Positions 1 through 64,000 of a stretch of DNA of 64,000 bases are shown here, one piece after another. Origin of the DNA: Clostridia bacterium (lineage in GTDB: Bacteria; Bacillota; Clostridia; UMGS1883). The notes beneath the pieces are model-generated. The model was not told where the DNA came from. It worked only from the letters and a program-made list of their open reading frames with translations, and did not search any database. Location: positions 94-64,093 of the forward strand of contig JAFQQD010000041.1 of assembly GCA_017411435.1 (NCBI GenBank), given 5' to 3'. The position numbers and the translations under genes are program-made. Numbering within the stretch: position 1 is the first letter of the stretch; each line of letters opens with the position of its first letter.

Positions 1-41
1 GTTATACTAAATAAAAATGTTTAATCTACGAGGTGTACAAT

Positions 42-560
42 ATGGCTATTGGTAAAAGAATAAGATTTTTCCGTACCTTAAAAAACCTTACACAAAAGGA
101 ATTGGGCTTAAAGCTCCGTTATCCCGAAAGAGCTGCCGATGTTCGTGTCGCTCAATACGAATCCGAAACAAGAGTTCCGAAAGAGGACACCATCGAAAGA
201 CTTTCATATATATTTGATGTATCACCACTTGCGTTAAAAGTGCCTGATATTGATACCTATAACGGTCTTATGCACACCTTGTTTGTACTTGAAGATACAA
301 ATTATATGCACATAACCAAAAATGAAGCAGGTCAGTATTGTATCGCCTTAGACAAATATACCGAAAATTCAAAAGCTCATAGTATGAATGAAATGTTTCG
401 CTTATGGCATGATGAATACCAAAAATTCTTAAACGGAGAAATCACAAAAGAAGAATACGACCATTGGAGATATACCTTTCCAAAAGTTGAAGGTGACCGC
501 TTTGAAGAAAGACTCAAAAAACTGCGAGAGAAAGAAAAAGGTCACGAATTTAAGTTATAA
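42..560 (+). CDS. XRE-family helix-turn-helix transcriptional regulator (N-terminal HTH, C-terminal domain of unknown function)
   Basis: N-terminal 'IGKRIRFFRTLKNLTQKELGLKL' HTH_3 signature. GAGGTG RBS at 30-35 lies 6 nt before the ATG at 42. The ORF track starts at an upstream GTG at 33, which looks less likely. Confidence 0.7.
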   Translation: MAIGKRIRFFRTLKNLTQKELGLKLRYPERAADVRVAQYESETRVPKEDTIERLSYIFDVSPLALKVPDIDTYNGLMHTLFVLEDTNYMHITKNEAGQYCIALDKYTENSKAHSMNEMFRLWHDEYQKFLNGEITKEEYDHWRYTFPKVEGDRFEERLKKLREKEKGHEFKL

Positions 561-572
561 GCATAGAAAAAT

Positions 573-612
573 CCCCCTGAAAACTTTGTCGTTTTCAGGG
601 GGATAGTTTTTT
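573..612 (+). terminator. Rho-independent terminator, bidirectional, between the XRE gene and the convergent guaA-like gene
   Basis: Hairpin ccccctgaaaac/gttttcaggggg followed by a T6 run on the + strand and flanked by A-rich sequence on the other side. Confidence 0.7.
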
Positions 613-719
613 ATAATCATTTATTGTCTGCAATAGTAAAATAGTATCAAATTAGTATCATTGCAGATTTCAAAGTCCCAAAAAGCCTTATTTTAAGCCA
701 CTTTTGAGGATTTGATTAC

Positions 720-1700
720 TTACTCCCACTCAATTGTGCCGATGGGCTTTGGTGTGAGGTCTAAAAGGACGCGGTTGATGCCGTCAACTTCGTTTGTTAT
801 GCGGTTTGTAATTTTGTGAAGTACTTCGTAGGGAATTTCCTCGATAGTAGCTGTCATAGCGTCAGTAGTATTGACTGCACGGATGATTGCAGGCCAACCT
901 TCGTAACGCTTATCGTTCTTTACGCCTACGCTCTTCATATCGGGAACTGCAATGAAATACTGCCATACGGTTTTTGCAAGGCCGCAGTTATCGAATTCTT
1001 CACGAAGGATTGCGTCTGCCTCACGAAGTGCATGAAGTCTGTCACGGGTGATTGCGCCAAGGCATCTTACGCCAAGACCGGGACCGGGAAACGGCTGACG
1101 GTAAACCATCTCGTCAGGAAGACCAAGAGCGCTGCCAACTACTCTTACTTCGTCCTTGTAGAGAAGTTTTACGGGCTCAACAAGCTCCATTTCCATATCT
1201 TCGGGAAGTCCGCCAACATTATGATGAGCCTTCACGCCGTCACTTTCAAGGATGTCGGGGTAGATCGTACCCTGTGCGAGGAACTTGATGTCATCAAGTT
1301 TTGCGGCTTCCTCGTCAAATACCTTGATAAATTCTCCACCAATAATCTTTCTCTTTTTTTCGGGTTCTGCTACACCTTTGAGAAGGTCAAGAAAACGGTC
1401 AGTAGCATCTACATAGATAAGGTTAGCATCAAGTCCATTTTTGAAAACCTCGATAACCTGCTCGCTCTCGCCTTTACGCATAAGGCCGTGATTTACATGC
1501 ACACATACGAGCTGCTTGCCGATTGCCTTGATAAGAAGTGCGGCAACAACAGATGAATCAACACCACCTGAAAGTGCAAGAAGAACTTTCTTGTCACCAA
1601 CCTGCTCACGAACGAGCTTTACCTGTTCATTGATAAATTTGTCTGCCAATGCTTTTGTTGTAATACGCTCCATTGATTCGGGTCTTACATTTGTGTTCAT
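720..1700 (-). CDS. guaA: GMP synthase ATP-pyrophosphatase (PP-loop) domain protein, standalone 'subunit B'-like with no glutamine amidotransferase domain
   Basis: PP-loop 'LALSGGVDSSVVAALL' and the canonical GMPS C-terminal dimerisation tail '...PKPIGTIEWE'. At 326 aa it lacks the N-terminal GATase domain. Its start lies 27 nt downstream of the cysK stop. Confidence 0.75.
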   Translation of the reverse strand: MNTNVRPESMERITTKALADKFINEQVKLVREQVGDKKVLLALSGGVDSSVVAALLIKAIGKQLVCVHVNHGLMRKGESEQVIEVFKNGLDANLIYVDATDRFLDLLKGVAEPEKKRKIIGGEFIKVFDEEAAKLDDIKFLAQGTIYPDILESDGVKAHHNVGGLPEDMEMELVEPVKLLYKDEVRVVGSALGLPDEMVYRQPFPGPGLGVRCLGAITRDRLHALREADAILREEFDNCGLAKTVWQYFIAVPDMKSVGVKNDKRYEGWPAIIRAVNTTDAMTATIEEIPYEVLHKITNRITNEVDGINRVLLDLTPKPIGTIEWE

Positions 1701-1727
1701 ATAAATCTCCTCCTAATTTGTATTAAA

Positions 1728-2657
1728 TCAATCCTCAAAAAGTGGGGTTGAAAAATATCTTTCTGCTGTGTCTGGAAGAACAGTCACGACTGTCTTTCCC
1801 CTGCCGAGTTTTTTTGCGAGTTTTATTGCTGCCGCAACATTGGTACCGCTTGAGATACCACAGAGGATACCTTCCTTTGCTGCGAGGTCTTTTGCGGTCT
1901 GAATTGCCTCCTCGTCTTTTATAATGCAAATATCACTGTATATATTCTGATTAAGTATCGGCGGAATGAGACCGTCTCCTATACCCATCTGCAAATGAGT
2001 CCCGATAGAGCCGCCAGAAAGAATTGCCGCGTGTTCAGGCTCAACCGCCCAGATTGTGATGTCGGGGTTTTCTTCTTTTAATACTTCACCGATACCTGTG
2101 ATTGTACCACCTGTTCCTATACCTGAGCAAAAACCGTCAATAGGACCGCCAACCGCTTCTAGAATTTCGCGTCCTGTAACATTACGCTGTACAGCAAGGT
2201 TGGCAGGATTTTCAAACTGCTGAGGCACAAAAACATTTGGGTTTTCGCTCTGCATACGAAGAGCAGTCTGCAAGCACTCCTCTATACATTCTCCGATGTT
2301 ACCTGCATCGTGGATAAGCATAACATCTGCACCGTAGTGCTTTACAAGTTTTCTGCGTTCCTCACTTACCGAGTCTGGCATAATGATAAGCGTCTTATAA
2401 CCTCTCACCGCACCGACAAGAGCAAGTCCTATTCCCTGATTTCCGCTTGTAGGCTCTACGATGATTGTGTCTTTATTTATTTTACCCTCTTTTTCCGCTT
2501 CCAGTATCATATTGTATGCAGTTCTTGTTTTAATCGAGCCGCCTACATTAAGTCCTTCAAATTTCACAAGGATACGAGCACTGTCTTCATCGACCATACG
2601 GGAAAGCTTTATTATAGGGGTTTCTCCTATCGCTTCTAGAACATTGTTATATATCAT
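1728..2657 (-). CDS. cysK: Cysteine synthase A / O-acetylserine sulfhydrylase (PLP-dependent)
   Basis: 'PTSGNQGIGLALVGAVRGYK', 'GIGTGGTITG' and 'SSGTNVAAAIKLAKK' motifs typical of the CysK/CysM family. 309 aa. Confidence 0.85.
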   Translation of the reverse strand: MIYNNVLEAIGETPIIKLSRMVDEDSARILVKFEGLNVGGSIKTRTAYNMILEAEKEGKINKDTIIVEPTSGNQGIGLALVGAVRGYKTLIIMPDSVSEERRKLVKHYGADVMLIHDAGNIGECIEECLQTALRMQSENPNVFVPQQFENPANLAVQRNVTGREILEAVGGPIDGFCSGIGTGGTITGIGEVLKEENPDITIWAVEPEHAAILSGGSIGTHLQMGIGDGLIPPILNQNIYSDICIIKDEEAIQTAKDLAAKEGILCGISSGTNVAAAIKLAKKLGRGKTVVTVLPDTAERYFSTPLFED

Positions 2658-2783
2658 ATTCGACCTCCGTTTGACAATTTATACTATCAGTATATTAACA
2701 ATTGCCAAAACATGCTTTATCTGTAGATTTTAACACAGTTTATTATACTTTTCAATATTTTTTTGGCAGAATATCAAGGATAA

Positions 2784-2813
2784 TTAAAAAAATTCCCGAA
2801 AATTTTCGGGAAT
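2784..2813 (-). terminator. Rho-independent terminator for tcdA
   Basis: Hairpin attcccgaaaattttcgggaat begins 2 nt after the tcdA stop and is followed by U7 on the minus-strand transcript. Confidence 0.65.
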
Positions 2814-2815
2814 TT

Positions 2816-3514
2816 CTATTTTATTAAATCCTTTATGACCTCACCTGCGATGATAAGCCCCGCTACAGACGGAACAAAAGAGATACTTGACGGGGTTCGG
2901 TCTTCGCTCTGGGGTGTTGTTTTGGGCTCTTCCTCAGAGTAAAGCACCTTTAGAGAGTCGATTCCCCTTTTTTTAAGTTCACGGCGCATTACTCTTGCAA
3001 GAGGACAGACGCTTGTTTCATAAATATCTGCTACCTTAAACTTAGTGGGGTCAAGTTTATTTCCTGTTCCCATACTGCTGATTACGGGGATATTATTCTC
3101 TTTTGCCTTTACTATTATGTCAATTTTTGCAGTAACTGTATCTACTGCATCTATTATATAGTCATACTGTGAAAAGTCAAATTTGTCAGCATTTTCAGGG
3201 AGGTAGAACACATTGCAGGCACTAACTTCCGCCTTGGGATTAATGCTTAAAATCCGTTTTTTCGCAACATCAACCTTCAATTTGCCTATCGTGTCATGAG
3301 TTGCTATAATCTGGCGGTTAATGTTAGTAATGTTGACAGTGTCGTTATCAACAATGTCAAAAGCACCTACACCGCTGCGTGCAAGTGCCTCAACAACATA
3401 GCTTCCCACTCCGCCGATGCCGAATATCGCAACGCGTGAGGATGCAAGCTTTTCAAGTGCCTTTGTTCCAATCAGCATAGCTGTTCGTGAAAATTGCATT
3501 TTATCAGTCCTCAA
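2816..3514 (-). CDS. tcdA: tRNA threonylcarbamoyladenosine dehydratase (ThiF/MoeB-like E1 fold, TcdA/CsdL)
   Basis: 'AIFGIGGVGSYVVEALARSGVG...DNDTVNITNINRQ' Rossmann/E1 motif. Length and 'IDAVD...K' and 'SSMGTG' segments match TcdA. Confidence 0.75.
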   Translation of the reverse strand: MRTDKMQFSRTAMLIGTKALEKLASSRVAIFGIGGVGSYVVEALARSGVGAFDIVDNDTVNITNINRQIIATHDTIGKLKVDVAKKRILSINPKAEVSACNVFYLPENADKFDFSQYDYIIDAVDTVTAKIDIIVKAKENNIPVISSMGTGNKLDPTKFKVADIYETSVCPLARVMRRELKKRGIDSLKVLYSEEEPKTTPQSEDRTPSSISFVPSVAGLIIAGEVIKDLIK

Positions 3515-4076
3515 TTATGATTTCTTCAAGTGAGCGTTTGGGTACATTCAGCACGCCGTTTTCGTCCATAAAATATTTCACATCGCCGTCTGTCATATCG
3601 CATATGGTACTTTCCTGCGCTGCTTCGCCAACTGCAAGGATGTAAATAAGACGAAGATTTTCGGAGATATCAAGAATTTTGCAAAGCTCTTTTCTGTCGA
3701 TGGAGCCGAACCAGCATGTTGCAAGGTTAAGTTCTGTCGCGCGGAGCATCATATTAGTTATTGCAGCACCTGCATCAACACCAAAATCCTCGTTTTTTTT
3801 GATTGTCGAATCACCAAGAATTGCAATATATGCAGTAGGTCTTTCTCCTACTTTGGGTGTACCGTCTTTGAGATACCCTGCCCATTTTGTATGGGGGAAT
3901 ACCTTTTCAACTTCGTTTTCGTCAGTAATCGTTCTGAATTTAAGCGGCTGAAGATTTGCGCCGTATGCAGCAAGACGGGCACAGTCAATAAGCTCGTGCA
4001 GTTCTGCCTTGTCGATTTTTCTTTGTGTAAACTTTCTTATCGTTCTTCTTTTTTCTATCGCTTCGCGTACATTCAT
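3504..4076 (-). CDS. Nitroreductase-family protein (FMN-dependent)
   Basis: N-terminal 'AIEKRRTIRKFTQRKID' nitroreductase signature. Overlaps the tcdA start by 11 nt, suggesting an operon. Confidence 0.7.
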   Translation of the reverse strand: MNVREAIEKRRTIRKFTQRKIDKAELHELIDCARLAAYGANLQPLKFRTITDENEVEKVFPHTKWAGYLKDGTPKVGERPTAYIAILGDSTIKKNEDFGVDAGAAITNMMLRATELNLATCWFGSIDRKELCKILDISENLRLIYILAVGEAAQESTICDMTDGDVKYFMDENGVLNVPKRSLEEIIIED

Positions 4077-4080
4077 ATTA

Positions 4081-4794
4081 TCAAATTCCTTTCAGCCATT
4101 CTTTTTCCTTATCGGTAAGAGCCGCATTTTCCATAAGCTCGGGGCGTTTTTTTAGCGTTCTTAAAATGCTTTGCTCCCTACGCCATTTTTCGATATTTGC
4201 GTGGTGTCCGCTGAGTAGTATTTCGGGAACCTCGCGTCCCATAAATTCGGGAGGTCTGGTATATTGCGGATATTCTAAAAGTCCGTCATAATGACTTTCA
4301 ACACTTGCAGTTTCCTGACTGTCAAGCACACCATCAATCATTCGGCTGATGCAGTCAATTAAAACCATTGCCGGAAGCTCTCCGCCCGTTAAAACATAAT
4401 CTCCGATGGAAATTTCCTCGTCAACAATTTCTTCGATAATGCGTTCATCAACACCCTCGTAATGTCCGCAGAGTATTACGATATGGCCCTTTTGCGCAAG
4501 CTCCCGCGCCTTTTTTTGCGTGAGCGTTTTTCCCTGCGGTGACATATATATTACATGAGGTTTACTCTCCCCTGCAACTGCCTTATACGCATCATAGATT
4601 GGCTGAGGCTGCATAACCATTCCACCGCCCGCACCGTAGGGGTAATCGTCCACACGGCGATGCTTGTCCGTTGAGTAGTCACGGATATTTACATATTCAG
4701 TTTCAATAATTCCTTTACCTATTGCCCGTCCGATGATGCTTTCTGAAAGTGCATCAAGCATTTCGGGAAAAAGCGTAAGCACGCTGAATTTCAT
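4081..4794 (-). CDS. trmD: tRNA (guanine37-N1)-methyltransferase
   Basis: 'MKFSVLTLFPEM', 'DDYPYGGG' and SPOUT knot motifs. Conserved rimM-trmD adjacency. Confidence 0.9.
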   Translation of the reverse strand: MKFSVLTLFPEMLDALSESIIGRAIGKGIIETEYVNIRDYSTDKHRRVDDYPYGAGGGMVMQPQPIYDAYKAVAGESKPHVIYMSPQGKTLTQKKARELAQKGHIVILCGHYEGVDERIIEEIVDEEISIGDYVLTGGELPAMVLIDCISRMIDGVLDSQETASVESHYDGLLEYPQYTRPPEFMGREVPEILLSGHHANIEKWRREQSILRTLKKRPELMENAALTDKEKEWLKGI

Positions 4795-5283
4795 TTATAT
4801 CAGTCCTTCAATGGGGGTTATATGGATTGTACCATCTTTAATTTTTACATCACTTACGAACACGGGGATATTTGGGATGAGCACCTTTTCGCCGCCAGTT
4901 TTTGTGATTTGAAGCAAGTTTGATGCATTGTTTTCAATTACATCTGTAACCTTTCCCAGTTCTTCTCCATCGGGCAAAATTGCAGTAAGACCAATAAGCT
5001 CAAAGAAATAATACTCTCCCTTGGGAAGCTTTGGTAAATCCTCTTCTCTTGCGTAGAGTTTTGTGAATTTAAGTTTTTCAGCATCGTTTAATTCATCGAC
5101 ACCGTCAAGTTTTAAGATGACGGAACCTTTATGAAATTTCCACGAAAGGATTTTTACAGGAGTATTATCCTCTTTATACACGGTTTTAACCTTTTTGAAG
5201 AAAGTGTCTCCGTCTGTATAGTGAAGCGCCTTTACCTCTCCACGCACTCCGTGTGTATTTACAATTTGCATTACATATATCAT
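4795..5283 (-). CDS. rimM: 16S rRNA processing protein RimM
   Basis: 'IVNTHGVRGEVKA' RimM N-terminal motif plus PRC barrel. Abuts trmD with no gap. Confidence 0.85.
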   Translation of the reverse strand: MIYVMQIVNTHGVRGEVKALHYTDGDTFFKKVKTVYKEDNTPVKILSWKFHKGSVILKLDGVDELNDAEKLKFTKLYAREEDLPKLPKGEYYFFELIGLTAILPDGEELGKVTDVIENNASNLLQITKTGGEKVLIPNIPVFVSDVKIKDGTIHITPIEGLI

Positions 5284-5300
5284 TTTGACACTTCCTCTGA

Positions 5301-6185
5301 TTAATTCTGCGCTTGCAAATCTGAAAAATATCTTTCCAAACCCGCAACAATTCCTGCTACCATTTTTTCCTGATACTCGTCTGATTCCATAAGTTTGTCT
5401 TCGTCCGGATTCGTCATAAATCCCATTTCAAGCAAAATAACCGGTACTTTTGACCAGTTAAATCCGGTCATGTCATTTCTGACAGAGATACCTCTGTCCT
5501 GTGCACCTGTTGTCCTGACGAATTCTTCTAAAATCATCGTTCCAGCTTTTCTGCTTTTTTCAATAACTGCGAAATCCTTTATATGTGCCCCACCGGGAAT
5601 AAGCATTGACACTCCACGGACTGCAGTGTTATCGTTTCCATCCGCATGAAGCTTTACAGAAATATCTGCATTTAGGTCGTTTGCAAAGACGGCACGATCA
5701 ATATTTGATACATCACAGTTGTGCACGGTTCTTGTCATATGAACTTGTGCACCCTTTTCCTGGAGTGCCCTTTGCAGTTTCAAAGCAACCATTAAGTTAA
5801 GTTGTTCTTCGGTAATGTTTTTTCCTCTTGTACCGGAAACAAATGCACTTTTTGTTTCTGAGCTGTCCGGTGCAATAGGCTCCTGTTTGGTGTAACTGTT
5901 TACTCCGTGACCGGGGTCAACAACGATTACTTTTCCCAAAAGCACCCCTGTTTTTTCGGGTTTTGTTGTTTCGTCCTCTTTCTTTTCTTCAGGCTTTATA
6001 CTCTCTTCATCCTTTTCAGAAATTTCTTTTTCCGGTTTTTGGGATGTTTCCTTTATATTTTTTTCTTTTTTAACAGTTTCTGTTTTTGGAGTATTGTTTT
6101 TTTCTATTTTTACACCCGACACGCATCCGCTAAACAAAAAAGCAAAAACAAGAATACTTATAAATAATTTTCTCATTATCTCCAC
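5301..6185 (-). CDS. N-acetylmuramoyl-L-alanine amidase (Amidase_3 family) lipoprotein with a K/E-rich linker
   Basis: Lipobox 'LFSGC'. Low-complexity KE-rich spacer. Amidase_3 core 'VIVVDPGHGVNSY...ALKLQRALQEKGAQVHMTR...LHADG'. Confidence 0.75.
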   Translation of the reverse strand: MEIMRKLFISILVFAFLFSGCVSGVKIEKNNTPKTETVKKEKNIKETSQKPEKEISEKDEESIKPEEKKEDETTKPEKTGVLLGKVIVVDPGHGVNSYTKQEPIAPDSSETKSAFVSGTRGKNITEEQLNLMVALKLQRALQEKGAQVHMTRTVHNCDVSNIDRAVFANDLNADISVKLHADGNDNTAVRGVSMLIPGGAHIKDFAVIEKSRKAGTMILEEFVRTTGAQDRGISVRNDMTGFNWSKVPVILLEMGFMTNPDEDKLMESDEYQEKMVAGIVAGLERYFSDLQAQN

Positions 6186-6907
6186 CCCATATATTGCTCA
6201 TACTTAACAAGGAAGTTCTTGTTCGCCTTTTCTACTGTATTAAACGAGTTTTCGTTGAAATACGGATTAGGTTCATACCAATCTTGCTGTGGAAAGTATG
6301 TCTTGTACGGTTCTGTCTTGAATATATAACCATGTCTTGCATAAATTTCGTTACGCATAAACGCGACTTCAGATTTAGTTTTTCCGTATAAATCTGATTC
6401 TGTTATATATACTCTGTCGCTGGGGAAGAAATAACTGGGATTGCTTTCTGTCGATTCTTCCTCTACCGGTACTTCTTCCTCATTTAATTCTTCCGTAGTT
6501 TCCCCTTCAATATCTTGTTTATTTTCTTCAGTTTCTTCTACACTGCTCTCTACTTCTGTTTCGGAAGCGCTGTTTGTTGCACCAAAATTGTAAAAGGCAT
6601 AGCAGAGCACAACTACACAGAGGATAATTGCAATCACAAGGGAAATTATAAGGAGAATTGAGCCGATTCCCGTTTTCTTTTTAACAACTTCTCTGGAATA
6701 AGAGGGTGTAGTATCAAAAACAGGAGTATATTCAGTTTCATATGTAGTGGGATATTCAGTTCTGTATACAGCTGCGTCCTCATTTATAGCCTGACCTTGG
6801 TTATTCACCTTCATACCACAGCTGTTGCAAAAATTTGTTCCCGGTTTTATTTCATTTCCACAATTTGTGCACCTCAAGATTAAAACCTCCCAAGTGTAAA
6901 ATACCAT
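6176..6907 (-). CDS. Zinc-ribbon / single-TM protein with a C-terminal YARHG domain
   Basis: N-terminal 'CTNCGNEIKPGTNFCNSCG' zinc ribbon. TM helix 'ILLIISLVIAIILCVVVLCYAF'. C-terminal 'MRNEIYARHGYIF' YARHG motif. Confidence 0.65.
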   Translation of the reverse strand: MVFYTWEVLILRCTNCGNEIKPGTNFCNSCGMKVNNQGQAINEDAAVYRTEYPTTYETEYTPVFDTTPSYSREVVKKKTGIGSILLIISLVIAIILCVVVLCYAFYNFGATNSASETEVESSVEETEENKQDIEGETTEELNEEEVPVEEESTESNPSYFFPSDRVYITESDLYGKTKSEVAFMRNEIYARHGYIFKTEPYKTYFPQQDWYEPNPYFNENSFNTVEKANKNFLVKYEQYMGWR

Positions 6908-6976
6908 TTAATTTTATCATATTTACATCTATATTGCAACAAAAAAACTGCAGTGAGTTACTGCAGTTTTTTGTTA

Positions 6977-9265
6977 TTAAAGTTTGTTTCTTATAATCTT
7001 ACCGCTTGTTGTTTTGGGAAGTGATTCGCGGAATTCAACAATTCTGGGGTATTTATAAGGTGCTGTGTGCTCCTTAACATACATCTGGATTTCCTTTTTG
7101 AGTTCTTCGCTGGGAACAGTGTCCTTAGTCAAAACGATACTTGCCTTAACTACCTGACCACGGATATCATCGGGTGCTGCTGATACGCCACATTCCACAA
7201 CATAGGGAAGTTCCATAATAACGCTTTCGATTTCAAAGGGTCCTATTCTGTAGCCTGATGACTTTATTACATCATCGATACGACCAACATAGAAGTAGAA
7301 GCCGTCCTCATCACGGTAGGCGACATCGCCCGTATGGTAAAGTCCGTCATGCCATACTTCTTTTGTCTTTTCTTCGTCTTTGTAATAACCCTTAAAAAGG
7401 CCGCAAGGCACACGCTCACTTGTGCGGATAACGATTTCGCCGTTTTCACCGACATCAACACTCTTTCCGTCAGGGTCAACGATATCAACATCATAAAGCG
7501 GTACGGGTTTACCCATTGCACCGAGTTTGTATTCTCTGCCGTAAAGGTTACCGATAAGGCAGGTTGTTTCTGTCTGACCGAAGCCTTCCATAATACGAAG
7601 TCCTGTAAGGTTTTTAATCTGCTTATAAACCTCGGGGTTAAGTGCCTCGCCGGCAGTATTTGCGTGCTGAACGGAAGACATATCGTATTTTGATATATCC
7701 TCTTTCATGAGCATTCTGTACATTGTGGGGGGAGCACAGAAGGTTGTGATTCCGTATTCTGAGAAGAGCGGAAGAATATCTGCCGCGTCAAATTTATCAA
7801 AATCATATACGAAAAGCGCAGCCTCGCAGAGCCACTGACCGTAGATTTTACCCCACGCTGCCTTCGCCCAGCCTGTGTCTGAGATTGTAAGATGAAGACC
7901 TTCTGGGTCAACACAGTGCCAGTAGTTTGCAGTGTGGAAATGACCAAGCGGATATGTGTATGAGTGAAGTGCCATCTTGGGATTGCCCGTTGTACCTGAT
8001 GTAAAGTACATAAGCATATCATCACTTCCGCAGGGAGAGTCTTCTTTTCTTTCATATGTGTCGGGGAAATCCTTGTATTCCTCGTCAAAGTTTCTCCATC
8101 CGTCACGAGATCCGCCCACGATGATTTTTTCCTTAAGTGTAGGAGCATTTTTTGCACCGTTTTCGGCACGGTCTGCGATATCATCATCGGCAGTACAGAT
8201 TATAGCGTGTACGCCTGCCGCATTGTAGCGGTATTCGTAGTCATGCTCCTGAAGAAGATATGTTGCCGGAATCGCTACTGCGCCAATCTTATGAAGTGCA
8301 AGTATTGCAATCCAGAACTGATAGTGACGCTTAAGAACAAGCATAACCTTGCTTCCGCGAGTGATACCGATTGATTCAAAATAGTTTGCACAACGCGCTG
8401 ATTCACGCTTGAAGTCAGCAAATGTAAATCTGCGTTCTTCTTTATCCTTTGTAAGATGAAGCATGGCAAGTTTTTCAGGTTTCTTATCCGCAATTGCATC
8501 AATAACATCGAATGCGAAGTTGAACTTGTCCTCGTTCTTAAACGAAATCTTTTCAAGACAGCCGTTTTCATCTTCAACTATGTCTATAAAGTTGTTATAC
8601 ACTCTCTTGTATTCGCGGTGAGGCTTGTAATTAGTCTTAACGATGGCTTTTTCTTCTTCCTGCGAAGCATTTTTCTCGCCATTTAATACTATAGCATAGA
8701 ACTCACAGTCCTGACCTCCAACGGCTACCATACCGTGAGGCGCAGAGCTGTCGTAGTAAATACTGTCGCCAGCGTTCAAGATTTCACTGTGAGCGCCTAC
8801 CTGAACCTTAAGTGAGCCGCTTATTACAATATCAAGCTCCTGTCCATCATGACTTGCAAGCTCAATATCCTTGCGTTCTGCATTTTCATCATAAATAGCG
8901 TGAACATAAAGAGGTTCTGCCACTCTGCCACGGAATGCAGATGCAAGATTGTAATAAACCATACCGTGTGCCTGATCGATAATCGAACCTTCGCCGCTTC
9001 TTGTAACGGTATAGGAACGAAGATTCGAGCTGACGCCCTCAATAATATCAGTTACACCAACCTTGAATGCAAGTGCGCAGCGGTAAATGAAAGCGAAACT
9101 AAGGTCGTGCTTACCTTCCTCACAAGCGACATATTCTTCACGGGAAACGCCTGTAAGCTTTGCCATAGTTTCAACAGAAATACCGTCAATCTGGCGGAGT
9201 TCTTTAATTCTGGCGGCAACTTCACTAATTTTGAAGTCGAGGCCTGTCATCATTGTTTCTTCCAT
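6977..9265 (-). CDS. Fusion protein: XRE HTH + cupin domain + AMP-forming acyl-CoA synthetase/ligase (ANL superfamily)
   Basis: N-terminus 'ISVETMAKLTGVSREEYVACEEG' HTH. Cupin-like 'GQELDIVISGSLKVQVG...HGMVAVGG'. ANL motifs 'YFTSGTTGNPK', 'GYGQTE'-like 'GFGQTETT', and C-terminal 'SGKIIRNKL'. Confidence 0.8.
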   Translation of the reverse strand: MEETMMTGLDFKISEVAARIKELRQIDGISVETMAKLTGVSREEYVACEEGKHDLSFAFIYRCALAFKVGVTDIIEGVSSNLRSYTVTRSGEGSIIDQAHGMVYYNLASAFRGRVAEPLYVHAIYDENAERKDIELASHDGQELDIVISGSLKVQVGAHSEILNAGDSIYYDSSAPHGMVAVGGQDCEFYAIVLNGEKNASQEEEKAIVKTNYKPHREYKRVYNNFIDIVEDENGCLEKISFKNEDKFNFAFDVIDAIADKKPEKLAMLHLTKDKEERRFTFADFKRESARCANYFESIGITRGSKVMLVLKRHYQFWIAILALHKIGAVAIPATYLLQEHDYEYRYNAAGVHAIICTADDDIADRAENGAKNAPTLKEKIIVGGSRDGWRNFDEEYKDFPDTYERKEDSPCGSDDMLMYFTSGTTGNPKMALHSYTYPLGHFHTANYWHCVDPEGLHLTISDTGWAKAAWGKIYGQWLCEAALFVYDFDKFDAADILPLFSEYGITTFCAPPTMYRMLMKEDISKYDMSSVQHANTAGEALNPEVYKQIKNLTGLRIMEGFGQTETTCLIGNLYGREYKLGAMGKPVPLYDVDIVDPDGKSVDVGENGEIVIRTSERVPCGLFKGYYKDEEKTKEVWHDGLYHTGDVAYRDEDGFYFYVGRIDDVIKSSGYRIGPFEIESVIMELPYVVECGVSAAPDDIRGQVVKASIVLTKDTVPSEELKKEIQMYVKEHTAPYKYPRIVEFRESLPKTTSGKIIRNKL

Positions 9266-9269
9266 AGTT

Positions 9270-9572
9270 ACTTCCTCCTGCTTTGGAACATAAAAAAACG
9301 CCCCAAAGAAAACTTAATCCTTGAGACGAGCAATCTACCCGCGGTACCACTCAAATTGCAACGGTTTTCAAACCGCTACCACTTCAGACTCCAACAAGCC
9401 CTATGCACTGACGCAGCACTCTCGGAAAGGGTCTAATAACTTTTTTAAGCTTTCTTCCTTTCAACTCAGGAGCTACAGCATTCTGTTTCACTTTAACACC
9501 TTTCACCGACCGGTGTCTCTCTCAAAAGATTCGCAGATGCACTCTCCATCATCGTTTTTGAATATTTATTAT
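9270..9572 (-). ncRNA. T-box riboswitch leader upstream of the HTH-cupin-AMP-ligase gene
   Basis: Minus-strand RNA contains AAUUUGAGUGGUACCGCGGG (reverse complement of 9338-9357). This matches the T-box consensus AAUUAGGGUGGUACCGCGG with 2 mismatches. It sits ~70 nt before the start codon and is followed by a GC stem plus U7 (…CUUUGGGGCGUUUUUUU), consistent with a terminator/antiterminator. Leader length is ~300 nt from the predicted TSS. The specifier codon is not resolved. Confidence 0.6.
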
Positions 9573-9579
9573 CGTGCAT

Positions 9580-9608
9580 ATAATACCATAAAAAATCCGA
9601 CTTGTCAA
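9580..9608 (-). promoter_or_regulatory. Sigma-70-type promoter driving the T-box leader
   Basis: Minus strand reads TTGACA (reverse complement of 9603-9608), a 17-nt spacer, then TATTAT (reverse complement of 9580-9585). Confidence 0.6.
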
Positions 9609-9629
9609 CTATTTTTTCCGTTAATCCGA

Positions 9630-9664
9630 TGGCTAAAATAAGCACCTCAACCGAGGTGCTTATT
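9630..9664 (-). terminator. Terminator hairpin after the GH3 gene
   Basis: Inverted repeat ataagcacctc/gaggtgcttat just 3' of the gene that ends at 9668, with flanking T/A runs. Confidence 0.55.
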
Positions 9665-9667
9665 TTA

Positions 9668-10861
9668 TTATTTCCACAATCCCTTTTTTATTTTAAGAGC
9701 AAGTATCTTTCTGACACTTTCATTAATTCTTTCTTCTGTGATTTCTCCATTTTTTACTGCATCAACAATGGCCGCGTGTGTTGCTTCAAAATCTGCCGGC
9801 ATAAGAATCATATCAATTCCTGCATTGACGCACATAACACCTATCTGCGCAGGTGTATAAATATTTGACACGGCATTCATCCTGAGCGAATCCGTAATAA
9901 CGATTCCGCCAAACCCAAGCTCTTCTTTGAGCATTTTCTGAATTACCTCTTCAGAGAGTGAGCTTGGAAGCTGTTCTTTTGTTGCATTCATCAGCTTCAT
10001 ATGGGAAATCATTACAAAATCGGCACCTGCATCTATGCCTGCCTTAAAGGGTCTTAGTTCAGTTTTACGAATTTCTTCTATTGTGCGGTTGCTTTCAGTG
10101 GGCTTTTCATGTGAATCGCCTGTTACTGCACCAGCACCCGGGAAATGCTTCAATGTAGCAGACACACCGTTTTCCTCGAGTCCTTTTACAAGATTTTCTA
10201 CCATCAGCGAAACATTTTCCGCATCATATCCAAAAGAGCGGCTTCCTATTTCCGTGTTGTCTTTAATTACAAGAACATCTGCAACGGGAGCAAAGTCAAC
10301 ATTAAATCCTAATTCCTTCAGCTCTTTTCCGAGTGTAACACCTACATCATACGCCTTTTGAGGCTCTTTCGTCTCTCCTATTTCCGCCATTGCAGGATGC
10401 TTTGTCGTTCCCATTTCAGGATTAGCGCCAAGTCTTGATACTAAGCCACCCTCTTCATCAACACTTATAAAAAGCGGAATTTTAGAGTAGCTTTGTGTGT
10501 TTGAAATCATCTCTATAGTCTGCTCACGATTTTTAAGATTGGGCTTAAAATATATTATTCCGCCTACGGGATATTTTTTGATTGCCTCTTTTGTAGCATC
10601 TCCTGCTGAATAAACCTCGCCTACTTTTGTGATGTCCTCGGGCTGAACAAACAGCATCTGATACACTTTTTCCTCAAGCGTCATTTTGCCTAAAATCTCT
10701 TCAACCGCATCATTTGTCGCCTTTTCCTCAACAATTTTTTTAACTTCTTCCTTCTTTTCTGTATAAGGATCCTTTTTTATTTCTTCGGCAGGTTTTTTGA
10801 AGCATCCTGCAAAGGTTACAAGGCTTAAAAGCAAAACAAACGCTAATACTCTTTTCTTCAT
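9668..10861 (-). CDS. Glycoside hydrolase family 3 N-terminal-domain lipoprotein (beta-N-acetylhexosaminidase, NagZ/YbbD-like)
   Basis: Lipobox 'FAGC'. GH3 motifs 'KIPLFISVDEEGGLVSRL' and 'KHFPGAGAVTGDSH'. 397 aa. Confidence 0.75.
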   Translation of the reverse strand: MKKRVLAFVLLLSLVTFAGCFKKPAEEIKKDPYTEKKEEVKKIVEEKATNDAVEEILGKMTLEEKVYQMLFVQPEDITKVGEVYSAGDATKEAIKKYPVGGIIYFKPNLKNREQTIEMISNTQSYSKIPLFISVDEEGGLVSRLGANPEMGTTKHPAMAEIGETKEPQKAYDVGVTLGKELKELGFNVDFAPVADVLVIKDNTEIGSRSFGYDAENVSLMVENLVKGLEENGVSATLKHFPGAGAVTGDSHEKPTESNRTIEEIRKTELRPFKAGIDAGADFVMISHMKLMNATKEQLPSSLSEEVIQKMLKEELGFGGIVITDSLRMNAVSNIYTPAQIGVMCVNAGIDMILMPADFEATHAAIVDAVKNGEITEERINESVRKILALKIKKGLWK

Positions 10862-10863
10862 AA

Positions 10864-11766
10864 CTATTCTTCCTTCTCAATAATAAATGCTATTTTGTTG
10901 CGATAATTGTTTCCGGGATAATCTGCTGATATATCATTAGGAGCATCATTAAAATACCATTTCCCACCACTCTTAAGGGCCATAAGGTATCTTTCTTGCA
11001 CACCCTTATAGCTAAGAGAAGGCTCCCTTCCATTTTTTGTCACGAGCCAGTTTGCATACGGAAGATATTCACTTCCGTCAAGGCAATATACATCGTTCCA
11101 GTCTTCGCCTGTTCTTTTTATGCCCATCCAGAATATAACGAGTCCCTGCTTGTCGGCCTCCGCGCACAATCTGTTAAACTCTTCTTCTGAATTTGCGACA
11201 GCTATATGTCCGCCCTGCTCGCTTGCCAATTCGCGCGCACTTTCCCATGTAACGGGATAATAGGTTTTATACACGCTGTAAGTCTTTACGGGATTTTTTA
11301 CAGGCTTTTCTTTCTCTTCTTCGTATTCTGGTTCATTATTTGTCTGGGTTTCTTCAACCGTTTGGTCATCAGAAGAAGTAAAAATTACACCGTTTGCCTT
11401 CAGAACAATTAAAGATGCCAAAGTAACAACTGCAACGGCTATAATTATAGAAAGGAGTATTATAATGTTCCTGTTAAAGCTGGAGTTTTTCATACGGGAC
11501 CTTTCACTGCACTGAGGGCACAGTTTATATCCATCCGCCACTGAGCAGCCGCATATCATGCAGGATTGACTGCCAGGCTGAGAATAGTCGTCATAAAACT
11601 GCGTATTTTGTGAATTATACTGATAAGCGGTGTTGGGGTAGTTTGACGAATAATTTGAAGATTGTTGTCCCGCACCGTTTCCCTGCTGTACATATCCACA
11701 ATTGGGACAAAACGCGTAGTCTTCCTTTAACACGCTTCCGCAATTTGGGCAATTCATTGCATTCAC
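10864..11766 (-). CDS. Zinc-ribbon / single-TM protein with an extracellular C-type-lectin-like domain
   Basis: Two CxxC zinc-ribbon pairs ('CPNCG...CPNCG', 'CMICG...CPQC'). TM helix 'IIILLSIIIAVAVVTLASLIVL'. C-terminal 'GGHIAVANSEEEFNRL...IFWMGIKR...WNDVYCLDGSEYLPYANW' resembles a CTLD. Confidence 0.55.
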   Translation of the reverse strand: MNAMNCPNCGSVLKEDYAFCPNCGYVQQGNGAGQQSSNYSSNYPNTAYQYNSQNTQFYDDYSQPGSQSCMICGCSVADGYKLCPQCSERSRMKNSSFNRNIIILLSIIIAVAVVTLASLIVLKANGVIFTSSDDQTVEETQTNNEPEYEEEKEKPVKNPVKTYSVYKTYYPVTWESARELASEQGGHIAVANSEEEFNRLCAEADKQGLVIFWMGIKRTGEDWNDVYCLDGSEYLPYANWLVTKNGREPSLSYKGVQERYLMALKSGGKWYFNDAPNDISADYPGNNYRNKIAFIIEKEE

Positions 11767-11926
11767 TCCTAGAACCTGAAATATATTTACATTATATCCC
11801 TCTTTTTAATGCCTGTCAATATCTGACATTTAACGGCAAATGACAGCATAGAAATTATTGACACCGACCTTCATTTATGATATAAATTATATATAGGTAT
11901 AATTCACAATAGAAAGGATTTGGAGT

Positions 11927-12976
11927 ATGAAAAGGTTACTTGCCGTTTTCATAGTAATACTGTTTACACTCTCATCTGCTGTGACATTCGCAAATACAGA
12001 CACGCTTGTTAATATTGCTGTAAACGGGAATCTCATTTATTTTACAAATACCCCGTTTATTCGTAATGGAGTTACCTATGTTGATGCAAAGGCTCTCTGC
12101 GATAAGCTGTCCCTTTCTTATGTATCGTATACCCCGCATGACAGCATTGTGATAAGCAGCGCACGCGCATCATTGTGCCTTTCTCCTCTTGCTGAATATG
12201 CAACGGTTTCTGATTTGAGCGGTTCTAACGATGCTGAGTTTATTTTCAGAAAAATGACGGCTCCTGCCTTTTATGAAGGTAATACTCTTTATGTTGCAGC
12301 AAGAGATATCGCATCGGTATTCGGTTATTCGCTCTCATATAACAGTGCTACTGCTACTGTATATTTTGGATATGCTCCTGAAATAATATCAGCAGAAACT
12401 TCTCAGAGAATTTCGGAACTTTCTTATTATTTCCAGAACCAGACTGAATTTAATCTTCCCTCTTTCGGTAGTGGATACTGTTGGACATGCTCTTACGCTA
12501 TGCTTATTACGAATGCTACGGGAAAAAGAATCACTCCCAATGATGTAGCAGCAGTAAATATGTCAAAAGGTGCAAACGGAAATTACTGTTATCACAGCGA
12601 TATAGTGCGCACCTTCGGTGTTAAGTTTGTTTCTGCTCTATCCGAAACAAGTCCATACTATGCAGGAAGAGACGGTGTATCAGGCGGTACATATATAAAT
12701 AATCCTGCCAAGGATGATAATGTTGTCCGCGCTGCTCTTCGTGAAGCACTTACGCTTCATCCTGAAGGTGTGTTGGTAAGATATGCGGCATTTCCGCATA
12801 CAATGGTTGCAGTCGCTTCTGAGGGCGAGATAATACTTTTTAACGACCCTGCTCCGTCAAAAAGCAACGCTTATTCAGGCACCGGAAGATACCAGGGTGT
12901 GCCTTTCTCTAAAACATGTGTAGGAGCTAAGGGATTCAAGCTTTCTGATATAACATTCATTCAGGCAATAGATTAA
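11927..12976 (+). CDS. Secreted protein: Cu-amine-oxidase-N1-like (stalk) repeats + C39-like cysteine-peptidase-like domain
   Basis: Signal peptide 'MKRLLAVFIVILFTLSSAVTFA'. 'NGVTYVDAKALCDKL' and 'GNTLYVAARDIASVFGY' Cu_amine_oxidN1-type repeats. 'GYCWTCSYAMLITNATGKRITPNDV' resembles Peptidase_C39_2. Confidence 0.55.
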   Translation: MKRLLAVFIVILFTLSSAVTFANTDTLVNIAVNGNLIYFTNTPFIRNGVTYVDAKALCDKLSLSYVSYTPHDSIVISSARASLCLSPLAEYATVSDLSGSNDAEFIFRKMTAPAFYEGNTLYVAARDIASVFGYSLSYNSATATVYFGYAPEIISAETSQRISELSYYFQNQTEFNLPSFGSGYCWTCSYAMLITNATGKRITPNDVAAVNMSKGANGNYCYHSDIVRTFGVKFVSALSETSPYYAGRDGVSGGTYINNPAKDDNVVRAALREALTLHPEGVLVRYAAFPHTMVAVASEGEIILFNDPAPSKSNAYSGTGRYQGVPFSKTCVGAKGFKLSDITFIQAID

Positions 12977-12999
12977 AATTAAAGGAATCTGCGTTTGAT

Positions 13000-13045
13000 A
13001 TACCCTCCAAAAGTGTCTAACTTTTGGAGGGTATATGATTTTTTT
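13000..13045 (+). terminator. Rho-independent terminator
   Basis: ataccctccaaaag...cttttggagggtat hairpin followed by a T7 run. Confidence 0.75.
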
Positions 13046-13140
13046 GAAAAAATTTTGTAGATTTGAAAAAAAAATGTGTACATATAAAAAATTTTGTGTT
13101 AGAATATTACAGTAGATTTAACAAAAAAGGAGTTTTTAAT

Positions 13141-13824
13141 ATGGAAATGATTTATCAGGGAAAAACAAAAGATGTGTACAAGCTTGAAAACGGCAATGTT
13201 CTCCTTAAGTTCAAGGACGACTGCACAGGTAAAGATGGCGTATTTGATCCTGGAGAAAACTCCGTTGGTCTCACAATTGAAGGTATCGGAAAGGCTAATC
13301 TTCAGTCATCTGTTCATTACTTTGAGCTTCTCAAAAAAGCAGGTATCAAGACTCACTATGTAAGTGCTAATCTTGAAGACGCTACAATGGAAGTTCTTCC
13401 TGCAACAGTGTTCGGTCACGGTCTTGAAGTTATTTGCCGCCTTGTTGCAACAGGCAGCTTTATCCGCAGATACGGCGAATATATTGAAGACGGTACAGTT
13501 CTTGAGGGTGGCTATGTTGAATGTACATTCAAAAATGATGAAAAGGGCGATCCCCTTGTAACAGGCGAAGGTCTTGCAGCGCTTGGCGTTATGTCTCCTG
13601 AAATGTTTGAAAGCATGAAGAAGCAGACACTTGCAATCACAAAGATTGTTGCTGACGACCTTAAAACACTTGGTCTTGACCTTTGGGATATCAAATTTGA
13701 ATTCGGTTACAACAATGATGAAGTTATTCTTATTGACGAAATTGCTTCAGGTAATATGAGAGTTTACAAGGACGGCAAGATTGTTGAGCCTGTAGAACTT
13801 ACAAAGCTCATCAACAACAGATAA
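13141..13824 (+). CDS. purC: Phosphoribosylaminoimidazole-succinocarboxamide (SAICAR) synthase
   Basis: '[16 protein letters not shown]...LLKFKDD' PurC N-terminus. AAAAGGAG RBS lies 7 nt before the ATG at 13141. The ORF track's 13063 start looks like an over-extension. Confidence 0.85.
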
Positions 13825-13837
13825 TTAAAGCTATTAG

Positions 13838-13875
13838 AAAAAATGGTGGAATACTTTCGTATTCCACCATTTTTA
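13838..13875 (+). terminator. Bidirectional terminator between purC and the convergent oxidoreductase gene
   Basis: aaaaaatggtggaatac...gtattccaccattttt palindrome flanked by A and T runs. Confidence 0.7.
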
Positions 13876-13888
13876 TGTAGTATTAATA

Positions 13889-14929
13889 TTAAAATGTGAC
13901 ATATGCCTTTGTGTCATTACTTACATATGATGCCTCAATAACCTTCTGCGACATAATCGCATCAAGAGCAGTTACAGGGATTTCACATTCGCCCTTTATG
14001 GCTCTGCCGAAAGCCTCGATTTCCTTGGCATACATATTTCCAAGCTCAACATCCATCTTCAGAGGCTTTACTTCTCCTCTGTTCTGACCTGCATCATACT
14101 CTGCACTGTCATCTGCACAAAGGACTTCAACCTCTCCGCCCTCAATTTGGGAAATTGTACCCTGTGCAAAGATGCTTCCCTTTGTTCCGTAGAACTCAAT
14201 TTTACACTTCGCTGCTGCATCGGGAATGTTGAAATTTGCATCAACATAAGCGGTTGCACCGTTACTCAGTCTGAAGATTACACATCCCGCATCCTCAACA
14301 CTGTAATTAAAAATCTGATTTCCTTTGAAGCCTGCTGCTTCTGTAACCTCAAGTCCTGTAATGTAACGAATGAGGTCAACACAGTGCACACCCATATCCA
14401 TCATTGCACCGCCACCTGAAAGCTTCATTTCCTGTCTCCAGGAATTCGCCATTTCGGGATACCAACAGGTAAGCTGTGCCCTTGCAGAAACGATTTCGCC
14501 TATTTTACCGGATTTGATAATCTCACGCATTTTCTGATGATATGCGTGGAAACGCATCATAAAGCCTACGCCGAGCTTTACACCCTTTTCTTCACAGTAT
14601 GAGGCAATTTCCTGCGCTTCATCTGAGGTAATACCTACGGGTTTTTCAATCAGAATATGCTTTTTTGCATCCGCAGCAGCCATTGCCTGCTGCTTATGAC
14701 AGAATACGGGCGAGGCGATGTAAACAGCCTCTATCTCAGGAATTGCGAGAAGCTCTTCTATGTTATCAAAAGCATATTTTGCGTTATACTTGTCACGGCA
14801 GCGCTGCGCAGCCTCAAAATTTGCATCCATTACTGCAACAAGCTCGACATTATCCAAAAGCATCATGCCCGGCAGAGTCCTGCGGTCCGCAATACCTCCG
14901 CAACCTATAACGCCCCATTTAACCTTCAT
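13889..14929 (-). CDS. Gfo/Idh/MocA-family NAD(P)-dependent oxidoreductase
   Basis: 'MKVKWGVIGCGGIA' Rossmann start, with an AAGGTG RBS before this ATG. C-terminal Gfo/Idh/MocA alpha/beta domain. Confidence 0.8.
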   Translation of the reverse strand: MKVKWGVIGCGGIADRRTLPGMMLLDNVELVAVMDANFEAAQRCRDKYNAKYAFDNIEELLAIPEIEAVYIASPVFCHKQQAMAAADAKKHILIEKPVGITSDEAQEIASYCEEKGVKLGVGFMMRFHAYHQKMREIIKSGKIGEIVSARAQLTCWYPEMANSWRQEMKLSGGGAMMDMGVHCVDLIRYITGLEVTEAAGFKGNQIFNYSVEDAGCVIFRLSNGATAYVDANFNIPDAAAKCKIEFYGTKGSIFAQGTISQIEGGEVEVLCADDSAEYDAGQNRGEVKPLKMDVELGNMYAKEIEAFGRAIKGECEIPVTALDAIMSQKVIEASYVSNDTKAYVTF

Positions 14930-14933
14930 ATTT

Positions 14934-15731
14934 TCACCTTCTTCGATTTTTTTCAAGTAAATTTACATAATCTACTAAATTATCAATAATTTCACTACAG
15001 ATCTTTTCACCTATTTCCCGTGTAGCTTTATGAGGAAGTCCCATAACGCCCACTTTAATTTCTTCCCTCTGGCCCACTTTTTCAACCATAAATGGACTGT
15101 CTATGTGTTTTTCCCTTTTTTCAAACCAATCCTGGTCGGTACGCATCATGCGGGAAACATACTCATCGTCCATCACGATTTCATCGCGGACAAGCTCACT
15201 TTTCCAGTACATCATAAGACCTGTTTCCATCATTCCTGCATGGAAATCATGCTCCGGCTCCATAGAAAAACCGCTAAGCCATGTGGGAGACAAATTCCAT
15301 GCCTCCATCAGGGAAATAGTTGCTTTTTCGTGCATATCAGGGCTGCGGCGAAGAAGCATCTGTAAGCTGTTTTTCAGCGCATTCAGATTATCTGTTCCTG
15401 CATGTCCTAAAAACACAATAATATTTTCAAAACCCATACGGATAAATTCAGAGCAAATCTCTGAAATATAAAGTCCGAATGTATTAGGGCTAACATTTAC
15501 TGTGCCAAGAAGTTCCCCGCCTGAAAAGCAGTAATTTACAGAAGGAGCCACGACAGCATTAAGCCTTTCTCCTGCTATTTCAAGCGGCTTTGTTGCATTG
15601 AAAATATCCGTGGAGAGCGGTAAATGGTAACCGTGCTGCTCCACGACACCGGTAGGGATAATTACGGTTTTTGTCTTTTTTATTGCTTCTTCCATATCCC
15701 GTACGGTCATTTGTTCCATATAATAAGCCAT
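14934..15731 (-). CDS. Creatininase-family amidohydrolase
   Basis: 'VIIPTGVVEQHGYHLPLSTD' creatinine-amidohydrolase-family motif. 4-nt gap to the next gene, suggesting an operon. Confidence 0.7.
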   Translation of the reverse strand: MAYYMEQMTVRDMEEAIKKTKTVIIPTGVVEQHGYHLPLSTDIFNATKPLEIAGERLNAVVAPSVNYCFSGGELLGTVNVSPNTFGLYISEICSEFIRMGFENIIVFLGHAGTDNLNALKNSLQMLLRRSPDMHEKATISLMEAWNLSPTWLSGFSMEPEHDFHAGMMETGLMMYWKSELVRDEIVMDDEYVSRMMRTDQDWFEKREKHIDSPFMVEKVGQREEIKVGVMGLPHKATREIGEKICSEIIDNLVDYVNLLEKNRRR

Positions 15732-15791
15732 ACTTATTCTCCTTATTAAGCCGAAATTTCACCGATTAATTCAGGTTCGGGTTGTTTATTT

Positions 15792-17099
15792 TCAGTTACC
15801 TGCCTGCATTTCAGCAACAGATTCCAGTACAGCATCTGCCATATATTCAAGTTGTTCATCAGAAAGGCCGTAAAGAGGAAGATGTGTAAATCTTCTGTAG
15901 AACACTTCCTCACAGTTGGGACATGTTTTTGCGATTTCGTCCGAATCATAGCCCATATCCTGCACAACCTTAAATCTGTAAAGAGGTCCGAAGTGTGCAA
16001 TCTGTGTTACGCCCTTTTCTTCAAGTTTTTTCTTGAGAATCTGTACATCTCCGCCGGCTTTAGCGGGGTCAATCTGAAGAAGATATAAATGGAATGTGGG
16101 CTTGATTTCTTCATTTCCAAGGTCCTGCGGAATGATTGCATCGTTTTCTTTGAAACGGTTTGTGAGATATTCTGCTGCTTTTCTTCTCTTTGCAATGATT
16201 TCCTCATTTCTCTCTACCTGAAGTGTAAGTCCGAGACCCTGGATTTCAGTAGTAGAGTAGTTACCTGCAACAAAAGGCTTTTCTTTACCCTGGATGGGAG
16301 TAATATTATAAAGCCAGTCTTTGATGGGGCAGCTAAAGTCCATACCCAGGAAGCGTGCTCTCTTCATTTCTTCTCCAAAACCGGGAATGTTTGTTGTGGC
16401 AATACCGCCTTCACCAAATGATGTGATATTTTTAACCTCGTGCATTGAAAATGCCGCAAAGTCACCGATTGTACCGATTTTTCTGCCTTTATACATAGCG
16501 CCAAATGCGTGAGCAGCATCTTCAAGCACAATAATATCGTGTTTCTTTGCAAGTTCCATAATAGGGTCAAGGTCAACGGGATAACCGCCTATATGTACGG
16601 GAACAATCATCTTTGTCTTATCTGTTATTTTTCTTGCAACATCTGCAGGGTCCATATTGATAGTTTTGGGGTCAACATCTGCAAAAACAAGCTTTGCACC
16701 TACTGCCAGAGGATATGCCATTGTTGCAACGAATGTTATTGCCGGAACAATAACTTCATCTCCCTCTTTAAGATTTGCATATTTATATGCAATCTCAAAA
16801 CCTGCAGTAGCGTTTGTTACAAAGGTTGATGTTGTTGTACCAAGATACTCGTTACAAGCCTTTTCTGCCGCTTCTACCTTGCTTCCGAGAGAAAGTTTTC
16901 CCGGAGGTGTAGCAAGCGCATCAAGCTTTTTAACCTGCTCCCATACTGCGCAAAGAGCATCGTCATATTCCTTTCCTTCGCCCTGCATAAGAAATCTAAT
17001 GATTTCCATAAGGTCGTGTGCGTTGTAGTTTTCACCTACTGCTGCCCAAGGCACTCTTGTAGCACCTGTGTTATATCTGAAGTCTGTTGATTTTCCCAT
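15792..17099 (-). CDS. DegT/DnrJ/EryC1/StrS-family PLP-dependent sugar aminotransferase
   Basis: Fold-type-I aminotransferase with 'DVARKITDKTKMIVPVHIGGYPVDLDPI' and 'LEDAAHAFGAMYKGRKIGTIGDFAAFSMHEVKNIT' (PLP lysine region). Confidence 0.7.
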   Translation of the reverse strand: MGKSTDFRYNTGATRVPWAAVGENYNAHDLMEIIRFLMQGEGKEYDDALCAVWEQVKKLDALATPPGKLSLGSKVEAAEKACNEYLGTTTSTFVTNATAGFEIAYKYANLKEGDEVIVPAITFVATMAYPLAVGAKLVFADVDPKTINMDPADVARKITDKTKMIVPVHIGGYPVDLDPIMELAKKHDIIVLEDAAHAFGAMYKGRKIGTIGDFAAFSMHEVKNITSFGEGGIATTNIPGFGEEMKRARFLGMDFSCPIKDWLYNITPIQGKEKPFVAGNYSTTEIQGLGLTLQVERNEEIIAKRRKAAEYLTNRFKENDAIIPQDLGNEEIKPTFHLYLLQIDPAKAGGDVQILKKKLEEKGVTQIAHFGPLYRFKVVQDMGYDSDEIAKTCPNCEEVFYRRFTHLPLYGLSDEQLEYMADAVLESVAEMQAGN

Positions 17100-17122
17100 T
17101 TTTATCTCTCCTTTATATTATT

Positions 17123-18046
17123 TTAATGCGGTAAATCTTCCGCAAAAATAAATTCAAATCCGTTCTCTTTCATTATTTTGCCCATTGCATAAATCTCTTC
17201 TGCATAATATGGCTGATAAGCATAATAGTCAGAATAAAAATATTGCTCATGTGTGGCTAAAGCCAAAAATTCCTGCTTGGCAAATTTAGAAATTTCTTCC
17301 TCCAATATTTCAATAGGAGTAAGGTTAAGCACCACCTGTGCAGCCGACATATAATTCATACCGGTTTCCTGGTCCTTGTAGGTCTTGTATTTTCCAAGAC
17401 AAGACTTATACGCCTCCTCCGGAATGTGGTTGTACGAACAAAGTGCATTTGCAATCGCTGTATCCCGGGTTACTTTTCTATATATTCCGCTCTCTTTTTT
17501 TCTGTTGTGTAATAGTCTGAAGGAATGTCCATAAGGAAGGGATGCTTCACTTTCTTCAAAGTCAACACGCTTGCCGTATGTAGCATAGGATACCCTGACA
17601 CCGTTGTCGTACAATGCCTTTATACCCTCTCGGCTCATAGGTGCCCAGTGAGGAAGCGCACACATCGCAAAACTTTTCTCACCTGCAAAACGAATTACCT
17701 CATTTCGGATAAGATTAAAGTTGTTATTTACAAGAGAGTAATCTGCATTTATGTACGGATAATCAGGCCATTCTTCTTTTGAATGAAAACCTATTCTGAG
17801 CCAATCAGAGGCTTCTTCCCATTCTTTTTTGTAGACATCTGTCATATCGCTGAGCGAAAACTCGTCATCGCCGTACCAGAATGAAGTTTTGTAAAACGCA
17901 TTAAGCTGAGTTTTTACCCCGTACTCATCATGCGCTTTTTTCAGCATCGCCATATATTCATTATCAAAAAGCGATGCAGGTTTTTCGCGTGTTAAATCTC
18001 TGAACACCCACAAAACATCATCAATGAAAAATGTAGCCTTTTTCAT
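17123..18046 (-). CDS. Hypothetical protein (possible carbohydrate deacetylase/esterase-like fold)
   Basis: ORF with an AGGAGG RBS 9 nt before the 'MKKATFF' start. No confident family recognised. Confidence 0.4.
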   Translation of the reverse strand: MKKATFFIDDVLWVFRDLTREKPASLFDNEYMAMLKKAHDEYGVKTQLNAFYKTSFWYGDDEFSLSDMTDVYKKEWEEASDWLRIGFHSKEEWPDYPYINADYSLVNNNFNLIRNEVIRFAGEKSFAMCALPHWAPMSREGIKALYDNGVRVSYATYGKRVDFEESEASLPYGHSFRLLHNRKKESGIYRKVTRDTAIANALCSYNHIPEEAYKSCLGKYKTYKDQETGMNYMSAAQVVLNLTPIEILEEEISKFAKQEFLALATHEQYFYSDYYAYQPYYAEEIYAMGKIMKENGFEFIFAEDLPH

Positions 18047-18063
18047 AAACTTTTCCTCCTGTA

Positions 18064-19098
18064 TCAAAGATATTCTATTGTTTCTACCTTTCCACTTTCA
18101 GCAGATTTAATAATTGCCTCGCAAACTGCGACAGTTGCCGCACCCTCTGCACCTGTAATTTCCAATTCCTGCTTACCCATCAGTATATCGATGAAATCAT
18201 CTATTTCAGCACCGACATTATGGTCAGCAAGCTCTACAGGAATTGACAGTGCAATATCTTGCATGGCTGAGCCGAAAAACTCGCTTTTTCCCTCAAATTC
18301 TTCTAAAAACAATGTAAGCGCGGGGCTTTTATTATCAGTAATAATAGTTCCCTTTGTGCCGTAGAGGACTGTGCGCATAGTATATGCACGCTTGCAGCCT
18401 GTTGATACGAAAACCTTTCCCATAACATTATTCGGGAATTTCAAAACAGCAATTGCACTGTCATCACAGGGCCAGTTGTCGTCCAGATACTTTTTATTTG
18501 TATATCCGTAAGCCTCTATCGGGTCACCTGCTATCCAGCGAAGCAAGTCCACAGCGTGGCAACCGCCCCCTGTTACGGGATGACGGGGCTTTTCTTTATC
18601 GTTACGCCAATGGGGCGGCATATGTGAGTAGTCGTGTGCATACTCTGACTCAACGAATACGAGATCTCCGATGATGCCTGAATCAACAATTTCCTTTGCT
18701 TTGATAAATCCGGGAGTTTTTCGGCAAACCTGACCTACCATCAGCATAGCTTCGCTTTTTGCTTCAGCTTCAATCATTGCCTTGCACTCATCCAAATGGA
18801 GTGCAAGAGGCTTTTCGCATAAAACATGAATACCTTCATTCAAAAAGTTCACAACCATCTCGCGATGAATCTGGTCGGGTGTGATTATGCAGACAGCATC
18901 TATCAGATTTTTGTCCACAAGTTCACGATAATCCGAAACTCTGTTTTCTATGCCGTAAATTTCTCCAACCTCATTTAATGTGTCGGGGTTGGTATCGCAT
19001 ATTGCAACAATTTCTGAGTTTTTGTTTGCGATAATTCCTTCAACATGTCTGCGGCCGTGTATTGATACTCCAATAACGGCAAATTTAATTTTTTCCAT
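18064..19098 (-). CDS. Gfo/Idh/MocA-family oxidoreductase
   Basis: 'KIKFAVIGVSIHGRRH' N-terminal Rossmann motif and conserved 'EKPLAL' motif. AAGGTGG RBS. Confidence 0.8.
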   Translation of the reverse strand: MEKIKFAVIGVSIHGRRHVEGIIANKNSEIVAICDTNPDTLNEVGEIYGIENRVSDYRELVDKNLIDAVCIITPDQIHREMVVNFLNEGIHVLCEKPLALHLDECKAMIEAEAKSEAMLMVGQVCRKTPGFIKAKEIVDSGIIGDLVFVESEYAHDYSHMPPHWRNDKEKPRHPVTGGGCHAVDLLRWIAGDPIEAYGYTNKKYLDDNWPCDDSAIAVLKFPNNVMGKVFVSTGCKRAYTMRTVLYGTKGTIITDNKSPALTLFLEEFEGKSEFFGSAMQDIALSIPVELADHNVGAEIDDFIDILMGKQELEITGAEGAATVAVCEAIIKSAESGKVETIEYL

Positions 19099-19113
19099 TT
19101 TATTACCACCTTC

Positions 19114-19743
19114 TTAATATTCTGGTTCGTATTTCTGTATGAAATCTTCCCAGTAAATTTTTCTTATTTCTATATCTTTTATCATCAGTTTTGTGCAATA
19201 TGCAGAAAAGCCGATGTGACCCCCATTAATGGGTTCAGGATCGATTAACTCCGTTATAAGCACATCGTCAACCACCATAAAGCTGTGACCGTTTATTGCA
19301 CCCATGGTCATTCTGACCTCGGTGCCTGGCACATATTTATAAAGAGAGGTTGTTGAGTAAAGCATTGATTCATTTCCTACCTCATTGCGTTCAATACCAC
19401 TCTTATTCTCATACCAGCCGTTGAGTCCGCATACATATGATGTTCCAAGATAATCAGTTTCTTCATCCCAATGAGCGCAAAAAACTGCATTAAGGTCCCG
19501 TGTTGCCGGAAGTGCCGTTTTAACAGTAAATGACATCATAACATCGTCTTCATAATAATCCTTACTGAAAAGTATCCCGCCGAAATTTCCCGGCTCGTCA
19601 CCTATAAGCCATCCGTCCTCCTGCGACCAGTTACCAGACTTTACACTCCAGTATTTCTGCCAGTCTTCCCCGGGGCTGTAGCTTAAAAGAACAGGCGATT
19701 TTTCCCATATTATTTTCTTACGCAAAAGCTTAATATCTTTCAT
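19114..19743 (-). CDS. DUF1080-like (LamG/jelly-roll; 3-keto-disaccharide-hydrolase-like) domain protein
   Basis: ~210 aa. C-terminal 'GGHIGFSAYCTKLMIKDIEIRKI' resembles the DUF1080 'G.IGLQ.H....FRNI.I' tail. Lies next to a Gfo/Idh/MocA gene, as is typical for this family. Confidence 0.45.
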   Translation of the reverse strand: MKDIKLLRKKIIWEKSPVLLSYSPGEDWQKYWSVKSGNWSQEDGWLIGDEPGNFGGILFSKDYYEDDVMMSFTVKTALPATRDLNAVFCAHWDEETDYLGTSYVCGLNGWYENKSGIERNEVGNESMLYSTTSLYKYVPGTEVRMTMGAINGHSFMVVDDVLITELIDPEPINGGHIGFSAYCTKLMIKDIEIRKIYWEDFIQKYEPEY

Positions 19744-19829
19744 ACCTGTGCCTCCGCAACAATTAATTTACTGCTTGAATTAATTGTATCATGCCTTCTT
19801 GTTTTTGTCAACTGTGCACTGTTATTTTG

Positions 19830-19858
19830 TTGACATTTTTTTGCTTTGATGATATAAT
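19830..19858 (+). promoter_or_regulatory. Consensus sigma-70 promoter for the ROK regulator gene, overlapped by a palindromic candidate operator
   Basis: TTGACA (19830-19835), a 17-nt spacer, then TATAAT (19853-19858). Inverted repeat tgtcaac(19806-12)/gttgaca(19829-35) overlaps the -35. A second palindrome CAATTAAT-N11-ATTAATTG lies at ~19762-19788. Confidence 0.7.
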
Positions 19859-19888
19859 TCAAACCATCTTTAAGAAAGGAGGCTTTTT

Positions 19889-21058
19889 ATGACTACTCAG
19901 GTTGCAAATGTTCAGTTAATGCAGAAAATGAACAGGCTTAAGGTTCTTAATTATGTAAGACGCCACCCCGATTGTTCGCGCCCTGAAATTGCGAGGGAGA
20001 CCGGGCTCAGCCTCGCTTCCATAACGAATATAACTGCCTATCTGCTTGATATAGGAATCCTTTCAGACAATGGCACCGAAACTGTTGGCAGAGTAGGCAG
20101 AAAAAGCACCCTTCTGCGTTTTACCAGTGATGCCTATAATCTTATCTGTGTATTTTTATCAAAGGATTATATAAATATTTATGTAACTGACCTTACCGGA
20201 ACTCCCACACGCAAGGTGCGCCACTCTACCGAAAATCTTTCTTCCGAAAAGGTTATAGCTTTGATAGTAGAATCGCTTTCATCTCTCACAAAGGAGATTG
20301 ACAAGGAAAATATTCTGGGCATAGGAGTTTCCATCTCGGGACTTGTGCTTGAAAGCAGCCGATTTATTTTTTCATCAAAATTCAAGTGGAAAGCCTTTGA
20401 CATCAAATCAATTTTAGAAGAATCTACACAAATACCTGTATTTGTGGATAATATTTCACCCGTGCGTGCGACATGGCATCTTAACGAAAATACCAGCGAA
20501 AACAAGGATAACATTCTTTTCATCGACCTTGAAAACGGAATCGGTGCGGCCTGGTTTTCCGGCGGTCAGATTAACACATCTGTTCTTGGAGAAATCGGGC
20601 ACACCACTGTCAAAAAAGACGGGGAACCGTGTTTCTGCGGCAACCGCGGATGCCTTGAATCAATGTGTAGCGAGAAAAGGCTTCTTTCCCTCTTTGAATC
20701 CTCAAGCGGAAAGCGTCTTTCAGAGCTTTCATCACTTCAAAGCCTCTATGATGACGGCAGCAAGCCTGCCGTATTTGCCATTGAGGAATGCGGAAAATAC
20801 CTTGGAATAGGTCTGGCAAATCTAGTAAATCTTTTTAACCCATCTAAATTAATTATAAACACGGGCGATTTTACAAACTGCCCCTCTCTCCTTTCTGTAG
20901 CTAAAGAGGAAATTTCAAAAAGAGCATTTCCTGTCCTCACGGACTCGCTTGAAATAGAGTGTGTTACATCAAACGATGATACAACCATCCGGGGAATGGC
21001 ATATAATCTTTGCGACAGACTTTTTGATATCGCTTGCCCTCACAATATTATAGACTGA
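19889..21058 (+). CDS. ROK-family transcriptional regulator (NagC/XylR-like)
   Basis: N-terminal wHTH 'SRPEIARETGLSLASITNITAYLLDIGIL'. ROK sugar-kinase-like core with the 'CFCGNRGCLE' zinc motif. GGAGG RBS. Confidence 0.85.
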   Translation: MTTQVANVQLMQKMNRLKVLNYVRRHPDCSRPEIARETGLSLASITNITAYLLDIGILSDNGTETVGRVGRKSTLLRFTSDAYNLICVFLSKDYINIYVTDLTGTPTRKVRHSTENLSSEKVIALIVESLSSLTKEIDKENILGIGVSISGLVLESSRFIFSSKFKWKAFDIKSILEESTQIPVFVDNISPVRATWHLNENTSENKDNILFIDLENGIGAAWFSGGQINTSVLGEIGHTTVKKDGEPCFCGNRGCLESMCSEKRLLSLFESSSGKRLSELSSLQSLYDDGSKPAVFAIEECGKYLGIGLANLVNLFNPSKLIINTGDFTNCPSLLSVAKEEISKRAFPVLTDSLEIECVTSNDDTTIRGMAYNLCDRLFDIACPHNIID

Positions 21059-21072
21059 AAAGGCCGTCAAAA

Positions 21073-21909
21073 CTACCGTGTAAAGCCCTCGCCTATTATA
21101 TGCTCAGCCTCAGTTGCAATAACAAATGCCCTGGGGTCTTCCTCGTAGACAATCTCCTTTATATGATGATATTCCCAAACGCGCACCACACACATAAGGA
21201 CCGATGTCGGTTTTTTTGAATATGCTCCCTGCGCGGTTAGAAAAGTTGCTCCGCGGTCGCGTTCCTGTAAGATGCGCTGTGCTATACTTTCGCTTTTTTG
21301 TGATATTATAAAAAGGTTTCTGCCCTTTTCAGAGCCGTAGACGAGTTTGTTTATGACTACCGTCTGTGTAAAAAGCGCTACAATCCCATACAGAGCTGAT
21401 TCAATATTTCTGAAAACAAGTGCGGACACACCAAGTATGATACAATCGACCATCATAAGAGCTTTTCCTATTGATATATGTGGGAAGCGCCGTTCTATAA
21501 GATGTCCGATTATATCTGTTCCGGCAGTTGAGGAACCATTCATAAATACAACTGAAAGTCCTGCGCCGACAAATACGCCTGTAAAGAGAGATCCAAGCAG
21601 TCTGTCTCCGCCGTATTGAGGGAAAAAGGGAGTCACAATTACATCGAGTATAATTGTATTTATAAGAACAGTCCGCATAGTTTTAAGGGTAAATTTCCGC
21701 CCCATAAATTTATACGCCACAACAAGCAGCGGAATATTGAGTACAAGCATCGTTATTCCTATCGGAAGAGCGGTAAGGTATCTTATCATAAGAGATATAC
21801 CACTGAGACCTCCGGGAGCAATATCCACCTTTTCGGCAAAGGAATAAAGGCCGATTGAAACGGCAAGGGTGCCGAGAATATCATAGAAAATACTTTTAAT
21901 AGTTTTCAT
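21073..21909 (-). CDS. YitT-family (DUF161/DUF2179) integral membrane protein
   Basis: Multi-TM N-terminal region plus C-terminal DUF2179-like domain. Typical ~280 aa. Confidence 0.7.
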   Translation of the reverse strand: MKTIKSIFYDILGTLAVSIGLYSFAEKVDIAPGGLSGISLMIRYLTALPIGITMLVLNIPLLVVAYKFMGRKFTLKTMRTVLINTIILDVIVTPFFPQYGGDRLLGSLFTGVFVGAGLSVVFMNGSSTAGTDIIGHLIERRFPHISIGKALMMVDCIILGVSALVFRNIESALYGIVALFTQTVVINKLVYGSEKGRNLFIISQKSESIAQRILQERDRGATFLTAQGAYSKKPTSVLMCVVRVWEYHHIKEIVYEEDPRAFVIATEAEHIIGEGFTR

Positions 21910-21917
21910 GGCAAATT

Positions 21918-21950
21918 AAAAAGGATAGACAGTTGTCTATCCTTTTTTCT
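21918..21950 (-). terminator. Terminator downstream of ftsY
   Basis: aaaaaggatagacagttgtctatcctttttt palindrome with T-runs on both strands. Confidence 0.7.
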
Positions 21951-21991
21951 CCGTTATCAGTTTTTCTTAGTTTTATACAGAAAGCCCTTTT

Positions 21992-22924
21992 TTATTCTCC
22001 AAAAAGCGCTGATGCAAAATTCATCGGGTCAAATTCCTGCAGGTCGTCTATACCCTCACCTACACCGATAAATTTAACGCCTACGCCGAGCTTTTTGCAG
22101 ATGTTTACGACAATTCCGCCTTTTGCAGTTCCGTCAAGTTTAGTAAGGATTATACCGCTGATTTCGGCGACCTTGTTAAATTCTTCCGCCTGATTTACGG
22201 CATTCTGACCTGTTGTTGCATCAAGCACCAGAAGAATTTCCTTATGAGCCTCGGGAAGTTCACGCTCAATTACTCTATAAATCTTCCCAAGTTCATCCAT
22301 AAGGTTTTTCTTATTATGAAGTCTTCCCGCAGTATCGCAGATGCATACATCTGCGCCCTTGCTTTTAGCACTTGCACAGGCATCAAACACAACTGCTGCA
22401 GGGTCAGCCCCCTCAGTAAGTCTTACGATGGGAACATCGTTTCTATCCGCCCATATTTCAAGCTGGTCTGCCGCTGCCGCACGGAATGTGTCTGCCGCAC
22501 CTAAGACAACCTTCTTCCCCTCTTTTTTAAGTTTAGAGGTAAGCTTACCGATTGTTGTCGTTTTGCCGACACCGTTTACGCCAATAACCAGAATAACGGT
22601 GGGCTTTGTTTTAAGATGCAATTCGGTATCATTTTTACTTAAAATCTCACAAATGATATTTTTAAGTTCTTCCTTTACCTGTGCTGCATCATTTATGTGT
22701 TTTTTCTTTACATTTTCGCGAAGCTCTTCAACGATTTCGCACGAGGTCTGTCCGCCGATGTCAGCCATAATGAGAGCTTCTTCAAGCTCATCATAAAGGT
22801 CATCATCAATTTTTGAAAAGACCTGAAATACATTGTCAATTTTTTCATTAAAAGAGTCTCTTGTTTTGCCAAGACCTTCACGCAGTCTGGCGAAGAGTCC
22901 TTTTTTTTCTGTATTATTTTCCAT
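21992..22924 (-). CDS. ftsY: Signal recognition particle receptor FtsY
   Basis: SRP GTPase 'VILVIGVNGVGKTTTIGKL', 'DTAGR' and 'TKLDGTAKGG' motifs. Conserved smc-ftsY order. Confidence 0.9.
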   Translation of the reverse strand: MENNTEKKGLFARLREGLGKTRDSFNEKIDNVFQVFSKIDDDLYDELEEALIMADIGGQTSCEIVEELRENVKKKHINDAAQVKEELKNIICEILSKNDTELHLKTKPTVILVIGVNGVGKTTTIGKLTSKLKKEGKKVVLGAADTFRAAAADQLEIWADRNDVPIVRLTEGADPAAVVFDACASAKSKGADVCICDTAGRLHNKKNLMDELGKIYRVIERELPEAHKEILLVLDATTGQNAVNQAEEFNKVAEISGIILTKLDGTAKGGIVVNICKKLGVGVKFIGVGEGIDDLQEFDPMNFASALFGE

Positions 22925-22956
22925 AATTATCTGTCCTTTACTACGATGAGCTTTAA

Positions 22957-25900
22957 TTATTGCTCTTCAAATGCAACATCCTCAAGTTTCATTGAAAGAA
23001 GTCTTGAAACGCCGCGTTCCTGCATAGTTACACCATAGAGGATGTCTGCCGCCTCCATAGTTCCGCGTCTGTGTGTAATAATAACAAACTGTGTTTTTTC
23101 GCCGCGGTTTCGTATGTATTCTGCAAAGCGGTATACATTTTCCTCATCAAGTGCGGCCTCAATTTCATCAAGCACGAGGAATGGCGCAGGAGATACCTGG
23201 AGCAGTGCAAACAGAAGTGCAATAGCCGTAAGTGCGTGCTCACCGCCCGAGAGAAGTGTAATGCTCTGAAGTTTCTTTCCGGGTGGCTGAACTTCAATTT
23301 CAATGGGACTTTCAAGCGTGTCAAGGGGGTTAAGAAGTTTTACCTCAGCCTTACCGCCACCGAAAAGTTCTACGAAGCTCTTGCCGAAAAGTTTGTTTAT
23401 AATTTCAAACTTCTTTGCAAACTGCTCACGCATTACATTCATCATTTCACCTATGAGTTTTTCAAGGTCGGCTTTTGCCTTTTCCATATCGTCAACCTGC
23501 GTGGTCAGGAATTCATATCTTCCCTTAACCTCTTTATATTCCTCAATAGCGTCAACATTGATATTTCCAAGCGCCCTTATTGAATTTTTAAGCTGAGAAA
23601 TGGTTTTCTGAGCCTCAGAAAGCGAGCCGATATCCTTTTTAAGCTCAAGAGCAGTATTGTAAGTAAGTTCGTAACTGTCCCAAAGCCTTGTAGCGGCGCT
23701 TTCAAGGTCTTCTTCAATTTTAGCTTTCTTGGTTTCTATGCGCACAACCTCTCCCTGAAGAACAAGGATTTTTTCATTAAGGGTTTTGATTGTTTCGCGA
23801 AGTTTTTCAAGCTCAACATCGCTGCCGCTTCTGCCCGAAAGATGTGCTTTTATTTCTTCGCGCATGGATTCGATTGCAACCTCACACTGTTTCTGACGCA
23901 TAAGATTTTCTTCAATCTGTTTTTCAAGAGAAGCAATTGCCTTTTCCTGAGCTTCTTTTTCATCAAGGCGAGCCTTGTAATCAGACTGTGAATTCAGTAT
24001 GCCCCTCTTAGCGTCATCAATACGCTCCTGGGCAAGTTCAACATCCTTCTGCGCGCTGTTGATTTCCATTTTCTTGTCAATGACTTTTGTACTGTGAGCT
24101 TCACGGCGGAGCGTTTCCTCACGAACGCTGTCCTGCTTGTCTTTAACAATTGCTTCCGCCTTTTCGATAAGTTCGTCAGAACCTTCAAGGATTTCACGAA
24201 GTTTTTTCTTTGTTTCAACTGTATCTGTCTGCTGTGTAGAAATCTGAGTCTTTTCCGCAGTAAGTTTTTCAAAACGCTCATGCGCTATCTGAAGAAGACT
24301 TTCCTTCATATCAGCTTCTGCCTTAACTTTAAGGAGATGATTCTCACTTTCAGAAAGTTTTTCGCGGAGAATTGCCTCTTTTCTGCGGCTTGCTTCCGCC
24401 TCATCAGCGCATTTATCAATCTCGTCTTCGAGTCTTTCTGTTTCCGCTGCAAGACGGTCACACTCTTTATCAAGAGATTCAATTTCGTCTTTTCTGCCAA
24501 GAAGTGCCTGTGCACGGTTTACGCTACCGCCGGTAATACTACCTCCAGTCTGTAAAAGCTCGCCTGCAAGGGTTACTATCTTGAATTTATAATGCGTAGC
24601 CTTGGCAAGTTTTACAGCGCTTTCCATATCCTCCATAATGACTGTTCTGCCGAGAAGTGCCTCAATAACATTTTTTATGGATTTATCACATTCGACAACA
24701 TCGCTTGCAATAGAGATTGCGCCATCATTACTCATCACGCGCGATTCGTTATCAAGACGCTTTCCCTCCTGAGAAGATATGGGAAGGAATGTAACTCTTC
24801 CGATTTTGTTCTTTTTAAGGAATTCAATCGCCTCTTTTGCATCTTCCTCGTCATTTACAACGATGTTCTGCATAGCATTGCCGAGCGCGGTTTCAATAGC
24901 AGTGGTGTACTTTTTGTCAACTGTAATAAGTTTACTTAAAACACCGATGATATTTCCACTGTACTTGCCCTCATCCTTTGCGCGGAGAAGGTCGCGGACA
25001 CTGCGGGCATAGCCTTCCAGTGCGCGCTCCATTTCGTCAAGCATTTTGCGTCTTCCCTGCTTTTCGCCAAGGCTTGTTGAAAGTTCGTTATATTTTGTTT
25101 TGAGTTCACCGCTCTTTCGATTGAGGTCGTGGTAACGCTGATTTTCGTTATATACATCGTCAGAAAGTTTGTCAAACTCAATCTGCGCTTTTTCAGCCTT
25201 TCCGGAAAGTTCGGCACATTTTGAGGTCAAGCGGTTAATATCGTCAGATGCCGCCGCTATATCAACCTCGATAGAGAATCTGCGGGTTTCTATGTTTTGT
25301 GTGATAAGGTCAATACTGTCAAGTCTTGACTGCGCTTCGCTCTTTTTCGCGCGAAGGTTCATTACCTCCTCACGGGCAGTTTCGAGAGCCTTTACCCTGC
25401 GCGAAACTTCTTCCCCGATTGCGCGGTCCTCATCCTCAAGGGCAACGAGCTCATCAGTCATTTTGAGGAAGCGCTCATTTTTCTTTATTTTCTCGTCTTC
25501 AAGGAGTGTTATCTGTTCTTTTATACCTTCCTCTCTCTGGGACCATCCCTGAAGCTCGGTATCAATACGGATAATATTCACCTTGTGATTTTCAATGTTG
25601 TTTTTAATTATTGCGCGCTCGTTCTCGATAGACGCGCTGTCACTTTCGAGCGATGTAAGTTTCTCGCGTTTTGCTTCAAGTTCGCTGTCCGTTTCGCGAA
25701 TCTGCGCGTAAAGAAGGTCACTCTTTTCATTGCACGCGTCAAGTTCTTCTTTTGCAGTATTGAATTCTCCAACGGCATTCTCGTAAAGCTCGGCAGTTTT
25801 GACACCCTCGGCACGCTTTAAGTCGGTAATTTCAAGAAGTGCACTTACTTCAATACCCTTAAGTTCTTCGCGCAGGTCGAGGTATTTTATCGCCTTTTCA

Positions 25901-26526
25901 CTCTGTCTGCGAAGAGGTTCAACACGCTCAGTAAGTTCGCCTAATATATCGCGCACACGGACAAGATTATCCTCTGTATGATTAAGCTTACGCTCCGCTT
26001 CATTCTTGCGGTAGCGATATTTGGAAATCCCGGCAGCCTCTTCAAATATCTGACGGCGGTCCTCACTCTTTGCGGAAACGATTTCCGCAATTTTACCCTG
26101 ACCGACTATTGAATAACCGTCACGGCCGAGACCTGTATCCATAAGGAGTTCGTTAATATCTTTAAGTCTGCAGGCGGTACGGTTAATCATATACTCACTC
26201 TCGCCACTGCGGAAAACTCTACGGGTAATTTCAACCTCATTAAAGTCGCAGGGCAAAAAATGGGTAGAATTATCAAGCACAAGCGAAACCTCAGCATAAC
26301 CGAGAGGCTTTCTCTTCTGCGTACCGGCAAATATGACATCTTCCATTTTTCCACCGCGGAGGGTTTTTGCACTCTGCTCACCCATAACCCAACGCACCGC
26401 GTCAGAGATATTACTCTTACCGCTTCCGTTAGGTCCAACTATTGCAGTAACCCCCTGGTGAACCTCAATAACTGTCTTGTCTGCAAAGGACTTGAAGCCC
26501 TGTAATTCTATTCGTTTAAGGTACAT
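22957..26526 (-). CDS. smc: Chromosome segregation protein SMC
   Basis: 1189 aa. N-terminal Walker A 'GPNGSGKSN'. Long coiled coils and a hinge. C-terminal 'LSGGE' signature and Walker B 'LVLDEIEAALD'. Confidence 0.9.
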   Translation of the reverse strand: MYLKRIELQGFKSFADKTVIEVHQGVTAIVGPNGSGKSNISDAVRWVMGEQSAKTLRGGKMEDVIFAGTQKRKPLGYAEVSLVLDNSTHFLPCDFNEVEITRRVFRSGESEYMINRTACRLKDINELLMDTGLGRDGYSIVGQGKIAEIVSAKSEDRRQIFEEAAGISKYRYRKNEAERKLNHTEDNLVRVRDILGELTERVEPLRRQSEKAIKYLDLREELKGIEVSALLEITDLKRAEGVKTAELYENAVGEFNTAKEELDACNEKSDLLYAQIRETDSELEAKREKLTSLESDSASIENERAIIKNNIENHKVNIIRIDTELQGWSQREEGIKEQITLLEDEKIKKNERFLKMTDELVALEDEDRAIGEEVSRRVKALETAREEVMNLRAKKSEAQSRLDSIDLITQNIETRRFSIEVDIAAASDDINRLTSKCAELSGKAEKAQIEFDKLSDDVYNENQRYHDLNRKSGELKTKYNELSTSLGEKQGRRKMLDEMERALEGYARSVRDLLRAKDEGKYSGNIIGVLSKLITVDKKYTTAIETALGNAMQNIVVNDEEDAKEAIEFLKKNKIGRVTFLPISSQEGKRLDNESRVMSNDGAISIASDVVECDKSIKNVIEALLGRTVIMEDMESAVKLAKATHYKFKIVTLAGELLQTGGSITGGSVNRAQALLGRKDEIESLDKECDRLAAETERLEDEIDKCADEAEASRRKEAILREKLSESENHLLKVKAEADMKESLLQIAHERFEKLTAEKTQISTQQTDTVETKKKLREILEGSDELIEKAEAIVKDKQDSVREETLRREAHSTKVIDKKMEINSAQKDVELAQERIDDAKRGILNSQSDYKARLDEKEAQEKAIASLEKQIEENLMRQKQCEVAIESMREEIKAHLSGRSGSDVELEKLRETIKTLNEKILVLQGEVVRIETKKAKIEEDLESAATRLWDSYELTYNTALELKKDIGSLSEAQKTISQLKNSIRALGNINVDAIEEYKEVKGRYEFLTTQVDDMEKAKADLEKLIGEMMNVMREQFAKKFEIINKLFGKSFVELFGGGKAEVKLLNPLDTLESPIEIEVQPPGKKLQSITLLSGGEHALTAIALLFALLQVSPAPFLVLDEIEAALDEENVYRFAEYIRNRGEKTQFVIITHRRGTMEAADILYGVTMQERGVSRLLSMKLEDVAFEEQ

Positions 26527-26763
26527 AAATTCACCTACTTTTCCTATCTTATTGATTGTACCATATTTTTACTGAATAATCAAGAGCAAAATACATTATA
26601 TTGGGGTATTTTAATGAAAAATTACACATTTTATACTAAATGGGTGATAACAGTGTTTTTGCAGTTTTCGTACCTTTCGTATAAAAGTTTTTTTTGCGCA
26701 AATAATGATTAGGAAAGTGTTTTCAGTGCTTCCAAAAAAATAAAAAAAAGGGAAAAAAGATAT

Positions 26764-26792
26764 TGACAAATCAGTTTTATTTTGCTATACTT
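26764..26792 (+). promoter_or_regulatory. Near-consensus sigma-70 promoter of the tRNA operon
   Basis: TTGACA (26764-69), a 17-nt spacer, then TATACT (26787-92), ~15 nt upstream of tRNA-Gly. A-rich UP-like tract lies upstream. Confidence 0.7.
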
Positions 26793-26806
26793 TTAGAGTC
26801 ACATCT

Positions 26807-26880
26807 GCGGGTGTAGTTCATTGGTAGAACACCAGCCTTCCAAGCTGGATAGGTGGGTTCGATTCCCATCACCCGCTCCA
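26807..26880 (+). tRNA. tRNA-Gly (anticodon UCC)
   Basis: Cloverleaf with acceptor gcgggtg/cacccgc, anticodon loop cuUCCaa and encoded CCA. Near-identical to Bacillus tRNA-Gly(UCC). Confidence 0.9.
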
Positions 26881-26902
26881 TTTTTTGCCACAAAATATAT
26901 GT

Positions 26903-26979
<77 letters not shown>

Positions 26980-26984
26980 TATGT

Positions 26985-27062
26985 GGTGGGTATAGCTCAG
27001 TTGGTTAGAGCGCTAGATTGTGGCTCTAGAGGCCGAGGGTTCGAGTCCCTCTATCCACCCCA
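26985..27062 (+). tRNA. tRNA-His (anticodon GUG) with an encoded G-1
   Basis: Extra 5' G. Anticodon stem-loop ctaga-ttGTGgc-tctag. T-arm ggttcgagtcc. CCA encoded. Confidence 0.85.
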
Positions 27063-27100
27063 CTTATCCACCTGAGTTACACTCAGCATTGTAACTATGT

Positions 27101-27177
27101 TGGGCTGTAGCCAAGTCGGTTAAGGCACCAGACTTTGACTCTGGCAGTCGCAGGTTCAAGTCCTGCCAGCCCAGCCA
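27101..27177 (+). tRNA. tRNA-Gln (anticodon UUG)
   Basis: U1-A72 acceptor tgggctg/cagccca, anticodon loop cuUUGac, CCA encoded. Confidence 0.85.
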
Positions 27178-27181
27178 ATAC

Positions 27182-27257
27182 GGGCCATTAGCTCAGTCGG
27201 CAGAGCACTTGACTTTTAATCAAGTTGTCCGGGGTTCGAATCTCCGATGGCTCACCA
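27182..27257 (+). tRNA. tRNA-Lys (anticodon UUU)
   Basis: Acceptor gggccat/atggctc, anticodon loop cuUUUaa, T-arm ggttcgaatc, CCA encoded. Confidence 0.85.
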
Positions 27258-27300
27258 AAAAAAGAAACACTCACTTTTTGTGGGTGTTTCTTTTTTTGGT
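27258..27300 (+). terminator. Rho-independent terminator of the tRNA operon (palindrome extends into the tRNA-Lys 3' end)
   Basis: agaaacactcac-ttttt-gtgggtgtttct hairpin followed by T7. The flanking ggtgagccatc is the inverse complement of the tRNA-Lys 3' acceptor. Confidence 0.7.
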
Positions 27301-27888
27301 GAGCCATCTGGGTTTGTGCTTTGATTAAATTTATGTGCTTTGCCGACTGAGCGAGCGAAGTCGGTAGTCTGCAAGACCTTCGCTGCCGGTGGCAGATGAA
27401 GAAGGTCTTGCAGAAACGCAGTAGCTGAAGGTTTGAGTGGGTATTTACTGCCCACGAAAAAACTTCGCTGCTACAAGGTGTCGTTTCCAACTTAGCGACC
27501 TTTTAAACTGAAGTTACAGAGTTTAATCTGCCCTTTTTAAAAAACTATTGCTAAATCATAAAAAATGTGATATTCTAAAGATGCCAAACAAACTAAATAT
27601 ATTATACAGTGTTGAGGTATATTTTCTTTTGGAATAATATGCTTTTTTTCGCATACACTTATTTTGAATTTCGTCAAAAACGCAGATTCCATTTATAAGT
27701 GTGTGCGTATATCTCGTACTGTATAAAGGTTTGTTTGGCGACAATCGGGGTTTGCGTTTTTTATGCGTCAACTTCGGTTGGCGCATTTTTTATTTACAAA
27801 TAATAATATCTATTGGAGGTGGCGTACTTAACAGTTATGTAAATGAAAGATGTATTATTTCATAATTATATGAAAGGAAAGATTTTAA

Positions 27889-29354
27889 TGAAAAAAGTTA
27901 TAAGTATTTTAACAGTAACATTTCTTCTCTTCACCTTTATGCCGATGATAAGCAATGCACTTGTTGTTGATGATTGGGAAATTGCTATTTCCAATGGTGA
28001 AGCAACAATTATAGGTTATCACGGTGATCAAAGAAAAAAAATTGTAGTTCCTGCAAATGTGGGAAACTATAATGTTGTTGCAATAGATGGAAAAAAACTA
28101 TTTGCTGAACCCGTTGAAGAAATTGTTTTTTCAGAAGGCATTAGAAAAATAAGTGGAGACCCTTTCAGTTACAATCTTCGCTACTCATTAAAAAAAGTTG
28201 TATTGCCAGAAAGTCTTGAAACGCTTGATGTTTCATTTCAAGGATATGAAAAATTAGAGAAAATCAACATTCCTTCTAAAATAACCGAAATCAAGCACTC
28301 TCAATTTGCTTTATGTAGCAATTTGGAATACATACAGTTAAACGAAGGCCTGAAAAAAATTGGTAGCACTGCCTTTATGCGTTCAGGACTAAAAGAATTG
28401 ATTTTACCAAGCACAGTGTCTGAAATCGGTGAAAGAGCATACGCCGAATGCCACAGTCTAGTAAATGTTATAATTCCAGATACAGTTACTATAATGGGGA
28501 AAAACGAGGGTATTTTAATGCTTTGTGAGAATTTGGAAACTGTTGTTGTTGGTGATGGAGTTTCCATCCTCTCAAGACAAGAATTTTGGGGTTGTCCTAA
28601 TTTAAAATCTGTATATTTAGGAAATTCTATTACCACAATAAGGAATGGCGTATTAAGTGATTGCACTTCTCTAAAAACTCTTGTTTTGCCCAACAATGTG
28701 GAAACAATAGATTACGATTTTTGTCCTGAATGCATCAGTCTTGAATCTGTTATATTCCCTAAGGAAATCAAAAAAATAACAGCTTATAATTGCACGCTCA
28801 AAACAAGAACAGGATTTAATGCAAGCGAAATGCGCAAGCCATTACCTAAATTATTTTTATATGGATATTCCGATAGCACAACAGAGACTTTCTCAAATAA
28901 CGAAGGCTTCCCCTTTGTAGATATATCCGTAGCAACACCTACAAACAGCAAAGTATTGATTAATGGAAAAGAAGTAGCATTTACAGCATATAATATTGGT
29001 GGAAATAACTATTTCAAATTAAGAGATATTGCCTCCGCAATAAATGGGACAAACAAAAACTTTAATGTCGGTTGGGACGGCAACAACAATGCAATTACAC
29101 TTACTTCAAATTCCGCATATTCAAATGTTGGCGGTGAATTAGTAGTAAATTCAAATGCAGTTGCCACAGAACCGAAAATTTCAAACCCCAAAATTTTCGT
29201 TGATGGAAAGTTAACAATTTTCATGGCGTTCAATATTGACGGCAACAATTATATTAAATTGCGTGACTTGGGCGAAGCTTTTAATTTCGGTGTGGAATGG
29301 AATGGAACTACACAGACAATTGAAATTAACACTAACAAAGGTTACAGCAAATAA
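27889..29354 (+). CDS. Secreted BspA-type leucine-rich-repeat (LRR_5) protein with C-terminal Cu-amine-oxidase-N1-like domains
   Basis: RBS AAAGGAAAG before the ATG at 27889. Signal peptide 'MKKVISILTVTFLLFTFMPMISNA'. Repeated 'IP.TVT.IG..AF..C..L' LRR units. C-terminal 'YFKLRDIASAING' and 'YIKLRDLGEAFNFGVEWN' stalk-domain motifs. Confidence 0.7.
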
Positions 29355-29365
29355 CACCACACACA

Positions 29366-29403
29366 AAAGGCACTCACAATTGTGAGTGCCTTTCTCTTTA
29401 TTT
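29366..29403 (+). terminator. Terminator after the LRR gene
   Basis: aaaggcactcacaattgtgagtgccttt perfect palindrome followed by a T-rich tract. Confidence 0.65.
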
Positions 29404-29405
29404 CT

Positions 29406-30341
29406 TTACTTTACATCTTCTACCTTGAACTTAAGATATGTCTTATATTCCTCAAAAGGTTTAAGTACAACATACTCGTTATTCTTTCTGATGTTTTCGC
29501 CGCCGCGGTTAGTTGTTCTCGGTTCAAGACCTACTACATACTCACTCTCGCCCATCATTTTCCAGATAAGGAAATTGGGAAGAGTTTTAGTCTTATATGT
29601 AATGCTTGCGAAGATTTTTTCGTTTTTGATACCAACGGTAACTTCGTCTTCGCTTTCAAACGGAACCGCGATACATTCTTCCTGTTTTTTGTGAATGGGA
29701 GCTGAAAGCTTTGCTATATCGTCAGGAACATTTGTCATAACTGCGTTTTCGTTAACGAGCGGATAACCGAAGTTACAATGATAGCAAAGTGCGATTTCGT
29801 CATCTTCAAAACCTTCGTTGACTATTGTGTCTTCGAGAGTGAATTCGTCAGAGAAGAGTTTAGTTTTTATAGTTCTCTTAAGCAGAAGGTTTTCGCCAAA
29901 AACTGCACATTCGCGAACCTGACCTGAAACCTCGATAACATAGTCATCGCCTACCCAGTCGGCAAAGATACTTACTTTTTCGGCAGGGGTATTGGCAATT
30001 CTGCCGTGCTGTCCCTGGTCGAGATATGGTTTGCCGATATTTTTAAGTCCACAAGTCGTTACAAGACCGCCGAAAAATCCGCGGAGGAAGTTTTTATCGG
30101 TCTTGTCATAATATTCGGGAGCGGTTATTCCTGTTCTTGAAATCCAACTGATTGCTTCGCCCTTATAGAAAGCCTGTGCGATGTCCATACATCTGTCGGG
30201 AAGAACTGTAAAAGATATTTTGCCTGTATTGATTTCAATAGCACGAACGCCCTTCATTTTGCCGTCATTGAATGTAAAGTCACGCACTCCGCCGATTTGC
30301 GAAACATCGCCAACGCGCGATAAAAGTTCTTTTTTATTCAT
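29406..30341 (-). CDS. DUF4432 / aldose-1-epimerase-like (galactose-mutarotase fold) family protein
   Basis: 311 aa beta-sandwich-type sequence. Family assignment is from memory of the DUF4432 architecture and is moderate only. Confidence 0.4.
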   Translation of the reverse strand: MNKKELLSRVGDVSQIGGVRDFTFNDGKMKGVRAIEINTGKISFTVLPDRCMDIAQAFYKGEAISWISRTGITAPEYYDKTDKNFLRGFFGGLVTTCGLKNIGKPYLDQGQHGRIANTPAEKVSIFADWVGDDYVIEVSGQVRECAVFGENLLLKRTIKTKLFSDEFTLEDTIVNEGFEDDEIALCYHCNFGYPLVNENAVMTNVPDDIAKLSAPIHKKQEECIAVPFESEDEVTVGIKNEKIFASITYKTKTLPNFLIWKMMGESEYVVGLEPRTTNRGGENIRKNNEYVVLKPFEEYKTYLKFKVEDVK

Positions 30342-30355
30342 TGTTGCACCTCAAA

Positions 30356-31204
30356 TCAGAAGGGGAAATATTTATCCTTGTTTTCTGCAGTAAGCTGTTT
30401 TCCATATTCAGAAAGCATAAGTGCTTCTGCATAACGAACTTTACTTCCTTTTTCCTCGCCGTACTTTTCGATAAGTTCTTTTCTGAAGCGAGCAGCAACC
30501 TTTGCAAAGCGTACTGAATATCCGCGTTTAGCAGCCATTACTTCTTCATCTGTAGTGTCTGCAGTAATATTCATACCCTTCATCCACTCTACTTTTTCTT
30601 CTTCGCTTTCGGGAACTGTTTCAAACTTTGTATAAGGAAGCCATTCGTAAATCTGAGATCTGTGGCAACGAACACATTCGAGCTTGGTTTCGATTTCGTC
30701 ATCGATGTCTATAATAACATCTGCGCGAAATTCCGGATTCTTGAATGAATCAACTGTCTGCATAATTACGGGCATCTCACGCATAGCGGGAACTTCGGGG
30801 CAGAAATGCGGCACGATAAGAAGGTATGACGCATCCTGAACAAGCTGTGCAGTTGCACGGTGGTCTGCGTGATAGTCGTTTATACGATGTGTGCAGATAA
30901 TGTCAGGGTTATACTCACGGATGTAACGGGTAAGTCGTTTACGGTTTTCGAGGGTTGCCTCAATTTCACAGTCTGAAATATCCTCCCAGATATCGTACTG
31001 AACACCGAGAATTTTTGCAACCTGCTGTGTTTCGCCCTTTCTCACTCTCGCAGTTTCTTCGGGAGAAAGAATGTGATGTCCGCCGTTACCGTTACAAAGG
31101 CAAAGAAATCTTACATCGTGACCGAGTTGCTTGAACTTTATTGTCATTCCGGCATTACGGAATTCAATATCATCCTCGTGCGCACCAATAACCAAAATCT
31201 TCAT
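30356..31204 (-). CDS. PIG-L/LmbE-family N-acetylglucosaminyl deacetylase
   Basis: 'MKILVIGAHEDDIEF' and 'HHILSPEE', 'HADH' zinc-binding PIG-L motifs. AAAGGAG RBS 8 nt before this ATG. The ORF track's 31270 start is an over-extension. Confidence 0.8.
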   Translation of the reverse strand: MKILVIGAHEDDIEFRNAGMTIKFKQLGHDVRFLCLCNGNGGHHILSPEETARVRKGETQQVAKILGVQYDIWEDISDCEIEATLENRKRLTRYIREYNPDIICTHRINDYHADHRATAQLVQDASYLLIVPHFCPEVPAMREMPVIMQTVDSFKNPEFRADVIIDIDDEIETKLECVRCHRSQIYEWLPYTKFETVPESEEEKVEWMKGMNITADTTDEEVMAAKRGYSVRFAKVAARFRKELIEKYGEEKGSKVRYAEALMLSEYGKQLTAENKDKYFPF

Positions 31205-31245
31205 AAATTTGCACTCCTTTTGTGAATAAATTTCCATTTGAGTTA

Positions 31246-31274
31246 AGTATATCACACATAATATTGGCAATCAA
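31246..31274 (-). promoter_or_regulatory. Sigma-70 promoter for the PIG-L deacetylase gene
   Basis: Minus strand reads TTGATT, a 17-nt spacer, then TATACT. Confidence 0.5.
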
Positions 31275-31281
31275 GCAAAAA

Positions 31282-31320
31282 ACGGACAATTTTTTGGTAA
31301 AATTGTCCGTTTTTTATAAC
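31282..31320 (-). terminator. Bidirectional terminator 3' of beta-helix paralogue 1
   Basis: aaaaaacggacaatttt...aaaattgtccgtttttt palindrome. Confidence 0.7.
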
Positions 31321-31326
31321 TATAGT

Positions 31327-34300
31327 TTAGTTGTAACCTATTTCAAAACCCTTTGCCACATTCTGAAGTTTTGTTGTGTCGGTTTCAGTAAAGCCGATAT
31401 TGTCAGCGATGAAGATAAGTCTTCCATCTTCGTACCACATAACCTTCTTTCCAAGGGCTTCTGCGGTTGCGCGAAGAGGAATCATTGTACGGTTATTCAC
31501 AAGCTTTATTTCAGCTTCGGATTCCTTGACCTCGCCGTTGGCGGTATAGTTTTTTTCACCGATTTTGAATGAAACAACCTTATCTCCGCTTGTTATGGTT
31601 GCGGTATAAGTTTCTTCATCCCATTCAACCTGTGCACCAAATGCTTCGGATACAAAACGAAGAGGAATCATCGTTCTGTCGTTTTCGATGTAAGGTGCAA
31701 CATCGGGGATTTCAAGTTCCTCCGTTACATTATATGCCTTCTGTGAATCCACTTTCAGAAGAAGAAGATTATCAGAATAGTCATAGAAGGTACGGTTGAA
31801 TTCAAGAAGTTCCTTATCCGTCTTTACAACTCCGATTACGGGAGCGACAAGAGTGCCTTCTCCGCTGCCCTTGATTGTAACTACGATATCGCCCGTTCGG
31901 CTGAAAGATGCACATTCATAAGCACCGAGGTATACCCAGCCCTTTTTACCCTGCGAAAAGTCAACGGTCTTTACTACTTCTGTCTTACCACCTGTTGTCG
32001 GTGAATATGCCACTACTGAAATAGTCGCGCTCTTATCACCGTTTTCAATGGGTTCGTGGTAGTAGTAGGTCATATAGGGCACTTCTGTATCGGTTACTGT
32101 GTAGGTAAGCGATGCGTCAGCATCTTCCGAAACCTTGATATATGAACCGTCTGCCGTTGTGTTGCCCGTAACTGTCCAGATGCCTGTCTTTTCCGCAATT
32201 TTGGAGTCGGGGTTATAGATTGTCTTTGCCTTACCCATTTTATCACCCTCGTAGACAAATTCGCCTGCGGGGATACTGTCGGCTCCCTTAAATGCAACAC
32301 ACGCACCGTCACTGCCGGGGCGAACTACCATATAGCCATCGCCGAAGTTGGGAGCTTCTGTATCGAGCTCATTGAACACTGTGTTTCCGTTAACCTTAAG
32401 GAACACATTTACGCCATCGGGCATATCAACGCAACCCATTTCAATGTCAACCCATTCATTTTCCTTGATGTAGTCGTTGGGATATGTTGCCATAATCCCT
32501 GTCTTTGTTGCCGCGGGGTTATATTTCTGGAATTCTATCTGTGTGGGTTTGATAACGATAAGATAGTTTCGAACTGCCTTGTTATAGGAAATAACAGATG
32601 GGTCATTCTGCTTGAGCGAAATACCTGTCCAGCCGTTGAAGTTAATCTTCATCTTGAAATGCTTGGACAAATATCCGGGGTTTATGTCGTCAAGGTATGC
32701 CCAGCCGTTTCCGTGTGATTCAATATTTACAGTGCCATCAGTATTTGTAACGGCTATTGTATCATCGGAAGTGAGCCATTCACCGCCTACATTAAGAGCA
32801 CCGTGTCCCTTATTTTTATAGCCGAAAACCCCTGACTGCAGATTCTGAAGCCTTGTAACAGTTTCCTGAATTTCCTCCTGACTGCCTGTTTTACTGTCGT
32901 AAATATCCTTTGCATTTGAAAGAATCGTGTCAATCTGCGCAAGTGAATCAGCACTGTACTGACCTAATCCATCACCGATATTTGCAGAAACTGTTTCTTT
33001 AAGCGCTTCAACATTTTTGATTTCTTCGTTGAGCAAGCCCTTTTCAAGAACATCCTCGGCAGTTGTCCTGAACATATAGGTTTCGCCTTCACTTGCCCAC
33101 TTGTTTCCAAGCTGTCTGCCCTGATTTATAGCCCATACCTTGTAGTAATAAACTGTATCGTTCTTAAGGTCGGGAAGCTCTACAACATTGTAAAGCGATT
33201 TACCCGAAGCAACAACATTTTTAAGCTCGGGGTCTGTTGCTACTACATATTCATAGATATCGGCATATCTTGCCTCTTCCCATTTGATATATGCGGTATT
33301 TCGGATAACATCCATCTGTCCGTTTGTGGGATAAAGAAGACGGAAAGGAGTTTCGGGCTTTTCAACCTTCATAATTTCAGGCTGGAAACCAATCTTGTCC
33401 ATAGAGAAATTATCTTCGTTTAAGAATGTATCGGGGAAACCGAATTCCCTGACATATTCGCGTTTGAGTCGGTAGTCGTGATTAGCACTATCTACAAATA
33501 CGCCGTAGTCATCGGAAATACGGTTATTTTTAACACTACCGTTGTCAATTGCTACCTGACTGATGTTGTTTCTGTTAACATCTACCGAAAGGTTGTTTTC
33601 AAAGACATTACCTTTCATAAGTAAATACATATCGTCCTTATCAAGCTGAGGCTTGTATGTAGCGATTGCGGGATATTTTTCAAGAAGTGCGGCAGAAACA
33701 CCGGCATCAACAGATTTATAAGCCGTTTCGTGAATTTTCGAGTTGCGGTCTACTGCGTGAACACCTGTGTTTGAGTTTACTATGATATTTTCGCAATAGT
33801 AGCTGTCCGCACCTACGAAAAGGTTACCTGATGTACTGTTCTTTCCACCGGGAACGATAATGTTATGATGCGCAATCTGTCCTGACTGCCAGTCGTCCCA
33901 ATAGATACCCTGAACATTATATCTTGCATCGAAAATAGGAGCGAAGTCGTGAAGATAGTTATAGGAGATTGTATTTCCCGGTTCGCGAAGGCTTCTTCCC
34001 TCGTAGATAACGCCCATATCGGCAGTATCGTTTGAAAGCGAGTATATTTCGTTATATCTGAATATATTTTCAACACCGCCGTAGAAAATACCTTGTCCGT
34101 TAGGCTGTCCGTGAATGACATTGTTTTCGACAACATCTCCGATTGTTGTATTTACAGAGCCACGGCCAAGTATAATCGCAACCTTTGACTGCATCCATCC
34201 GCCAAGTCCCCAGCGGTAGAAGTGACAGTTGGAAACACGATTGTTACCTGGGGTAAGTGTTTCAATATCGCCACCGCCCTGATAGTTGATTGCAGACACA

Positions 34301-35469
34301 TTGATATCATAGATAGTGCACGCTTCTACAAGAGTATTCTTTGAATCCTTGGCATAAACTGCCTGATGAAGATTGCTCATGGTTGCGTTGCGTACTGTAA
34401 TGTTATTTGATTTATAGATGCTGTAACCATATCCGCTTACATTACCGCTTACGCTGATTCCGTCAAAAGTAATGTATGACGCACCGTCTGTCTTGATATA
34501 TGTTTTTGAATGAGTCGAAACCTCAAGAATATCTGTCTCTTTCAATTCATAAGGCGGATAGTAGTAGAGCTTCTTTGTATTTACATCCACAAAATATTCG
34601 CCGGGAGAATCAATTTCTTCAAGAAGATTTTCAATATACCATCTGTGGCCGGGTTTCACACCATAAATCGAAGCTTTTGCAAGGTATATTTCTTTCTTCT
34701 GGGCATTTACTCCGCCAAGCTTGACAGAGTCCTTTGCGTATTCTGTTCCAAGGTAGCCGCGGACAATCGCCTGGTCTGCCTTACCCCATCTTTCAGGACG
34801 GAGAGAATCGTATTTCCATATACCCTTTTTACCCTTGTCGCCGCCTGAAACATTTTCGCCCGGCTGAACAACAGTTATAATATCCACAAAGCCAACATTG
34901 GGCCATTTTGCAATTTCCTGCATTTTGCCGTTGAGATGAATGAAGGGATACATCTGATGCTCACGGGGGTCGGTAGTTCTTACAGCAACATCAAACATTG
35001 CCATATCAAGATTATAACCCTCAAGGTCAAGCACCATTACCTTGTCACGGCTTTCGGGAGATATGCGCTGAAGAATTTCCGCATCTGAAAGAGGTGCAAA
35101 ATCCTTAATGTTAAGTTTAGTGTAATTAGACACCAGAACTTCCCCGTCACCTGCCGCGCGATAGATAACGGGGTTATTTTTGCTACCTGAATCCTCCGCT
35201 GTGAAAACGAGAGTGTCTTCCTGCGGATATGTGCCTGCGTGAATTAAAACCTCAACAGTTTTATTTTTGTGGTCTATTCCGCGCAGATATTGTTGTGCCC
35301 TTGCTATTGTTTTAAAAGGAGCTTTTTCGCTTCCTGTTCCCTCTTCACCTGCGTTTGCTGAAACATAAATTACAATCTTGCCATCAGCTGCAACCGCCGA
35401 AAAAGGAAGTACTGAAAAGACCATTACAACTGCAAGAAGCAGTGCAATAAATTTAACTTTTTTCATCAT
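31327..35469 (-). CDS. Large secreted right-handed parallel beta-helix (pectin-lyase-fold) protein with an Fn3-like domain and two C-terminal Cu-amine-oxidase-N1-like domains (paralogue 1 of 3)
   Basis: Signal peptide 'MMKKVKFIALLLAVVMVFSVLPFSAVAADG'. PbH1-like repeats ('NATMSNLHQAVY', 'HHNIIVPGGKNSTSGNLFVGADSYYCENIIVNS'). Fn3-like 'PETPFRLLYPTNGQMDVIRNTAYIKWE...VYYYKVWA'. C-terminal 'IPLRFVSEAFGAQVEWD' and 'MIPLRATAEALGKKVMWY'. Confidence 0.75.
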   Translation of the reverse strand: MMKKVKFIALLLAVVMVFSVLPFSAVAADGKIVIYVSANAGEEGTGSEKAPFKTIARAQQYLRGIDHKNKTVEVLIHAGTYPQEDTLVFTAEDSGSKNNPVIYRAAGDGEVLVSNYTKLNIKDFAPLSDAEILQRISPESRDKVMVLDLEGYNLDMAMFDVAVRTTDPREHQMYPFIHLNGKMQEIAKWPNVGFVDIITVVQPGENVSGGDKGKKGIWKYDSLRPERWGKADQAIVRGYLGTEYAKDSVKLGGVNAQKKEIYLAKASIYGVKPGHRWYIENLLEEIDSPGEYFVDVNTKKLYYYPPYELKETDILEVSTHSKTYIKTDGASYITFDGISVSGNVSGYGYSIYKSNNITVRNATMSNLHQAVYAKDSKNTLVEACTIYDINVSAINYQGGGDIETLTPGNNRVSNCHFYRWGLGGWMQSKVAIILGRGSVNTTIGDVVENNVIHGQPNGQGIFYGGVENIFRYNEIYSLSNDTADMGVIYEGRSLREPGNTISYNYLHDFAPIFDARYNVQGIYWDDWQSGQIAHHNIIVPGGKNSTSGNLFVGADSYYCENIIVNSNTGVHAVDRNSKIHETAYKSVDAGVSAALLEKYPAIATYKPQLDKDDMYLLMKGNVFENNLSVDVNRNNISQVAIDNGSVKNNRISDDYGVFVDSANHDYRLKREYVREFGFPDTFLNEDNFSMDKIGFQPEIMKVEKPETPFRLLYPTNGQMDVIRNTAYIKWEEARYADIYEYVVATDPELKNVVASGKSLYNVVELPDLKNDTVYYYKVWAINQGRQLGNKWASEGETYMFRTTAEDVLEKGLLNEEIKNVEALKETVSANIGDGLGQYSADSLAQIDTILSNAKDIYDSKTGSQEEIQETVTRLQNLQSGVFGYKNKGHGALNVGGEWLTSDDTIAVTNTDGTVNIESHGNGWAYLDDINPGYLSKHFKMKINFNGWTGISLKQNDPSVISYNKAVRNYLIVIKPTQIEFQKYNPAATKTGIMATYPNDYIKENEWVDIEMGCVDMPDGVNVFLKVNGNTVFNELDTEAPNFGDGYMVVRPGSDGACVAFKGADSIPAGEFVYEGDKMGKAKTIYNPDSKIAEKTGIWTVTGNTTADGSYIKVSEDADASLTYTVTDTEVPYMTYYYHEPIENGDKSATISVVAYSPTTGGKTEVVKTVDFSQGKKGWVYLGAYECASFSRTGDIVVTIKGSGEGTLVAPVIGVVKTDKELLEFNRTFYDYSDNLLLLKVDSQKAYNVTEELEIPDVAPYIENDRTMIPLRFVSEAFGAQVEWDEETYTATITSGDKVVSFKIGEKNYTANGEVKESEAEIKLVNNRTMIPLRATAEALGKKVMWYEDGRLIFIADNIGFTETDTTKLQNVAKGFEIGYN

Positions 35470-35526
35470 TTCCCCTCCTGATGTATTTATGATTTAAGTA
35501 TATCATATAACGATAAGTCATTCAAG

Positions 35527-35563
35527 AAAAAAATGGCGAAACACTTTTGTGTTTCGCCATTTT
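35527..35563 (-). terminator. Terminator 3' of beta-helix paralogue 2
   Basis: aaaaaaatggcgaaacacttttgtgtttcgccatttt palindrome. Confidence 0.7.
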
Positions 35564-35570
35564 GAATTGT

Positions 35571-38500
35571 TTAATTAAAACCCTTGTCAAAGCCTTTTGC
35601 GGCGTTCTGAAGTTTTGCTGTATCACTTTCTGCAAAACCGAAGTTATCTGCGATAAAAATCAATCTCGCATCGCCGTACCACATAACCTTCTTGCCAAGA
35701 GCTTCAGCAGTAGCACGAAGCGGAATCATTGTTCTGCCGTTTACAAGTTTGGCCTCTGTTTCAGATTCGCGAACTTCACCGTTAGCTGTGTAATTCTTGT
35801 TGCCAAGAGTAAACGCAACAACATTGCTACCGTTTGTGATAGTTGCTGTCTGTGTTTCTGCGTTCCAATCTACCTGTGCGCCAAATGCTTCAGATACGAA
35901 ACGGAGGGGTACCATTGTTCTGCCGTTTTCGATGTAAGGAGCTGTATCGGGAATTGCAAGCTCATCCTGAACCTTGTACGCCTTCTGAGAGTCTATCTTC
36001 ATAAGAAGAAGATTTTCAGAGTAGTCGTAGAAGGTACGGTTGAACTCGAGAAGTTCCTTGTCAGCCCTTACAGTAGCAACTACAGGTGCAACAAGTGTTC
36101 CCTGACCGCTGCCCTCGATTGTGAAGACGATATCGCCCGTCTTACTGTGCGATGCACACTCGTAAGTGCCGAGGTATACCCAGCCCTTTTCACCCTGTGA
36201 GAAGTCAATCTTACGGACAACATTCGTCTTGCCACCGTCTGTGGGAGAGTATGCTACCATTGAGATGGTTGCATTCGGGTCGCCGCCTGCTATGGGTTCG
36301 TGGTAATAATATGTCTTGTAAGGTACTTCTGTATCGGTTACTGTGTATGTAACACTTGCGGTTGGGTCAACAGAAGTCCATATGGTTGAACCATCTGCAG
36401 TTTTATCATCGCTGTTTGTCCATACGCCTGTCTTTACTGCATTCTTGGATTCAAGGTTATAAATTGTCTTTGCCTGGTCCATTGAAGAAGCTCCGCTGTA
36501 TACGAATTCTTCTGTGGGAACTGATGATGCCTCCTGAAGTTCAACAACTGCGCCTTCGCCACCGGGGCGAATTACGAAGTAGCCGTCACCGAAGCAGGGA
36601 GTTTCAGTATCATATTCGTTGAGTACTATGTTTCCGTTAACCTTGAGGAAGATATTTACACCACCGGGAACATCGACAGAGCCGAATTCAACATCAACCC
36701 ATTCGTCTTCCCTGATATACTGGTTGGGATATGTTGTTATAACGCCAGTCGTTGCGGCTGCGGGGTTTTTCTTCTGGAACTCAATCTGTTCCGGCTTGAT
36801 TACTAAAAAGTAACTCTTAAGCCCTGTGTCATAAATTTTGGATTCGGGATTACTCTGCTTGATGGAAATACCTGTCCAGCCGTTATAGTTAATCTTCATT
36901 CTGAAGTGCTTAACTGTATATCCCGGTGTCGGTTCGTTAAGATAAGCCCAGCCATCGCTGAATGATTCAAGCTTGAGGGTGTTGCCCGTTTTGGAAGCGC
37001 TTATGCTTGTATCGTTTACAAGCCATGTGCCGTCTGTGATTTTGATATTTTCGTGACCTGCACGCTTGTAGCCGGTTATACCTTCCTGGAATAACTGAAG
37101 GTCAGCAACACTATTCTGAATTTCTTCCTGACTTCCTGTTGTCTTGTTGGCAATGCGCTGTGCGTTTGAAAGTTTGTCGTCAATTGCTGTAAGTACTTCG
37201 GGTTTATACTGACCTAATGCATCGCCTACCAGAGGAGCAACCTTTTCTCTGAGCGCCTTGATATTCTTTATCTCTTCCTTGAGCATTTCCGTTTCAAGAA
37301 CATCTGTCGCAGTTGTCTTGAACATATAGGGAACGCCCTCGCTTGCCCAGGTGTTACCCATCTGTCTGGTAACATTCTTCGCCCAAACCTTGTAGTAGTA
37401 AACAGTATTACCCTGAAGGTCGGGAAGTTCAACCAGATTATAAAGTGTAGTACCCGAAGCAACAACATTTTTGAGGTCGGGGTCTGTTGCCACTACATAC
37501 TCGTACATATCGGCATATCTTGCCGCTTCCCACTTTATGTAGGCAGTATTTCTGATAACATTTGTCTGTCCGTTTGTCGGGTAAAGAAGACGGAATGGTG
37601 TTTCGGGTTTTTCAAGCTTCATAATCTCGGGCTGAACACCGATTTTGTCCATAGAGAAATTGTTTTCATTAAGAACAGTATCGGGGAAACCAAACTGTTT
37701 AACAGCTTCGCTTGTAAGACGGTAGTCGTGATTAGCCGCGTCAACGAATACACCGTAATCGTCTGAAATCTGGTTGTTATTGAACTTTCCGTTCTTGATA
37801 TGTGTATCGTGGAATCTGTTCGAGTTAACATCTACCGAGAGGTTATTTTCAAACACATTGTTTGCGCAAAGAAGCATCATGCCATTCTTGTCAAGTTCTT
37901 CTTTGTACTCACGAATTCTGGGATATTTTTCAAGAATTGCAGGAGAATTAGCCTTATGAGTATCCTTAGTCGTGTTATATGCAGTAGAGTGAATCTCTTT
38001 TTCACGGTCTGTAGCACGAACACCGATATCGGAGTTAACAACTATGTTTTCACAGTAGTAGCTGTCCGCACCAACAAAAAGGTTACCTGCAGTACGGTTC
38101 TTTGTACCCGGTACGATGATATTATGATGCGCGTTCTGACCACTCATCCAGTCGTCCCAGTAAATTGCCTGAACCTGATATCTTGCTTCAAAGATTGCGC
38201 CGTAATCGTGAATGTAGTTATACGAAATTTCGTTACCCCATTCGTTGAGGGTACGACCTGCGTAGATAACGCCACAGTCAGCGGCATCGTGCGCTATTGA
38301 TGCAATTTCGTTATATCTTATCTGATTTTCAAGGCCGCCGAAGTGGAGGCCCTGACCGCTGGGCTGTCCGTGGATAAGGTTGTTTTCAACAATATCGCCG
38401 ATTGTTGTATTATATGAACTACGGCCAATGTTTACAGCGTGGTTACCCCAGAAGTTGTTTCTTGTTGCCCAACGGTAGAAGTGACAGTTTGCAACACGGT

Positions 38501-39734
38501 TGTTACCGGGGGTAATTGTCTGAATATCACCGCCGCCCTTCATACGGATACCGTAGTCGCCGATTTCCTGAATTGTACAAGCCTCAACAAGAGTATTTTT
38601 TGAATCCTCTATAAATACTGAGTGCTGACCGATATTCTGAATGGTAGCGTTACGGATTGTGATATGGTCGGAATTTTTAATGTGGAATGCGTAATTTGAA
38701 AGACTGTCGTATACATTTATTCCGTCAAATGTAATGTAGGATGCACCTTCAAATTTAACATAAGTTTTTGAGTGTGTGCTGAGTGTAAGCTTATCCGTTG
38801 TCTTAAGCTTGTAAGGCGGATACCAGTAAAGCTTCTTGGTATTTGCATCAATGAAGAATTCACCCGGTGAGTCAATTTCTTCAAGAAGATTATCTACATA
38901 CCATCTGTGACCGGGCTTTACCCCGTAAGAGGTTCCTCGTGCGAGAACGATTGTCTTTTTCTCAGTATTGACACTGTCAAGCGGCACATGGTCCATATTG
39001 TATTCACTGCCGATATAGCCGTGAACTATTGCCTGGTCTGCCTTTTCCCATCTTTCAGGGCGGAGGTTGTTATACTTCCATTCGCCTTTCTTCTTTACAG
39101 AAGCAGTGGTAGGGGTTGCATCACCGGCTTCTACTACTGTAGTAATAGGCTGGAATCCGATATTGGGCCATCTTGCAAGGTCCTGTTTTTTATCATTAAG
39201 ATAAATAGTAACAGGTGTTGCATTATAGCGTGTATCAGCAATTCTTGAGCCATAGTTAAGTGCAGAAAAGTCAATTTTATACTCCGAAAGGTCAAGTTCA
39301 CCGACCTTACTCTGTGCCTCGGCAGGAATCCTTGTAAGTACTGCCTTATCAGTGACAGGTTTGAATTCTGCAAGGTTAAGAGTAACCGCGTTGGTCATTC
39401 TTACTTCACCGTCACCTGCTGCGCGGTATATTACAGGATATTTTTCATTACCTGAGTCTTCTTGTGTGAAAGTGAGTGTCAGTTCCTGCGGATAAATACC
39501 TGCGTGGACAATGACCTCAGCATGTTTTTTTCTGTGGTCTCTGGAGCGCAGAAAAGTCTGTGCTGCCTCAATTGTCTTAAATGGTTTTGCTTCGCTGCCG
39601 TCACCTGCAAATTTTGCATTGGCGTCAACATGAACTATAATCTTGTCCTCTTCAGCAGCCATTGCTGCAAAAGGAAGCAAAGAGAATACCATGCACAAAG
39701 CAAGAAGCATTGCTGTAATTCTAACTTTTCTCAT
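35571..39734 (-). CDS. Large secreted beta-helix/Fn3/Cu-amine-oxidase-N1-like protein (paralogue 2 of 3)
   Basis: 1387 aa with the same architecture as 31327..35469. N- and C-terminal ~150 aa are near-identical among the three paralogues. The termini are ~80% identical at the nucleotide level. Confidence 0.75.
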   Translation of the reverse strand: MRKVRITAMLLALCMVFSLLPFAAMAAEEDKIIVHVDANAKFAGDGSEAKPFKTIEAAQTFLRSRDHRKKHAEVIVHAGIYPQELTLTFTQEDSGNEKYPVIYRAAGDGEVRMTNAVTLNLAEFKPVTDKAVLTRIPAEAQSKVGELDLSEYKIDFSALNYGSRIADTRYNATPVTIYLNDKKQDLARWPNIGFQPITTVVEAGDATPTTASVKKKGEWKYNNLRPERWEKADQAIVHGYIGSEYNMDHVPLDSVNTEKKTIVLARGTSYGVKPGHRWYVDNLLEEIDSPGEFFIDANTKKLYWYPPYKLKTTDKLTLSTHSKTYVKFEGASYITFDGINVYDSLSNYAFHIKNSDHITIRNATIQNIGQHSVFIEDSKNTLVEACTIQEIGDYGIRMKGGGDIQTITPGNNRVANCHFYRWATRNNFWGNHAVNIGRSSYNTTIGDIVENNLIHGQPSGQGLHFGGLENQIRYNEIASIAHDAADCGVIYAGRTLNEWGNEISYNYIHDYGAIFEARYQVQAIYWDDWMSGQNAHHNIIVPGTKNRTAGNLFVGADSYYCENIVVNSDIGVRATDREKEIHSTAYNTTKDTHKANSPAILEKYPRIREYKEELDKNGMMLLCANNVFENNLSVDVNSNRFHDTHIKNGKFNNNQISDDYGVFVDAANHDYRLTSEAVKQFGFPDTVLNENNFSMDKIGVQPEIMKLEKPETPFRLLYPTNGQTNVIRNTAYIKWEAARYADMYEYVVATDPDLKNVVASGTTLYNLVELPDLQGNTVYYYKVWAKNVTRQMGNTWASEGVPYMFKTTATDVLETEMLKEEIKNIKALREKVAPLVGDALGQYKPEVLTAIDDKLSNAQRIANKTTGSQEEIQNSVADLQLFQEGITGYKRAGHENIKITDGTWLVNDTSISASKTGNTLKLESFSDGWAYLNEPTPGYTVKHFRMKINYNGWTGISIKQSNPESKIYDTGLKSYFLVIKPEQIEFQKKNPAAATTGVITTYPNQYIREDEWVDVEFGSVDVPGGVNIFLKVNGNIVLNEYDTETPCFGDGYFVIRPGGEGAVVELQEASSVPTEEFVYSGASSMDQAKTIYNLESKNAVKTGVWTNSDDKTADGSTIWTSVDPTASVTYTVTDTEVPYKTYYYHEPIAGGDPNATISMVAYSPTDGGKTNVVRKIDFSQGEKGWVYLGTYECASHSKTGDIVFTIEGSGQGTLVAPVVATVRADKELLEFNRTFYDYSENLLLMKIDSQKAYKVQDELAIPDTAPYIENGRTMVPLRFVSEAFGAQVDWNAETQTATITNGSNVVAFTLGNKNYTANGEVRESETEAKLVNGRTMIPLRATAEALGKKVMWYGDARLIFIADNFGFAESDTAKLQNAAKGFDKGFN

Positions 39735-39990
39735 TTTTTCTCCTCCTTTTAGAATGAAAAAGTTTTGGAAATAACTCCAACACTACAAGATAATAATAAT
39801 GCATATTTTATAGAAAGTAAATGCCAAAAAATATGTTTCCATATTGCAAAAAGTGTGATTTTTACTATAGTTTTCCAACACATGTTATTTTTAACAAAAA
39901 TAAGCGTGCCGCTTCACCCATTTTGCGTCCCTTCTAAACTCAAAACCAACAAGTGTTGCTCGCAATAAAAACACAAAGGTTCCCTATACG

Positions 39991-40033
39991 AAAAAAACAC
40001 ACAACTTCAAAAGAAATTGTGTGTTTTTTTGTC
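39991..40033 (-). terminator. Bidirectional terminator 3' of the uxuB-like gene
   Basis: aaaaaaacacacaac...ttgtgtgttttttt palindrome. Confidence 0.65.
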
Positions 40034-40039
40034 TTTTAA

Positions 40040-40885
40040 TTATACTCCGCTGTATGCAGAGAAGCCACCATCAACGGGAATTACAACACCGTTAACGAAA
40101 CTTGCAGCATCCTTTGATACAAGGAAAAGAAGAGTTCCGATAAGCTCGGTTGCTTCACCGAATCTGCTCATAGGAGTTGCAGCAAGGATTTTTCCTGTTC
40201 TTGGTGTGGGAGTTCCGTCTTCGTTAAAGAGAAGCTTTTCGTTCTGCTTTGTTACGAAAAATCCGGGAGCAATCGCGTTGCAACGGATATTCGTGCGTGA
40301 GAAGTGAACTGCAAGCCACTGTGTGAAGTTGGAAATCGCTGCCTTAGCACCACTGTATGCAGGAATCTTTGTAAGGGGTGTGTAAGCATTCATGCTTGAA
40401 ATGTTGATGATGCTTGCATCTTCCTTATCAAGCATATCCTTTGCAAATACCTGTGTGGGAAGGAGTGTACCGAGGAAATTAAGGTTGAATACGAATTCAA
40501 CGCCTGACTTGTCAAGGTCGAAAAATGTCTTTACCTTACCCATATCCTCAGGAGCGAAATATTCGTCATCAGTAGTAGCCTTGGGGTTGTTACCGCCTGC
40601 ACCGTTGATAAGGATATCACAAGTACCAAAGTCCTTCACGATTTCATCGTGTGCCTTCTGGATGCTTTCCTGATCAAGAACATTACAAGCGTAGCCCTTT
40701 GCTGTGCCACCGTTCTTATTGATTTCTTCGGCATACTTTTTAGCAGCCTCTTCATTAAGGTCAAGGAGTGCTACCTTTGCACCTGTTTTTGCAAGAGCTT
40801 CTGCAAACATTGAGCAGAGAACACCGCCTGCACCAGTTACAACTGCAACCTTGCCTGTAAGGTCAATTTCAAAAGGAAGCTTCAT
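40040..40885 (-). CDS. uxuB: SDR-family oxidoreductase, likely D-mannonate oxidoreductase (UxuB/YjmF type)
   Basis: 'KVAVVTGAGGVLC' SDR Rossmann motif and 'YSGAKAA' catalytic motif. 281 aa. Immediately downstream of uxuA with a 1-nt overlap. Confidence 0.6.
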   Translation of the reverse strand: MKLPFEIDLTGKVAVVTGAGGVLCSMFAEALAKTGAKVALLDLNEEAAKKYAEEINKNGGTAKGYACNVLDQESIQKAHDEIVKDFGTCDILINGAGGNNPKATTDDEYFAPEDMGKVKTFFDLDKSGVEFVFNLNFLGTLLPTQVFAKDMLDKEDASIINISSMNAYTPLTKIPAYSGAKAAISNFTQWLAVHFSRTNIRCNAIAPGFFVTKQNEKLLFNEDGTPTPRTGKILAATPMSRFGEATELIGTLLFLVSKDAASFVNGVVIPVDGGFSAYSGV

Positions 40886-41934
40886 TATTTGTTTCCTCCT
40901 TTTTCAAGAGTTTCCCAGATACCTGCCATATACATTGCGCCGAGCGCTCTGTCGTAGAGGCCGTAGCCGGGTTTACCTGTTTCGCCCCAGATCATACGAC
41001 CGTGGTCAGGACGAAGGTATCCCTTAAAGCCTGTGTCGTGATAAGCCTTGAGGATTTCAACAACATCGAGTGAACCGCATTCTGAAAGGTGTCCGCTTTC
41101 CTCGAAAGAGCCATCTTCAAGAATTTTAATATTTCTTACATGTGCAAAGTGAATTCTGCCCATTGCACCGAATTTTCTTACCATTGCAGTATAGTCGTTG
41201 AACTTAGCACAGCCAAGTGAGCCGCTGCAAAGTGTAAGACCGTGATGTACATCGTCATAAAGTGAGAGGAATCGGTCGATGTTAGCCTCGTTAGTGATGA
41301 TTCTCGGAATACCGAAAATTGACCACGGCGGATCATCGGGATGAATCGCCATGTTAACATCACACTCTACGGCTACAGGCATAATCTCCTTGATAAAGTA
41401 TTCAAGGTTTGCCCAAAGGCCTTCCTCACCGATTTCCTTATAAGCATTAACAAGTCCTGAAATCTCATCAGGAGAGTATGACGCATCCCAACCGGGAAGA
41501 GTCATCTTTGTGGGGTCCATCTTGTCAACATCCTCTTTGTAATAAACAAGAGCGTTTGAGCCATCAGGAAGAGGCTGATCAAGACGGGAACGAGTCCAGT
41601 CAAACACAGGCATAAAGTTGTAGCAGATACACTTTACTCCTGCTTTTGCAAGACGGCGGATGTTTTCTTTGTAGTTATCGATGTAGAGCTGATAATTTCC
41701 GCGTTTTAATTTGATATCTTCATGAACGGGAACAGACTCGATAACTTCCATTTCAAGACCCTTTGCGTTTACAAGCGCCTTCATCTCGTCAATTTGTTCC
41801 TGAGGCCATACTTCGCCAACGGGAACGCTGTAAACAGCTGTAACAACACCTGTCATACAGGGAATTTGTCTGATATGGTCGAGCGTGATTGAATCGTCCT
41901 GACCATACCAGCGAAATGTCATTTTCATATGCAA
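40885..41934 (-). CDS. uxuA: Mannonate dehydratase
   Basis: 'MKMTFRWYGQDDSITLDHIRQIP' UxuA N-terminus. Xylose-isomerase-like TIM barrel. 349 aa. Confidence 0.85.
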   Translation of the reverse strand: MHMKMTFRWYGQDDSITLDHIRQIPCMTGVVTAVYSVPVGEVWPQEQIDEMKALVNAKGLEMEVIESVPVHEDIKLKRGNYQLYIDNYKENIRRLAKAGVKCICYNFMPVFDWTRSRLDQPLPDGSNALVYYKEDVDKMDPTKMTLPGWDASYSPDEISGLVNAYKEIGEEGLWANLEYFIKEIMPVAVECDVNMAIHPDDPPWSIFGIPRIITNEANIDRFLSLYDDVHHGLTLCSGSLGCAKFNDYTAMVRKFGAMGRIHFAHVRNIKILEDGSFEESGHLSECGSLDVVEILKAYHDTGFKGYLRPDHGRMIWGETGKPGYGLYDRALGAMYMAGIWETLEKGGNK

Positions 41935-41966
41935 TTTCCTTTCTATAAATTTTTTATGTAATTTAA

Positions 41967-42704
41967 TTAATTTGTATGTTGTAGGATGAAATCAACTATC
42001 ATCTGTGGGTTTCCGGGAATACCATGAGGATGATGCCCCTGATATTCGCGCATATGAACCTTAAGAAGCTCGGGATGGTTTTCATACTCATCGGCAAAAA
42101 GTCTGCCGTGCTTATTGAAATCGACCGTTGTATCCTCGTTTCCGTAGAGCATAATAATCGGAATTTTGTTTTCGATGAGTGTACCCACCATATTCATCGG
42201 ATGATGAGGAAAATCCAGCATCTTCGCCCTTGTAATACCGGGGTATGCAACGATAAATTCCTCTTCCCACACCTTTTCACGGTATTCGTTACCATACGCT
42301 GCGGGAAAATCGCAGTAGTTAAGGACGGGTGCGTCAATGAACATACAGTCGATAAGGTCGGGATAGTAGCCTGCAAATCTTACTGCGTGGGCTCCGCCGC
42401 AGCTCATACCGACAGGGACGCACTTTTCCTTAAGTCCAAGCTCCTTTGCGATGAATTTAACAAACCTTGCCTTTGCATCGCAGTCTTCCTTTGTTGCAAA
42501 GCGGGTTTTATTTTCAAGATATGCAACATGAAACCCCTCTTTGAGAAGAGCAATTTCAGTTTCGGGAAAAGCATCCTTATATTCTGTCTTAATTGTCCAG
42601 TTCTTTCCCATATTTGCTTTTTCGGGGAAAACCACTGTTGCGCGTCTTCCCTCAAACATAAACTCCGCCTCGGGAAAACCAAACCAATTTGAATTTATAT
42701 TCAT
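41967..42704 (-). CDS. Alpha/beta-hydrolase-fold esterase (possible carbohydrate/glucuronoyl esterase or dienelactone-hydrolase-like)
   Basis: Nucleophile-elbow-like 'GMSCGG'. C-terminal His-containing 'GHHPHG'. Located in the uxu cluster. Confidence 0.5.
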   Translation of the reverse strand: MNINSNWFGFPEAEFMFEGRRATVVFPEKANMGKNWTIKTEYKDAFPETEIALLKEGFHVAYLENKTRFATKEDCDAKARFVKFIAKELGLKEKCVPVGMSCGGAHAVRFAGYYPDLIDCMFIDAPVLNYCDFPAAYGNEYREKVWEEEFIVAYPGITRAKMLDFPHHPMNMVGTLIENKIPIIMLYGNEDTTVDFNKHGRLFADEYENHPELLKVHMREYQGHHPHGIPGNPQMIVDFILQHTN

Positions 42705-42798
42705 AAAAAACCTCTTTTAAGCAAAAACTCCCGAGCAAATCTTTCGAACTTATGCTACGAAATAAGTGCCCAAGGAGAATTCTGTTTTCTTAAAGGAA

Positions 42799-43650
42799 TT
42801 ATTCCTTTTTGTTCTTCTTACTTATCTCATTCTGGTATTCTGCAGGGGTTTTGCCTGTAAAGGTCTTAAAAACCTTGTAGAAATACGGGGCACTTTTATA
42901 ACCAATAGTACTGAAAATCTGTGATGCCTTTGTATCAGGCTTTCTGAGTAGTTCCTTCGCCCTTTCTACGCGCATACGATTGAGAGTAGTAGTGAAGTTT
43001 TCATTCATGTATTTTCTGTAAAATGAGCAGAAATAAACCTTGTTGTAGCACATATAGTCTGCTAAATCAGCAAGACTGATGTCATTAAAATAATTGTTGC
43101 TGAGATACTCCATTATCTCATTTCTTACGCTTTCTTCTTTACTTGTTTCAGTTATTTCGATTGATTTAACGCCTTCAACAATCTGTCCGAGAGCCATAAA
43201 TTCTTTCGAAATTTTTATCTTGGAACTGATTTCAAGACGGTCTGCCAGATCGTGCGAAAGCCGCTGGCAATATTTTTCCGCTGTTATGCGTAAGTCTTCT
43301 TTTCGGTTTTTCTGAATTGCTACAATTCCTATGTTGTTGTATGAATACATTACGGTTGCAAACAGGACATCTATGCTGTCTTCAAATGCAATTTCAGAAA
43401 TAAAACTGTAAAGCTCTTCCCTGCCGTATTTGAATTTTGTCTTCAAATATTCATCAAACTTTTCGATGGAAAGAGTTATTATAAGGGTTTGCGACTTTGT
43501 AAACTCTTCAGGCAGAGAAGACTGCATGAGTCGTTCACAAAGCGCTGCCTCATTTTTTATATTACCGAAAAACAAATCCGAGAAAAGTCTTTCTATCTTG
43601 ATTTGTTTTTCATTATTTTCTAAAGAATCTGAATGTTTACTGTTAAGCAT
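42799..43650 (-). CDS. AraC-family transcriptional regulator
   Basis: C-terminal double-HTH 'ISLADLADYMCYNKVYFCSFYRKYMNENFTTT...IFSTIGYKSAPYFYKVFKTFTGKTPAEY'. Confidence 0.85.
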   Translation of the reverse strand: MLNSKHSDSLENNEKQIKIERLFSDLFFGNIKNEAALCERLMQSSLPEEFTKSQTLIITLSIEKFDEYLKTKFKYGREELYSFISEIAFEDSIDVLFATVMYSYNNIGIVAIQKNRKEDLRITAEKYCQRLSHDLADRLEISSKIKISKEFMALGQIVEGVKSIEITETSKEESVRNEIMEYLSNNYFNDISLADLADYMCYNKVYFCSFYRKYMNENFTTTLNRMRVERAKELLRKPDTKASQIFSTIGYKSAPYFYKVFKTFTGKTPAEYQNEISKKNKKE

Positions 43651-43664
43651 TCTTTATTCCCCTT

Positions 43665-44810
43665 TTATTTACTCTGACGAATAACCTCCACAACATTGAT
43701 GTCTTCGTCAAAGATTACAAACTCCGCATCATAACCATACATTATTTTACCTTTTTTGTCAAGGTTCATAATTTCGGCAGGAGTCTGTGTCATCATTTTA
43801 ATTGCGTCTACGAGGGGAATACCTGCTTGCTTTACGCAAGTGCGAACAAGACGGTCTGTAGTTGCAATACTGCCTGCGAATGCACTTCTGTCCTTAAGCT
43901 TTGCAACACCGTCTTCAACAAGACAGTGATCGTCTTCTATGCCGTCTGCCTCATTCTCCATACCGCCGTAACGGATACTGTCGGTTACAAGACACATTTT
44001 TTCAGTTCCTTTAACCTTGTGAATAAGTCTTATAAGCTCGGGAGGAAGATGACATCCGTCTGTAATAGCCTCTACTGCGATACCATCTGTAAGGTATCCT
44101 GCTTCAAGAACACCGGGGAATCTGAATCCGCCCTTTCTTGTAACAGTAGAGGTGCAGGAATAGAAGTGTGTGATCAGCTTCATTCCATTGTTATATGCCT
44201 TCATCATTTCGGTATAGAGCGCATCTGTATGCGCTGCTGATGCCATAACATTAAAATCTGTAAGAGTATGTAAAAATTCAAGGTCAGGATCCACTTCGGG
44301 AGCGTAGCTCCATCTTTTTATAATATCAGCGTATTCCTTCAGAAATTCCAGATATTCTTCTTTCTGGGGTTTTCTGATAATGTTGGGGTCCTGCGCGCCA
44401 CACTGCAAGGGTGAAAAATACGGTCCTTCAAGATGTATTCCGATTATTTCTGCTTTAGCAGACTTATCTTCCTTTACTTTTCTTACTAAAGCTGCGGCAT
44501 TTTCCATTGCATCTATTGAGCTTGAAGAAAGTGTCGGATAAATTGTTGTTGTACCATGGGCAAAATGTCCATCGCATGCCTTTATAATCTCTTCCTCGGT
44601 TGCGTCTTCGAATCTTACTCCGAAACCACCGTGAACATGCACATCAATAAAGCCTGCGGAAACATAATTTCCGTTTGCTTTCTTTTCGCAGTCAAAAGGA
44701 AGATTCTCATCGGTAACAGCAATAATTGTACCGTTTTCGTAATATATACTTTTACCTTCTACTATACCTTCTGGCAATATAAGTTTACCGCCGCTGATTT
44801 TTGTTACCAT
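43665..44810 (-). CDS. nagA: N-acetylglucosamine-6-phosphate deacetylase
   Basis: 'GFIDVHVHGGFG' metal-binding motif and amidohydrolase fold. GAGGTG RBS before the 'MVTKISGG' start. The ORF track's 44879 start is an over-extension. Confidence 0.85.
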   Translation of the reverse strand: MVTKISGGKLILPEGIVEGKSIYYENGTIIAVTDENLPFDCEKKANGNYVSAGFIDVHVHGGFGVRFEDATEEEIIKACDGHFAHGTTTIYPTLSSSSIDAMENAAALVRKVKEDKSAKAEIIGIHLEGPYFSPLQCGAQDPNIIRKPQKEEYLEFLKEYADIIKRWSYAPEVDPDLEFLHTLTDFNVMASAAHTDALYTEMMKAYNNGMKLITHFYSCTSTVTRKGGFRFPGVLEAGYLTDGIAVEAITDGCHLPPELIRLIHKVKGTEKMCLVTDSIRYGGMENEADGIEDDHCLVEDGVAKLKDRSAFAGSIATTDRLVRTCVKQAGIPLVDAIKMMTQTPAEIMNLDKKGKIMYGYDAEFVIFDEDINVVEVIRQSK

Positions 44811-44844
44811 ATTTTTCACCTCATACAGATATGTGTCTAGTTTG

Positions 44845-45609
44845 TTATTTACTGAGAAGAGCAGCGCTGTCGCTGTCACAGTAGAGGATAGCGTTGTCGT
44901 GGTTTCTTAAGATACTTGCAGGACAGTCGGGAGTGATTTCACCCTCAACAGTATTTTTAACTGCGTTAGCCTTTGTAGGAGCAGGCACTACGCAGAAAAG
45001 ATATTTTCCTGAAGTAAGTGTGGGGATTGTAAGAGTAAGCGCCTGTTTTGGAACATCATCAAGTTTTGCAAAGCAGCCATCGTTAACCTGCTGCATACGG
45101 CAAACTTCGTCAAGTTCAACCGTCTTAACTACTTTCTTGTCGTCAAACTCTGCTACATGGGGGTCATTGAATGCAATATGACCATTCTCCCCTATACCCA
45201 TACAAACGATGTCTGTGGGGTTTGCTTTAAGAAGTGCAGAATATCTTTCACATTCTGCCTCAGGATCAGGAGCGTCGCATCTGATGAAATTAACACTCTT
45301 GAAGGGTTTCTTTGAGAAAATCTTGTCATTGAGGAAATTACCAAAGCCCTGAGGAGCATCCTTGTCAAGGCCAACATATTCGTCCATATGGAACGCGTTA
45401 ATTCTTTCCCACTCGATTTCAGGGTCGCTGCAGATGTGAAGGAGCATATCATTCTGTGACGGAGCCGCCGCAAAAATCATATTGATTTCTTCCTTCTCGC
45501 TGAGCAATTTTTTAATGCAAGCGGCAACATCTGTTGCCGCTTGCTTACCCATTTCATCACGAGTGTTGAATATTTTAACCGCAAGTTTGTCTTTAATAAA
45601 TTCTGTCAT
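44845..45609 (-). CDS. nagB: Glucosamine-6-phosphate deaminase
   Basis: 'INMIFAAAPSQ' and 'INAFHMDEYVGL' NagB-family motifs. 254 aa. Confidence 0.8.
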   Translation of the reverse strand: MTEFIKDKLAVKIFNTRDEMGKQAATDVAACIKKLLSEKEEINMIFAAAPSQNDMLLHICSDPEIEWERINAFHMDEYVGLDKDAPQGFGNFLNDKIFSKKPFKSVNFIRCDAPDPEAECERYSALLKANPTDIVCMGIGENGHIAFNDPHVAEFDDKKVVKTVELDEVCRMQQVNDGCFAKLDDVPKQALTLTIPTLTSGKYLFCVVPAPTKANAVKNTVEGEITPDCPASILRNHDNAILYCDSDSAALLSK

Positions 45610-45636
45610 TTATATCCAACCTTTCGCTAATTCTTA

Positions 45637-48600
45637 TTATTCATCCCAGCTGTTGCTGTTGTAAACGATCATATTGGGAATATTTGCAAATCGAGAGTTG
45701 AACATAACTCTTGAACAGTCTGTACCGAAGTCTTCGTATGTCTTAACATCGTTGATTGATCCTGTCTTAACAACAATATCACCATCTACGAAGTTAACAA
45801 CTACAATCTTGGAAACTGACCAAACCTCTTCCTTATATCTTGTGTCGAAGTCTGCAGGATTTTCAGGATAGCCATTCTGGATTACATCCCAACCGGTAAG
45901 TTTAACAACGCCTTCACGAATCTTGAGGGGGTAACACTGGAAGAAACGGAATGAACCTGATGAGAAGCTTCTACCTGAAGCAAGGTTCATCGCTGTACCA
46001 CCACCGTAAGCAAAGGGATTCTTGTTGTATTGGGGATGAGTTTCGTCAGCTTCAACCCAACGGTCAACACCTGGGATGACACCGGGAGTCTGGGGCTCGC
46101 CTGTACCATCAACACCGTTTTCGTCAAATACTACACGAACATGTTCAACAATACCGTTTTCGTCCATAGCAACACGAACGATATCACCTACTTCAATATC
46201 TTCTCTGTCAAAGGGAACCTTAACCCAACCGAGGTTTGTGTTAGAGGAGTTTACTCTTACATCAGTTTCTGCTTCTGTATCGAATACAGCGTCGTCCTTG
46301 ATGTAGAGGTTAGCATCTGAAATAGAGCCCTGCCTATACTTCTTTGCCTTATAGATTGTACCAAGAGTATCATCGGGGAATCTGCCGCCGCCGATTTCTG
46401 TGATGATGTATACATCGGGTACACCGTAGCTTGTATCCATACCTGTTTCACCTGAAGGAAGGTCAACAACAGCATATTTTACTGACATACCGCCTTCGAT
46501 ATCTGTGTATGCTCTCAAAACATGATACTGACCTGCATCATCAGAAGTGTGTGTGGGAAGGTTCTTGATTGTACCTGCAGAGAATGCGTTTTCATCGTCT
46601 ACTCTTCTCTTTGTGCTGTCAACCATAATAATCTTTGATGCAGCAGGAGCAGCAACATAACCGCCGAATGAGTTTGAATTCTGTCTGAGGTAACCCTTTT
46701 CACTGTCACCGCTGTCGTTTGAATGAACAAGGTGAAGCTTACCTGTAATCTTTGTGTTTGCATCAAGAATGGGAAGCTCGATATAGTTGATTGCATCTTC
46801 ATCGTTTACTGTGTAACGGAACATACCATCAATCTTGTTTGACTCTGCATTGTATTCTGCCGAATATGCTTCAACAAATTCCTTTGCAGTCATCTTTGAT
46901 TCCACGCCGTCGTGGTTACTTACTCGAAGTGTTTCAGCAAGCTCATAGAGAGTATGTGCACCGCCCATTGTGTATGTCTGGATAGCATACCTTCTGTTTG
47001 TGGGTGAACCGGACAAGCTGCCGATTTCAAGGATGTAACCAATCTGAAGACCTGCCTTTTCCTGAGGAACGGCAAATGCTACACGACCGTAAGAGTTCAG
47101 ATAAAGAGTAAATGACTTGTTAAGTGCAAAATCTTCTCTCAGGCTGTAGTCCATAAATGCCTGTGTAACCTCGAATTCATTTTCAGTGTCAGAGATGTAG
47201 GTCTTTCCTTTATCTTCTGTGATTGAGTTAATTGTGAATTCTGAAATTGCACGGTTTGTTACATAGAATGTAAATATGTTACCGCGGCGGATAACATCAA
47301 GAACAGAGTTCTTCTGAATCATTGTGAAGTCTGCCTTGTTACCGTCTGCATCGTAGATATTAACGATGTACTTGGGGTCTTCGAAATCAAGCTCGATGAT
47401 ATCATCTTCGCTTGCATATGTGCCAGAACGAAGTATGTTGTAAATCTTTGTGTTGTCGCTGTCAACATTACCAACAACCCATGTTTCGAACTCATCGATT
47501 ACAACGATTTTCTTGTAAAGGTCATCTCTTGTTTCGATTACATAAATCTTACCGTAAGCGTTATTTGTAACAAAGTCGTTGAAGAAAGATTCGTTGTAAG
47601 AATCAAGTACTGCGCCATTGTAAATTACATAAGCATTTGCGTAGTTAACCTTCTTAGCTATCTTGTTAACCTTGTAGTTAAGTGTATCGCCGGTTGCGCT
47701 TGTAAGTGTTTCAATATCGATTTCTGTAACCTCATCGCGACCGTTAAGCTCTACATATACTGCAACACCTGAATCGTCTGACTTGTAGTTTGTGTACCAG
47801 CAAGTAACATCACGACCGATGAACTTTGAAAACTCCTTGCCCTCTTCCACTCTGATGAGAGTATCTGCTACAACGATTTTTGCACCTTCGTATGTGCTTT
47901 CGCCAACGAGTGTTGTGTAACCGCTGTCTGTCATAAGACCATCAATTTTATTAAGTCCGAGGATTTCCGAAGCGAATGTGCGGTTTTCGTCATAAGCAAA
48001 GCTGATGTCGCCGTTTTCGCCGTAAGATGTTTCTACAAGCATCTGTGCATCCATAGTATTCTTAAGGATAACTGCGATTGCACCACGCTTACAGATTTGT
48101 CCTGCGTTAGAGCCTTTAGTAAGGTTAAGGCGCTGAGCAAACTTGTTATAACCTACGGGGTAACCGCCGTTAGCCTCAGCAACAGCCTTATAACCAAGCA
48201 TAACCATAAATGTCTTTATAACCTGGTCAGTTGTTACTTCGCCATCGGGGTCGAAGGTTGTTTCAGATGTACCGTTCATGATACCAAGGTCACGGATGTA
48301 GTTGATTGCATCGTATGCCCAGTGAGATTCAGAAACATCTTCAAAATCTTTTGTTTCAACAACCTCCACAACGGGAGCGTCACTGCCTGAACCTGTGTCA
48401 ACGATAAGCTGGTCTTCGTTTGAATCATCGCCGAAGAATGAATCGCTCCAGATAGATTCATCGAAGAAGCCGCCTTCAGAATCGCTGCCAGCTCCGCTGC
48501 CGTTTGCGTATGAGAGGATGTTATTAATCAACTGTGCAAATTCCGCACGCGTCATATTCTTCTCAAGGTTTGAGTTGCCCTTGTCATCTCCAACCATAAT

Positions 48601-48747
48601 ACCAAGGCTGGAGAGGAAATCAAAAGCACGCTGTTCCTGAGGTGTATATACTACTGTTTCTTCTTCATCAGCAGCATTTACAACAGAGAATGTGAAACAC
48701 GATGCGATTATGCAAAGGGTAAGTATTAAGCTTAAAATTCTTTTCAT
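45637..48747 (-). CDS. Large secreted S-layer-homology (SLH) domain protein
   Basis: Signal peptide. N-terminal SLH motifs 'FDFLSSLGIMVGDDKGN...MTRAEFAQLI' and 'AYDAINYIRDLGIMNGTSETTFDPDGEVTTDQ'. ~800 aa beta-rich remainder of unknown function. Confidence 0.7.
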   Translation of the reverse strand: MKRILSLILTLCIIASCFTFSVVNAADEEETVVYTPQEQRAFDFLSSLGIMVGDDKGNSNLEKNMTRAEFAQLINNILSYANGSGAGSDSEGGFFDESIWSDSFFGDDSNEDQLIVDTGSGSDAPVVEVVETKDFEDVSESHWAYDAINYIRDLGIMNGTSETTFDPDGEVTTDQVIKTFMVMLGYKAVAEANGGYPVGYNKFAQRLNLTKGSNAGQICKRGAIAVILKNTMDAQMLVETSYGENGDISFAYDENRTFASEILGLNKIDGLMTDSGYTTLVGESTYEGAKIVVADTLIRVEEGKEFSKFIGRDVTCWYTNYKSDDSGVAVYVELNGRDEVTEIDIETLTSATGDTLNYKVNKIAKKVNYANAYVIYNGAVLDSYNESFFNDFVTNNAYGKIYVIETRDDLYKKIVVIDEFETWVVGNVDSDNTKIYNILRSGTYASEDDIIELDFEDPKYIVNIYDADGNKADFTMIQKNSVLDVIRRGNIFTFYVTNRAISEFTINSITEDKGKTYISDTENEFEVTQAFMDYSLREDFALNKSFTLYLNSYGRVAFAVPQEKAGLQIGYILEIGSLSGSPTNRRYAIQTYTMGGAHTLYELAETLRVSNHDGVESKMTAKEFVEAYSAEYNAESNKIDGMFRYTVNDEDAINYIELPILDANTKITGKLHLVHSNDSGDSEKGYLRQNSNSFGGYVAAPAASKIIMVDSTKRRVDDENAFSAGTIKNLPTHTSDDAGQYHVLRAYTDIEGGMSVKYAVVDLPSGETGMDTSYGVPDVYIITEIGGGRFPDDTLGTIYKAKKYRQGSISDANLYIKDDAVFDTEAETDVRVNSSNTNLGWVKVPFDREDIEVGDIVRVAMDENGIVEHVRVVFDENGVDGTGEPQTPGVIPGVDRWVEADETHPQYNKNPFAYGGGTAMNLASGRSFSSGSFRFFQCYPLKIREGVVKLTGWDVIQNGYPENPADFDTRYKEEVWSVSKIVVVNFVDGDIVVKTGSINDVKTYEDFGTDCSRVMFNSRFANIPNMIVYNSNSWDE

Positions 48748-48777
48748 AATCTTTTAACTCCTAACTGTATGTCCGTA

Positions 48778-50559
48778 TTACTTAGACAGAATACCATATA
48801 TGATTTTTGCGCCTTCTGCTCTTGAGATATTTGCCTTGGGCCTGAAGCTTCCGTCTTCGTAACCGCCAACAATACCCTGTTCGTACAATGCATTTACTGC
48901 ATCAGCAGCGTAAGCACTGATATCAGCCTTATCTGCGAAGTTAGCTTCACCTACAGCTGAGTAATTGAGAGCTCTGCAAATCATAACTGCGAAATCTTCT
49001 CTTGTTACATTGTTTCCTATACCAAATGCTGTTTCACTAACACCATTGATGATGCCTGCTTTTGAAAGTGCTGCGATATAAGGAGCATACCATGCCGACG
49101 GGTCAACATCGGCAAATGCAGTGCTCTCATAAGAAGGCTCGATACCAACTGTAAGGCAGATGATTTTCGCAGCCTGCTCGCGAGTCAATGTGCCAGCGGG
49201 GTTGAAGCGCTGATTACCTACACCATTGATGATACCCTTGTCAGCAAGAGAGATGATTGCTGTCTTTGCCCAGTCATATCCGCCAAGGTCAATGAATGCA
49301 CTTACGGGAGTAGTTGTACCGCCGACGCCAACTGAAACGCTGCCTGTGTTACCACTGGTTCCTGTGTCTGTACCGGGGTTATTTACAGTATAATCTTTCT
49401 TTGCAGATGCAATAATCTTTGCTTCAAGATTTTCTGCTGTAATAGTAGCTCTTTCGTTGTAAATGTCGTTATTTACAGCTGCTATGTTTGCATGGTCAAG
49501 ATATTCTGTCTTGAGAGTATCATTGCCTACAGATACAACATCAAGACCTGCTGCTGCAAGGTTGTCTGCCGTAAGAACTTTTTCAACAATACCATAACCG
49601 CTGTCCTTGTTTCTTCTGATACCCTGAACGAGGATTTCCTTTGCAAATGCTTCACAAAGGTCCTGCTCGTCATCAGCGTCATTATTAAAGATACCATTAA
49701 GAGCAGCGCTTACGCCTGCTGTTGTAAGCTTTGTTGTGTAGATAGTATTGAGAGTGCCTTCTGTTTCAATGTAATCAGTAAGGCCAAGGATTTCATCATA
49801 TACAATTGCAGTTCCGTTAAGAGAAGCCGCAATATCCTGATTGAAGCCTTCAATAGCTATGCAAAGTCTGAGAGCTGCATCAAAAGCAGAATATTCATCA
49901 AGGTAATCTGCTTCATTACCTGCTGTGTATCCTGCAAAGAGGTCTGCTGCAAGCTTGCTTCTGAGAAGTGCTGCAAGCTCTTCCTTGTCAAGCTCTGCAA
50001 AAACTGCGCCGTCTACTGCGAACTCTTCCTTATTTTCTTCTATAAGAGCGCCTGCCGCAGCATCGTCTGCTGCTTCAACTACTTCCTTTGCAGCTGCAAG
50101 CTTTGTATCTTCTGCAGCAAGCCAGTATGAAGCTGTTGCAACCTCGCCGTCATATGCTGCGCCGCCTGCGTAGATGTCAAATGTGTATGAATCATCTTCG
50201 CTGTCTGCGATAGCAGTATCCATATTGAGTGTGAACACAAATTCGAAGTAACCGTTTGCTTTTGTAACTGCAGCGTTCTGATACTGAACTCTTGCAGCGA
50301 TGTTTGCTTCGATATCTTCCATATCATTGTTATCATCATTATTTACATCTTTATTTGTTACAAGAAGTGTTACACCCTCCCCTGCTGCAGCGCCGGGAGC
50401 TGTACCGGAAATTTTAAGTGTGCCGGCAACACTGTCAATTACTGTTATGTCAACAGTAAGTGCCTCTGGAGTTGTCTCAGCAGCAGCAAAAACTGCTGCT
50501 GAGAACATATAAACCACGCAGAGGGCTAATGTAAGAATTCTTTTCTTAGTATTCATCAA
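48778..50559 (-). CDS. Secreted protein with three C-terminal SLH domains
   Basis: Signal peptide 'MMNTKKRILTLALCVVYMFSAAVFAAAE'. C-terminal 'DWAKTAIISLADKGIINGV...LTREQAAKII', 'WYAPYIAALSKAGIINGV...VTREDFAVMI' and 'AYAADAVNALYEQGIVGGY...ISRAEGAKII'. The start overlaps the stop of the upstream beta-helix gene (ATGA). Confidence 0.75.
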   Translation of the reverse strand: MMNTKKRILTLALCVVYMFSAAVFAAAETTPEALTVDITVIDSVAGTLKISGTAPGAAAGEGVTLLVTNKDVNNDDNNDMEDIEANIAARVQYQNAAVTKANGYFEFVFTLNMDTAIADSEDDSYTFDIYAGGAAYDGEVATASYWLAAEDTKLAAAKEVVEAADDAAAGALIEENKEEFAVDGAVFAELDKEELAALLRSKLAADLFAGYTAGNEADYLDEYSAFDAALRLCIAIEGFNQDIAASLNGTAIVYDEILGLTDYIETEGTLNTIYTTKLTTAGVSAALNGIFNNDADDEQDLCEAFAKEILVQGIRRNKDSGYGIVEKVLTADNLAAAGLDVVSVGNDTLKTEYLDHANIAAVNNDIYNERATITAENLEAKIIASAKKDYTVNNPGTDTGTSGNTGSVSVGVGGTTTPVSAFIDLGGYDWAKTAIISLADKGIINGVGNQRFNPAGTLTREQAAKIICLTVGIEPSYESTAFADVDPSAWYAPYIAALSKAGIINGVSETAFGIGNNVTREDFAVMICRALNYSAVGEANFADKADISAYAADAVNALYEQGIVGGYEDGSFRPKANISRAEGAKIIYGILSK

Positions 50560-53500
50560 TTAAAACCCCTCTCAAAACCTTTTGCCGCAGTCTGAAGCTT
50601 CGCTGTATCAGCTTCTGTGAAGTTAAGCTTATCTGCGATAAATATCAATTTCGCGTCGCCGTACCACATTACCTTCTTGCCGAGGGCTTCAACAGTAGCA
50701 CGAAGCGGAATCATTGTTCTGCCGTTTACAAGCTTTGCTTCGGTTTCTGACTCTTTTGCTACACCATTAGCTGTGTAAGTCTTGTTTCCGAGTGTAAACT
50801 TAACAACATTTTCACCACTTGTGATGGTTGCTGTCTGTGTTGCCGCATCCCAGTCAACCTGCGCACCGAATGCTTCAGATACGAAACGGAGCGGAACCAT
50901 AGTTCTGCCATTTTCAATGTAAGGAGCAACATCAGGAATTGTGAGTTCGTCCATAACTGAATATGCTGTCTGGCTGTCAACCTTCATAAGAAGAAGATTT
51001 TCAGCGTAGTCATAGAAGGTACGGTTGAATTCAAGGAGTTCCTTGTCTGCCTTTGTTACACCGATTGCAGGAGCGACAAGTGTTCCCTGTCCGCTGCCCT
51101 TGATTGTAAATACGATGTCACCTGTTTTACCCCAGCTTGCACATTCGTATGTACCGAGGTATACCCATCCTTCTTCACCCTGCGAGAAGTCAATGGTCTT
51201 TGTAACATTCGTCTTACCGCCTGTTGTGGGTGAGTATGCTACCAGTGAAATAGTTGCATTCGGGTCACCGCCGGGGGTGGGCTTGTGGTAATAATATGTC
51301 TTGTAGGGAACTTCTGTATCGGTTACTGTGTAAACAATCTGTGCATTGGCGTCGGTTGAAACCTGAACCTTTGAGCCATCGATTGTTGTATCAGAAATTT
51401 CTGTGAAGTTACCTGTCTTAACAGCGTTCTTGCTTGACGGGTTAGAGATAGTCTTTGCGTCAGACATCTGCGGAGCTGAACCTTCATATACGAAGGGCTC
51501 TGTGGGAATGTCTGCTGCAGGCATCTGCTTGAGCTGAACCTTGGCACCTTCACTACCGGGATATACTACAAAGTAGCCATCGCCGAAGTTGGGAGTATCA
51601 GTATCAAATTCGCTGAATACCATGTTTCCGTTAACCTTAAGGAATACATTTACACCGCCGGGAACGTCAACCGCACCCATTTCGATATCTACCCATGTAT
51701 CTTCCTTAATATAATCATTGGGATATGTTGTAATGATACCTGTCTTTGCTGCCGCGGGGTTGTATTTCTGGAATTCAATCTGATTTTCCTTGATAACTAT
51801 AAGATAGTTCTTAAGAGCTGCCTTATAAGAAATCATTGAGGTATCGCTCTGCTTGAAGGAAAGACCTGTCCAGCCCTTATAGTTAATCTTCATCTTGAAG
51901 TGCTTAACCATATATCCCTGGTTTATTTCGTCAAGCCAAGCCCAGCCGCTGCCGAGAGCATCGATAGTAACTGTGTCTCCTGCCTGCGTAGCGGTTGTCG
52001 CTGCAGAGGATACTGCCCATTTACCCTTTTCGATGTTAAGAGCTGCATGGCCCTTGTTCTTGTAACCGGTAATACCATCCTGGAGGTTCTGAAGTTTAGC
52101 AATCATATCCTGAATGTCTTCCTGTCTGCCTGTTGCCTTGTTGGAAAGTGCCTGTGCTTCGGCAAGGATTGCGTCAATTTGAGAAACTGCATCTGCACTG
52201 AACTGACCTAACTCTTCTCCGATGTTTGCTTCAACAGTCTTTCTGAGCGCCTTAACATTCTTGATTTCGTCATTAAGCATTTCTTTTTCAAGAACATCTT
52301 CCTTGGTAGTCTTGAACATATAGGGAACGCCGTCACTTGGCCAGGTATTACCAAGCTGCTTACCCTGGTTTGTTGCCCAAACCTTGTAGTAGTAAACTGT
52401 GTCGTTCTTAAGGTCGGGAAGCTGAACCACATTGTAAAGAGACTTACCTGAAGCAACAACATTCTTAAGCTCAGGGTCAGTTGCTACTACATATTCGTAG
52501 ATATCAGCAAAGCGGGCGTATTCCCACTTGATATAAGCGAGGTTTCTTATAACCTGTGTATCGCCGTTTGAGGGATAGAGAAGCTTGAAAGGTGTTGCGG
52601 GCTTCTGGATATCCCATACATCCTTCTGAATACCAATCTGGTCCATTGAGAAGTTATCCTCGTTAATGAATGTATCGGGATATCCGAATTCCTTGACATA
52701 TTCGCGTTTGAGTCGCCAGTCGTGATTAGCCGCGTCAACAAATACGCCGTAATCGTCAGTAATCTGGTTGTTTTCAACCTTACCATTATCGATGTGCACC
52801 TGCTTGATTGCGTTCTGGTTAACATCTACCGAAAGGTTGTTACAGAATACATTGTTTGCACAAAGGAGAAGTCTGCCGTCCTTATCAAGCTGCTCTCTGT
52901 ACTCAAGAATTCTGGGATATTTTGCAAGAATTGCGGGAGAGTTAGCGCTGTGCGTAGCTAATGTTGTGTTATATGCTGTATCGTGGATTTTGCTGCCACG
53001 GTCCTGCGCGTGAACACCTGTAGCAGAGTTTACTATGATATTTTCACAGTAGTAGCTGTCGGCACCTACGAAAAGGTTACCTGATGTACTCTTCTTGGAA
53101 CCCGGTACGATGATGTTGTGGTGAGCAATCTGACCTGACTGCCAGTCATCCCAGTAAATACCCTGAAGCTTATATCTTGCTTCGAAGATAGGAGCGAAGG
53201 TATGGATGTAGTTATAGGATAACTCGTTGTGCCACTCGTTCATCTTACGGCCGCAGTATACAACGCCCATGTCGGCAGCGTCCTGCGTAAGAGAGTGCAT
53301 TTCGTTATATCTTATCTTGTTTTCAAGGCTGCCGTACTGTATTGCCTGTGCATTGGGCTGACCGTGCATAATGTTGTTTTCAACTACATCGCCGATTGTT
53401 TCATTATATGCGTTTCTGCCGACACATACTGCGTACTTGGCAAACATACTGCCGCCTGTACCCCAGTTGAAGAAGTGACAGTTTGCAACACGGTTGCCGC

Positions 53501-54728
53501 TGGGTGAAAGGGTTTCCTTGTCGCCACCCTTGTTCAGTTCAATACCGTGGCCGTGAATATCATAAAGCTCACATGCCTCGATAAGGCAGTTTCTTGACTC
53601 GTTCACATAAATAGCACGATAACCGCCGATATTGCTGATGGTAGCATTGCGGACTGTGATATTGTCTGACTTATTGATGTAATAAGCGTAGTTATCAACA
53701 CTATCGCTGACATTTATGCCGTCAAATATAATGTTGGAAGCACCGTTTACATAGATATAGGATTTTGAGTAGGTGCTGAGTGTAAGCTTATCCGTTGTCT
53801 TAAGCTTGTAAGGCGGATAGTAGTAAAGCTTCTTGGTGTTCTTGTCAATAAAGAATTCACCCGGAGAGTCAACCTCTTCAAGGAGGTTTTCAATTCTCCA
53901 TCTGTGACCTGCTGATACACCGTAGATAGACTTCCAACCAAGGAACATTGTTTTGGATTCGAGGTTTACACCGCCGAAGGTAGTCCAGTCCATAGCGTAC
54001 TCGGAACCGAGGTAACCGCGGATAACTGCCTGGTCTGCCTTTTCCCATCTTTCAGGACGAAGGTTTGTGTATTTCCACTCGCCCCTCTCGCCCTTGGTAC
54101 CGCTTGAGATAAGCTCGCCTTGTTTAACTACGGTATTGATATACTCCCAACCGACATTGGGGTATTTTGCAAGCTCCTGTCTCTTATCGTTAAGAGAAAG
54201 GTAAACATATCCCTCAGGTTCACGGGGGTCTGTAGTTCTTGATGTATAGTCAACCATTGACCAGTCCATCTTATACTCTGAAAGGTCAAGTACACCAACC
54301 TTGCTCTGCACTTCGTCAGGAAGACGGTTGATGGTTTCCTTATCCTGGATAGGCTTAAAATCCATATGGTTAAGAGTTATTGCGCTGGAAACTCGAACCT
54401 CACCGTCGCCTGCTGCGCGGTAGATTACGGGGTACTTTTCAGTACCTGAATCTTCTGTTGTGAAGGTAAGTGCAAGTTCCTGCGGATAAACACCTGCATG
54501 AACAATAATTTCTGCCTGTTTCTTTCTGTGGTCTTTGCTGCGCAGATATGTCTTTGCAGCTTCAATTGTCTGGAATGGTTTTGCTTCACTGCCATCTCCT
54601 GCAAATTTTGAGTTTGAGTCGACATGAATTATAATCTTGTCGGCTTCTTCAGCCATTGCAGTAAACGGAAGGAGTGAGAAAACCATTGTCACTGCAAGGA
54701 GCAGTGAAATAATTCTTGATTTTTTCAT
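50556..54728 (-). CDS. Large secreted beta-helix/Fn3/Cu-amine-oxidase-N1-like protein (paralogue 3 of 3)
   Basis: 1390 aa. Signal peptide 'MKKSRIISLLLAVTMVFSLLPFTAMAEE'. Same domain order as the other two paralogues. Translationally coupled to the downstream SLH gene. Confidence 0.75.
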   Translation of the reverse strand: MKKSRIISLLLAVTMVFSLLPFTAMAEEADKIIIHVDSNSKFAGDGSEAKPFQTIEAAKTYLRSKDHRKKQAEIIVHAGVYPQELALTFTTEDSGTEKYPVIYRAAGDGEVRVSSAITLNHMDFKPIQDKETINRLPDEVQSKVGVLDLSEYKMDWSMVDYTSRTTDPREPEGYVYLSLNDKRQELAKYPNVGWEYINTVVKQGELISSGTKGERGEWKYTNLRPERWEKADQAVIRGYLGSEYAMDWTTFGGVNLESKTMFLGWKSIYGVSAGHRWRIENLLEEVDSPGEFFIDKNTKKLYYYPPYKLKTTDKLTLSTYSKSYIYVNGASNIIFDGINVSDSVDNYAYYINKSDNITVRNATISNIGGYRAIYVNESRNCLIEACELYDIHGHGIELNKGGDKETLSPSGNRVANCHFFNWGTGGSMFAKYAVCVGRNAYNETIGDVVENNIMHGQPNAQAIQYGSLENKIRYNEMHSLTQDAADMGVVYCGRKMNEWHNELSYNYIHTFAPIFEARYKLQGIYWDDWQSGQIAHHNIIVPGSKKSTSGNLFVGADSYYCENIIVNSATGVHAQDRGSKIHDTAYNTTLATHSANSPAILAKYPRILEYREQLDKDGRLLLCANNVFCNNLSVDVNQNAIKQVHIDNGKVENNQITDDYGVFVDAANHDWRLKREYVKEFGYPDTFINEDNFSMDQIGIQKDVWDIQKPATPFKLLYPSNGDTQVIRNLAYIKWEYARFADIYEYVVATDPELKNVVASGKSLYNVVQLPDLKNDTVYYYKVWATNQGKQLGNTWPSDGVPYMFKTTKEDVLEKEMLNDEIKNVKALRKTVEANIGEELGQFSADAVSQIDAILAEAQALSNKATGRQEDIQDMIAKLQNLQDGITGYKNKGHAALNIEKGKWAVSSAATTATQAGDTVTIDALGSGWAWLDEINQGYMVKHFKMKINYKGWTGLSFKQSDTSMISYKAALKNYLIVIKENQIEFQKYNPAAAKTGIITTYPNDYIKEDTWVDIEMGAVDVPGGVNVFLKVNGNMVFSEFDTDTPNFGDGYFVVYPGSEGAKVQLKQMPAADIPTEPFVYEGSAPQMSDAKTISNPSSKNAVKTGNFTEISDTTIDGSKVQVSTDANAQIVYTVTDTEVPYKTYYYHKPTPGGDPNATISLVAYSPTTGGKTNVTKTIDFSQGEEGWVYLGTYECASWGKTGDIVFTIKGSGQGTLVAPAIGVTKADKELLEFNRTFYDYAENLLLMKVDSQTAYSVMDELTIPDVAPYIENGRTMVPLRFVSEAFGAQVDWDAATQTATITSGENVVKFTLGNKTYTANGVAKESETEAKLVNGRTMIPLRATVEALGKKVMWYGDAKLIFIADKLNFTEADTAKLQTAAKGFERGFN

Positions 54729-54827
54729 TAATTTCTCTCCTCTTTTAAGAGCAAAATGCTCTGGGGAACAAAATTTATTGTCTTATACGAAAAACTTCTT
54801 ATTTGTATATGTATATAAGAGAGTTTC

Positions 54828-54875
54828 CACCCATCGGCACCGCATGGGTGCCGATAAGGTTTTTATTTATTTTTT
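54828..54875 (+). other. Orphan terminator-like hairpin (atcggcacc/ggtgccgat) followed by a T-run on the plus strand, at the left edge of repeat element R1
   Basis: 9-bp perfect stem followed by ggtttttatttattttttg. No plus-strand gene lies upstream. Confidence 0.4.
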
Positions 54876-55260
54876 GAGATTCTTCGCTTACGCTCAGAAT
54901 GACAAAGGGGCGCGCTCAGAACGACAAGATTGTGTCATTCTGAATGAGCATCCTCTTCCCCGTCATTCTGAAGGAGCATCCTCTTTCCTGTCATTCTGAA
55001 GGAGCGTCCTCTTTCCTGTCATTCTGAAGGAGCAAAGCGACTGAAGAATCTCTTTTTGGGGATTCTTCGCTTTGAGATTCTTCGCTTACGCTCAGAATGA
55101 CAAAGGGGCACGCTCAGAATGACAAAGGGGCACGCTCAGAATGACAAAGGGGCACGCTCAGAATGACAAGATTGTGTCATTCTGAAGGAGCAAATCGAGT
55201 GAAGAATCTCTTTTTTGAGATTTTTCGCTGTGCCTTTTCCTTTACACAAGGGAGGCTTTG
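54876..55260. repeat. Composite tandem/inverted repeat element R1 (22-nt and 30-nt units with a GTCATTCTGA/TCAGAATGAC core)
   Basis: 3 copies of ~30-nt 'gtcattctgaaggagc(a/g)tcctctt(c/t)cc'. Central gaagaatctc-N-gagattcttc hairpin. 3-4 copies of 22-nt 'cgctcagaatgacaaaggggca' in inverse orientation. Same family as R2 and R3. Confidence 0.85.
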
Positions 55261-55275
55261 AGGGGGATTTTTCGA

Positions 55276-58200
55276 TTACTCGCCGATTACTGTGTCTACT
55301 GCGAGTGAAAATTCTTTTTCTGTCATATCTTCGAGTGAATCCCATACGAAGCATTTTGCAGTGTATGTTTCTTCACTGTCACATACGAAGTCAGCAACTG
55401 AAACTGTGCATGACTGACCTGTTGTAAGTGTGTAAGCACCACCCTGTACTGCAACCATCTGACCTTTACTGTTGTAGATGGCAACTGTTGCAGTAAATAC
55501 GCAGGGAGCAGAATCCGTGTTATTCTTGATAACTGCAGAAATTGTAACTGTTCCTTCAATTTCTCCGCCGCCAACAACACCGAATGATTCGATTTCTGTC
55601 GGAGGATAGATTGTCATAAAGGGAATGTTTGCAAGCTCCTTACCGCTTTCAAGAGTTACATCGTCAAAATTGAGTGTGTATACACTCTTGTAAGCAAGGT
55701 CTTCGAAAGTAACTACGATTTCGTTAGCTGATGCAGCTTCGATTGAGTAACCTTCTACTTCGTTACCATCGCTGTCAAGAAGCTTAATCTTTGCAACCTC
55801 GGAAGAAAGAATTTCTTCTTCAAGAGTTACTGTAACTTCGCCTGTAAGGTCAACATCAACATCTGCATCGATTTCTGCTGCGCAGATTTCGTAAGCGCGT
55901 GTCATTACGATATCAACGATTTCAGCGTATGAGTCTGAAGCAGTTGATGAAGTAGGTTCAAACATAAGTAATGCTGCACCGTTGTTGCCGTGGTCGATAA
56001 TATTAAGCATCTTGTCGCCGTTTACGAAGAAGTTAGCATTTCCGTCCTTCATAGCGAGCTTAAGCTCAATACCTGTTGTACCATTAAGACCTGAATATGA
56101 AGTATCGGTCATGGTTGTTGTGTTGTAAGCGTAGTTTGTAGAGCCGTCACCGTCTGTATCGCCGAGGTCTGTCGGGATGGGATGTGAATATGCTCTCAAT
56201 GATGATGAAGCAACAGCCATCTGAATACCAATACCACGATACCATGTGTGGTCGAAGCCGTAGTTTGCGTTAGGCGCGAATGTATGACCGATACCGATAT
56301 TGGAGGTTGAAGTACCTGTGATATTCTTAAATGTTGCCTTAAGTGTGTAATCCTTGTGAGAGTAAACACTGTTGGGCTGTGCAAGAACTGAACCGATTGC
56401 CTTACTTGCGTCGCTGTCTTCCCCGACACCGTGAGTAATCATTGTTCTTGCCTTGTTCTGTCCTGAGTACTGAATCTTAAGGCCAAGACCGTCCTCGTGC
56501 TGAGTTACTGTGCCGTTACTCTTGTAAACATAAGTATCTTTGCCTGATGCGGTTGTAGGACCAACGAAGCCCTCGTCAAGAAGGTCAACCTTGAAGTTGA
56601 TTGTCTTTTCATCGTCTGCCCAGATTTCAGTTTCGCAATCAACATTGTAGATTGTGAGCGCATAGCCGATGAAGGGCTGAAGTCCGCCTTCGGGAATAAC
56701 CTTGTAGGTGTAACGAGTTGAGTTGCCTGCATCCATATATTCGCTTGCAGCTGCTTCAAATGTTACGGGAACAGTTGAATTACCCTGCTTAAGAGTAGCA
56801 TCGAGGTCTGTGATTTCTGCATTGAATTCAAGAGTGATGAAATCAAGGTCCGCGTTCCAGTCAACGAATACTTCGTCAAGAGCGATAGGCTCAACCTTTG
56901 TTGCAAATGCAACAGGGTTGATTGCAGCAAGTCTGTCTTCTGCGGCAACCTTTACATCTGTGAAAACGATTTCGTAATCTGATTCGTATGCAAGGTTTGC
57001 GTATTCGATTGTAGCTGTAAGCTTGTCAGCTGAAAGAGAAACTGTGTAGTCTTCAGTATTTACGGGGTCACCGTTTTCATCGTTAAGAACGATGCCGCCG
57101 ATTGTAGCTTCGTCAATTTCAGTATCGAATGTGATATCGAGTGAACCCTCGATATCAAGGCCTGTTGCAGAATCAAGCTCTGCATCAACTATCTGATATG
57201 CGTAGGGCGCGCCTTCAACTTCGCCTAACACAAATGCCTTTTTCCAGATAAGGAGAGCCTTTGTATCGCCTACATTAGCGATGTTTTCAAGCTTGATTTC
57301 GTAAGGGATTCCTTCTTCAATAGCACTTCCGTCTGCGGGAGCGATTACGATAACCTCAGGGCCTGCGACTGCTCCTGCAGTTGATTCAATTTCAACGCCG
57401 TTCTTTGAAAGAGTTGCGTCATATTCAGAAATCGGTTCTGAGAATGTAACTTCTACTCCGGCTGTGTCAACATCCCATGATGCGATAAGCTCGGGGCTTT
57501 GCGGAGGAAGGTCCTTTGTTCTGAAATTAAGCGCACCCTTGATTGATGCTTTTCCTGCGCCGTCTATCTTTACACCGTCAATGTTGATTGTGTAGTTTGT
57601 TTCGTATTCAAGGCGCTCAACAAAAGTGATTGTTGCTACTGTGTCGCCCTCTGAAAGAGAAACTGTGTAGTTTTCTGTGGGGATTGCTTCGCCGCCCTCG
57701 GGGATGATTTTGATGTTATCCTTTGTAGTAGGGTCAATAGCGCTGCTGAATGTAAGGTTAAGTGTATCTCTTACTTCAACATCTGTATCCTTGTCAAGCT
57801 CAACACTGAAGATTTCGCGAACCTGTGTTACCTGGAAATCGTAAATCTGACATTTTGCAGTTGTGCCTGATGTTGTACCTGAGGGGTTCATAGAGAGGAA
57901 GGGATAACCTGCGTTAACCTCTACCTCACCGTCCATAAGCTTTTCGCCGTTAAGGAATGCTCTTACAACGCCTGCCTTTGATGAAACCTTGAATTCAAAA
58001 CCATTTTCAAAATCGAGGTTGGGAGCACTTGTACGGGCAAAATAAGCAGCTCTGCTTGCTGAATCGCTTCTGTAGTTTGAATTAGCCATGAGATAGTAAG
58101 CAGCGTCATGGCTTGTTGTTTCCATTGCTGCGTAGTCGTATGTCTTGATACCTACGAATTTTGCACCGGTAGCACTTTCACTGTGGATATTCTGTGTGTC

Positions 58201-58908
58201 GCTTGCTATACCGAAGTTAACTGTAGCACGAGTAGTGTTTGAAGACTTGATAGTTGCCTTAACTGTGTAATCTGTTTCAGTCCAGTTTGCTGAACCTTCA
58301 GGTAAAGATTTGTTGGGAAGAATATGTTCTTCAGTAGTGTCGTTACCTACACGAGCACCTACTACTGACCAGTAGCTCATATTGTTACCTGCTGCCCATG
58401 ATTCAACCATCATACCGCCTGTCACATTATCGCGAACCCAGGTATTGGAGTTTCCCCACTTGTAGGGAACGATGTTAACAAGGTCCGCATCATCTGCAAG
58501 TTCGTAAACTGCGAAAGTCAAATCGCGGTGTTCAAGTGTTGATGAACCCTCGGCAGCGGCAACATCTTCAAACGAGATTGTGTACTCGTCCTCAAGAACG
58601 ATACCGTCGTCAAGAGTTACCTTGTAAGTGTAGCGAGATGATACACCGTCTGCCTGAACATTAGCGTTTGCGTCTGCCTTGGCAAGGGTAAATTCATCTT
58701 CTGCCAAATAAGTTTCGCCATGCATAATAGCGATGGCTGAGTTTTCGAGGTCAATCGCCTGATTGAAATCGAGTGTAATGAAATCTGCGTCTGCGTCCCA
58801 GCTTACAAGCTCGAGAGGGTCAGCAGCGATTACGCTGAGTCCTGACAAAGCGGAAACAAGCATGCAAACGCATAAAATTATTGATTGAATTTTCAAATAT
58901 TTTGCCAT
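55276..58908 (-). CDS. Large secreted protein of unknown function with an internally duplicated ~200-aa domain (paralogue A)
   Basis: GAGGA RBS. Signal peptide 'MAKYLKIQSIILCVCMLVSALSGLSVIAADP'. Two copies of a domain carrying 'NFGIASDTQN...YRSDSASRAAYFARTSAPN' / 'NIGIGHTFAPNANYGFDH'. The first ~400 aa are >80% identical to the 59634..62195 product. Confidence 0.7.
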   Translation of the reverse strand: MAKYLKIQSIILCVCMLVSALSGLSVIAADPLELVSWDADADFITLDFNQAIDLENSAIAIMHGETYLAEDEFTLAKADANANVQADGVSSRYTYKVTLDDGIVLEDEYTISFEDVAAAEGSSTLEHRDLTFAVYELADDADLVNIVPYKWGNSNTWVRDNVTGGMMVESWAAGNNMSYWSVVGARVGNDTTEEHILPNKSLPEGSANWTETDYTVKATIKSSNTTRATVNFGIASDTQNIHSESATGAKFVGIKTYDYAAMETTSHDAAYYLMANSNYRSDSASRAAYFARTSAPNLDFENGFEFKVSSKAGVVRAFLNGEKLMDGEVEVNAGYPFLSMNPSGTTSGTTAKCQIYDFQVTQVREIFSVELDKDTDVEVRDTLNLTFSSAIDPTTKDNIKIIPEGGEAIPTENYTVSLSEGDTVATITFVERLEYETNYTINIDGVKIDGAGKASIKGALNFRTKDLPPQSPELIASWDVDTAGVEVTFSEPISEYDATLSKNGVEIESTAGAVAGPEVIVIAPADGSAIEEGIPYEIKLENIANVGDTKALLIWKKAFVLGEVEGAPYAYQIVDAELDSATGLDIEGSLDITFDTEIDEATIGGIVLNDENGDPVNTEDYTVSLSADKLTATIEYANLAYESDYEIVFTDVKVAAEDRLAAINPVAFATKVEPIALDEVFVDWNADLDFITLEFNAEITDLDATLKQGNSTVPVTFEAAASEYMDAGNSTRYTYKVIPEGGLQPFIGYALTIYNVDCETEIWADDEKTINFKVDLLDEGFVGPTTASGKDTYVYKSNGTVTQHEDGLGLKIQYSGQNKARTMITHGVGEDSDASKAIGSVLAQPNSVYSHKDYTLKATFKNITGTSTSNIGIGHTFAPNANYGFDHTWYRGIGIQMAVASSSLRAYSHPIPTDLGDTDGDGSTNYAYNTTTMTDTSYSGLNGTTGIELKLAMKDGNANFFVNGDKMLNIIDHGNNGAALLMFEPTSSTASDSYAEIVDIVMTRAYEICAAEIDADVDVDLTGEVTVTLEEEILSSEVAKIKLLDSDGNEVEGYSIEAASANEIVVTFEDLAYKSVYTLNFDDVTLESGKELANIPFMTIYPPTEIESFGVVGGGEIEGTVTISAVIKNNTDSAPCVFTATVAIYNSKGQMVAVQGGAYTLTTGQSCTVSVADFVCDSEETYTAKCFVWDSLEDMTEKEFSLAVDTVIGE

Positions 58909-59004
58909 ATTTTATTCCTCATTAATCAAATTTCGATGTGGTTACTGTTTTGTAACGAGCATGAAGCCCGAAACAAATGCAAAATGCATAATGCATAATG
59001 CAGA

Positions 59005-59421
59005 ATTTCCTTTCCTGTCATTCTGAAGGAGTGCAACGACTGAAGAATCTCCGAGATTCTTCGCTTACGCTCAGAATGACAACTTCTTCCCCGTCATTCT
59101 GAAGGAGCTTCCTCTTTTCCTGTCATTCTGAAGGAGCAAAGCGACTGAAGAATCTCTTTTGGGGATTCTTCGCTTCGAGATTCTTCGCTTACGCTCAGAA
59201 TGACAAAGGGGTGCGCGCTCAGAATGACAAAGGGGTGTGCGCTCAGAATGACAAAGGGGGCAAAATGACAAACCTTTCCAAAGCCCTCCTTGTGCAAAGG
59301 AGGGTGGCACGCGTAAGCGTGACGGGAGGATTGTTTTGTCAGTAATTTGCTTTGTTTGCAATCCCTCCGAGTTGCTTCGCAACCCACCTCCCTTTACACA
59401 AGGGAGGCTTCAGGGGAAGTC
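59005..59421. repeat. Composite tandem/inverted repeat element R2 (same family as R1 and R3)
   Basis: Units 'cctgtcattctgaaggagc', the gaagaatctc...gagattcttc hairpin (twice) and 3x 'gcgctcagaatgacaaagggg[tg]'. Additional long palindrome at 59285-59400 (gggaggattg...caatccctcc; ccctccttgtgcaaaggaggg). Confidence 0.85.
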
Positions 59422-59590
59422 TTATGGGTGTCGTCTGATTTCGCATTTCGCATTTCCTTACGCGTGTGCGCGCGTAAAAAAAAATAAAATAAGTAATATA
59501 TGCTGTTTATATCAACTAAAAAAGGGCATAGCTATCGCGTTGAATTCGACATAAAAGTCTAAAAAGCGTAGCCTAATAAAGCCTAATATA

Positions 59591-59618
59591 GGGAGGGGAC
59601 TTTTAAGTACCCCTCCCT
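59591..59618 (-). terminator. GC-rich hairpin immediately 3' of the 59634..62195 gene (probable terminator)
   Basis: gggagggg-acttttaagt-acccctccc with an 8-bp G/C stem, 15 nt after the stop codon. The U-tract is weak. Confidence 0.45.
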
Positions 59619-59633
59619 GAAAGGCGTAACTAA

Positions 59634-62195
59634 TTATTCAACTTCGATTGCGGGGAACCAGGCTTTGAGTGCGTCTGCGCTATCCCAAACGAAGATTTTT
59701 GCGTATGTACCGCCGTTTGTTTCAACATTTGCAAACTCAAGGTCTGTCTCACCTGTGTATGCAGCCTCAACCTCAGAGATGATAAGGTTTGTCATTGCGC
59801 CTGCTGCATTGTAGAATGCGCATGCTGCGAAGATTGCCTTATCGTTGAGTGTGTTGTTTGTAAGAGTTGTTAAAATTGAAACAGTTTCGTTACCTGCGAT
59901 TGCACCTTCAGCAACTGAAGCTTCGCCAATAGTAAAGTACTCGCCTGTTACATCAAGGTGTGTTGCACGGGTTGCAACGAAATCAGCAAGTGTAACTGAC
60001 ATACCCTGTGTAGAGTCGATTGCAGTCATGTTTACACAAATCTGTGCTGAACCTGCGTAATCCTGCTGAAGTGCCATGTCACTAACCTTAGAACCGTTGA
60101 TGTATGCACGAGCGTGCTGGTTCTTTGTTGAAAGCTTAAGAGTTGTACCTGCTTCGCCAAGGTCTACATCGAAGTAGCTACCCTGAGAAGCGTATTCCTG
60201 ACGATAGAGGTTACCGTTTGCAGATGAGTATGCACCTGTTGTGTCATACACCTTGAGGTTACCGCGATCCTGCTGTTCGTCGCCGGGAACAACTTCAGAA
60301 AGGTCCTGAACCTGCATACCTACACCTCTGAAGTATGAGTGGTCAACACCATAGCTTGCATTTCTTGAATATGCAGTAGAAAGCGCATATGAACCGTTCT
60401 TAACGTTTTCAGTATCCTTAAATGTTACCTTAACTGTGTAATCCTTTTCTGTGTAGGGAGAAGTCTTGCTCATTGAAGATTTTGATGAGTCTGTATCTTC
60501 ACCTACTGCGCGGTAAACAAACATTCTGCCTGTTGAAGACTTAGCTTCTGTTGTCAGTACAAGGTCGTCACCGTTAACATTTGAATATGTGGGAGTTGTG
60601 CTCTTGTTAAGGTATGTCTGTACAGAGCTTTCTGTGTCGTGTGTAAGACCTTCTGCGATAACTTCTACCTTGAAGGTCTTGGACCAGTTTGCAAGAACAA
60701 CATTACCTTCAGCGTCCTTAACATTAGCGATTGTTACTGTGTAGGGGATATCGCGTACGATACCGCCTGAAACGGGCTGAACCTTCCATGTGTAACGGGG
60801 AGCTTCTTCGATATCTTCATTTGTTGCAGTTGCACCTGCAGTAGCAACTTCCACACCTTTAGATGTTGTTACCATATTCTCGTCGTTAGCACAGCTTACA
60901 GTTACAGGAATCATTGTACCTGCCTGTGTAAGAGTTGCGTCAAGAGAAGCGATTTCTTCTGCGAAATCTACTGTGAAGAAGTCAAGGTCAGCATCCCAGT
61001 CAAGGATTTCTACGGGGAGTTCGCCTTCATCGGGTTCGGGAGGAACATAGCCCTCGGGAGCAACAACTGCAACTTCTTCGAATGTTGACTGTGTTACCTG
61101 GAAATCATAAAGCTGAACCTTTGCAGTTGTATCTGTTGTTTCACTTGATACATATACAGAAGCGAAGGGATAACCTGCAAGAACTTCTACTTCACCGTCC
61201 ATAAGCTTTGCGCCGTCCATGAATGCTCTTACAACGCCGTCCTTTGATGAAACCTTGAATTCAAAACCTGCTTCAGGATTGTAGTTGGGAGCACTTGTAC
61301 GCGCAAAGTAAGCAGCTCTGCTTGCTGAATCGCTTCTGTAGTTTGAATTAGCCATGAGATAGTAATCAGCGTCATGACTTGTTGTAGTCATTGCTGCGTA
61401 GTCGTATGTCTTGATACCCGTGAATTTTGCACCGGTAGCAGTTTCACTGTGCATATTCTGTGTGTCGCTTGCTATACCGAAGTTAACTGTACCACGAAGC
61501 ATGTTTGAAACCTTGATAGTTGCCTTTACAGTGTAATCTGTTTCAGTCCAGTTTGCCGAACCTGCAGGTAAACTTTTGTTGGGAAGTATATGCTCCTCAG
61601 TAGTGTCGTTACCTACACGGGCACCTACTACTGACCAGTAGCTCATGTTGTTACCACCATGATTGAATGCTTCAATCATCATACCGCCTGTTTCTTCATC
61701 GCGAACCCAAGTGTTGGAGTTGCCCCACTGGTAGGGAACTATGTCAACAAGGTCTGCATCAGTAGCGAGCTGCGCAACTGAGAATACAAGAGCGCTCTGT
61801 TCAAGTGTTGAAGCACCGTCAGAAGACTTAACATCCCAGAAAGAAACTGTGTACTCGTCGTCGAGAACGATATCGTCTGTAAGAGTCATCTTGTAGGTGT
61901 AGCGAGATGAAACACCATCTGCCTGAACAGAAGAGTTTGCATCTGCCTTAGCAATTGTGTAGTCCACACCTGCCTCCAAATATTCATCGCCGTGTTTAAC
62001 AACGAACTGTGAATTTTCGAGGTCAATCGCCTGATTGAAGTCGAGTGTGATGAAATCTGCGTCAGCGTCGTAGCTAACGAGTTCAAAGGGATCAGCTGCA
62101 AATACTGTCAAACCTGAAAGCATTGTTACAGCCATGCAAAGAGCTACCAAAAGAGAAAGGATTTTGCTAGTCTTTTTCATAATTTTTACCTCCAA
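59634..62195 (-). CDS. Large secreted protein of unknown function (paralogue B of 55276..58908)
   Basis: Signal peptide 'MKKTSKILSLLVALCMAVTMLSGLTVFAADP'. Shares the N-terminal ~400 aa and the duplicated domain (repeated 'SNYRSDSASRAAYFARTSAPN') with paralogue A. Related C-terminal 'KIFVWDS' beta-sandwich. Confidence 0.7.
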   Translation of the reverse strand: MEVKIMKKTSKILSLLVALCMAVTMLSGLTVFAADPFELVSYDADADFITLDFNQAIDLENSQFVVKHGDEYLEAGVDYTIAKADANSSVQADGVSSRYTYKMTLTDDIVLDDEYTVSFWDVKSSDGASTLEQSALVFSVAQLATDADLVDIVPYQWGNSNTWVRDEETGGMMIEAFNHGGNNMSYWSVVGARVGNDTTEEHILPNKSLPAGSANWTETDYTVKATIKVSNMLRGTVNFGIASDTQNMHSETATGAKFTGIKTYDYAAMTTTSHDADYYLMANSNYRSDSASRAAYFARTSAPNYNPEAGFEFKVSSKDGVVRAFMDGAKLMDGEVEVLAGYPFASVYVSSETTDTTAKVQLYDFQVTQSTFEEVAVVAPEGYVPPEPDEGELPVEILDWDADLDFFTVDFAEEIASLDATLTQAGTMIPVTVSCANDENMVTTSKGVEVATAGATATNEDIEEAPRYTWKVQPVSGGIVRDIPYTVTIANVKDAEGNVVLANWSKTFKVEVIAEGLTHDTESSVQTYLNKSTTPTYSNVNGDDLVLTTEAKSSTGRMFVYRAVGEDTDSSKSSMSKTSPYTEKDYTVKVTFKDTENVKNGSYALSTAYSRNASYGVDHSYFRGVGMQVQDLSEVVPGDEQQDRGNLKVYDTTGAYSSANGNLYRQEYASQGSYFDVDLGEAGTTLKLSTKNQHARAYINGSKVSDMALQQDYAGSAQICVNMTAIDSTQGMSVTLADFVATRATHLDVTGEYFTIGEASVAEGAIAGNETVSILTTLTNNTLNDKAIFAACAFYNAAGAMTNLIISEVEAAYTGETDLEFANVETNGGTYAKIFVWDSADALKAWFPAIEVE

Positions 62196-62237
62196 ATAAA
62201 TTTTTTATATTTTAATTAAAATTATTTTTAACTAAAT

Positions 62238-63710
62238 TTATTTGCTGTTTCTAGCCTTTTCTTCAAGGAATGCATCAACCTGACGCTGTGCTTCAGCGAT
62301 AACTTTTTCAAGTCCTCTGTCGTACATACCCTGAATATAATCGTCATAACCGTCTTCGATTGACTTAGCACCTACAAAGTAAGCAGTACCCTTTTCCTTA
62401 CGATAAGCTGTAAGGGCGGTGATTTCTGCTTCAACCTTTGAATTGTCAAATGAGAAGCCAAGAACGGGAGATACCTGATCGAGTTCAACTGCCTCGTTAT
62501 TAAGAGCTTCTGTCTGTTCCCAAACATCTGCGTCAGCACCTTCTCTTACGAGAGCGTTGAACTGGTTACCGAACTTCCAGTCAGCTTCAGGAGCGTACTT
62601 GCTGTCTTCCTTCTTTACAACAAAGCCGTCTTCGTTAAGGTCGTAGTGTACGCCTTCAATACCGAAGCAGATAAGGTTATAAAGCTCCTTGTTTGTGTTG
62701 ATAAGTTCGATGAACTTCATTGCCTCTTCCTTATGCTTGGAATTCTTACCGATACCAATCATTGTAGACTGACAAGCGCCTGCCTTGATGTAGGGCTTTG
62801 CAATGTTCCTAACAGCAACAACATCTTTGCCGAGAACATTCTTGATGTTTACTTCAACACCGGGCTTGTATGTCTGGATATCCATAGCATACTTACCTGC
62901 GAGGTAATCTGAGTTATCGTCTGTTGCAGAGAGTACATCCTTACGGATATAGCCCTTCTCATACCAACTGTAACGAATTCTCATACCTTCGAGGAATGAT
63001 TCGTGGTTGTCTGTGAATACAACATCGATACCTGTTTCGCCGTCAAAAGAGTCCTTATCGATAGCTATACCGATGGGAACGATTTCTTCAAATGTACCAT
63101 CAACCTTGAAGTAAGCGTTTCTGTTTCTCCAGGGCCAGATACCATCTTCATTTTCGTAAACTGCCTTCATGAAGGGTTCAAGCTGTGAGTATTCTGTGAT
63201 AGAATCTACATCAAGATTGTACTTTTCAACAAGTTCTACGGGAATGAAGGGGCAAGACTGTGCAGCAACAATCTGCTGATTGGGTACTGCGTAGATTTTT
63301 CCGTCAACCTTTGCTGCATCCCAGTAGAACTGAGGTGTAGCTTCTACAAGATCAGGAGTGAGCTTCAAAAGCTCATCAAGGGGTTCAAGACCACCAAGCT
63401 TCGCAGCTTTTGAGTAAACATTGATGTAACCTGTGAAGCAAAGGTCGAAATCGTCCTTTGAAGCCATCTTAAGTTCCATCTTCTGGCTAAAAGCACTCTG
63501 GTCAAGGAATTTGAGGTCGATTCTTGCACCAATTTCCTTTTCAACGATCTTGTTAGCGGCTTCCATAACCAAAGCGGTATCTTCCTGAGCATCGCCAGGT
63601 ACATACCATACAAGAGTAGGAATGTCGCCGTCTGCCTCTTTCTTGCCACAGCCTACAAAGCATGCTGCCACGAGTGTAAGAGCAAGAATTAAAGCAAGAA
63701 CTTTTTTCAT
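62238..63710 (-). CDS. ABC-transporter extracellular solute-binding lipoprotein (family 1, carbohydrate-type)
   Basis: Lipobox 'LVAACFVGCG'. ~490 aa SBP_bac_1-like sequence with aromatic-rich binding-cleft segments. Confidence 0.7.
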   Translation of the reverse strand: MKKVLALILALTLVAACFVGCGKKEADGDIPTLVWYVPGDAQEDTALVMEAANKIVEKEIGARIDLKFLDQSAFSQKMELKMASKDDFDLCFTGYINVYSKAAKLGGLEPLDELLKLTPDLVEATPQFYWDAAKVDGKIYAVPNQQIVAAQSCPFIPVELVEKYNLDVDSITEYSQLEPFMKAVYENEDGIWPWRNRNAYFKVDGTFEEIVPIGIAIDKDSFDGETGIDVVFTDNHESFLEGMRIRYSWYEKGYIRKDVLSATDDNSDYLAGKYAMDIQTYKPGVEVNIKNVLGKDVVAVRNIAKPYIKAGACQSTMIGIGKNSKHKEEAMKFIELINTNKELYNLICFGIEGVHYDLNEDGFVVKKEDSKYAPEADWKFGNQFNALVREGADADVWEQTEALNNEAVELDQVSPVLGFSFDNSKVEAEITALTAYRKEKGTAYFVGAKSIEDGYDDYIQGMYDRGLEKVIAEAQRQVDAFLEEKARNSK

Positions 63711-63770
63711 AATAACATCTCCTTCTATAATATAAATTACAATTAAAATTAAAATTAAAATTCGTAATAA

Positions 63771-64000
63771 TTGGGATTCTTCGCTGCGTTGTTTGGGGAC
63801 AGGTCAATTTTTGTTGCACCTGCGGATTACAAAAATGTCCCACGTCCCCCTATGGGGAGCGTCGCTCAGAATGACAGTGCTGTGTCATCCTGAAGGAGCA
63901 AAGCGACTGAAGAATCTCCTCTGGGATTCTTCGCTGCGCTCAGAATGGCAAAGGGGTGAGCGCTCAGAATGACAAAGGGGTGTGCGCTCAGAATGACAAA
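63771..64000. repeat. Composite repeat element R3 (truncated by the window end; same family as R1 and R2)
   Basis: gggattcttcgctgcg, gaagaatctcctctgggattcttcgc hairpin and 'gcgctcagaatgacaaaggggtg' units. Upstream stem gggaca..atttttgt/acaaaaat..gtccc. Confidence 0.8.

Follow-up and report, generated by a model that had tools for sequence, protein, structure and literature searches.

Architecture of the locus

The window, i.e. the whole 64-kb stretch of DNA analyzed here, stems from a Clostridia bacterium. On its minus strand, an open reading frame at 6977..9265 codes for a protein of 762 residues, and a T-box leader (9319..9561) lies upstream of it on the same strand. In a preliminary description, the gene had been regarded as a fusion of a helix-turn-helix (HTH) domain, a cupin, and an AMP-ligase. 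Pfam found all of these parts: HTH_19, an XRE-type HTH (residues 18-78, nt 9214-9032; 30.5 bits, cut-off 30.2), Cupin_2 (residues 134-192, nt 8866-8690; 42.8 bits), the AMP-binding domain PF00501 of AMP-forming acyl-CoA synthetases (residues 258-628, nt 8494-7382; 214 bits), and AMP-binding_C, PF13193 (residues 678-756, nt 7234-6998; 73 bits). The catalytic motifs TSGTTGNPK (residue 422), YHTGD (residue 643), and SGK (residues 754-756) are intact. With both ligase domains and these motifs, the protein has the hallmarks of an AMP-forming acyl-CoA synthetase of the ANL superfamily.

The minus-strand 20-mer AATTTGAGTGGTACCGCGGG is located at 9357..9338, which is 73 nt 5' of the ATG at position 9265; a T-box antiterminator sequence had been proposed at a distance of about 70 nt. 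It occurs only once in the window, and zero occurrences are expected according to 100 shuffles, even if two mismatches are tolerated. The covariance model RF00230 of Rfam matches the leader in full length (model positions 1-219). Stem I (9464..9555) contains a K-turn, which is formed by GAUGAU (9553-9548) and UGA (9468-9466) according to the RF00230 alignment, the specifier loop, the AGAGA bulge, and the distal loop GGUCGGUGAAA (9511-9501). Of the Stem I platform, AGAGA and GGUNNGUGNAA show no or almost no variation among the aligned leaders. The specifier loop presents the valine codon GUA (9474..9476); the next base is a purine, G9473, and then comes the basal helix CUCC. Stem II (9426..9461; AAAGG paired with CCUUU) and Stem III (9358..9379) were delineated by means of the RF00230 alignment and covariation. 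The bulge UGGUACC (9349-9343) of the antiterminator helix (9322..9353) bears the T-box sequence, and its first four nucleotides, UGGU (9349-9346), are complementary to the 3' end ACCA of a tRNA.

An intrinsic terminator (9292..9328) follows, consisting of an 11-pair hairpin (9328-9299) and a U7 tract (9298-9292). Its 5' arm (9328-9322) is at the same time the 3' strand of the antiterminator; the two structures have these 7 nt in common and are mutually exclusive, because both need them. Note that a minimum free energy fold of the whole leader (z = -2.0) did not yield either of these alternative structures in a clear form. A ribosome-binding site AGGAGG, which was read from the sequence, lies at 9274..9279, 8 nt 5' of the ATG.

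A sigma-70-type promoter was located on the minus strand at 9580..9608. It consists of TTGACA (9608-9603), a spacer of 17 nt, and a TG-extended TATTAT (9585-9580), and matches 11 of 12 consensus positions in a consensus scan. Such a promoter pair is present within 70 nt 5' of Stem I in 93 of 95 related leaders. The upstream GH3 gene is terminated by a hairpin of its own (9634..9667), and the leader has therefore its own promoter. Both the near-consensus promoter and the GC-rich stem with its U7 tract, as they had been read by eye, were thus recovered.

Conservation and covariation of the leader

As proposed in the preliminary description, the leader was scanned with RF00230. The match to 9561..9319 reached 92.3 bits, with an E-value of 5.8e-21 for the leader alone and of 7.4e-19 for the whole window. 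The curated gathering score of this family is 93 bits. Because the leader falls 0.7 bit short of it, a whole-window scan with the default Rfam settings reported five tRNAs only; the T-box surfaced when an E-value threshold was applied. Several orthologous leaders among those sampled exceed the gathering score: L080 reached 100.6, L065 96.4, L035 95.3, and L046 and L061 93.4 bits each. The sub-threshold score of the window leader probably reflects the Rfam cut-off, an operational threshold which describes no structural feature, and hardly speaks against the RNA.

Relatives of the 762-residue protein were collected by scanning one genome per GTDB species, which gave at least 575 stretches. The best 80 of these, with identities from 97% (L001) down to 66%, were analyzed; all of them come from metagenome-assembled genomes of gut or rumen Clostridia. 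The search upstream of these orthologues, which had likewise been suggested, found the T-box core GAGTGGTACC(G/A)CG in 77 of the 80 loci. Two of the three remaining loci have no upstream DNA, and one (L077) is truly devoid of a T-box.

For an assessment of the structure, 95 leaders were aligned, and the structure which Rfam assigns to the leader of the window was projected onto the alignment. Over the 95 leaders, 92.3% of the pair positions were paired, compared with 36-46% if the 3' partners were slid. Compensatory changes on both sides occurred in 28 of 42 pairs, and none of 500 shuffles reached the observed values. The basal helices of Stem I are paired to 100%, with compensatory changes, and its distal helix to 92%; here, GACACC/GGUGUU of the window corresponds to GACGCC/GGCGUU in L001. 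Stem II is paired to 95.8% and Stem III to 94.6%, and each of their pairs (5/5 and 7/7, respectively) has changed on both sides. The bulge UGGUACC is invariant in all 95 leaders, and the helices flanking it are paired to 97-100%. For the terminator, the value is 97.3%, versus 36-59% with slid partners. This conservation and covariation across the relatives confirm that the window leader is a genuine, selected T-box. It belongs to class I, and its RNA mechanism is an ordinary one.

The specifier codon

The specifier codon, which could not be resolved by eye, is GUA. This triplet was found in 76 of 78 orthologous leaders, both from the alignment columns and by direct reading. If the base following the codon is included, the 95 leaders read GUAG (71), GUAA (5), AUCA (12), AUCC (3), AUCG (2), and CUGA (2); the leaders of paralogous genes have AUC or CUG in the same columns that are occupied by GUA elsewhere. 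The bases flanking the codon vary. The middle U is invariant in 95/95 leaders, which is to be expected if the three columns represent a codon for valine, isoleucine, or leucine. As a second candidate, the preceding triplet GCU (alanine) was considered. It varies among relatives (AUU, UUU, GAU, and others), and alanine was excluded because GCU is not conserved.

In addition, an A is predicted from the T-box bulge UGGU as the discriminator base of the tRNA, which is what the tRNAs for valine, isoleucine, and leucine typically have. No tRNA-Val gene was found in the 64-kb window. A tRNA gene beside the leader of L073 was considered as a tRNA-Val candidate and turned out to read as tRNA-Gln. Judged by its specifier and its bulge, the T-box is predicted to read tRNA-Val.

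Predicted substrates of the ligase

The ligase part is 50.8% identical over 516 residues (E 2.9e-180) to MacsMa of Methanosarcina acetivorans (PDB 3ETC). MacsMa prefers a small branched acid, namely 2-methylbutyrate, and its pocket depends on Trp259 (PMC10455477); in the alignment, this residue corresponds to W471 of the window protein, and the surrounding motif is shared. In contrast to the window protein, MacsMa has no HTH-cupin extension, no known T-box, and a glycine instead of an alanine at a position near this tryptophan (see below).

Among the NCBIfam models, MbcS (NF047394) scored highest, with 427.2 bits over residues 247-762. As this is half of the equivalog cut-off of 850 bits, the window protein is not an MbcS equivalog; it is related to MbcS and probably works similarly. 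MbcS of S. aureus has been shown experimentally to activate selectively 2-methylbutyrate and isobutyrate (PMC10026030), which it takes from the environment and feeds into fatty-acid primers. A term search of the 2026 MbcS paper gave no mention of T-box, riboswitch, cupin, or helix-turn-helix. The other best matches of the ligase part are 4-hydroxybutyrate-CoA ligase, ACSM2A, and Acs, which are acyl- or aryl-CoA synthetases. In summary, homology points to branched short-chain carboxylic acids, and not to amino acids, as substrates. The earlier suggestion that the enzyme activates an amino acid or an amino-acid-derived acid is to be narrowed down in this respect: homology to ligases of branched short-chain acids speaks for the derived acid and against the amino acid itself.

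Paralogues and residue 467

In the window, the fusion gene stands alone, with a valine specifier and an alanine at residue 467 (Val type). Among the more distant loci, many have the gene in duplicate: a further copy, which has a T-box of its own, lies directly upstream on the same strand. The isoleucine specifier AUC was found in 22 leaders of such tandem paralogues: in 17/17 of those aligned, in one each of L047 and L058 (the latter at a contig edge), and in those of three independently fetched loci (L081-L083). A leucine specifier, CUG, precedes the downstream copy in L046 and L048. A search with the Leu-type protein as query found one close cluster only; this class consists of two genomes.

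There is only one position in the ligase domains which separates the Val and Ile types, residue 467: an alanine occupies it in 75/75 Val-type and a glycine in 17/17 Ile-type proteins. In the window gene, the codon of Ala 467 is located at 7865..7867 (minus strand), within the motif DTGW-A-K-AAW (general form DTGW-x-K-xxW-G), and the residue tracks the specifier of the T-box. The combinations of AUC with glycine and of GUA with alanine were repeated in each of the loci L081, L082, and L083. The two Leu-type copies carry an alanine, as does the Val type; consequently, residue 467 alone cannot encode three specificities. The counterpart of residue 467 in MacsMa is Gly 255, which is located four positions ahead of Trp259 in the pocket. 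In Acs of Salmonella, the equivalent position, directly after the DTGW tryptophan of the motif, is presumably Val310, a putative pocket residue. The agreement between residue 467 and the specifier codon is a correlation, and the placement of this residue in the pocket is suggested by its closeness to Trp259 and by the presumed architecture of the Acs pocket. As the window enzyme possesses an alanine where MacsMa and the Ile-type enzymes possess a glycine, it probably prefers the smaller isobutyrate over the larger 2-methylbutyrate. The predicted substrates of the paralogues would then be isobutyrate for the combination of GUA and alanine, and 2-methylbutyrate for that of AUC and glycine.

Gene neighbourhoods in relatives and in the window

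In 20 of the 80 loci (the best 80 of at least 575), and also in L081-L083, the Val-type (or Leu-type) copy is followed by a set of genes on the same strand. The first one codes for a P-loop protein of 220 residues, which belongs to no curated family and whose start ranges from 4 nt ahead of the stop of the fusion gene to 101 nt behind it. The second one codes for a 2x[4Fe-4S] ferredoxin of about 70 residues. The third product is the alpha subunit VorB (3-methyl-2-oxobutanoate dehydrogenase; 531.8 bits with the NCBIfam model, cut-off 399), and next come a beta subunit, which binds TPP, and a gamma subunit; we refer to the genes of this predicted 2-ketoisovalerate:ferredoxin oxidoreductase as VOR. 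Three loci were followed further downstream, and in two of them, L081 and L083, the VOR genes are succeeded by ilvE, a gene for a branched-chain aminotransferase. The IlvE assignment is based on 475 bits with NF009897 (cut-off 307) and 397 bits with ilvE_II (cut-off 250). In L083, a perfect promoter lies 5' of the Val T-box; between this promoter and the end of ilvE no plus-strand terminator was predicted, and the next one is located just after ilvE. By their predicted functions, ligase, VOR, and IlvE constitute a complete route from an acid via the acyl-CoA and the 2-oxoacid to the amino acid. In L039 and L083, Leu T-boxes located before LeuA-like genes adjoin the cluster.

The neighbourhood of the window gene is of a different composition. 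Downstream, it is followed by a zinc-ribbon/YARHG gene, an amidase gene, rimM, and trmD. No terminator was predicted after the fusion gene, and a weak promoter-like site precedes the gene next to it. A tblastn search of the 64-kb window revealed neither VOR nor P-loop homologues, and Pfam found no genes of branched-chain amino acid metabolism (39 of the 41 window open reading frames of at least 110 residues); the products of these reading frames are housekeeping proteins, sugar-related proteins, and large surface proteins. A VOR gene adjoining the fusion gene is also absent in the closer relatives L001-L039. Because VOR and branched-chain amino acid genes are absent from the window, the pathway partners are putative in the case of this genome.

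Proposed mechanism and alternative explanations

We consider it probable that a tRNA-Val T-box attenuates here the expression of a branched short-chain acyl-CoA synthetase, such that valine starvation induces the activation of isobutyrate for reductive carboxylation to valine. In this model, transcription would start about 10 nt before Stem I, whose GUA codon would be recognized by the anticodon of tRNA-Val. An uncharged tRNA would pair with UGGU through its free ACCA end and stabilize the antiterminator, and RNA polymerase would enter the gene. With a charged tRNA, the terminator (9328-9299 plus U7) would form instead. The enzyme would most likely convert isobutyrate, ATP, and CoA to isobutyryl-CoA, which a 2-ketoisovalerate:ferredoxin oxidoreductase would reductively carboxylate to 2-ketoisovalerate; a branched-chain aminotransferase would then generate valine. 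In this way, valine starvation would be answered by the salvage of valine from isobutyrate, an acid which is abundant in gut and rumen. We infer the RNA switching steps from the canonical T-box anatomy, and substrate and pathway from homology, from the putative pocket residue that tracks the specifier codon, and from the operon context in relatives.

Induction upon starvation, as expected from a T-box, assigns a physiological direction to this enzyme family: it would be biosynthetic, which argues against catabolism. The target had been called atypical for a T-box; given the paralogues with Ile and Leu T-boxes and the neighbouring VOR and IlvE genes, it rather appears as a logical amino-acid-supply gene.

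This model can be extended. There may exist separate tRNA-gated channels for valine, isoleucine, and sometimes leucine, each of them consisting of a T-box and a pocket-tuned synthetase paralogue and all sharing VOR and IlvE, and the HTH-cupin part might turn every one of the synthetases into a "trigger enzyme" that senses a ligand, binds DNA, and signals to other genes whether branched acids are available. We regard this extended reading as speculative and rather doubtful. If it were true, the system would have two inputs, namely tRNA charging at the level of the RNA and the concentration of acid or acyl-CoA at the level of the protein.

Isobutyryl-CoA could also serve as a primer of branched-chain fatty acid synthesis, as with MbcS in S. 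aureus; its supply would be induced at scarcity of valine, from which the primer normally derives, in order to spare valine for protein. That MbcS is the top-scoring curated family, with its role in supplying primers to FabH (PMC10026030), is in agreement with such a function, as is the lack of a VOR gene adjoining the fusion gene in the window and in its closest relatives. The primer route needs, however, neither VOR nor IlvE, whereas the gene lies beside VOR in 23 loci and IlvE follows in two of the three examined that far. Ruminococci also put branched acids into lipids, which fits a primer function; but three tRNA sensors on three paralogues are more compatible with balancing three amino acids than with lipid homeostasis. 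Moreover, in a survey of T-boxes the specifier matched the function of every experimentally characterized target (PMC2494555), which also argues against a role in lipid synthesis. We consider fatty-acid priming unlikely as the main purpose. Both uses of the acyl-CoA can coexist, with amino-acid salvage being favored.

The N-terminal module raises the question whether the key product is a transcription factor. In this case, the T-box would raise, under valine starvation, the level of an HTH-cupin DNA-binding protein, which would then control other genes, and the ligase domain would mainly be a sensor, similar to BirA, an adenylating enzyme that is also a repressor. In their conservation, HTH and cupin are comparable to the N-terminal ligase domain: the mean majority frequencies are 0.74 and 0.78, respectively, versus 0.79. 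The fusion was kept in 240/240 listed database clusters, where a cluster was counted if it had the cupin and the two domains of the ligase or more. Stand-alone HTH-cupin regulators exist, and the module has weak similarity to one of them (1y9q, E 2e-4). The module is under selection, and it may sense a ligand or bind DNA. On the other hand, the most conserved part of the protein is the C-terminal domain of the ligase, whose catalytic motifs are all intact. HTH_19 barely exceeds the Pfam cut-off, and no palindromic operator is shared near the promoters of the family's own genes. A regulatory function of this kind would add to the enzymatic role and not replace it; we judge it quite improbable that the protein is in the first place a transcription factor.

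Amino-acid-adenylating domains occur within the ANL superfamily, and T-boxes are usually associated with enzymes which handle amino acids. One could therefore assume that the ligase activates an amino acid or another non-fatty acid, e.g. as an aminoacyl-adenylate for a secondary product. The best matches named above are all acyl- or aryl-CoA synthetases, though, and no family of the NRPS or DltA type ranked high. The conservation of the MacsMa pocket tryptophan as W471 also disagrees with this assumption, and no carrier-protein or condensation genes were found nearby in the window and the relatives examined. This reading is effectively excluded. Finally, there is hardly any chance that the T-box-like 20-mer is fortuitous and the leader no riboswitch: its score in the default scan was below the Rfam gathering score, but the E-value of 5.8e-21, the expectation of zero chance occurrences, the retention in 77/80 loci, the extensive covariation, and the orthologous leaders above the gathering score are all incompatible with this idea.

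Relation to known systems

With respect to its anatomy, the window leader resembles the class I transcriptional T-boxes preceding tyrS and glyQS of B. subtilis, valS, and the ilv-leu genes: K-turn, codon followed by a purine, platform of AGAGA bulge and distal loop, Stems II and III, and a UGGUACC antiterminator competing with a U-tract terminator are common to all of them. The logic proposed for isobutyrate salvage is also the same, as uncharged cognate tRNA would induce an amino-acid-supply gene. The difference lies in the target, which is not an aminoacyl-tRNA synthetase, a canonical biosynthetic gene, or a transporter, but an acyl-CoA synthetase fused to an HTH-cupin module. That this is an unusual regulon member, as had been noticed from the sequence, is borne out by two surveys of T-box regulons (including PMC2494555), which do not mention CoA ligases as targets. 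In the full texts searched, which cover few subscription journals, there was no description of a T-box controlling an acyl-CoA synthetase. The T-box target and the resulting pathway assignment appear to be undescribed.

It has been known since the 1960s that cellulolytic bacteria of the rumen require branched volatile fatty acids, which they carboxylate into branched-chain amino acids. The pathway of Allison and Bryant, which leads via VOR from these acids to the amino acids, matches the predicted chemistry and the habitat. That ruminococci form leucine by carboxylating isovalerate is a classical finding (Allison 1962, cited in PMC7356843). In the relatives, VorB genes (and IlvE in two of three cases) follow the ligase gene, whereas in the window genome the partners are not nearby. 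The literature searched contained no report which assigned the activation step or its regulation to such genes. If isobutyrate salvage is correct, the fusion genes and their T-boxes would provide candidate genes and a regulatory logic for the long-known utilization of branched acids by Clostridia of the gut and the rumen, and ligase, P-loop protein, VOR, and IlvE form a testable gene set. This may have a bearing on amino-acid cross-feeding in the gut and on branched-acid feed supplements for ruminants.

As an adenylate-forming enzyme with an N-terminal helix-turn-helix, the fusion protein is reminiscent of BirA and of trigger enzymes. Unlike in BirA, a cupin is inserted between HTH and enzyme; there is no sequence relationship to BirA, and DNA binding by the HTH of the window protein is a prediction.

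For the T-box regulon, the fusion genes would represent a new target class. Scores of 66-80 bits were obtained with RF00230 for three more leaders of the Val and Ile types. Real T-boxes of this subgroup are overlooked at the cut-off of Rfam.

Leader variants and specifiers

Three loci that were fetched independently of the best 80 of at least 575 related loci contain a subgroup of T-box leaders that are clearly homologous and yet score only 66-80 bits with RF00230, the Rfam T-box model, which is well below its gathering score of 93 bits. These leaders are located at positions 4057-4325 (L081), 5659-5935 (L082), and 5663-5929 (L083); the range of scores also includes the Ile leaders of the same three loci. 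The T-box leaders of this subgroup will be systematically overlooked by standard annotation.

In two genomes (L046 and L048), a second copy of the fusion gene is preceded by a leader (positions 3661-3971 in both loci) in which CUG (Leu) replaces GUA at the specifier position. The pocket position of both CUG-type enzymes is occupied by alanine, as in the Val type. Only one further protein cluster, P0121, was found among the close relatives of the Leu-type protein. Leucine T-boxes with the specifier CUC precede LeuA-like genes (HMGL-like and LeuA_dimer domains) in L039 (about 5900-6170) and L083 (13148-13381; 111.6 bits), and these units directly adjoin the ligase or the VOR cluster.

One orthologue, L077 (66% identity), lacks the T-box: its leader region (3500-4000) possesses a sigma-70-like promoter, and for the leader of about 180 nt none of the Rfam families reached its gathering threshold.

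Genomic context

The ligase gene under T-box control is always separated from the VOR genes by a gene for a conserved P-loop protein of 220 residues (L040-L083; for example L083 8349-9017 and L046 6277-6942), which often overlaps the ligase stop codon. For this protein, the only Pfam match is a weak CbiA/ParA-like one; no NCBIfam family was matched.

In the window, the upstream GH3 gene ends just ahead of the T-box promoter at a hairpin of 15 pairs (9634-9667), which is flanked by A and T runs and is predicted to be a terminator able to function in both directions. On either side of the locus lies a gene for a protein with a zinc ribbon at its N-terminus (6176-6907 and 10864-11766, minus strand); one of the two proteins also contains a YARHG domain. 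In close relatives, for example L010, the ligase gene is directly followed by rimM and trmD, so that the YARHG and amidase genes seem to be an insertion in the window's lineage.

The 64-kb window contains no tRNA-Val gene; a cluster of five tRNA genes (26807-27257, plus strand) comprises Gly(UCC), Arg(UCU), His(GUG), Gln(UUG), and Lys(UUU). A large island of cell-surface proteins is also present, consisting of three paralogues of about 1380-1390 residues (31327-35469, 35571-39734, and 50556-54728, minus strand) with a C-terminal Cu_amine_oxidN1 domain, one of them additionally with a beta-helix, and of two SLH-domain proteins located between them; the interval 45637-50559 (minus strand) also belongs to this island.

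Follow-up and report, generated by a model that had tools for sequence, protein, structure and literature searches.

The three non-coding elements that occupy successive intergenic gaps near the end of a 64,000-nt stretch of a Clostridia bacterium contig (the window) are probably BIME/NIME-like mosaic clusters of a small, non-autonomous palindromic (selfish) repeat. Their hairpin unit is, by comparison with the open-access literature, a variant or relative of the CGTC/TGTC-tagged REP superfamily. It recurs near-unchanged across at least 17 phyla and in phage contigs, and is not lineage-specific.

Composition of the intergenic mosaics

The elements lie at 54876-55260, 59005-59421 and 63771 to the window end, where TRF arrays and the module map agree on the three composite repeats described in the initial annotation (Table 1). 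Besides 13 orphan 5' halves and 3 orphan 3' halves, they contain 10 complete hairpin units, of which five are long 'two-tier' ones on the + strand and five are short ones on the - strand. Both orientations are present in every element, and all five half-unit arrays in the window lie 5' of a complete unit. The earlier description of a composite that mixes direct with inverted units is supported, and so is the view that this is not a CRISPR array. Neither complete units nor halves occur in the first 54 kb of the window. All 14 matches to the core GCTCAGAATGACAA (at most 2 mismatches) fall within 54892-63999, apart from one extra, chance-grade match at 19305, with 0.73 expected in shuffled sequence.

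Table 1. Coordinates of repeat modules and tandem arrays in the window
Feature	Position	Strand	Description
Element 1 mosaic	54876..55232		4 complete units, 7 orphan 5' halves, 1 orphan 3' half
Complete short unit	54876..54904	-	TGTCATTCTGAGCGTAAGCGAAGAATCTC, GTAA apical loop
Three tandem orphan 5' half-units	54933..55016	+	TGTCATTCTGAAGGAGC plus C/T-rich filler, 28-nt period; directly 5' of a complete unit
Complete long two-tier unit	55017..55052	+	TGTCATTCTGAAGGAGCAAAGCGACTGAAGAATCTC; head-to-head dimer with 55074-55102 (-)
Orphan 3' half	55059-55068		Inside 21-nt spacer of the 55017-55102 dimer
Complete short unit	55074..55102	-	Dimer partner
Three tandem orphan 5' half-units	55103..55169	-	22-nt period; 5' of the - strand complete unit
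Two-tier unit and degenerate inverted partner	55175..55232	+ (unit)	Complete unit 55175-55210, then GAGATTTTTCGCTGTG
Element 2, TGTC-unit part	59016..59260		Two head-to-head heterodimers
Heterodimer A	59016-59051, 59053-59081	+, -	
Orphan 5' half	59092	+	
Heterodimer B	59121-59156, 59177-59205	+, -	
Orphan 3' half	59162-59171		
Orphan 5' halves	59219, 59243	-, -	
Element 2, small palindromic modules	59277..59410		CCCTCCTTGTGCAAAGGAGGG, CACGCGTAAGCGTG, GGGAGGATTG...CAATCCCTCC, CCTCCCTTGTGTAAAGGGAGG
Split unit	63773..63877	-	5' half TGTCATTCTGAGCG, 3' half GCAGCGAAGAATCCC
Element 3 core part	63883..64000		Dimer, then 24-nt array of orphan 5' halves running off the window end
Element 3 head-to-head dimer	63883-63918, 63923-63950	+, -	
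TRF array	54933-55034		28 nt x3.6
TRF array	55088-55169		22 nt x3.7
TRF array	59192-59259		24 nt x2.8
TRF array	63936-64000		24 nt x2.7

Element 1 is roughly a 198-nt duplication (repeat families D5 and D8, spacing 198). The small palindromic modules of element 2 are unrelated to the TGTC units and belong to a different repeat class; they are also present in the orthologous gaps of L247. The halves of the split unit are parted by an ~80-nt palindromic insert in the apical loop, and a second identical copy of this unit lies in the next gap (gap 4), outside the window, where L121 reveals a fourth mosaic. Element 3 continues past the window end, with ~70 nt more of repeat units and ~270 nt more of gap in L121; its array can be followed in both L121 and L122. 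The four occupied gaps are contiguous and copies in the source organism are known from this one ~17-kb cluster, a contiguity that could also be read as local function.

The 22/24-nt and 28-nt units share, in reverse complement, the 11-nt core TGTCATTCTGA. Their fillers are only partly complementary, with arms ~70% complementary, so the earlier statement that the 22-nt units are essentially the reverse complement of the 30-nt units is only partly right. Each element is predicted to fold into one long imperfect hairpin, as had been proposed, with DNA folds of -81.5 kcal/mol (z -7.4) for element 1 and -90.6 kcal/mol (z -7.8) for element 2. ORFs across the elements gave no significant Pfam match (the sole weak match lay under the family cutoff) and the Rfam search of the elements gave none, in agreement with their initial reading as non-coding.

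A conserved hairpin with compensatory changes

The building block of the mosaics is 5'-TGTC-ATTCT-GA-(apical stem-loop)-GA-AGAAT-CTC, which can be generalised to 5'-(T/C)GTC, A-N-N-C-T, G-A, apical stem-loop, G-A, A-G-N'-N'-T, C-T-C. An unpaired 5' tag, a 5-bp base stem and a tandem G·A internal loop are conserved, and the apical helix is variable, being GC-GNA-GC, GC-GTAA-GC or a longer AG-GA-GC-AAA-GC-GA-CT. GTC is preceded by T in 82-89% of units and by C in 7-8%, and the first tail base is nearly always C.

The DNA energy model gives single units only marginal stability (-2.3 to -3.3 kcal/mol, z ~0), so the case for the hairpin is made by covariation and not by thermodynamics. Among 75 distinct by-catch units, in which the seed pattern did not dictate the pairing, 97.3% of cells are paired and double changes occur in 5 of 7 pairs (68 cells); none of 500 shuffles matches the observed level, and slid controls pair in 18-48%. 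Similarly, the variable base-stem dinucleotides are complementary in 251 of 262 regex matches and not in the other 11. These compensatory changes show that selection acts on the hairpin.

Distribution across bacteria, phages and metagenomes

An exact-pattern scan with GATTCTTCGC-N2-5-GCTCAGAATGAC (22 fixed bases; ~0.3 chance matches expected in 596 Gb) recovered at least 120 stretches of GTDB genomes, covering at least 17 phyla, and at least 120 IMG/VR viral stretches. The two-tier variant seen at 55017..55052 is common in JGI metagenomes too, with at least 120 stretches. By record titles, the matches listed include Nitrospirota, Bacteroidota, Acidobacteriota, Chloroflexota and four proteobacterial classes, as well as Campylobacterota, Firmicutes, CPR, Planctomycetota, Verrucomicrobiota, Fibrobacterota and others. 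Cyanobacterial plasmids also carry the unit, and it is absent from the 5,426 complete E. coli genomes scanned.

Outside the window most copies are single units or simple dimers. The usual arrangement is a head-to-head dimer: among the matches listed, neighbouring units are head-to-head, head-to-tail and tail-to-tail in 64, 10 and 9 cases in genomes and in 42, 12 and 7 cases in viral contigs, and in metagenomes 70 of 138 two-tier units are accompanied by an inverted partner, separated from it by a median of 24 nt. Arrays of 5' half-units recur on the tag side: 10 of 240 foreign loci have one 5' of a complete unit, and one metagenome contig repeats dimers in tandem with a 109-nt period in at least 10 copies. 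The architecture in the window is thus typical for the repeat family. The proteins neighbouring ~360 loci include no recurrent family except phage structural and histidine-kinase-like genes.

Variation among strains and relatives

Elements 1 and 2 are identical in all assemblies spanning them, in the case of element 2 L121, L122 and L123. At other sites, relatives show repeats building up in a fixed place. The permease-SBP gap is 59 nt without repeats in L249, 283 nt with one unit in L247 and 496 or 557 nt elsewhere, and at the gap 4 site there is nothing, a single 28-nt unit or a mosaic of ~330 nt. In this lineage, repeats were added to pre-existing intergenic sites, from empty through single unit to mosaic. 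Mosaics were also rearranged by module swaps among strains less than 0.5% apart in flanking genes: L121 and L123 differ at 9 of 1840 and 13 of 4077 sites in adjacent genes, and have swapped modules in gaps 3 and 4. The initial annotation had suggested looking for unit-count polymorphism; in gaps 3 and 4, modules are replaced rather than units gained or lost.

Relation to known repeat families

The family had been called novel, a view that is not supported, given the unit's presence in at least 17 phyla and the four features (tag, A-T start of the stem, head-to-head dimers, no dedicated transposase) that it has in common with the CGTC-tagged REP superfamily, whose members include Neisseria dRS3 and Rickettsia RPE-4/RPE-6 (Di Nocera, De Gregorio and Rocco 2013, BMC Genomics 14:522, PMC3733652). 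Both have an unpaired 5' CGTC/TGTC tag with a stem that begins A, T and a short C-rich 3' tail; in both, head-to-head dimers with 20-100-nt spacers predominate, and both span several phyla, are sometimes intragenic and flank no transposase gene. Indeed, two rare mixed dimers join a TGTC unit to a canonical dRS3/CGTC-1-type unit, TGTC-ATTCCCGC-GAAG-GCGGGAAT-CCA. The geometry of the TGTC unit (5 bp, tandem G·A, 2 bp, 3-4-nt loop) nevertheless sets it outside strict CGTC-family membership. The described stem is 8-9 bp with a 4-5-nt loop, whereas the TGTC stem is broken by the conserved tandem G·A/A·G mismatch and capped by a GNA or GTAA loop or a whole extra tier, and its tail is CTC instead of CCA. 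Clusters are rare in the published families, whose range is 5 phyla (PMC3733652); clusters and half-unit arrays are frequent here, and the TGTC unit is found in Firmicutes, Acidobacteria, Chloroflexi, Cyanobacteria, CPR and phages, all outside that range.

Like E. coli REP/BIME, Pseudomonas REPINs, which come with RAYT transposases, and Neisseria intergenic mosaic elements (NIMEs), the elements are intergenic mosaics of hairpin repeats in alternating orientation with other short motifs, in which units or dimers are reiterated in tandem with flanking DNA and content varies among strains. NIMEs, too, are found in clusters close to surface and virulence genes. Unlike REP/REPIN sequences, which are lineage-specific, the TGTC unit is near-identical across phyla, lacks the GTAG tag and has no RAYT that we could find. 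With MITEs (Correia/NEMIS, RUP, ERIC, Nezha) the elements share short, non-coding, inverted-repeat-bounded sequences that fold into long hairpins, exist in many dispersed copies and can lie within operons. However, the TGTC elements have no identified target-site duplication or parent insertion sequence, their conserved part is a self-folding 25-36-nt hairpin rather than a partner-pairing terminal repeat, and units also exist singly.

Alternative explanations

The units might instead be RNA-level cis elements, transcribed hairpins kept as 3'-end stabilisers, partial terminators or insulators. All four occupied gaps separate co-directional genes, the 59-nt permease-SBP gap of L249 suggests co-transcription, which would make the mosaic intercistronic, and in the RNA energy model the G/A-rich strand is the more stable one (-8.1 vs -5.6 kcal/mol). 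As the reason for their maintenance this is unlikely, given that every element has both orientations and that, among the matches listed across phyla, the G/A strand follows the gene direction in only 105 cases vs 81, and divergent gaps (30) are not avoided relative to convergent ones (31) by crude gene calls. In addition, no hairpin with a T-run was found on the coding (-) strand within the mosaics, terminator-like matches in the region are no commoner than chance predicts, and a separate strong hairpin stands after the upstream gene's stop. Such a role is compatible with the selfish-repeat reading as a side effect.

A derivation from a miniature Tn7/Mu-like DDE transposon, with half-unit arrays as transposase-binding sites and TGT...ACA as termini, is very improbable. 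The segment 54933-55169 does have four inward-facing TGTCATTCTGA sites at left and four at right, with ACA-AGATTG-TGT at both outer junctions, but both AGATTG junctions lie inside the 198-nt local duplication and so do not speak for a target-site duplication. No transposase recurs around the ~360 loci, and copies elsewhere are mostly single units or simple dimers. What is best conserved across phyla is the hairpin, whose G·A/G·A loop is non-palindromic and whose stem shows compensatory changes; this suggests a single strand that folds, not a binding site in duplex DNA.

Least probable of all is the contingency switch put forward initially, in which slipped-strand gain or loss of 22-28-nt units would alter promoter geometry and turn surface-protein genes on or off. 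Tandem arrays do precede genes for large secreted or surface proteins, as in simple-sequence contingency loci, and near-identical strains differ in two of the four gaps, yet the other two mosaics are invariant, the variable ones change by module replacement, and two paralogous surface-protein genes (1380/1387 aa) in the same window lack the repeats, which makes such a switch unlikely. Classic contingency loci have short tracts, about 1-7 nt, and not units of 22-28 nt. The proposed tie to surface-protein genes is further weakened by the ABC-transporter genes downstream of two of the four gaps and by the hundreds of unrelated contexts in which the hairpin repeats are found. In the permease-SBP gap, the sole gap comparable, the AT-rich start-proximal stretch conserved in the repeat-free relative lies outside and downstream of the mosaic, and promoter-like matches in the region show no excess over shuffled sequence.

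A probable selfish repeat and its possible by-products

Of the initial hypotheses, that of a miniature non-autonomous element fits: the elements behave as such a repeat family. The analysis found no target-site duplication, no excision footprint and no mobilising enzyme, and mobility is thus something we infer. Units may reach a new site by way of a single-stranded hairpin intermediate, which would be recognised in trans by an enzyme not encoded beside them. Local growth into mosaics would follow, driven by tandem duplication, by slippage and by recombination between 11-13-nt cores. Proposed effects of REPs include mRNA stabilisation, termination and gyrase binding. On the model of those reported for E. 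coli REPs, any effect of the selfish repeat on neighbouring genes would be a by-product, such as the protection of mRNA 3' ends or a partial insulation of one co-directional gene from the next, rather than the work of a dedicated switch.

Organization of the intergenic mosaics

The three intergenic elements at the right-hand end of the window are mosaics built from a small TGTC-tagged hairpin repeat, hereafter the unit, which occurs either complete, with both arms, or as an orphan 5' or 3' half. The initial annotation described abutting tandem units of about 30 nt, a hairpin, and 22-nt units that are essentially the reverse complement of the longer ones. That description is borne out by the sequence of all three elements, the reverse complementarity only in part, as is its exclusion of a CRISPR array: the units abut, the filler is constant and there are no unique spacers. 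The core GCTCAGAATGACAA occurs 14 times, always within 54.9-64.0 kb, against 0.73 occurrences expected from shuffles, and its sole other match, at 19305, is chance-grade. The repeat region has no G+C anomaly. All genes flanking the mosaics lie on the - strand, and SLH and Cu_amine_oxidN1 proteins encoded elsewhere in the window indicate an organism of Clostridia type; the closest homologues with a name come from "Clostridia bacterium" MAGs.

A module map of the window comprises 10 complete units, 13 orphan 5' halves and 3 orphan 3' halves. Each element holds one or two dimers, all of them head-to-head (4/4), in which a long "two-tier" unit on the + strand faces a short unit on the - strand. 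Outside the dimers, 5' half-units form tandem arrays, and in five of five cases the array lies to the tag side of a complete unit and shares its orientation. The long imperfect hairpin that the annotation foresaw is predicted for elements 1 and 2 (z = -7.4 and -7.8).

Features of the repeat region and related loci in the window
Feature	Position	Strand	Detail
Element 1	54876-55260
Element 2	59005-59421
Element 3	63771-window end
Tandem array (TRF)	54933-55034		28 nt x3.6
Tandem array (TRF)	55088-55169		22 nt x3.7
Tandem array (TRF)	59192-59259		24 nt x2.8
Tandem array (TRF)	63936-64000		24 nt x2.7
Palindromic modules, second class	55235-55255
Palindromic modules, second class	59277-59410		3' block of element 2
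Split unit	63773-63877	-	~80-nt insert
Two beta-helix / Cu_amine_oxidN1 genes	31327-39734		1380/1387 aa
Beta-helix / Cu_amine_oxidN1 gene	50556-54728	-
Big_5 gene	55276-58908	-
Gene without Pfam family	59634-62195	-
ABC substrate-binding protein (SBP) gene	62238-63710	-
Five clustered tRNA genes	26807-27254

The mosaics also contain other material. The 3' block of element 2 consists of small palindromes unrelated to the TGTC unit. Such modules form a second palindromic class (CCTCCCTTGTGTAAAGGGAGG, CCCTCCTTGTGCAAAGGAGGG, GGGAGGATTG...CAATCCCTCC, CACGCGTAAGCGTG) that adjoins TGTC units in elements 1 and 2 and recurs in the orthologous gaps of a relative with 93% SBP identity (L247 9717-10000 and 7253-7500). 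Element 3 includes a unit split by a palindromic insert within its apical loop, and an identical second copy lies in a gap beyond the window (contig L121, about 6835-6940). This suggests insertion into the apical loop or, alternatively, a composite that is a repeat in its own right. AT-rich microsatellite-like repeats (AAATTA x4.8, AAATGCA x4.6 and ATTTCGC x2.7, at 63734-63762, 58975-59006 and 59438-59456) border the mosaics.

Structure of the unit

The short unit reads TGTC-ATTCT-GA-GC-GTAA-GC-GA-AGAAT-CTC; in the long unit the apex is replaced by AG-GA-GC-AAA-GC-GA-CT, yielding three tiers. Pairing of the stem is supported by covariation. The two variable base-stem positions are complementary in 251 of 262 regex matches from the retrieved loci, and in a set of 75 distinct units not forced by the seed pattern 97.3% of the cells are paired, with compensatory double changes in five of seven pairs. 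None of 500 shuffles reaches the observed value, and slid controls pair at 18-48%. Stem variants include ATTCT/AGAAT, ATCCT/AGGAT, ACCCT/AGGGT and ATGCT/AGCAT, while compensatory changes in the apical helix turn GC..GC into AC..GT or GT..AC. The tandem G-A/G-A between the helices is fixed by the search pattern in the covariation set; it is kept in all complete window units and also where the apical helix is quite different. Loops are either GNA, any base being allowed at N, or GNRA-like. The apical part is replaceable: it can be swapped for quite different helices with the base kept, and can carry the ~80-nt insert of the split unit.

Mini-hairpins of the d(GCGNAGC) type and tandem sheared G·A pairs in a 5'-Y-GA-R-3' context are unusually stable in DNA, an extra stability that nearest-neighbor models miss. 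Single units fold weakly in the DNA model, where energies are uninformative, and the RNA model favors the G/A strand. A hammerhead-like, K-turn or C/D-box reading of CUGA...GA was rejected because the stem covariation fits a plain hairpin. Rfam holds no family for the unit: only the five tRNAs pass the gathering threshold in the window, and a search at E up to 10 within 54700-59600 gives nothing credible, only sub-threshold noise (for example, snoRNA matches at E 0.8-2.8).

Relation to known repeat families

The CGTC-tagged REPs carry an unpaired CGTC or TGTC tag, with CCTC also accepted, followed by 8-9-bp stems starting with A and T, loops of 4-5 nt and a 3-nt tail that is usually CCA (Di Nocera et al. 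2013, PMC3733652). They are known from five phyla, occur predominantly as head-to-head dimers with occasional intragenic copies, and have no dedicated transposase; Neisseria dRS3 and Rickettsia RPE-4 and RPE-6 belong to this superfamily (PMC3733652).

Much of this portrait fits the unit. About 90% of units have T or C ahead of GTC (genomes, 191 T and 18 C among 233; viral contigs, 222 T and 17 C among 250), and in the window the tag is TGTC in nine of ten complete units and TGCC in the tenth, with CGTC also present among the orphan halves. Of 75 units, 57 have T-A and 15 have C-G at the second stem pair, which is free to vary; the first (A-T in 75/75) is no test, as it is fixed by the search pattern. 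Head-to-head neighbors predominate over head-to-tail and tail-to-tail ones in both genomes (64/10/9) and viral contigs (42/12/7). As in the superfamily, no transposase gene flanked by the repeats was found: all-against-all BLASTP of ORFs within 1.2-1.5 kb of units at ~360 loci produced no recurrent transposase-like cluster among the largest clusters. Two dimers even join our unit to a canonical ATTCCCGC-GAAG-GCGGGAAT-CCA unit.

The geometry is different. The superfamily has an uninterrupted stem of 8-9 bp and a loop of 4-5 nt. In the unit, 5 bp are followed by a conserved tandem G·A/A·G mismatch and by 2 bp that close a 3-nt GNA or 4-nt GTAA loop. Its tail is CTC in about 43% and CCA in only 17/233 genomic and 3/250 viral units, although the first C is nearly invariant. 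Since stem and loop depart from the published geometry, as the tail does from CCA in most units, we class the unit as a new related variant, outside the four families of the CGTC-tagged superfamily.

Other families were compared as well. GTAG REPs and REPINs differ in their tag, GTAG being absent from the unit, which has TGTC or CGTC, and no gene for a RAYT (Y1 HUH transposase) turned up near the foreign copies or across the ~74 kb covered of the source genome. In the MITE check, filled and empty sites (L249, L247 and L121, genomes too divergent for a firm reading) reveal no clean target-site duplication, and no parent insertion sequence with unit ends was found among the ~360 loci. Tn7- or Mu-like end arrays with an AGATTG target-site duplication were dismissed, as the AGATTG duplicate belongs to a 198-nt local repeat, and so was a small GIY-YIG nuclease as a neighbor gene, no recurrent neighbor of GIY-YIG or transposase type having been found around these loci. 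Searches of the open-access literature with DNA strings and translated unit peptides returned nothing relevant, and the unit is not treated in the RepRanger paper or in a HuH endonuclease survey. For the clustered mosaic organization found here, the established names are BIME in E. coli and NIME in Neisseria.

Distribution across bacteria and phages

GTDB species genomes were scanned for the exact pattern GATTCTTCGC-N2-5-GCTCAGAATGAC, which has 22 fixed bases and, by our own arithmetic, would be expected by chance about 0.3 times in 596 Gb. It was found in at least 120 stretches from at least 17 phylum-level groups by record title, cultured isolates included. At least 120 stretches of IMG/VR viral contigs have the same pattern, and at least 120 of JGI metagenomes have the long variant. 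Culturable carriers include Pedobacter nototheniae, Mucilaginibacter sp. L196, Lacinutrix jangbogonensis and Planktothrix agardhii. Plasmids of Planktothrix and Calothrix carry the unit; BLAST of phage and plasmid collections matched plasmids from these two genera only, and no phage. None of 5,426 complete E. coli genomes has it.

The foreign copies resemble those of the window in arrangement. Among 138 metagenome long units, 70 face an inverted partner, in most cases a short unit, with a median separation of 24 nt, and 21 have an orphan 5' half just upstream. Arrays of at least three 5' half-units occur in 10 of 240 foreign loci, with locus-specific and usually C/T-rich fillers, and another lies on a Planktothrix plasmid within an annotated CDS. 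The architecture of the window is typical of the repeat family.

Several of these loci merit separate description. On Planktothrix agardhii plasmid p1 (NZ_LR882964.1; L126 1380-1620), a head-to-head dimer accompanies a four-unit half-repeat array. The host CDS is annotated as an MmeI-type restriction-modification enzyme; either the repeats were inserted in frame into this gene or the gene call runs too far. In related IMG/VR phage contigs (for example, L144 4640-5041 and L243 8962-9363), units adjoin putative phage structural genes, a label judged from translations only. A 133-aa ORF that recurs in the viral loci opens with the translation of the unit (MKSLPVILSEAKNL...), which makes a mis-called start probable. 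Two metagenome contigs are saturated with the repeat family: in L290 at least ten dimers are arrayed in tandem with a 109-nt period (640-2000), and L299 has, throughout the locus, many units with a common base, CGTCATTCTGA...GAAGAATC, and differing apical helices.

Comparison of strains and relatives

Five contigs encoding an identical SBP (L121-L125) and two with orthologues of 93% (L247) and 67% (L249) identity are syntenic with the window. In L249 the permease-SBP gap, which houses element 3, is 59 nt long and free of repeats. It measures 283 nt in L247, where one unit and other modules are present; L123 and L124 have a gap of 496 nt, and L121, L122 and the window one of 557 nt. A fourth mosaic lies beyond the window, between a 1070-aa beta-helix gene and the ABC permease genes (L121 6729-7603), and therefore four successive gaps are occupied over about 17 kb. 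This fourth site is empty in L249, has a single TGTCATTCTGAGCGTAGCGAAGAATCTC in L247 and holds a ~330-nt mosaic in L121.

Between L121 and L123, 0.3-0.5% of sites differ in the adjacent genes, and gaps 3 and 4 differ by whole-module replacement. Elements 1 and 2 show no differences among the assemblies that span them (the window, L121 and L122; for element 2 also L123), and several assemblies have contig ends inside mosaics. The earlier proposal that changes in copy number switch surface-protein expression is highly improbable, given that elements 1 and 2 are invariant and gaps 3 and 4 swap modules, although short-read assemblies would miss rare variants.

The Big_5 gene has a variable region of its own: about 160 of 166 differences between L121 and L123 fall in one ~1.2-kb internal tract (window about 57460-58710, L121 15000-16250), which overlaps a segment 84% identical to a paralogue at 61089-61388. 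The pattern resembles gene conversion or a diversifying domain. The idea that mosaics act as recombination borders in Big_5 cassette exchange was rejected, as the differences are internal to the gene and not between mosaics.

Effects on neighboring genes

Consensus scans of the region found no excess of promoter- or terminator-like sites over shuffled sequence. No clear intrinsic terminator, that is, a G+C-rich hairpin followed by a T-run, lies inside the mosaics on the coding (-) strand. The only match on that strand is a weak 5-bp stem in the insert of the split unit (63856-63839); the other terminator match in a mosaic, at 55198-55229, is on the + strand. The AT-rich start-proximal stretch of the SBP gene is outside the mosaic and conserved in a repeat-free relative, and the 848-aa gene has a separate strong hairpin 3' of its stop. 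An AATTTT-type run immediately 5' of the SBP ribosome-binding site is likewise kept even in repeat-free L249.

A specific tie to surface-protein genes, as suggested by the position of the elements, is not supported. The two beta-helix genes at 31327-39734 are paralogous in architecture to the one next to element 1, and the regions upstream of both (including 39735-40039) are plain AT-rich sequence without repeats. Across phyla, with crude gene calls, unit orientation has no strong bias (105 vs 81) and the units do not avoid divergent gaps.

Origin and significance of the mosaics

Taken together, the mosaics are clusters of the BIME/NIME kind, made of a pan-bacterial hairpin repeat with a TGTC tag. 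They are most likely selfish or neutral DNA and not a dedicated regulator: the repeat would seed intergenic sites, then expand and rearrange locally, and transcript-level effects, if any, would be side effects.

A bolder proposal, which we regard as unlikely, is that the conserved hairpin base serves as a recognition platform for a widely distributed trans-acting enzyme or host process acting on folded ssDNA. The platform would combine the TGTC tag with the ATYCT/AGRAT stem and the tandem G·A loop (5'-Y-GA-R-3'), the apical helix being freely variable. It would explain the near-verbatim persistence of a ~25-nt sequence across at least 17 phyla and phages, the lack of an adjoining transposase, and the recurrence of 5' half-unit arrays on the tag side, as abortive or processive products. 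If true, the unit would be a mobile hairpin of pan-bacterial range that propagates by a new mechanism.

For the locus, the reading as selfish or neutral DNA is deflationary: on it the elements are repeat clutter that annotation should mask, and the spurious ORFs spanning them should be dropped. For the family, the consequences are broader. Through the unit, the range of the CGTC-tagged REP superfamily widens well past the five published phyla, to Firmicutes, Acidobacteriota, Chloroflexota, Cyanobacteria, CPR and phage contigs. Covariation also backs a sharply delimited structure for the family, one that combines a conserved G·A internal loop and a modular apex. The propagation of such repeats without a transposase has posed a question since 2013, and a defined module may now be used for phylogenetic profiling or pull-downs.

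Follow-up and report, generated by a model that had tools for sequence, protein, structure and literature searches.

A rare jelly-roll domain in a tandem pair of secreted, putatively glycan-binding proteins from an uncultured Clostridia lineage

Two tandem genes of a Clostridia bacterium, here called A and B, are best explained as encoding Sec-secreted, non-catalytic glycan-binding proteins of a Gram-positive polysaccharide-utilization locus, a reading to which we assign a probability of roughly 55%. Both proteins contain two copies of a domain, hereafter X, that most likely represents a new, if modest, domain family rather than a novel type of system. The X modules, two per protein and carried on Ig-like spacers, would bind a target polysaccharide extracellularly and retain it for the adjacent large beta-helix enzymes. 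The oligosaccharides freed in this way would then be taken up via a DUF3502 solute-binding protein (SBP) and its two permeases. Such a role would add a missing capture component to Gram-positive utilization loci, which are far less understood than the Sus-like systems of Bacteroidota, and would provide a handle on the substrate of the accompanying beta-helix enzymes. The positions of all features are given in Table 1 and refer to the window, i.e., the whole 64,000-nt stretch of DNA that was analyzed.

For gene structure, A and B are open reading frames (ORFs) arranged in tandem and in the same direction, as reported in a preliminary description of this DNA, and are located on the minus strand. 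The probable start of B shifts from the TTG at 62195 to the ATG at 62180, because the latter has a GGAGG 8 nt upstream; the resulting 848-aa product is identical to MBQ3022951.1 (P0013), annotated as "hypothetical protein [Clostridia bacterium]". At 848 and 1210 aa, the two proteins are large rather than "giant", the term first applied to them. Both N-termini carry Sec-type signal peptides with AxA sites (VFA/AD and VIA/AD) that can be read from the sequence. Each protein has two copies of a cassette made up of two modules, an Ig-like module (N; ~100 aa) and X (~235 aa). B is organized as signal peptide, N1, X1, an acidic/Pro linker, N2, X2, and a C-terminal Ig-like module. A is organized as signal peptide, N1, X1, Big_5, an N-like module, a Big_5-like module, N2, X2, a second Big_5-like module, and a C-terminal Ig-like module. 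Big_5 in A scores 58.6 bits in Pfam (gathering cut-off 23.6) over three stretches, the best being aa 372-464, and the N1 module of A has weak matches to CopC and Kre9 Ig-like domains. The duplicated domain noted previously is present in two copies per protein (internal duplication, phmmer E 1e-5 to 1e-8), but its size is ~235 aa and the duplicated unit is the whole N+X cassette rather than X alone. Moreover, the signature strings once attributed to both copies occur once per protein, in X1 only, and X2 is 22-26% identical to X1.

The C-terminal module has weak Ig-like matches only (CARDB, FxLYD, and the 8c8k cell-surface protein, E 0.02) and no similarity to other proteins in the window; on these grounds, an anchoring role for this module was rejected. 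Pfam searches and sequence reading detected no cell-wall anchor in A or B (no LPxTG motif, hydrophobic tail, SLH, choline-binding or Cu_amine_oxidN1 domain, or lipobox Cys), a point against their presumed retention at the cell surface.

Table 1. Positions of the genes, modules, repeat arrays, and putative conversion tracts in the window.
Feature	Position	Strand	Remarks
Gene A (A-type X protein)	55276..58908	minus	1210 aa; ORF
Gene B (B-type X protein)	59634..62180	minus	848 aa from ATG at 62180; ORF and RBS
A N1 Ig-like module	58525..58824	minus	aa 29-128; motif DADADFITLDFNQ
A X1	57805..58521	minus	aa 130-368; unannotated ConA-like jelly-roll
A N2 Ig-like module	about 56635-56865	minus	aa 682-758
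A X2	55879..56601	minus	aa 770-1010; divergent copy
A C-terminal beta-sandwich	55279..55623	minus	~115 aa; contains …TYTAKCFVWDSL…; family alignment
B N1 Ig-like module	61791..62096	minus	aa 29-130
B X1	61068..61790	minus	aa 131-371 (848-aa numbering)
B N2 Ig-like module	60681-61007	minus	about aa 392-500
B X2	59946..60680	minus	aa 501-745; copy used for the structure model
B C-terminal module, homologous to that of A	59637-59945	minus	…AKIFVWDS…FPAIEVE
Probable homogenized tract in A	57934..58383	minus	A nt 526-975; matching B segment about 61197-61649
Putative recent conversion patch in B	61293..61456	minus	B nt 725-888
Solute-binding lipoprotein gene (SBP_bac_1 + DUF3502)	62238..63710	minus	Pfam; kept synteny
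Right-handed beta-helix protein, C-terminal Cu_amine_oxidN1	50556..54728	minus	1390 aa; candidate glycanase or lyase, downstream of A
Beta-helix paralogs of the 50556..54728 protein	35571-39734 and 31327-35469		
Composite palindromic repeat array between B and A	59016..59260		22-24-nt and 28-nt units carrying GTCATTCTGA / TCAGAATGAC, plus GAAGAATCTC hairpin
Same repeat array, downstream of A	54856..55232		
Third repeat array copy, upstream of the SBP gene	63863..64000		continues past the window end

For the X domain, phmmer and profile searches against Pfam, NCBIfam, and PDB sequences returned nothing significant, which bears out the initial view that it is not assignable to a known family. 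Only 12 relatives were identified when 1.84 billion representative proteins were searched exhaustively with a profile, and all of them are annotated as hypothetical proteins or have no annotation. In these proteins, X is present one to three times, together with Ig-like spacers and without a recognized catalytic domain. The sole recurrent weak Pfam match is PF06439 (3-keto-disaccharide hydrolase/DUF1080), a jelly-roll family that is matched by two of the 23 X copies (best E 8e-4). PF06439 and X belong to a common fold superfamily and have similar strand layouts, in which a hydrophobic-polar strand is followed by "..NG..v.D" and finally by a C-terminal "DF.vt" strand. However, full-length A and B have no PF06439 match at E<=1, and the X profile has zero matches at E<=10 among PDB sequences, which presumably include DUF1080 structures. 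The Pfam model of GH16 is matched neither by the full-length proteins (E<=1) nor by the 23 isolated copies (E<=10). In addition, no CBM model is among the Pfam matches and no CBM structure is among the top 50 PDB fold matches. If X is indeed a new family, it would be lectin-like or CBM-type and apparently confined to a small number of uncultured gut Clostridia/Oscillospiraceae lineages, part of them from ruminant-associated samples.

The AlphaFold model of X2 from B (pLDDT 80.2, pTM 0.84) is an all-beta jelly-roll. A Foldseek search of this model against PDB gave 313 matches at E<=1e-3, and the best 50 of these 313 are all concanavalin-A (ConA)-like jelly-rolls, among them GH16 enzymes, YesU, the L-type lectins Emp46/47 and VIP36, BoNT receptor-binding domains, and alginate lyase. 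The matches to GH16 structures (1mac, 7kr6, and 5nbo) have E-values of 6e-7, TM-scores of 0.43-0.51, and ~10% sequence identity. Based on the predicted structure, X appears to be a ConA-like lectin/glucanase jelly-roll, an assignment at the superfamily level only (TM 0.4-0.5, ~10% identity); this model agrees with the early suggestion that X may be a lectin or a CBM-like beta-sandwich. The known L-type lectin and LamG-like modules (Emp46/47, VIP36, the BoNT Hc-N domain, and Bacillus subtilis YesU/DUF1961, the last being encoded within a pectin-utilization cluster) share this fold and are non-catalytic, sugar- or ligand-binding modules, but have no detectable sequence relationship to X. Among the top structural matches, GH16 enzymes are as frequent as lectins, a point against regarding A and B as capture proteins. 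In a viral structure library, the X model again matches the same ConA-like superfamily, and ConA-like and LamG modules occur also in phage tail and tropism proteins. A phage origin of X was rejected because this similarity, as in PDB, is at the superfamily level only.

These structural matches raise an alternative, namely that X is catalytic and the founder of a new beta-jelly-roll glycoside-hydrolase or polysaccharide-lyase family, such that A and B would be multi-catalytic enzymes. GH16 enzymes (lichenases, laminarinases, and carrageenases) provide the best Foldseek matches, alginate lyase is matched as well, and the locus contains a uronate-catabolism gene (UxuA). The weak link to PF06439 leads to a family with proven enzymes, such as the Thermogutta DUF1080 endo-glucanase/xanthanase described as "similar to GH16" (PMC10881899), so the fold alone does not exclude catalysis. 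Furthermore, the invariant K182 and K198, the nearly invariant K84 and K186, and the conserved Y81 could serve a lyase mechanism. However, a regular-expression search showed that the GH16 catalytic motif of the cleft strand (E-[ILV]-D-[IVAF]-[VILMF]?-E), or any other form of ExDx(x)E, is absent in all 23 X copies, which rules out GH16 membership, and these copies share no strictly invariant carboxylate. Five residues of X are invariant, and these, like all other conserved positions, are located on or beside core strands only, whereas the loops are hypervariable, with indels at positions ~100-180. The low structural similarity to enzymes also argues against catalysis, as do the one to three repeats with Ig-like spacers, which are usual for binding modules, and the presence in the locus of three to four large beta-helix proteins that are already candidates for the enzymes. 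Taken together, these findings make a catalytic X unlikely. A clean mapping to a characterized glycoside-hydrolase or CBM family with catalytic residues, which the preliminary description had named as the outcome that would speak against its reading, was not found.

The genomic context is consistent with glycan capture as the function of A and B. The SBP gene is located directly upstream of B, and the 57-nt gap between its end and the ATG of B suggests co-transcription; scans for promoters and terminators gave no signal above shuffled expectation. The beta-helix enzyme candidates of the locus are ~1,385 aa in size, and the wider window includes genes for NagA-like and NagB-like proteins, UxuA, an SDR, a PIG-L deacetylase, and an AraC regulator. 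Related loci were located by a genome scan with N-module alignment, and all sequences are metagenome assemblies or MAGs. Among these loci, a recurrent gene order (permease, permease, SBP with DUF3502, B-type, A-type, beta-helix proteins including one with Cu_amine_oxidN1, and an SLH protein) is found in L001, L003, L006, L007, L009, and L010, either whole or as far as the contig covers. In the window and in these six loci, the gene pair is thus found together with a carbohydrate ABC importer and candidate glycan-active enzymes. The importer/beta-helix synteny is kept in each related locus whose sequence extends far enough, representing at least three species. The B-type and A-type genes appear to be an old, conserved pair, in which the last X domains and the C-termini are type-specific. 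No described counterpart of this pair, or of the N+X cassette, was found.

Non-catalytic glycan-binding proteins are exemplified by the SusE/F-type surface proteins of Bacteroidota loci and, among Gram-positive gut Clostridia, by Sas6 of Ruminococcus bromii, in which Ig-like spacers separate the binding modules. Sas6 is a multi-modular protein with CBM26 and CBM74 modules (bioRxiv 10.1101/2022.11.20.514607). Similar to proteins of the Sas6 type, A and B are secreted, have several beta-sandwich modules without a catalytic domain, and are linked to polysaccharide-degrading enzymes and importers. In contrast, X matches no CBM family model of Pfam, glycan binding by A and B is a prediction, and the two proteins have no dockerin, lipobox, or other known attachment device.

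The two genes were initially described as >80% identical over the first ~400 aa, including the signal peptide. The actual value is 76% over 364 aa, with ~53% in the first 30 aa (signal-peptide region) and a peak of 83-97% confined to around aa 181-300 of A. The last X domains of A and B are 29% identical. For X1, A and B are 80-81% identical in this genome, compared to 32% in L001 and 47% in L003. Identity between A and the A-type protein P0003 falls to 17-40% exactly where A and B are 85-92% identical, and synonymous differences between A and B are down to 0-8% over aa 211-330 of A. Site patterns among four genes reveal one to five fixed A/B differences per 75 nt within the tract in A, versus 8-36 in the flanking bins. 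A check of the shared 5' region for gene-conversion tracts, as proposed with the initial description, thus recovered a mosaic nucleotide pattern with local X1 homogenization. These patterns indicate that X1 was probably homogenized between A and B by gene conversion in this lineage. Among the database relatives, X1 classes cross gene types, and none of the contigs of P0004, P0012, P0010, and P0003 has both complete A-type and B-type partners. Such concerted evolution, confined to a single binding module of an old gene pair, would be a tidy example of cassette exchange and opens no long-standing question.

Differences among strains are also concentrated in this region. Of the 15 differences that separate B from its strain variant in L006, 13 fall within the putative recent patch, and at 11 of these 13 the base is that of A, in agreement with the four-gene site patterns; none of 200,000 permutations produced clustering as tight. 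Among 181 strain differences over 8.9 kb, 166 are in A (nearly all at nt ~450-1500) and 13 are in X1 of B. Within A nt 400-1149, the differing codons comprise 41 non-synonymous and 24 synonymous changes. The converted X1 segment thus also appears to be a strain-level polymorphism hotspot, as judged from short-read metagenome assemblies that are prone to mis-joining paralogous stretches. Accordingly, the recent patch and part of the strain mosaic may be artifacts of short-read assemblers switching between X1 paralogs that are 80-90% identical, an explanation that concerns the recent tract only and not the domain family or the older homogenization. All sequences are of metagenomic origin, and in the region of the patch A and B are identical over stretches of up to 57 nt, a length sufficient to mislead k-mer graphs. 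However, three independent assemblies (L004, L005, and L006) agree on the alternative B allele, with one further difference in L006. Moreover, the hotspot in A extends into the first Big_5 module (A nt 1150-1500), a module without a counterpart in B, and the contrast between species (80% vs 32-47%) is independent of any single assembly. An artifact is therefore somewhat unlikely.

The recombination and polymorphism in X1, the larger number of non-synonymous than synonymous codon differences in A, the crossing of gene types by X1 classes, and the ConA-like and LamG modules of phage tail and tropism proteins could also be accommodated if A and B were variable surface adhesins or antigens directed at host, phage, or other cells. 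In that case, the X1 cassette would owe its diversity to recombination, and the adjacency to a transporter would be incidental. Yet no LPxTG, SLH, choline-binding, or other anchor is present in either protein, the importer/beta-helix synteny is kept across at least three species, and the short distance to the SBP gene suggests co-transcription with B. The likeness to variable adhesins seen in the preliminary description is thus unsupported, a conserved ABC-importer/beta-helix locus having been found instead, and we consider an adhesin role very unlikely. A further idea, quite unlikely in our estimation, is that the N+X cassette serves as an interchangeable unit of specificity. Through gene conversion, the tandem B-type and A-type genes would then exchange X1 variants and acquire others, thereby re-tuning the recognition of glycans (or of phage/host ligands) at the cell surface, and X would found either a carbohydrate-binding family or a new family of jelly-roll enzymes that act on an acidic amino-sugar polysaccharide. 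This would imply lineage-specific, recombination-driven variation of substrate recognition in a Gram-positive utilization locus.

Finally, each of the two genes had been thought to be preceded by a repeat element. The intergenic arrays are real, but on the coding strand they are located downstream of A and of B, the strand having been misread, and it is the SBP gene that directly precedes B. The arrays match no Rfam family or plasmid, and no relevant paper was found. The array between B and A has a predicted RNA fold of -98.3 kcal/mol (z -4.7).

We favour, at slightly better than even odds (about 0.55), a joint reading of the neighbouring genes A and B in which their products are secreted, non-catalytic proteins that would capture glycan for the adjacent ABC importer and beta-helix enzymes. 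Their domain X (about 235 aa, two copies in each protein) would belong to a lineage-restricted, new family of concanavalin A-like modules, and gene conversion would both homogenise and vary its first copy (X1). Such a system is a matter for specialists in carbohydrate-active enzymes and the gut microbiome, and is in principle unsurprising.

Features of the A/B locus and its surroundings in the window
Feature	Position	Strand	Remarks
Beta-helix paralogue	31327-35469	minus	right-handed beta-helix, C-terminal Cu_amine_oxidN1
Beta-helix paralogue	35571-39734	minus	right-handed beta-helix, C-terminal Cu_amine_oxidN1
SLH-domain protein	45637-48747	minus	1036 aa; downstream of first beta-helix gene
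SLH-domain protein	48778-50559	minus	593 aa; directly downstream of first beta-helix gene
Beta-helix protein 1	50556-54728	minus	1390 aa; right-handed beta-helix, C-terminal Cu_amine_oxidN1
Composite palindromic repeat array 1	54856–55232		downstream of A
Gene A	55276..58908	minus	ORF, 1210 aa
Polymorphism hotspot in gene A	~57409-58459	minus	A nt ~450-1500; window vs L006
Composite palindromic repeat array 2	59016–59260		between B and A
Gene B	59634..62195	minus	long ORF; likely ATG start at 62180, 848 aa from ATG
Composite palindromic repeat array 3	63863–64000		upstream of SBP gene

A gene for a solute-binding protein (SBP) lipoprotein (SBP_bac_1 and DUF3502) ends 57 nt before the start of B. 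The likely ATG of B sits 8 nt 3' of GGAGG, and the resulting product matches MBQ3022951.1 (100%), which is labelled "hypothetical protein" in a Clostridia bacterium MAG. The region downstream of A encodes a beta-helix protein and two SLH proteins, NagB-like and NagA-like proteins, an AraC regulator, an esterase-like protein, UxuA, an SDR, two more beta-helix paralogues (~1385 aa), a PIG-L deacetylase, and a DUF4432 protein. Judging by the catabolic genes, the substrate may contain N-acetylglucosamine and glucuronate. The three beta-helix paralogues (~1380-1390 aa) are secreted and are likely the depolymerases of the locus; the one next to A has a weak match to a GH141 insertion domain, and in the PDB it is related only to 9rx2, described as a 'parallel beta-helix repeat protein' (E 3e-7). 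In the related locus L001, the order is permease, permease, SBP(DUF3502), B-type gene, A-type gene, beta-helix protein(s), and SLH protein, and this order is kept, whole or as far as the contig reaches, in L002, L003, L006, L007, L009, and L010. Wherever both genes are visible, the B-type gene (MKKTSKILSLL… / …AKIFIWD…FPAI) is first after the SBP gene and the A-type gene (MAKYLKIQS… / …TYTAKCFVWDSL) is second. This recurring order and fixed succession mark A and B as a conserved gene pair of long standing within a Gram-positive polysaccharide-utilisation locus. An earlier analogy with variable adhesins finds no support given this synteny and the lack of an LPxTG motif, SLH domain, or hydrophobic tail in A and B. 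The two SLH proteins of the window, whose position is equivalent to that of the L001 SLH protein, are candidates for tethering the anchor-less A and B to the cell wall. Elsewhere in the window, the product of a plus-strand gene (27843-29354) combines BspA-type leucine-rich repeats with a Cu_amine_oxidN1 domain; the gene falls in the bin of lowest GC (28001-30000; 0.36 vs ~0.42) and may therefore be a separately acquired surface-protein gene.

The preliminary description was right that A and B are two long, related genes, but several of its details need correction. Rather than >80% over ~400 aa, BLASTP gives 76% identity across the first 364 aa. The signal peptide does not share the high similarity, with ~53% identity over the first 30 aa, whereas about A aa 181–300 identity reaches 83–97%. 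Read directly from the sequence, each N-terminus is a hydrophobic signal peptide with VFA|AD or VIA|AD at its end, and both lack a Cys in lipobox context. Each protein does have two domain copies, but the signature strings said to occur in both are confined to X1. Copies inside one protein share only 22–26% identity, yet their relationship is significant by phmmer (E 1e-5 to 1e-8). The true repeat unit is a cassette of X preceded by a ~100-aa N module (motif DADxDFITLDFNQ; weak CopC/Kre9 Ig-like matches). A additionally has Big_5 Ig-like spacers (58.6 bits vs a cut-off of 23.6). Both C-termini form a homologous beta-sandwich of ~90–115 aa (…FVWDS…) with weak Ig-like matches only (CARDB, FxLYD, and the C-terminus of 8c8k "cell surface protein").

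Within the window, X is confined to A and B. Searches of X against Pfam, NCBIfam, and PDB sequences gave no significant match; the sole recurrent Pfam match, a weak one, was to PF06439 (DUF1080/3-keto-disaccharide hydrolase; 2 of 23 copies, best E 8e-4). An exhaustive HMMER profile search of 1.84 billion representative proteins found 12 proteins in total, all with a common domain plan. Ten of them were looked up: their clusters have 1–3 members each, drawn from metagenome assemblies in ENA, Logan, or NCBI, and the two named entries are both called hypothetical. A word-indexed homologue search returned no X matches although the near-identical relatives P0001 and P0013 belong to that collection, so its negative is uninformative on absence. 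The family turned up in just three of the genomes that represent 185,579 species, each an uncultured Clostridia or Oscillospiraceae MAG and one of them from goat cecum. Other contigs have sample names (XIEF21…, TONG22…) that point to metagenome studies, presumably of the ruminant gut.

AlphaFold modelling of X reached a pLDDT of 50 with a 4-sequence alignment and 80.2 with a 23-copy alignment (pTM 0.84, ~15 strands). Foldseek returned 313 PDB matches at E ≤ 1e-3, and every one of the best 50 is a jelly-roll of the concanavalin-A-like lectin/glucanase type. They include GH16 enzymes (best E 6e-7), B. subtilis YesU, an alginate lyase, the L-type lectins Emp46/47 and VIP36, and botulinum toxin receptor-binding domains, at TM scores of only 0.4–0.5 and ~10% identity. 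Comparison with a viral library led to the same fold superfamily. The model thus supports the initial view of X as an unassigned lectin or CBM-like beta-sandwich. Membership in a defined family was rejected, as the likeness is at the superfamily level only; together with the non-significant sequence matches, the fold matches argue for X as a new, divergent sequence family inside a well-known fold superfamily and outside all defined families.

The GH16-type motif ExDx(x)E is missing from all 23 X copies, which also share no strictly invariant acidic residue. The invariant residues (T82, K182, K198, G210, and T237) and other conserved positions lie on or beside core strands (DYTVK, ELKLSxK, NGxKxxD, and DFxVTR), and positions ~100–180 are hypervariable with indels. 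X modules occur in 1-3 copies per protein with Ig-like spacers between, and X-containing proteins have no recognised catalytic domain. Such motif, conservation, and repeat patterns are typical of binding modules, and the lack of a strictly invariant acidic residue, the variable loops, and the spacers argue against catalysis. A catalytic X is nevertheless kept as a genuine, if unlikely, rival, because the jelly-roll fold also houses enzymes such as the DUF1080 endo-glucanase/xanthanase (PMC10881899) and because the conserved Lys and Tyr residues of X could in principle form a lyase-type site.

The shared 5' part, which the preliminary description had proposed as a place to look for gene-conversion tracts, contains an X1 mosaic and a homogenised tract. 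In the window genome, X1 of A and B are 80–81% identical, compared with 32% and 47% between A-type and B-type X1 of the L001 and L003 pairs. The last X domains of A and B share 29% identity and group by gene type, that of A being 54% identical to that of A-type P0003. Identity between A and P0003 sinks to 17–40% exactly where A and B share 85–92%, and synonymous A/B differences are down to 0–8% over A aa 211–330. Database relatives also show X1 classes that run across the two gene types (65% and 64%), but as their contigs do not carry the partner genes, a recurrent exchange is at most a possibility. When A and B of the window were compared with those of L006, a strain variant of the whole locus, fixed paralogue-specific differences numbered 1–5 per 75 nt in A nt 526–975 and 8–36 in outside bins, giving way in the former to sites where one A allele equals both B genes. 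At nt 826–900, the two genes of one genome resemble each other more (95% in the window) than orthologues from the two strains do (83–88%). Of the 2547 nt of B, 15 differ from the L006 allele, 13 of them inside nt 725–888, a clustering not equalled in 200,000 permutations; at 11 of the 13, B has A's base. All compared sequences are short-read metagenome assemblies, so this recent patch could be a mis-join; however, the alternative B allele is common to three independent assemblies (L004, L005, and L006, the last with one more difference), and the between-species X1 contrast is independent of any one assembly.

In addition to conversion between A and B, an external donor allele would be implied for a hotspot in A. 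Over the 8.9-kb locus, 166 of the 181 positions differing between the window and L006 are in A, almost all of them in X1 or the first Big_5 module, where the strains are ~15% apart and otherwise ~99.9% identical; B has no paralogous counterpart of the Big_5 part. The differing codons in A nt 400-1149 comprise 41 non-synonymous and 24 synonymous ones.

The intergenic repeats do not border the conversion tracts, which lie inside the genes. These repeats are real at each gene, but relative to the coding strand they come after the genes and not, as first described, before them. The arrays are composites of two kinds of tandem unit with GTCATTCTGA or its complement, together with a GAAGAATCTC hairpin. 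The 22–24-nt units contain GTCATTCTGAGCG and the 28-nt units its complement, TCAGAATGAC; between the two blocks lies the GAAGAATCTC/GAGATTCTTC hairpin. The middle array forms long nested hairpins (−98.3 kcal/mol, z −4.7). Copies occur at equivalent gaps of related loci, other species among them: L001 at 2569, L002 at 5890 and 8239, and intergenic gaps of L004-L006. Searches of Rfam and of plasmids gave no match for the arrays, and a literature search gave no relevant paper; the arrays might be mRNA-processing or stability elements, terminators, or a MITE/REP-like element. Just past the B stop, a G+C-rich minus-strand hairpin (59597-59625; GGGAGGGG, 11-nt loop, CCCCTCCC) is followed by a weak T-rich stretch and may be a terminator between B and A, which a consensus terminator scan missed because of the loop length. 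Finally, the 725-nt B–A spacer contains short tandem 7-mers, GCATTAT-like at ~58975-59000 and GAAATGC at ~59440-59460.
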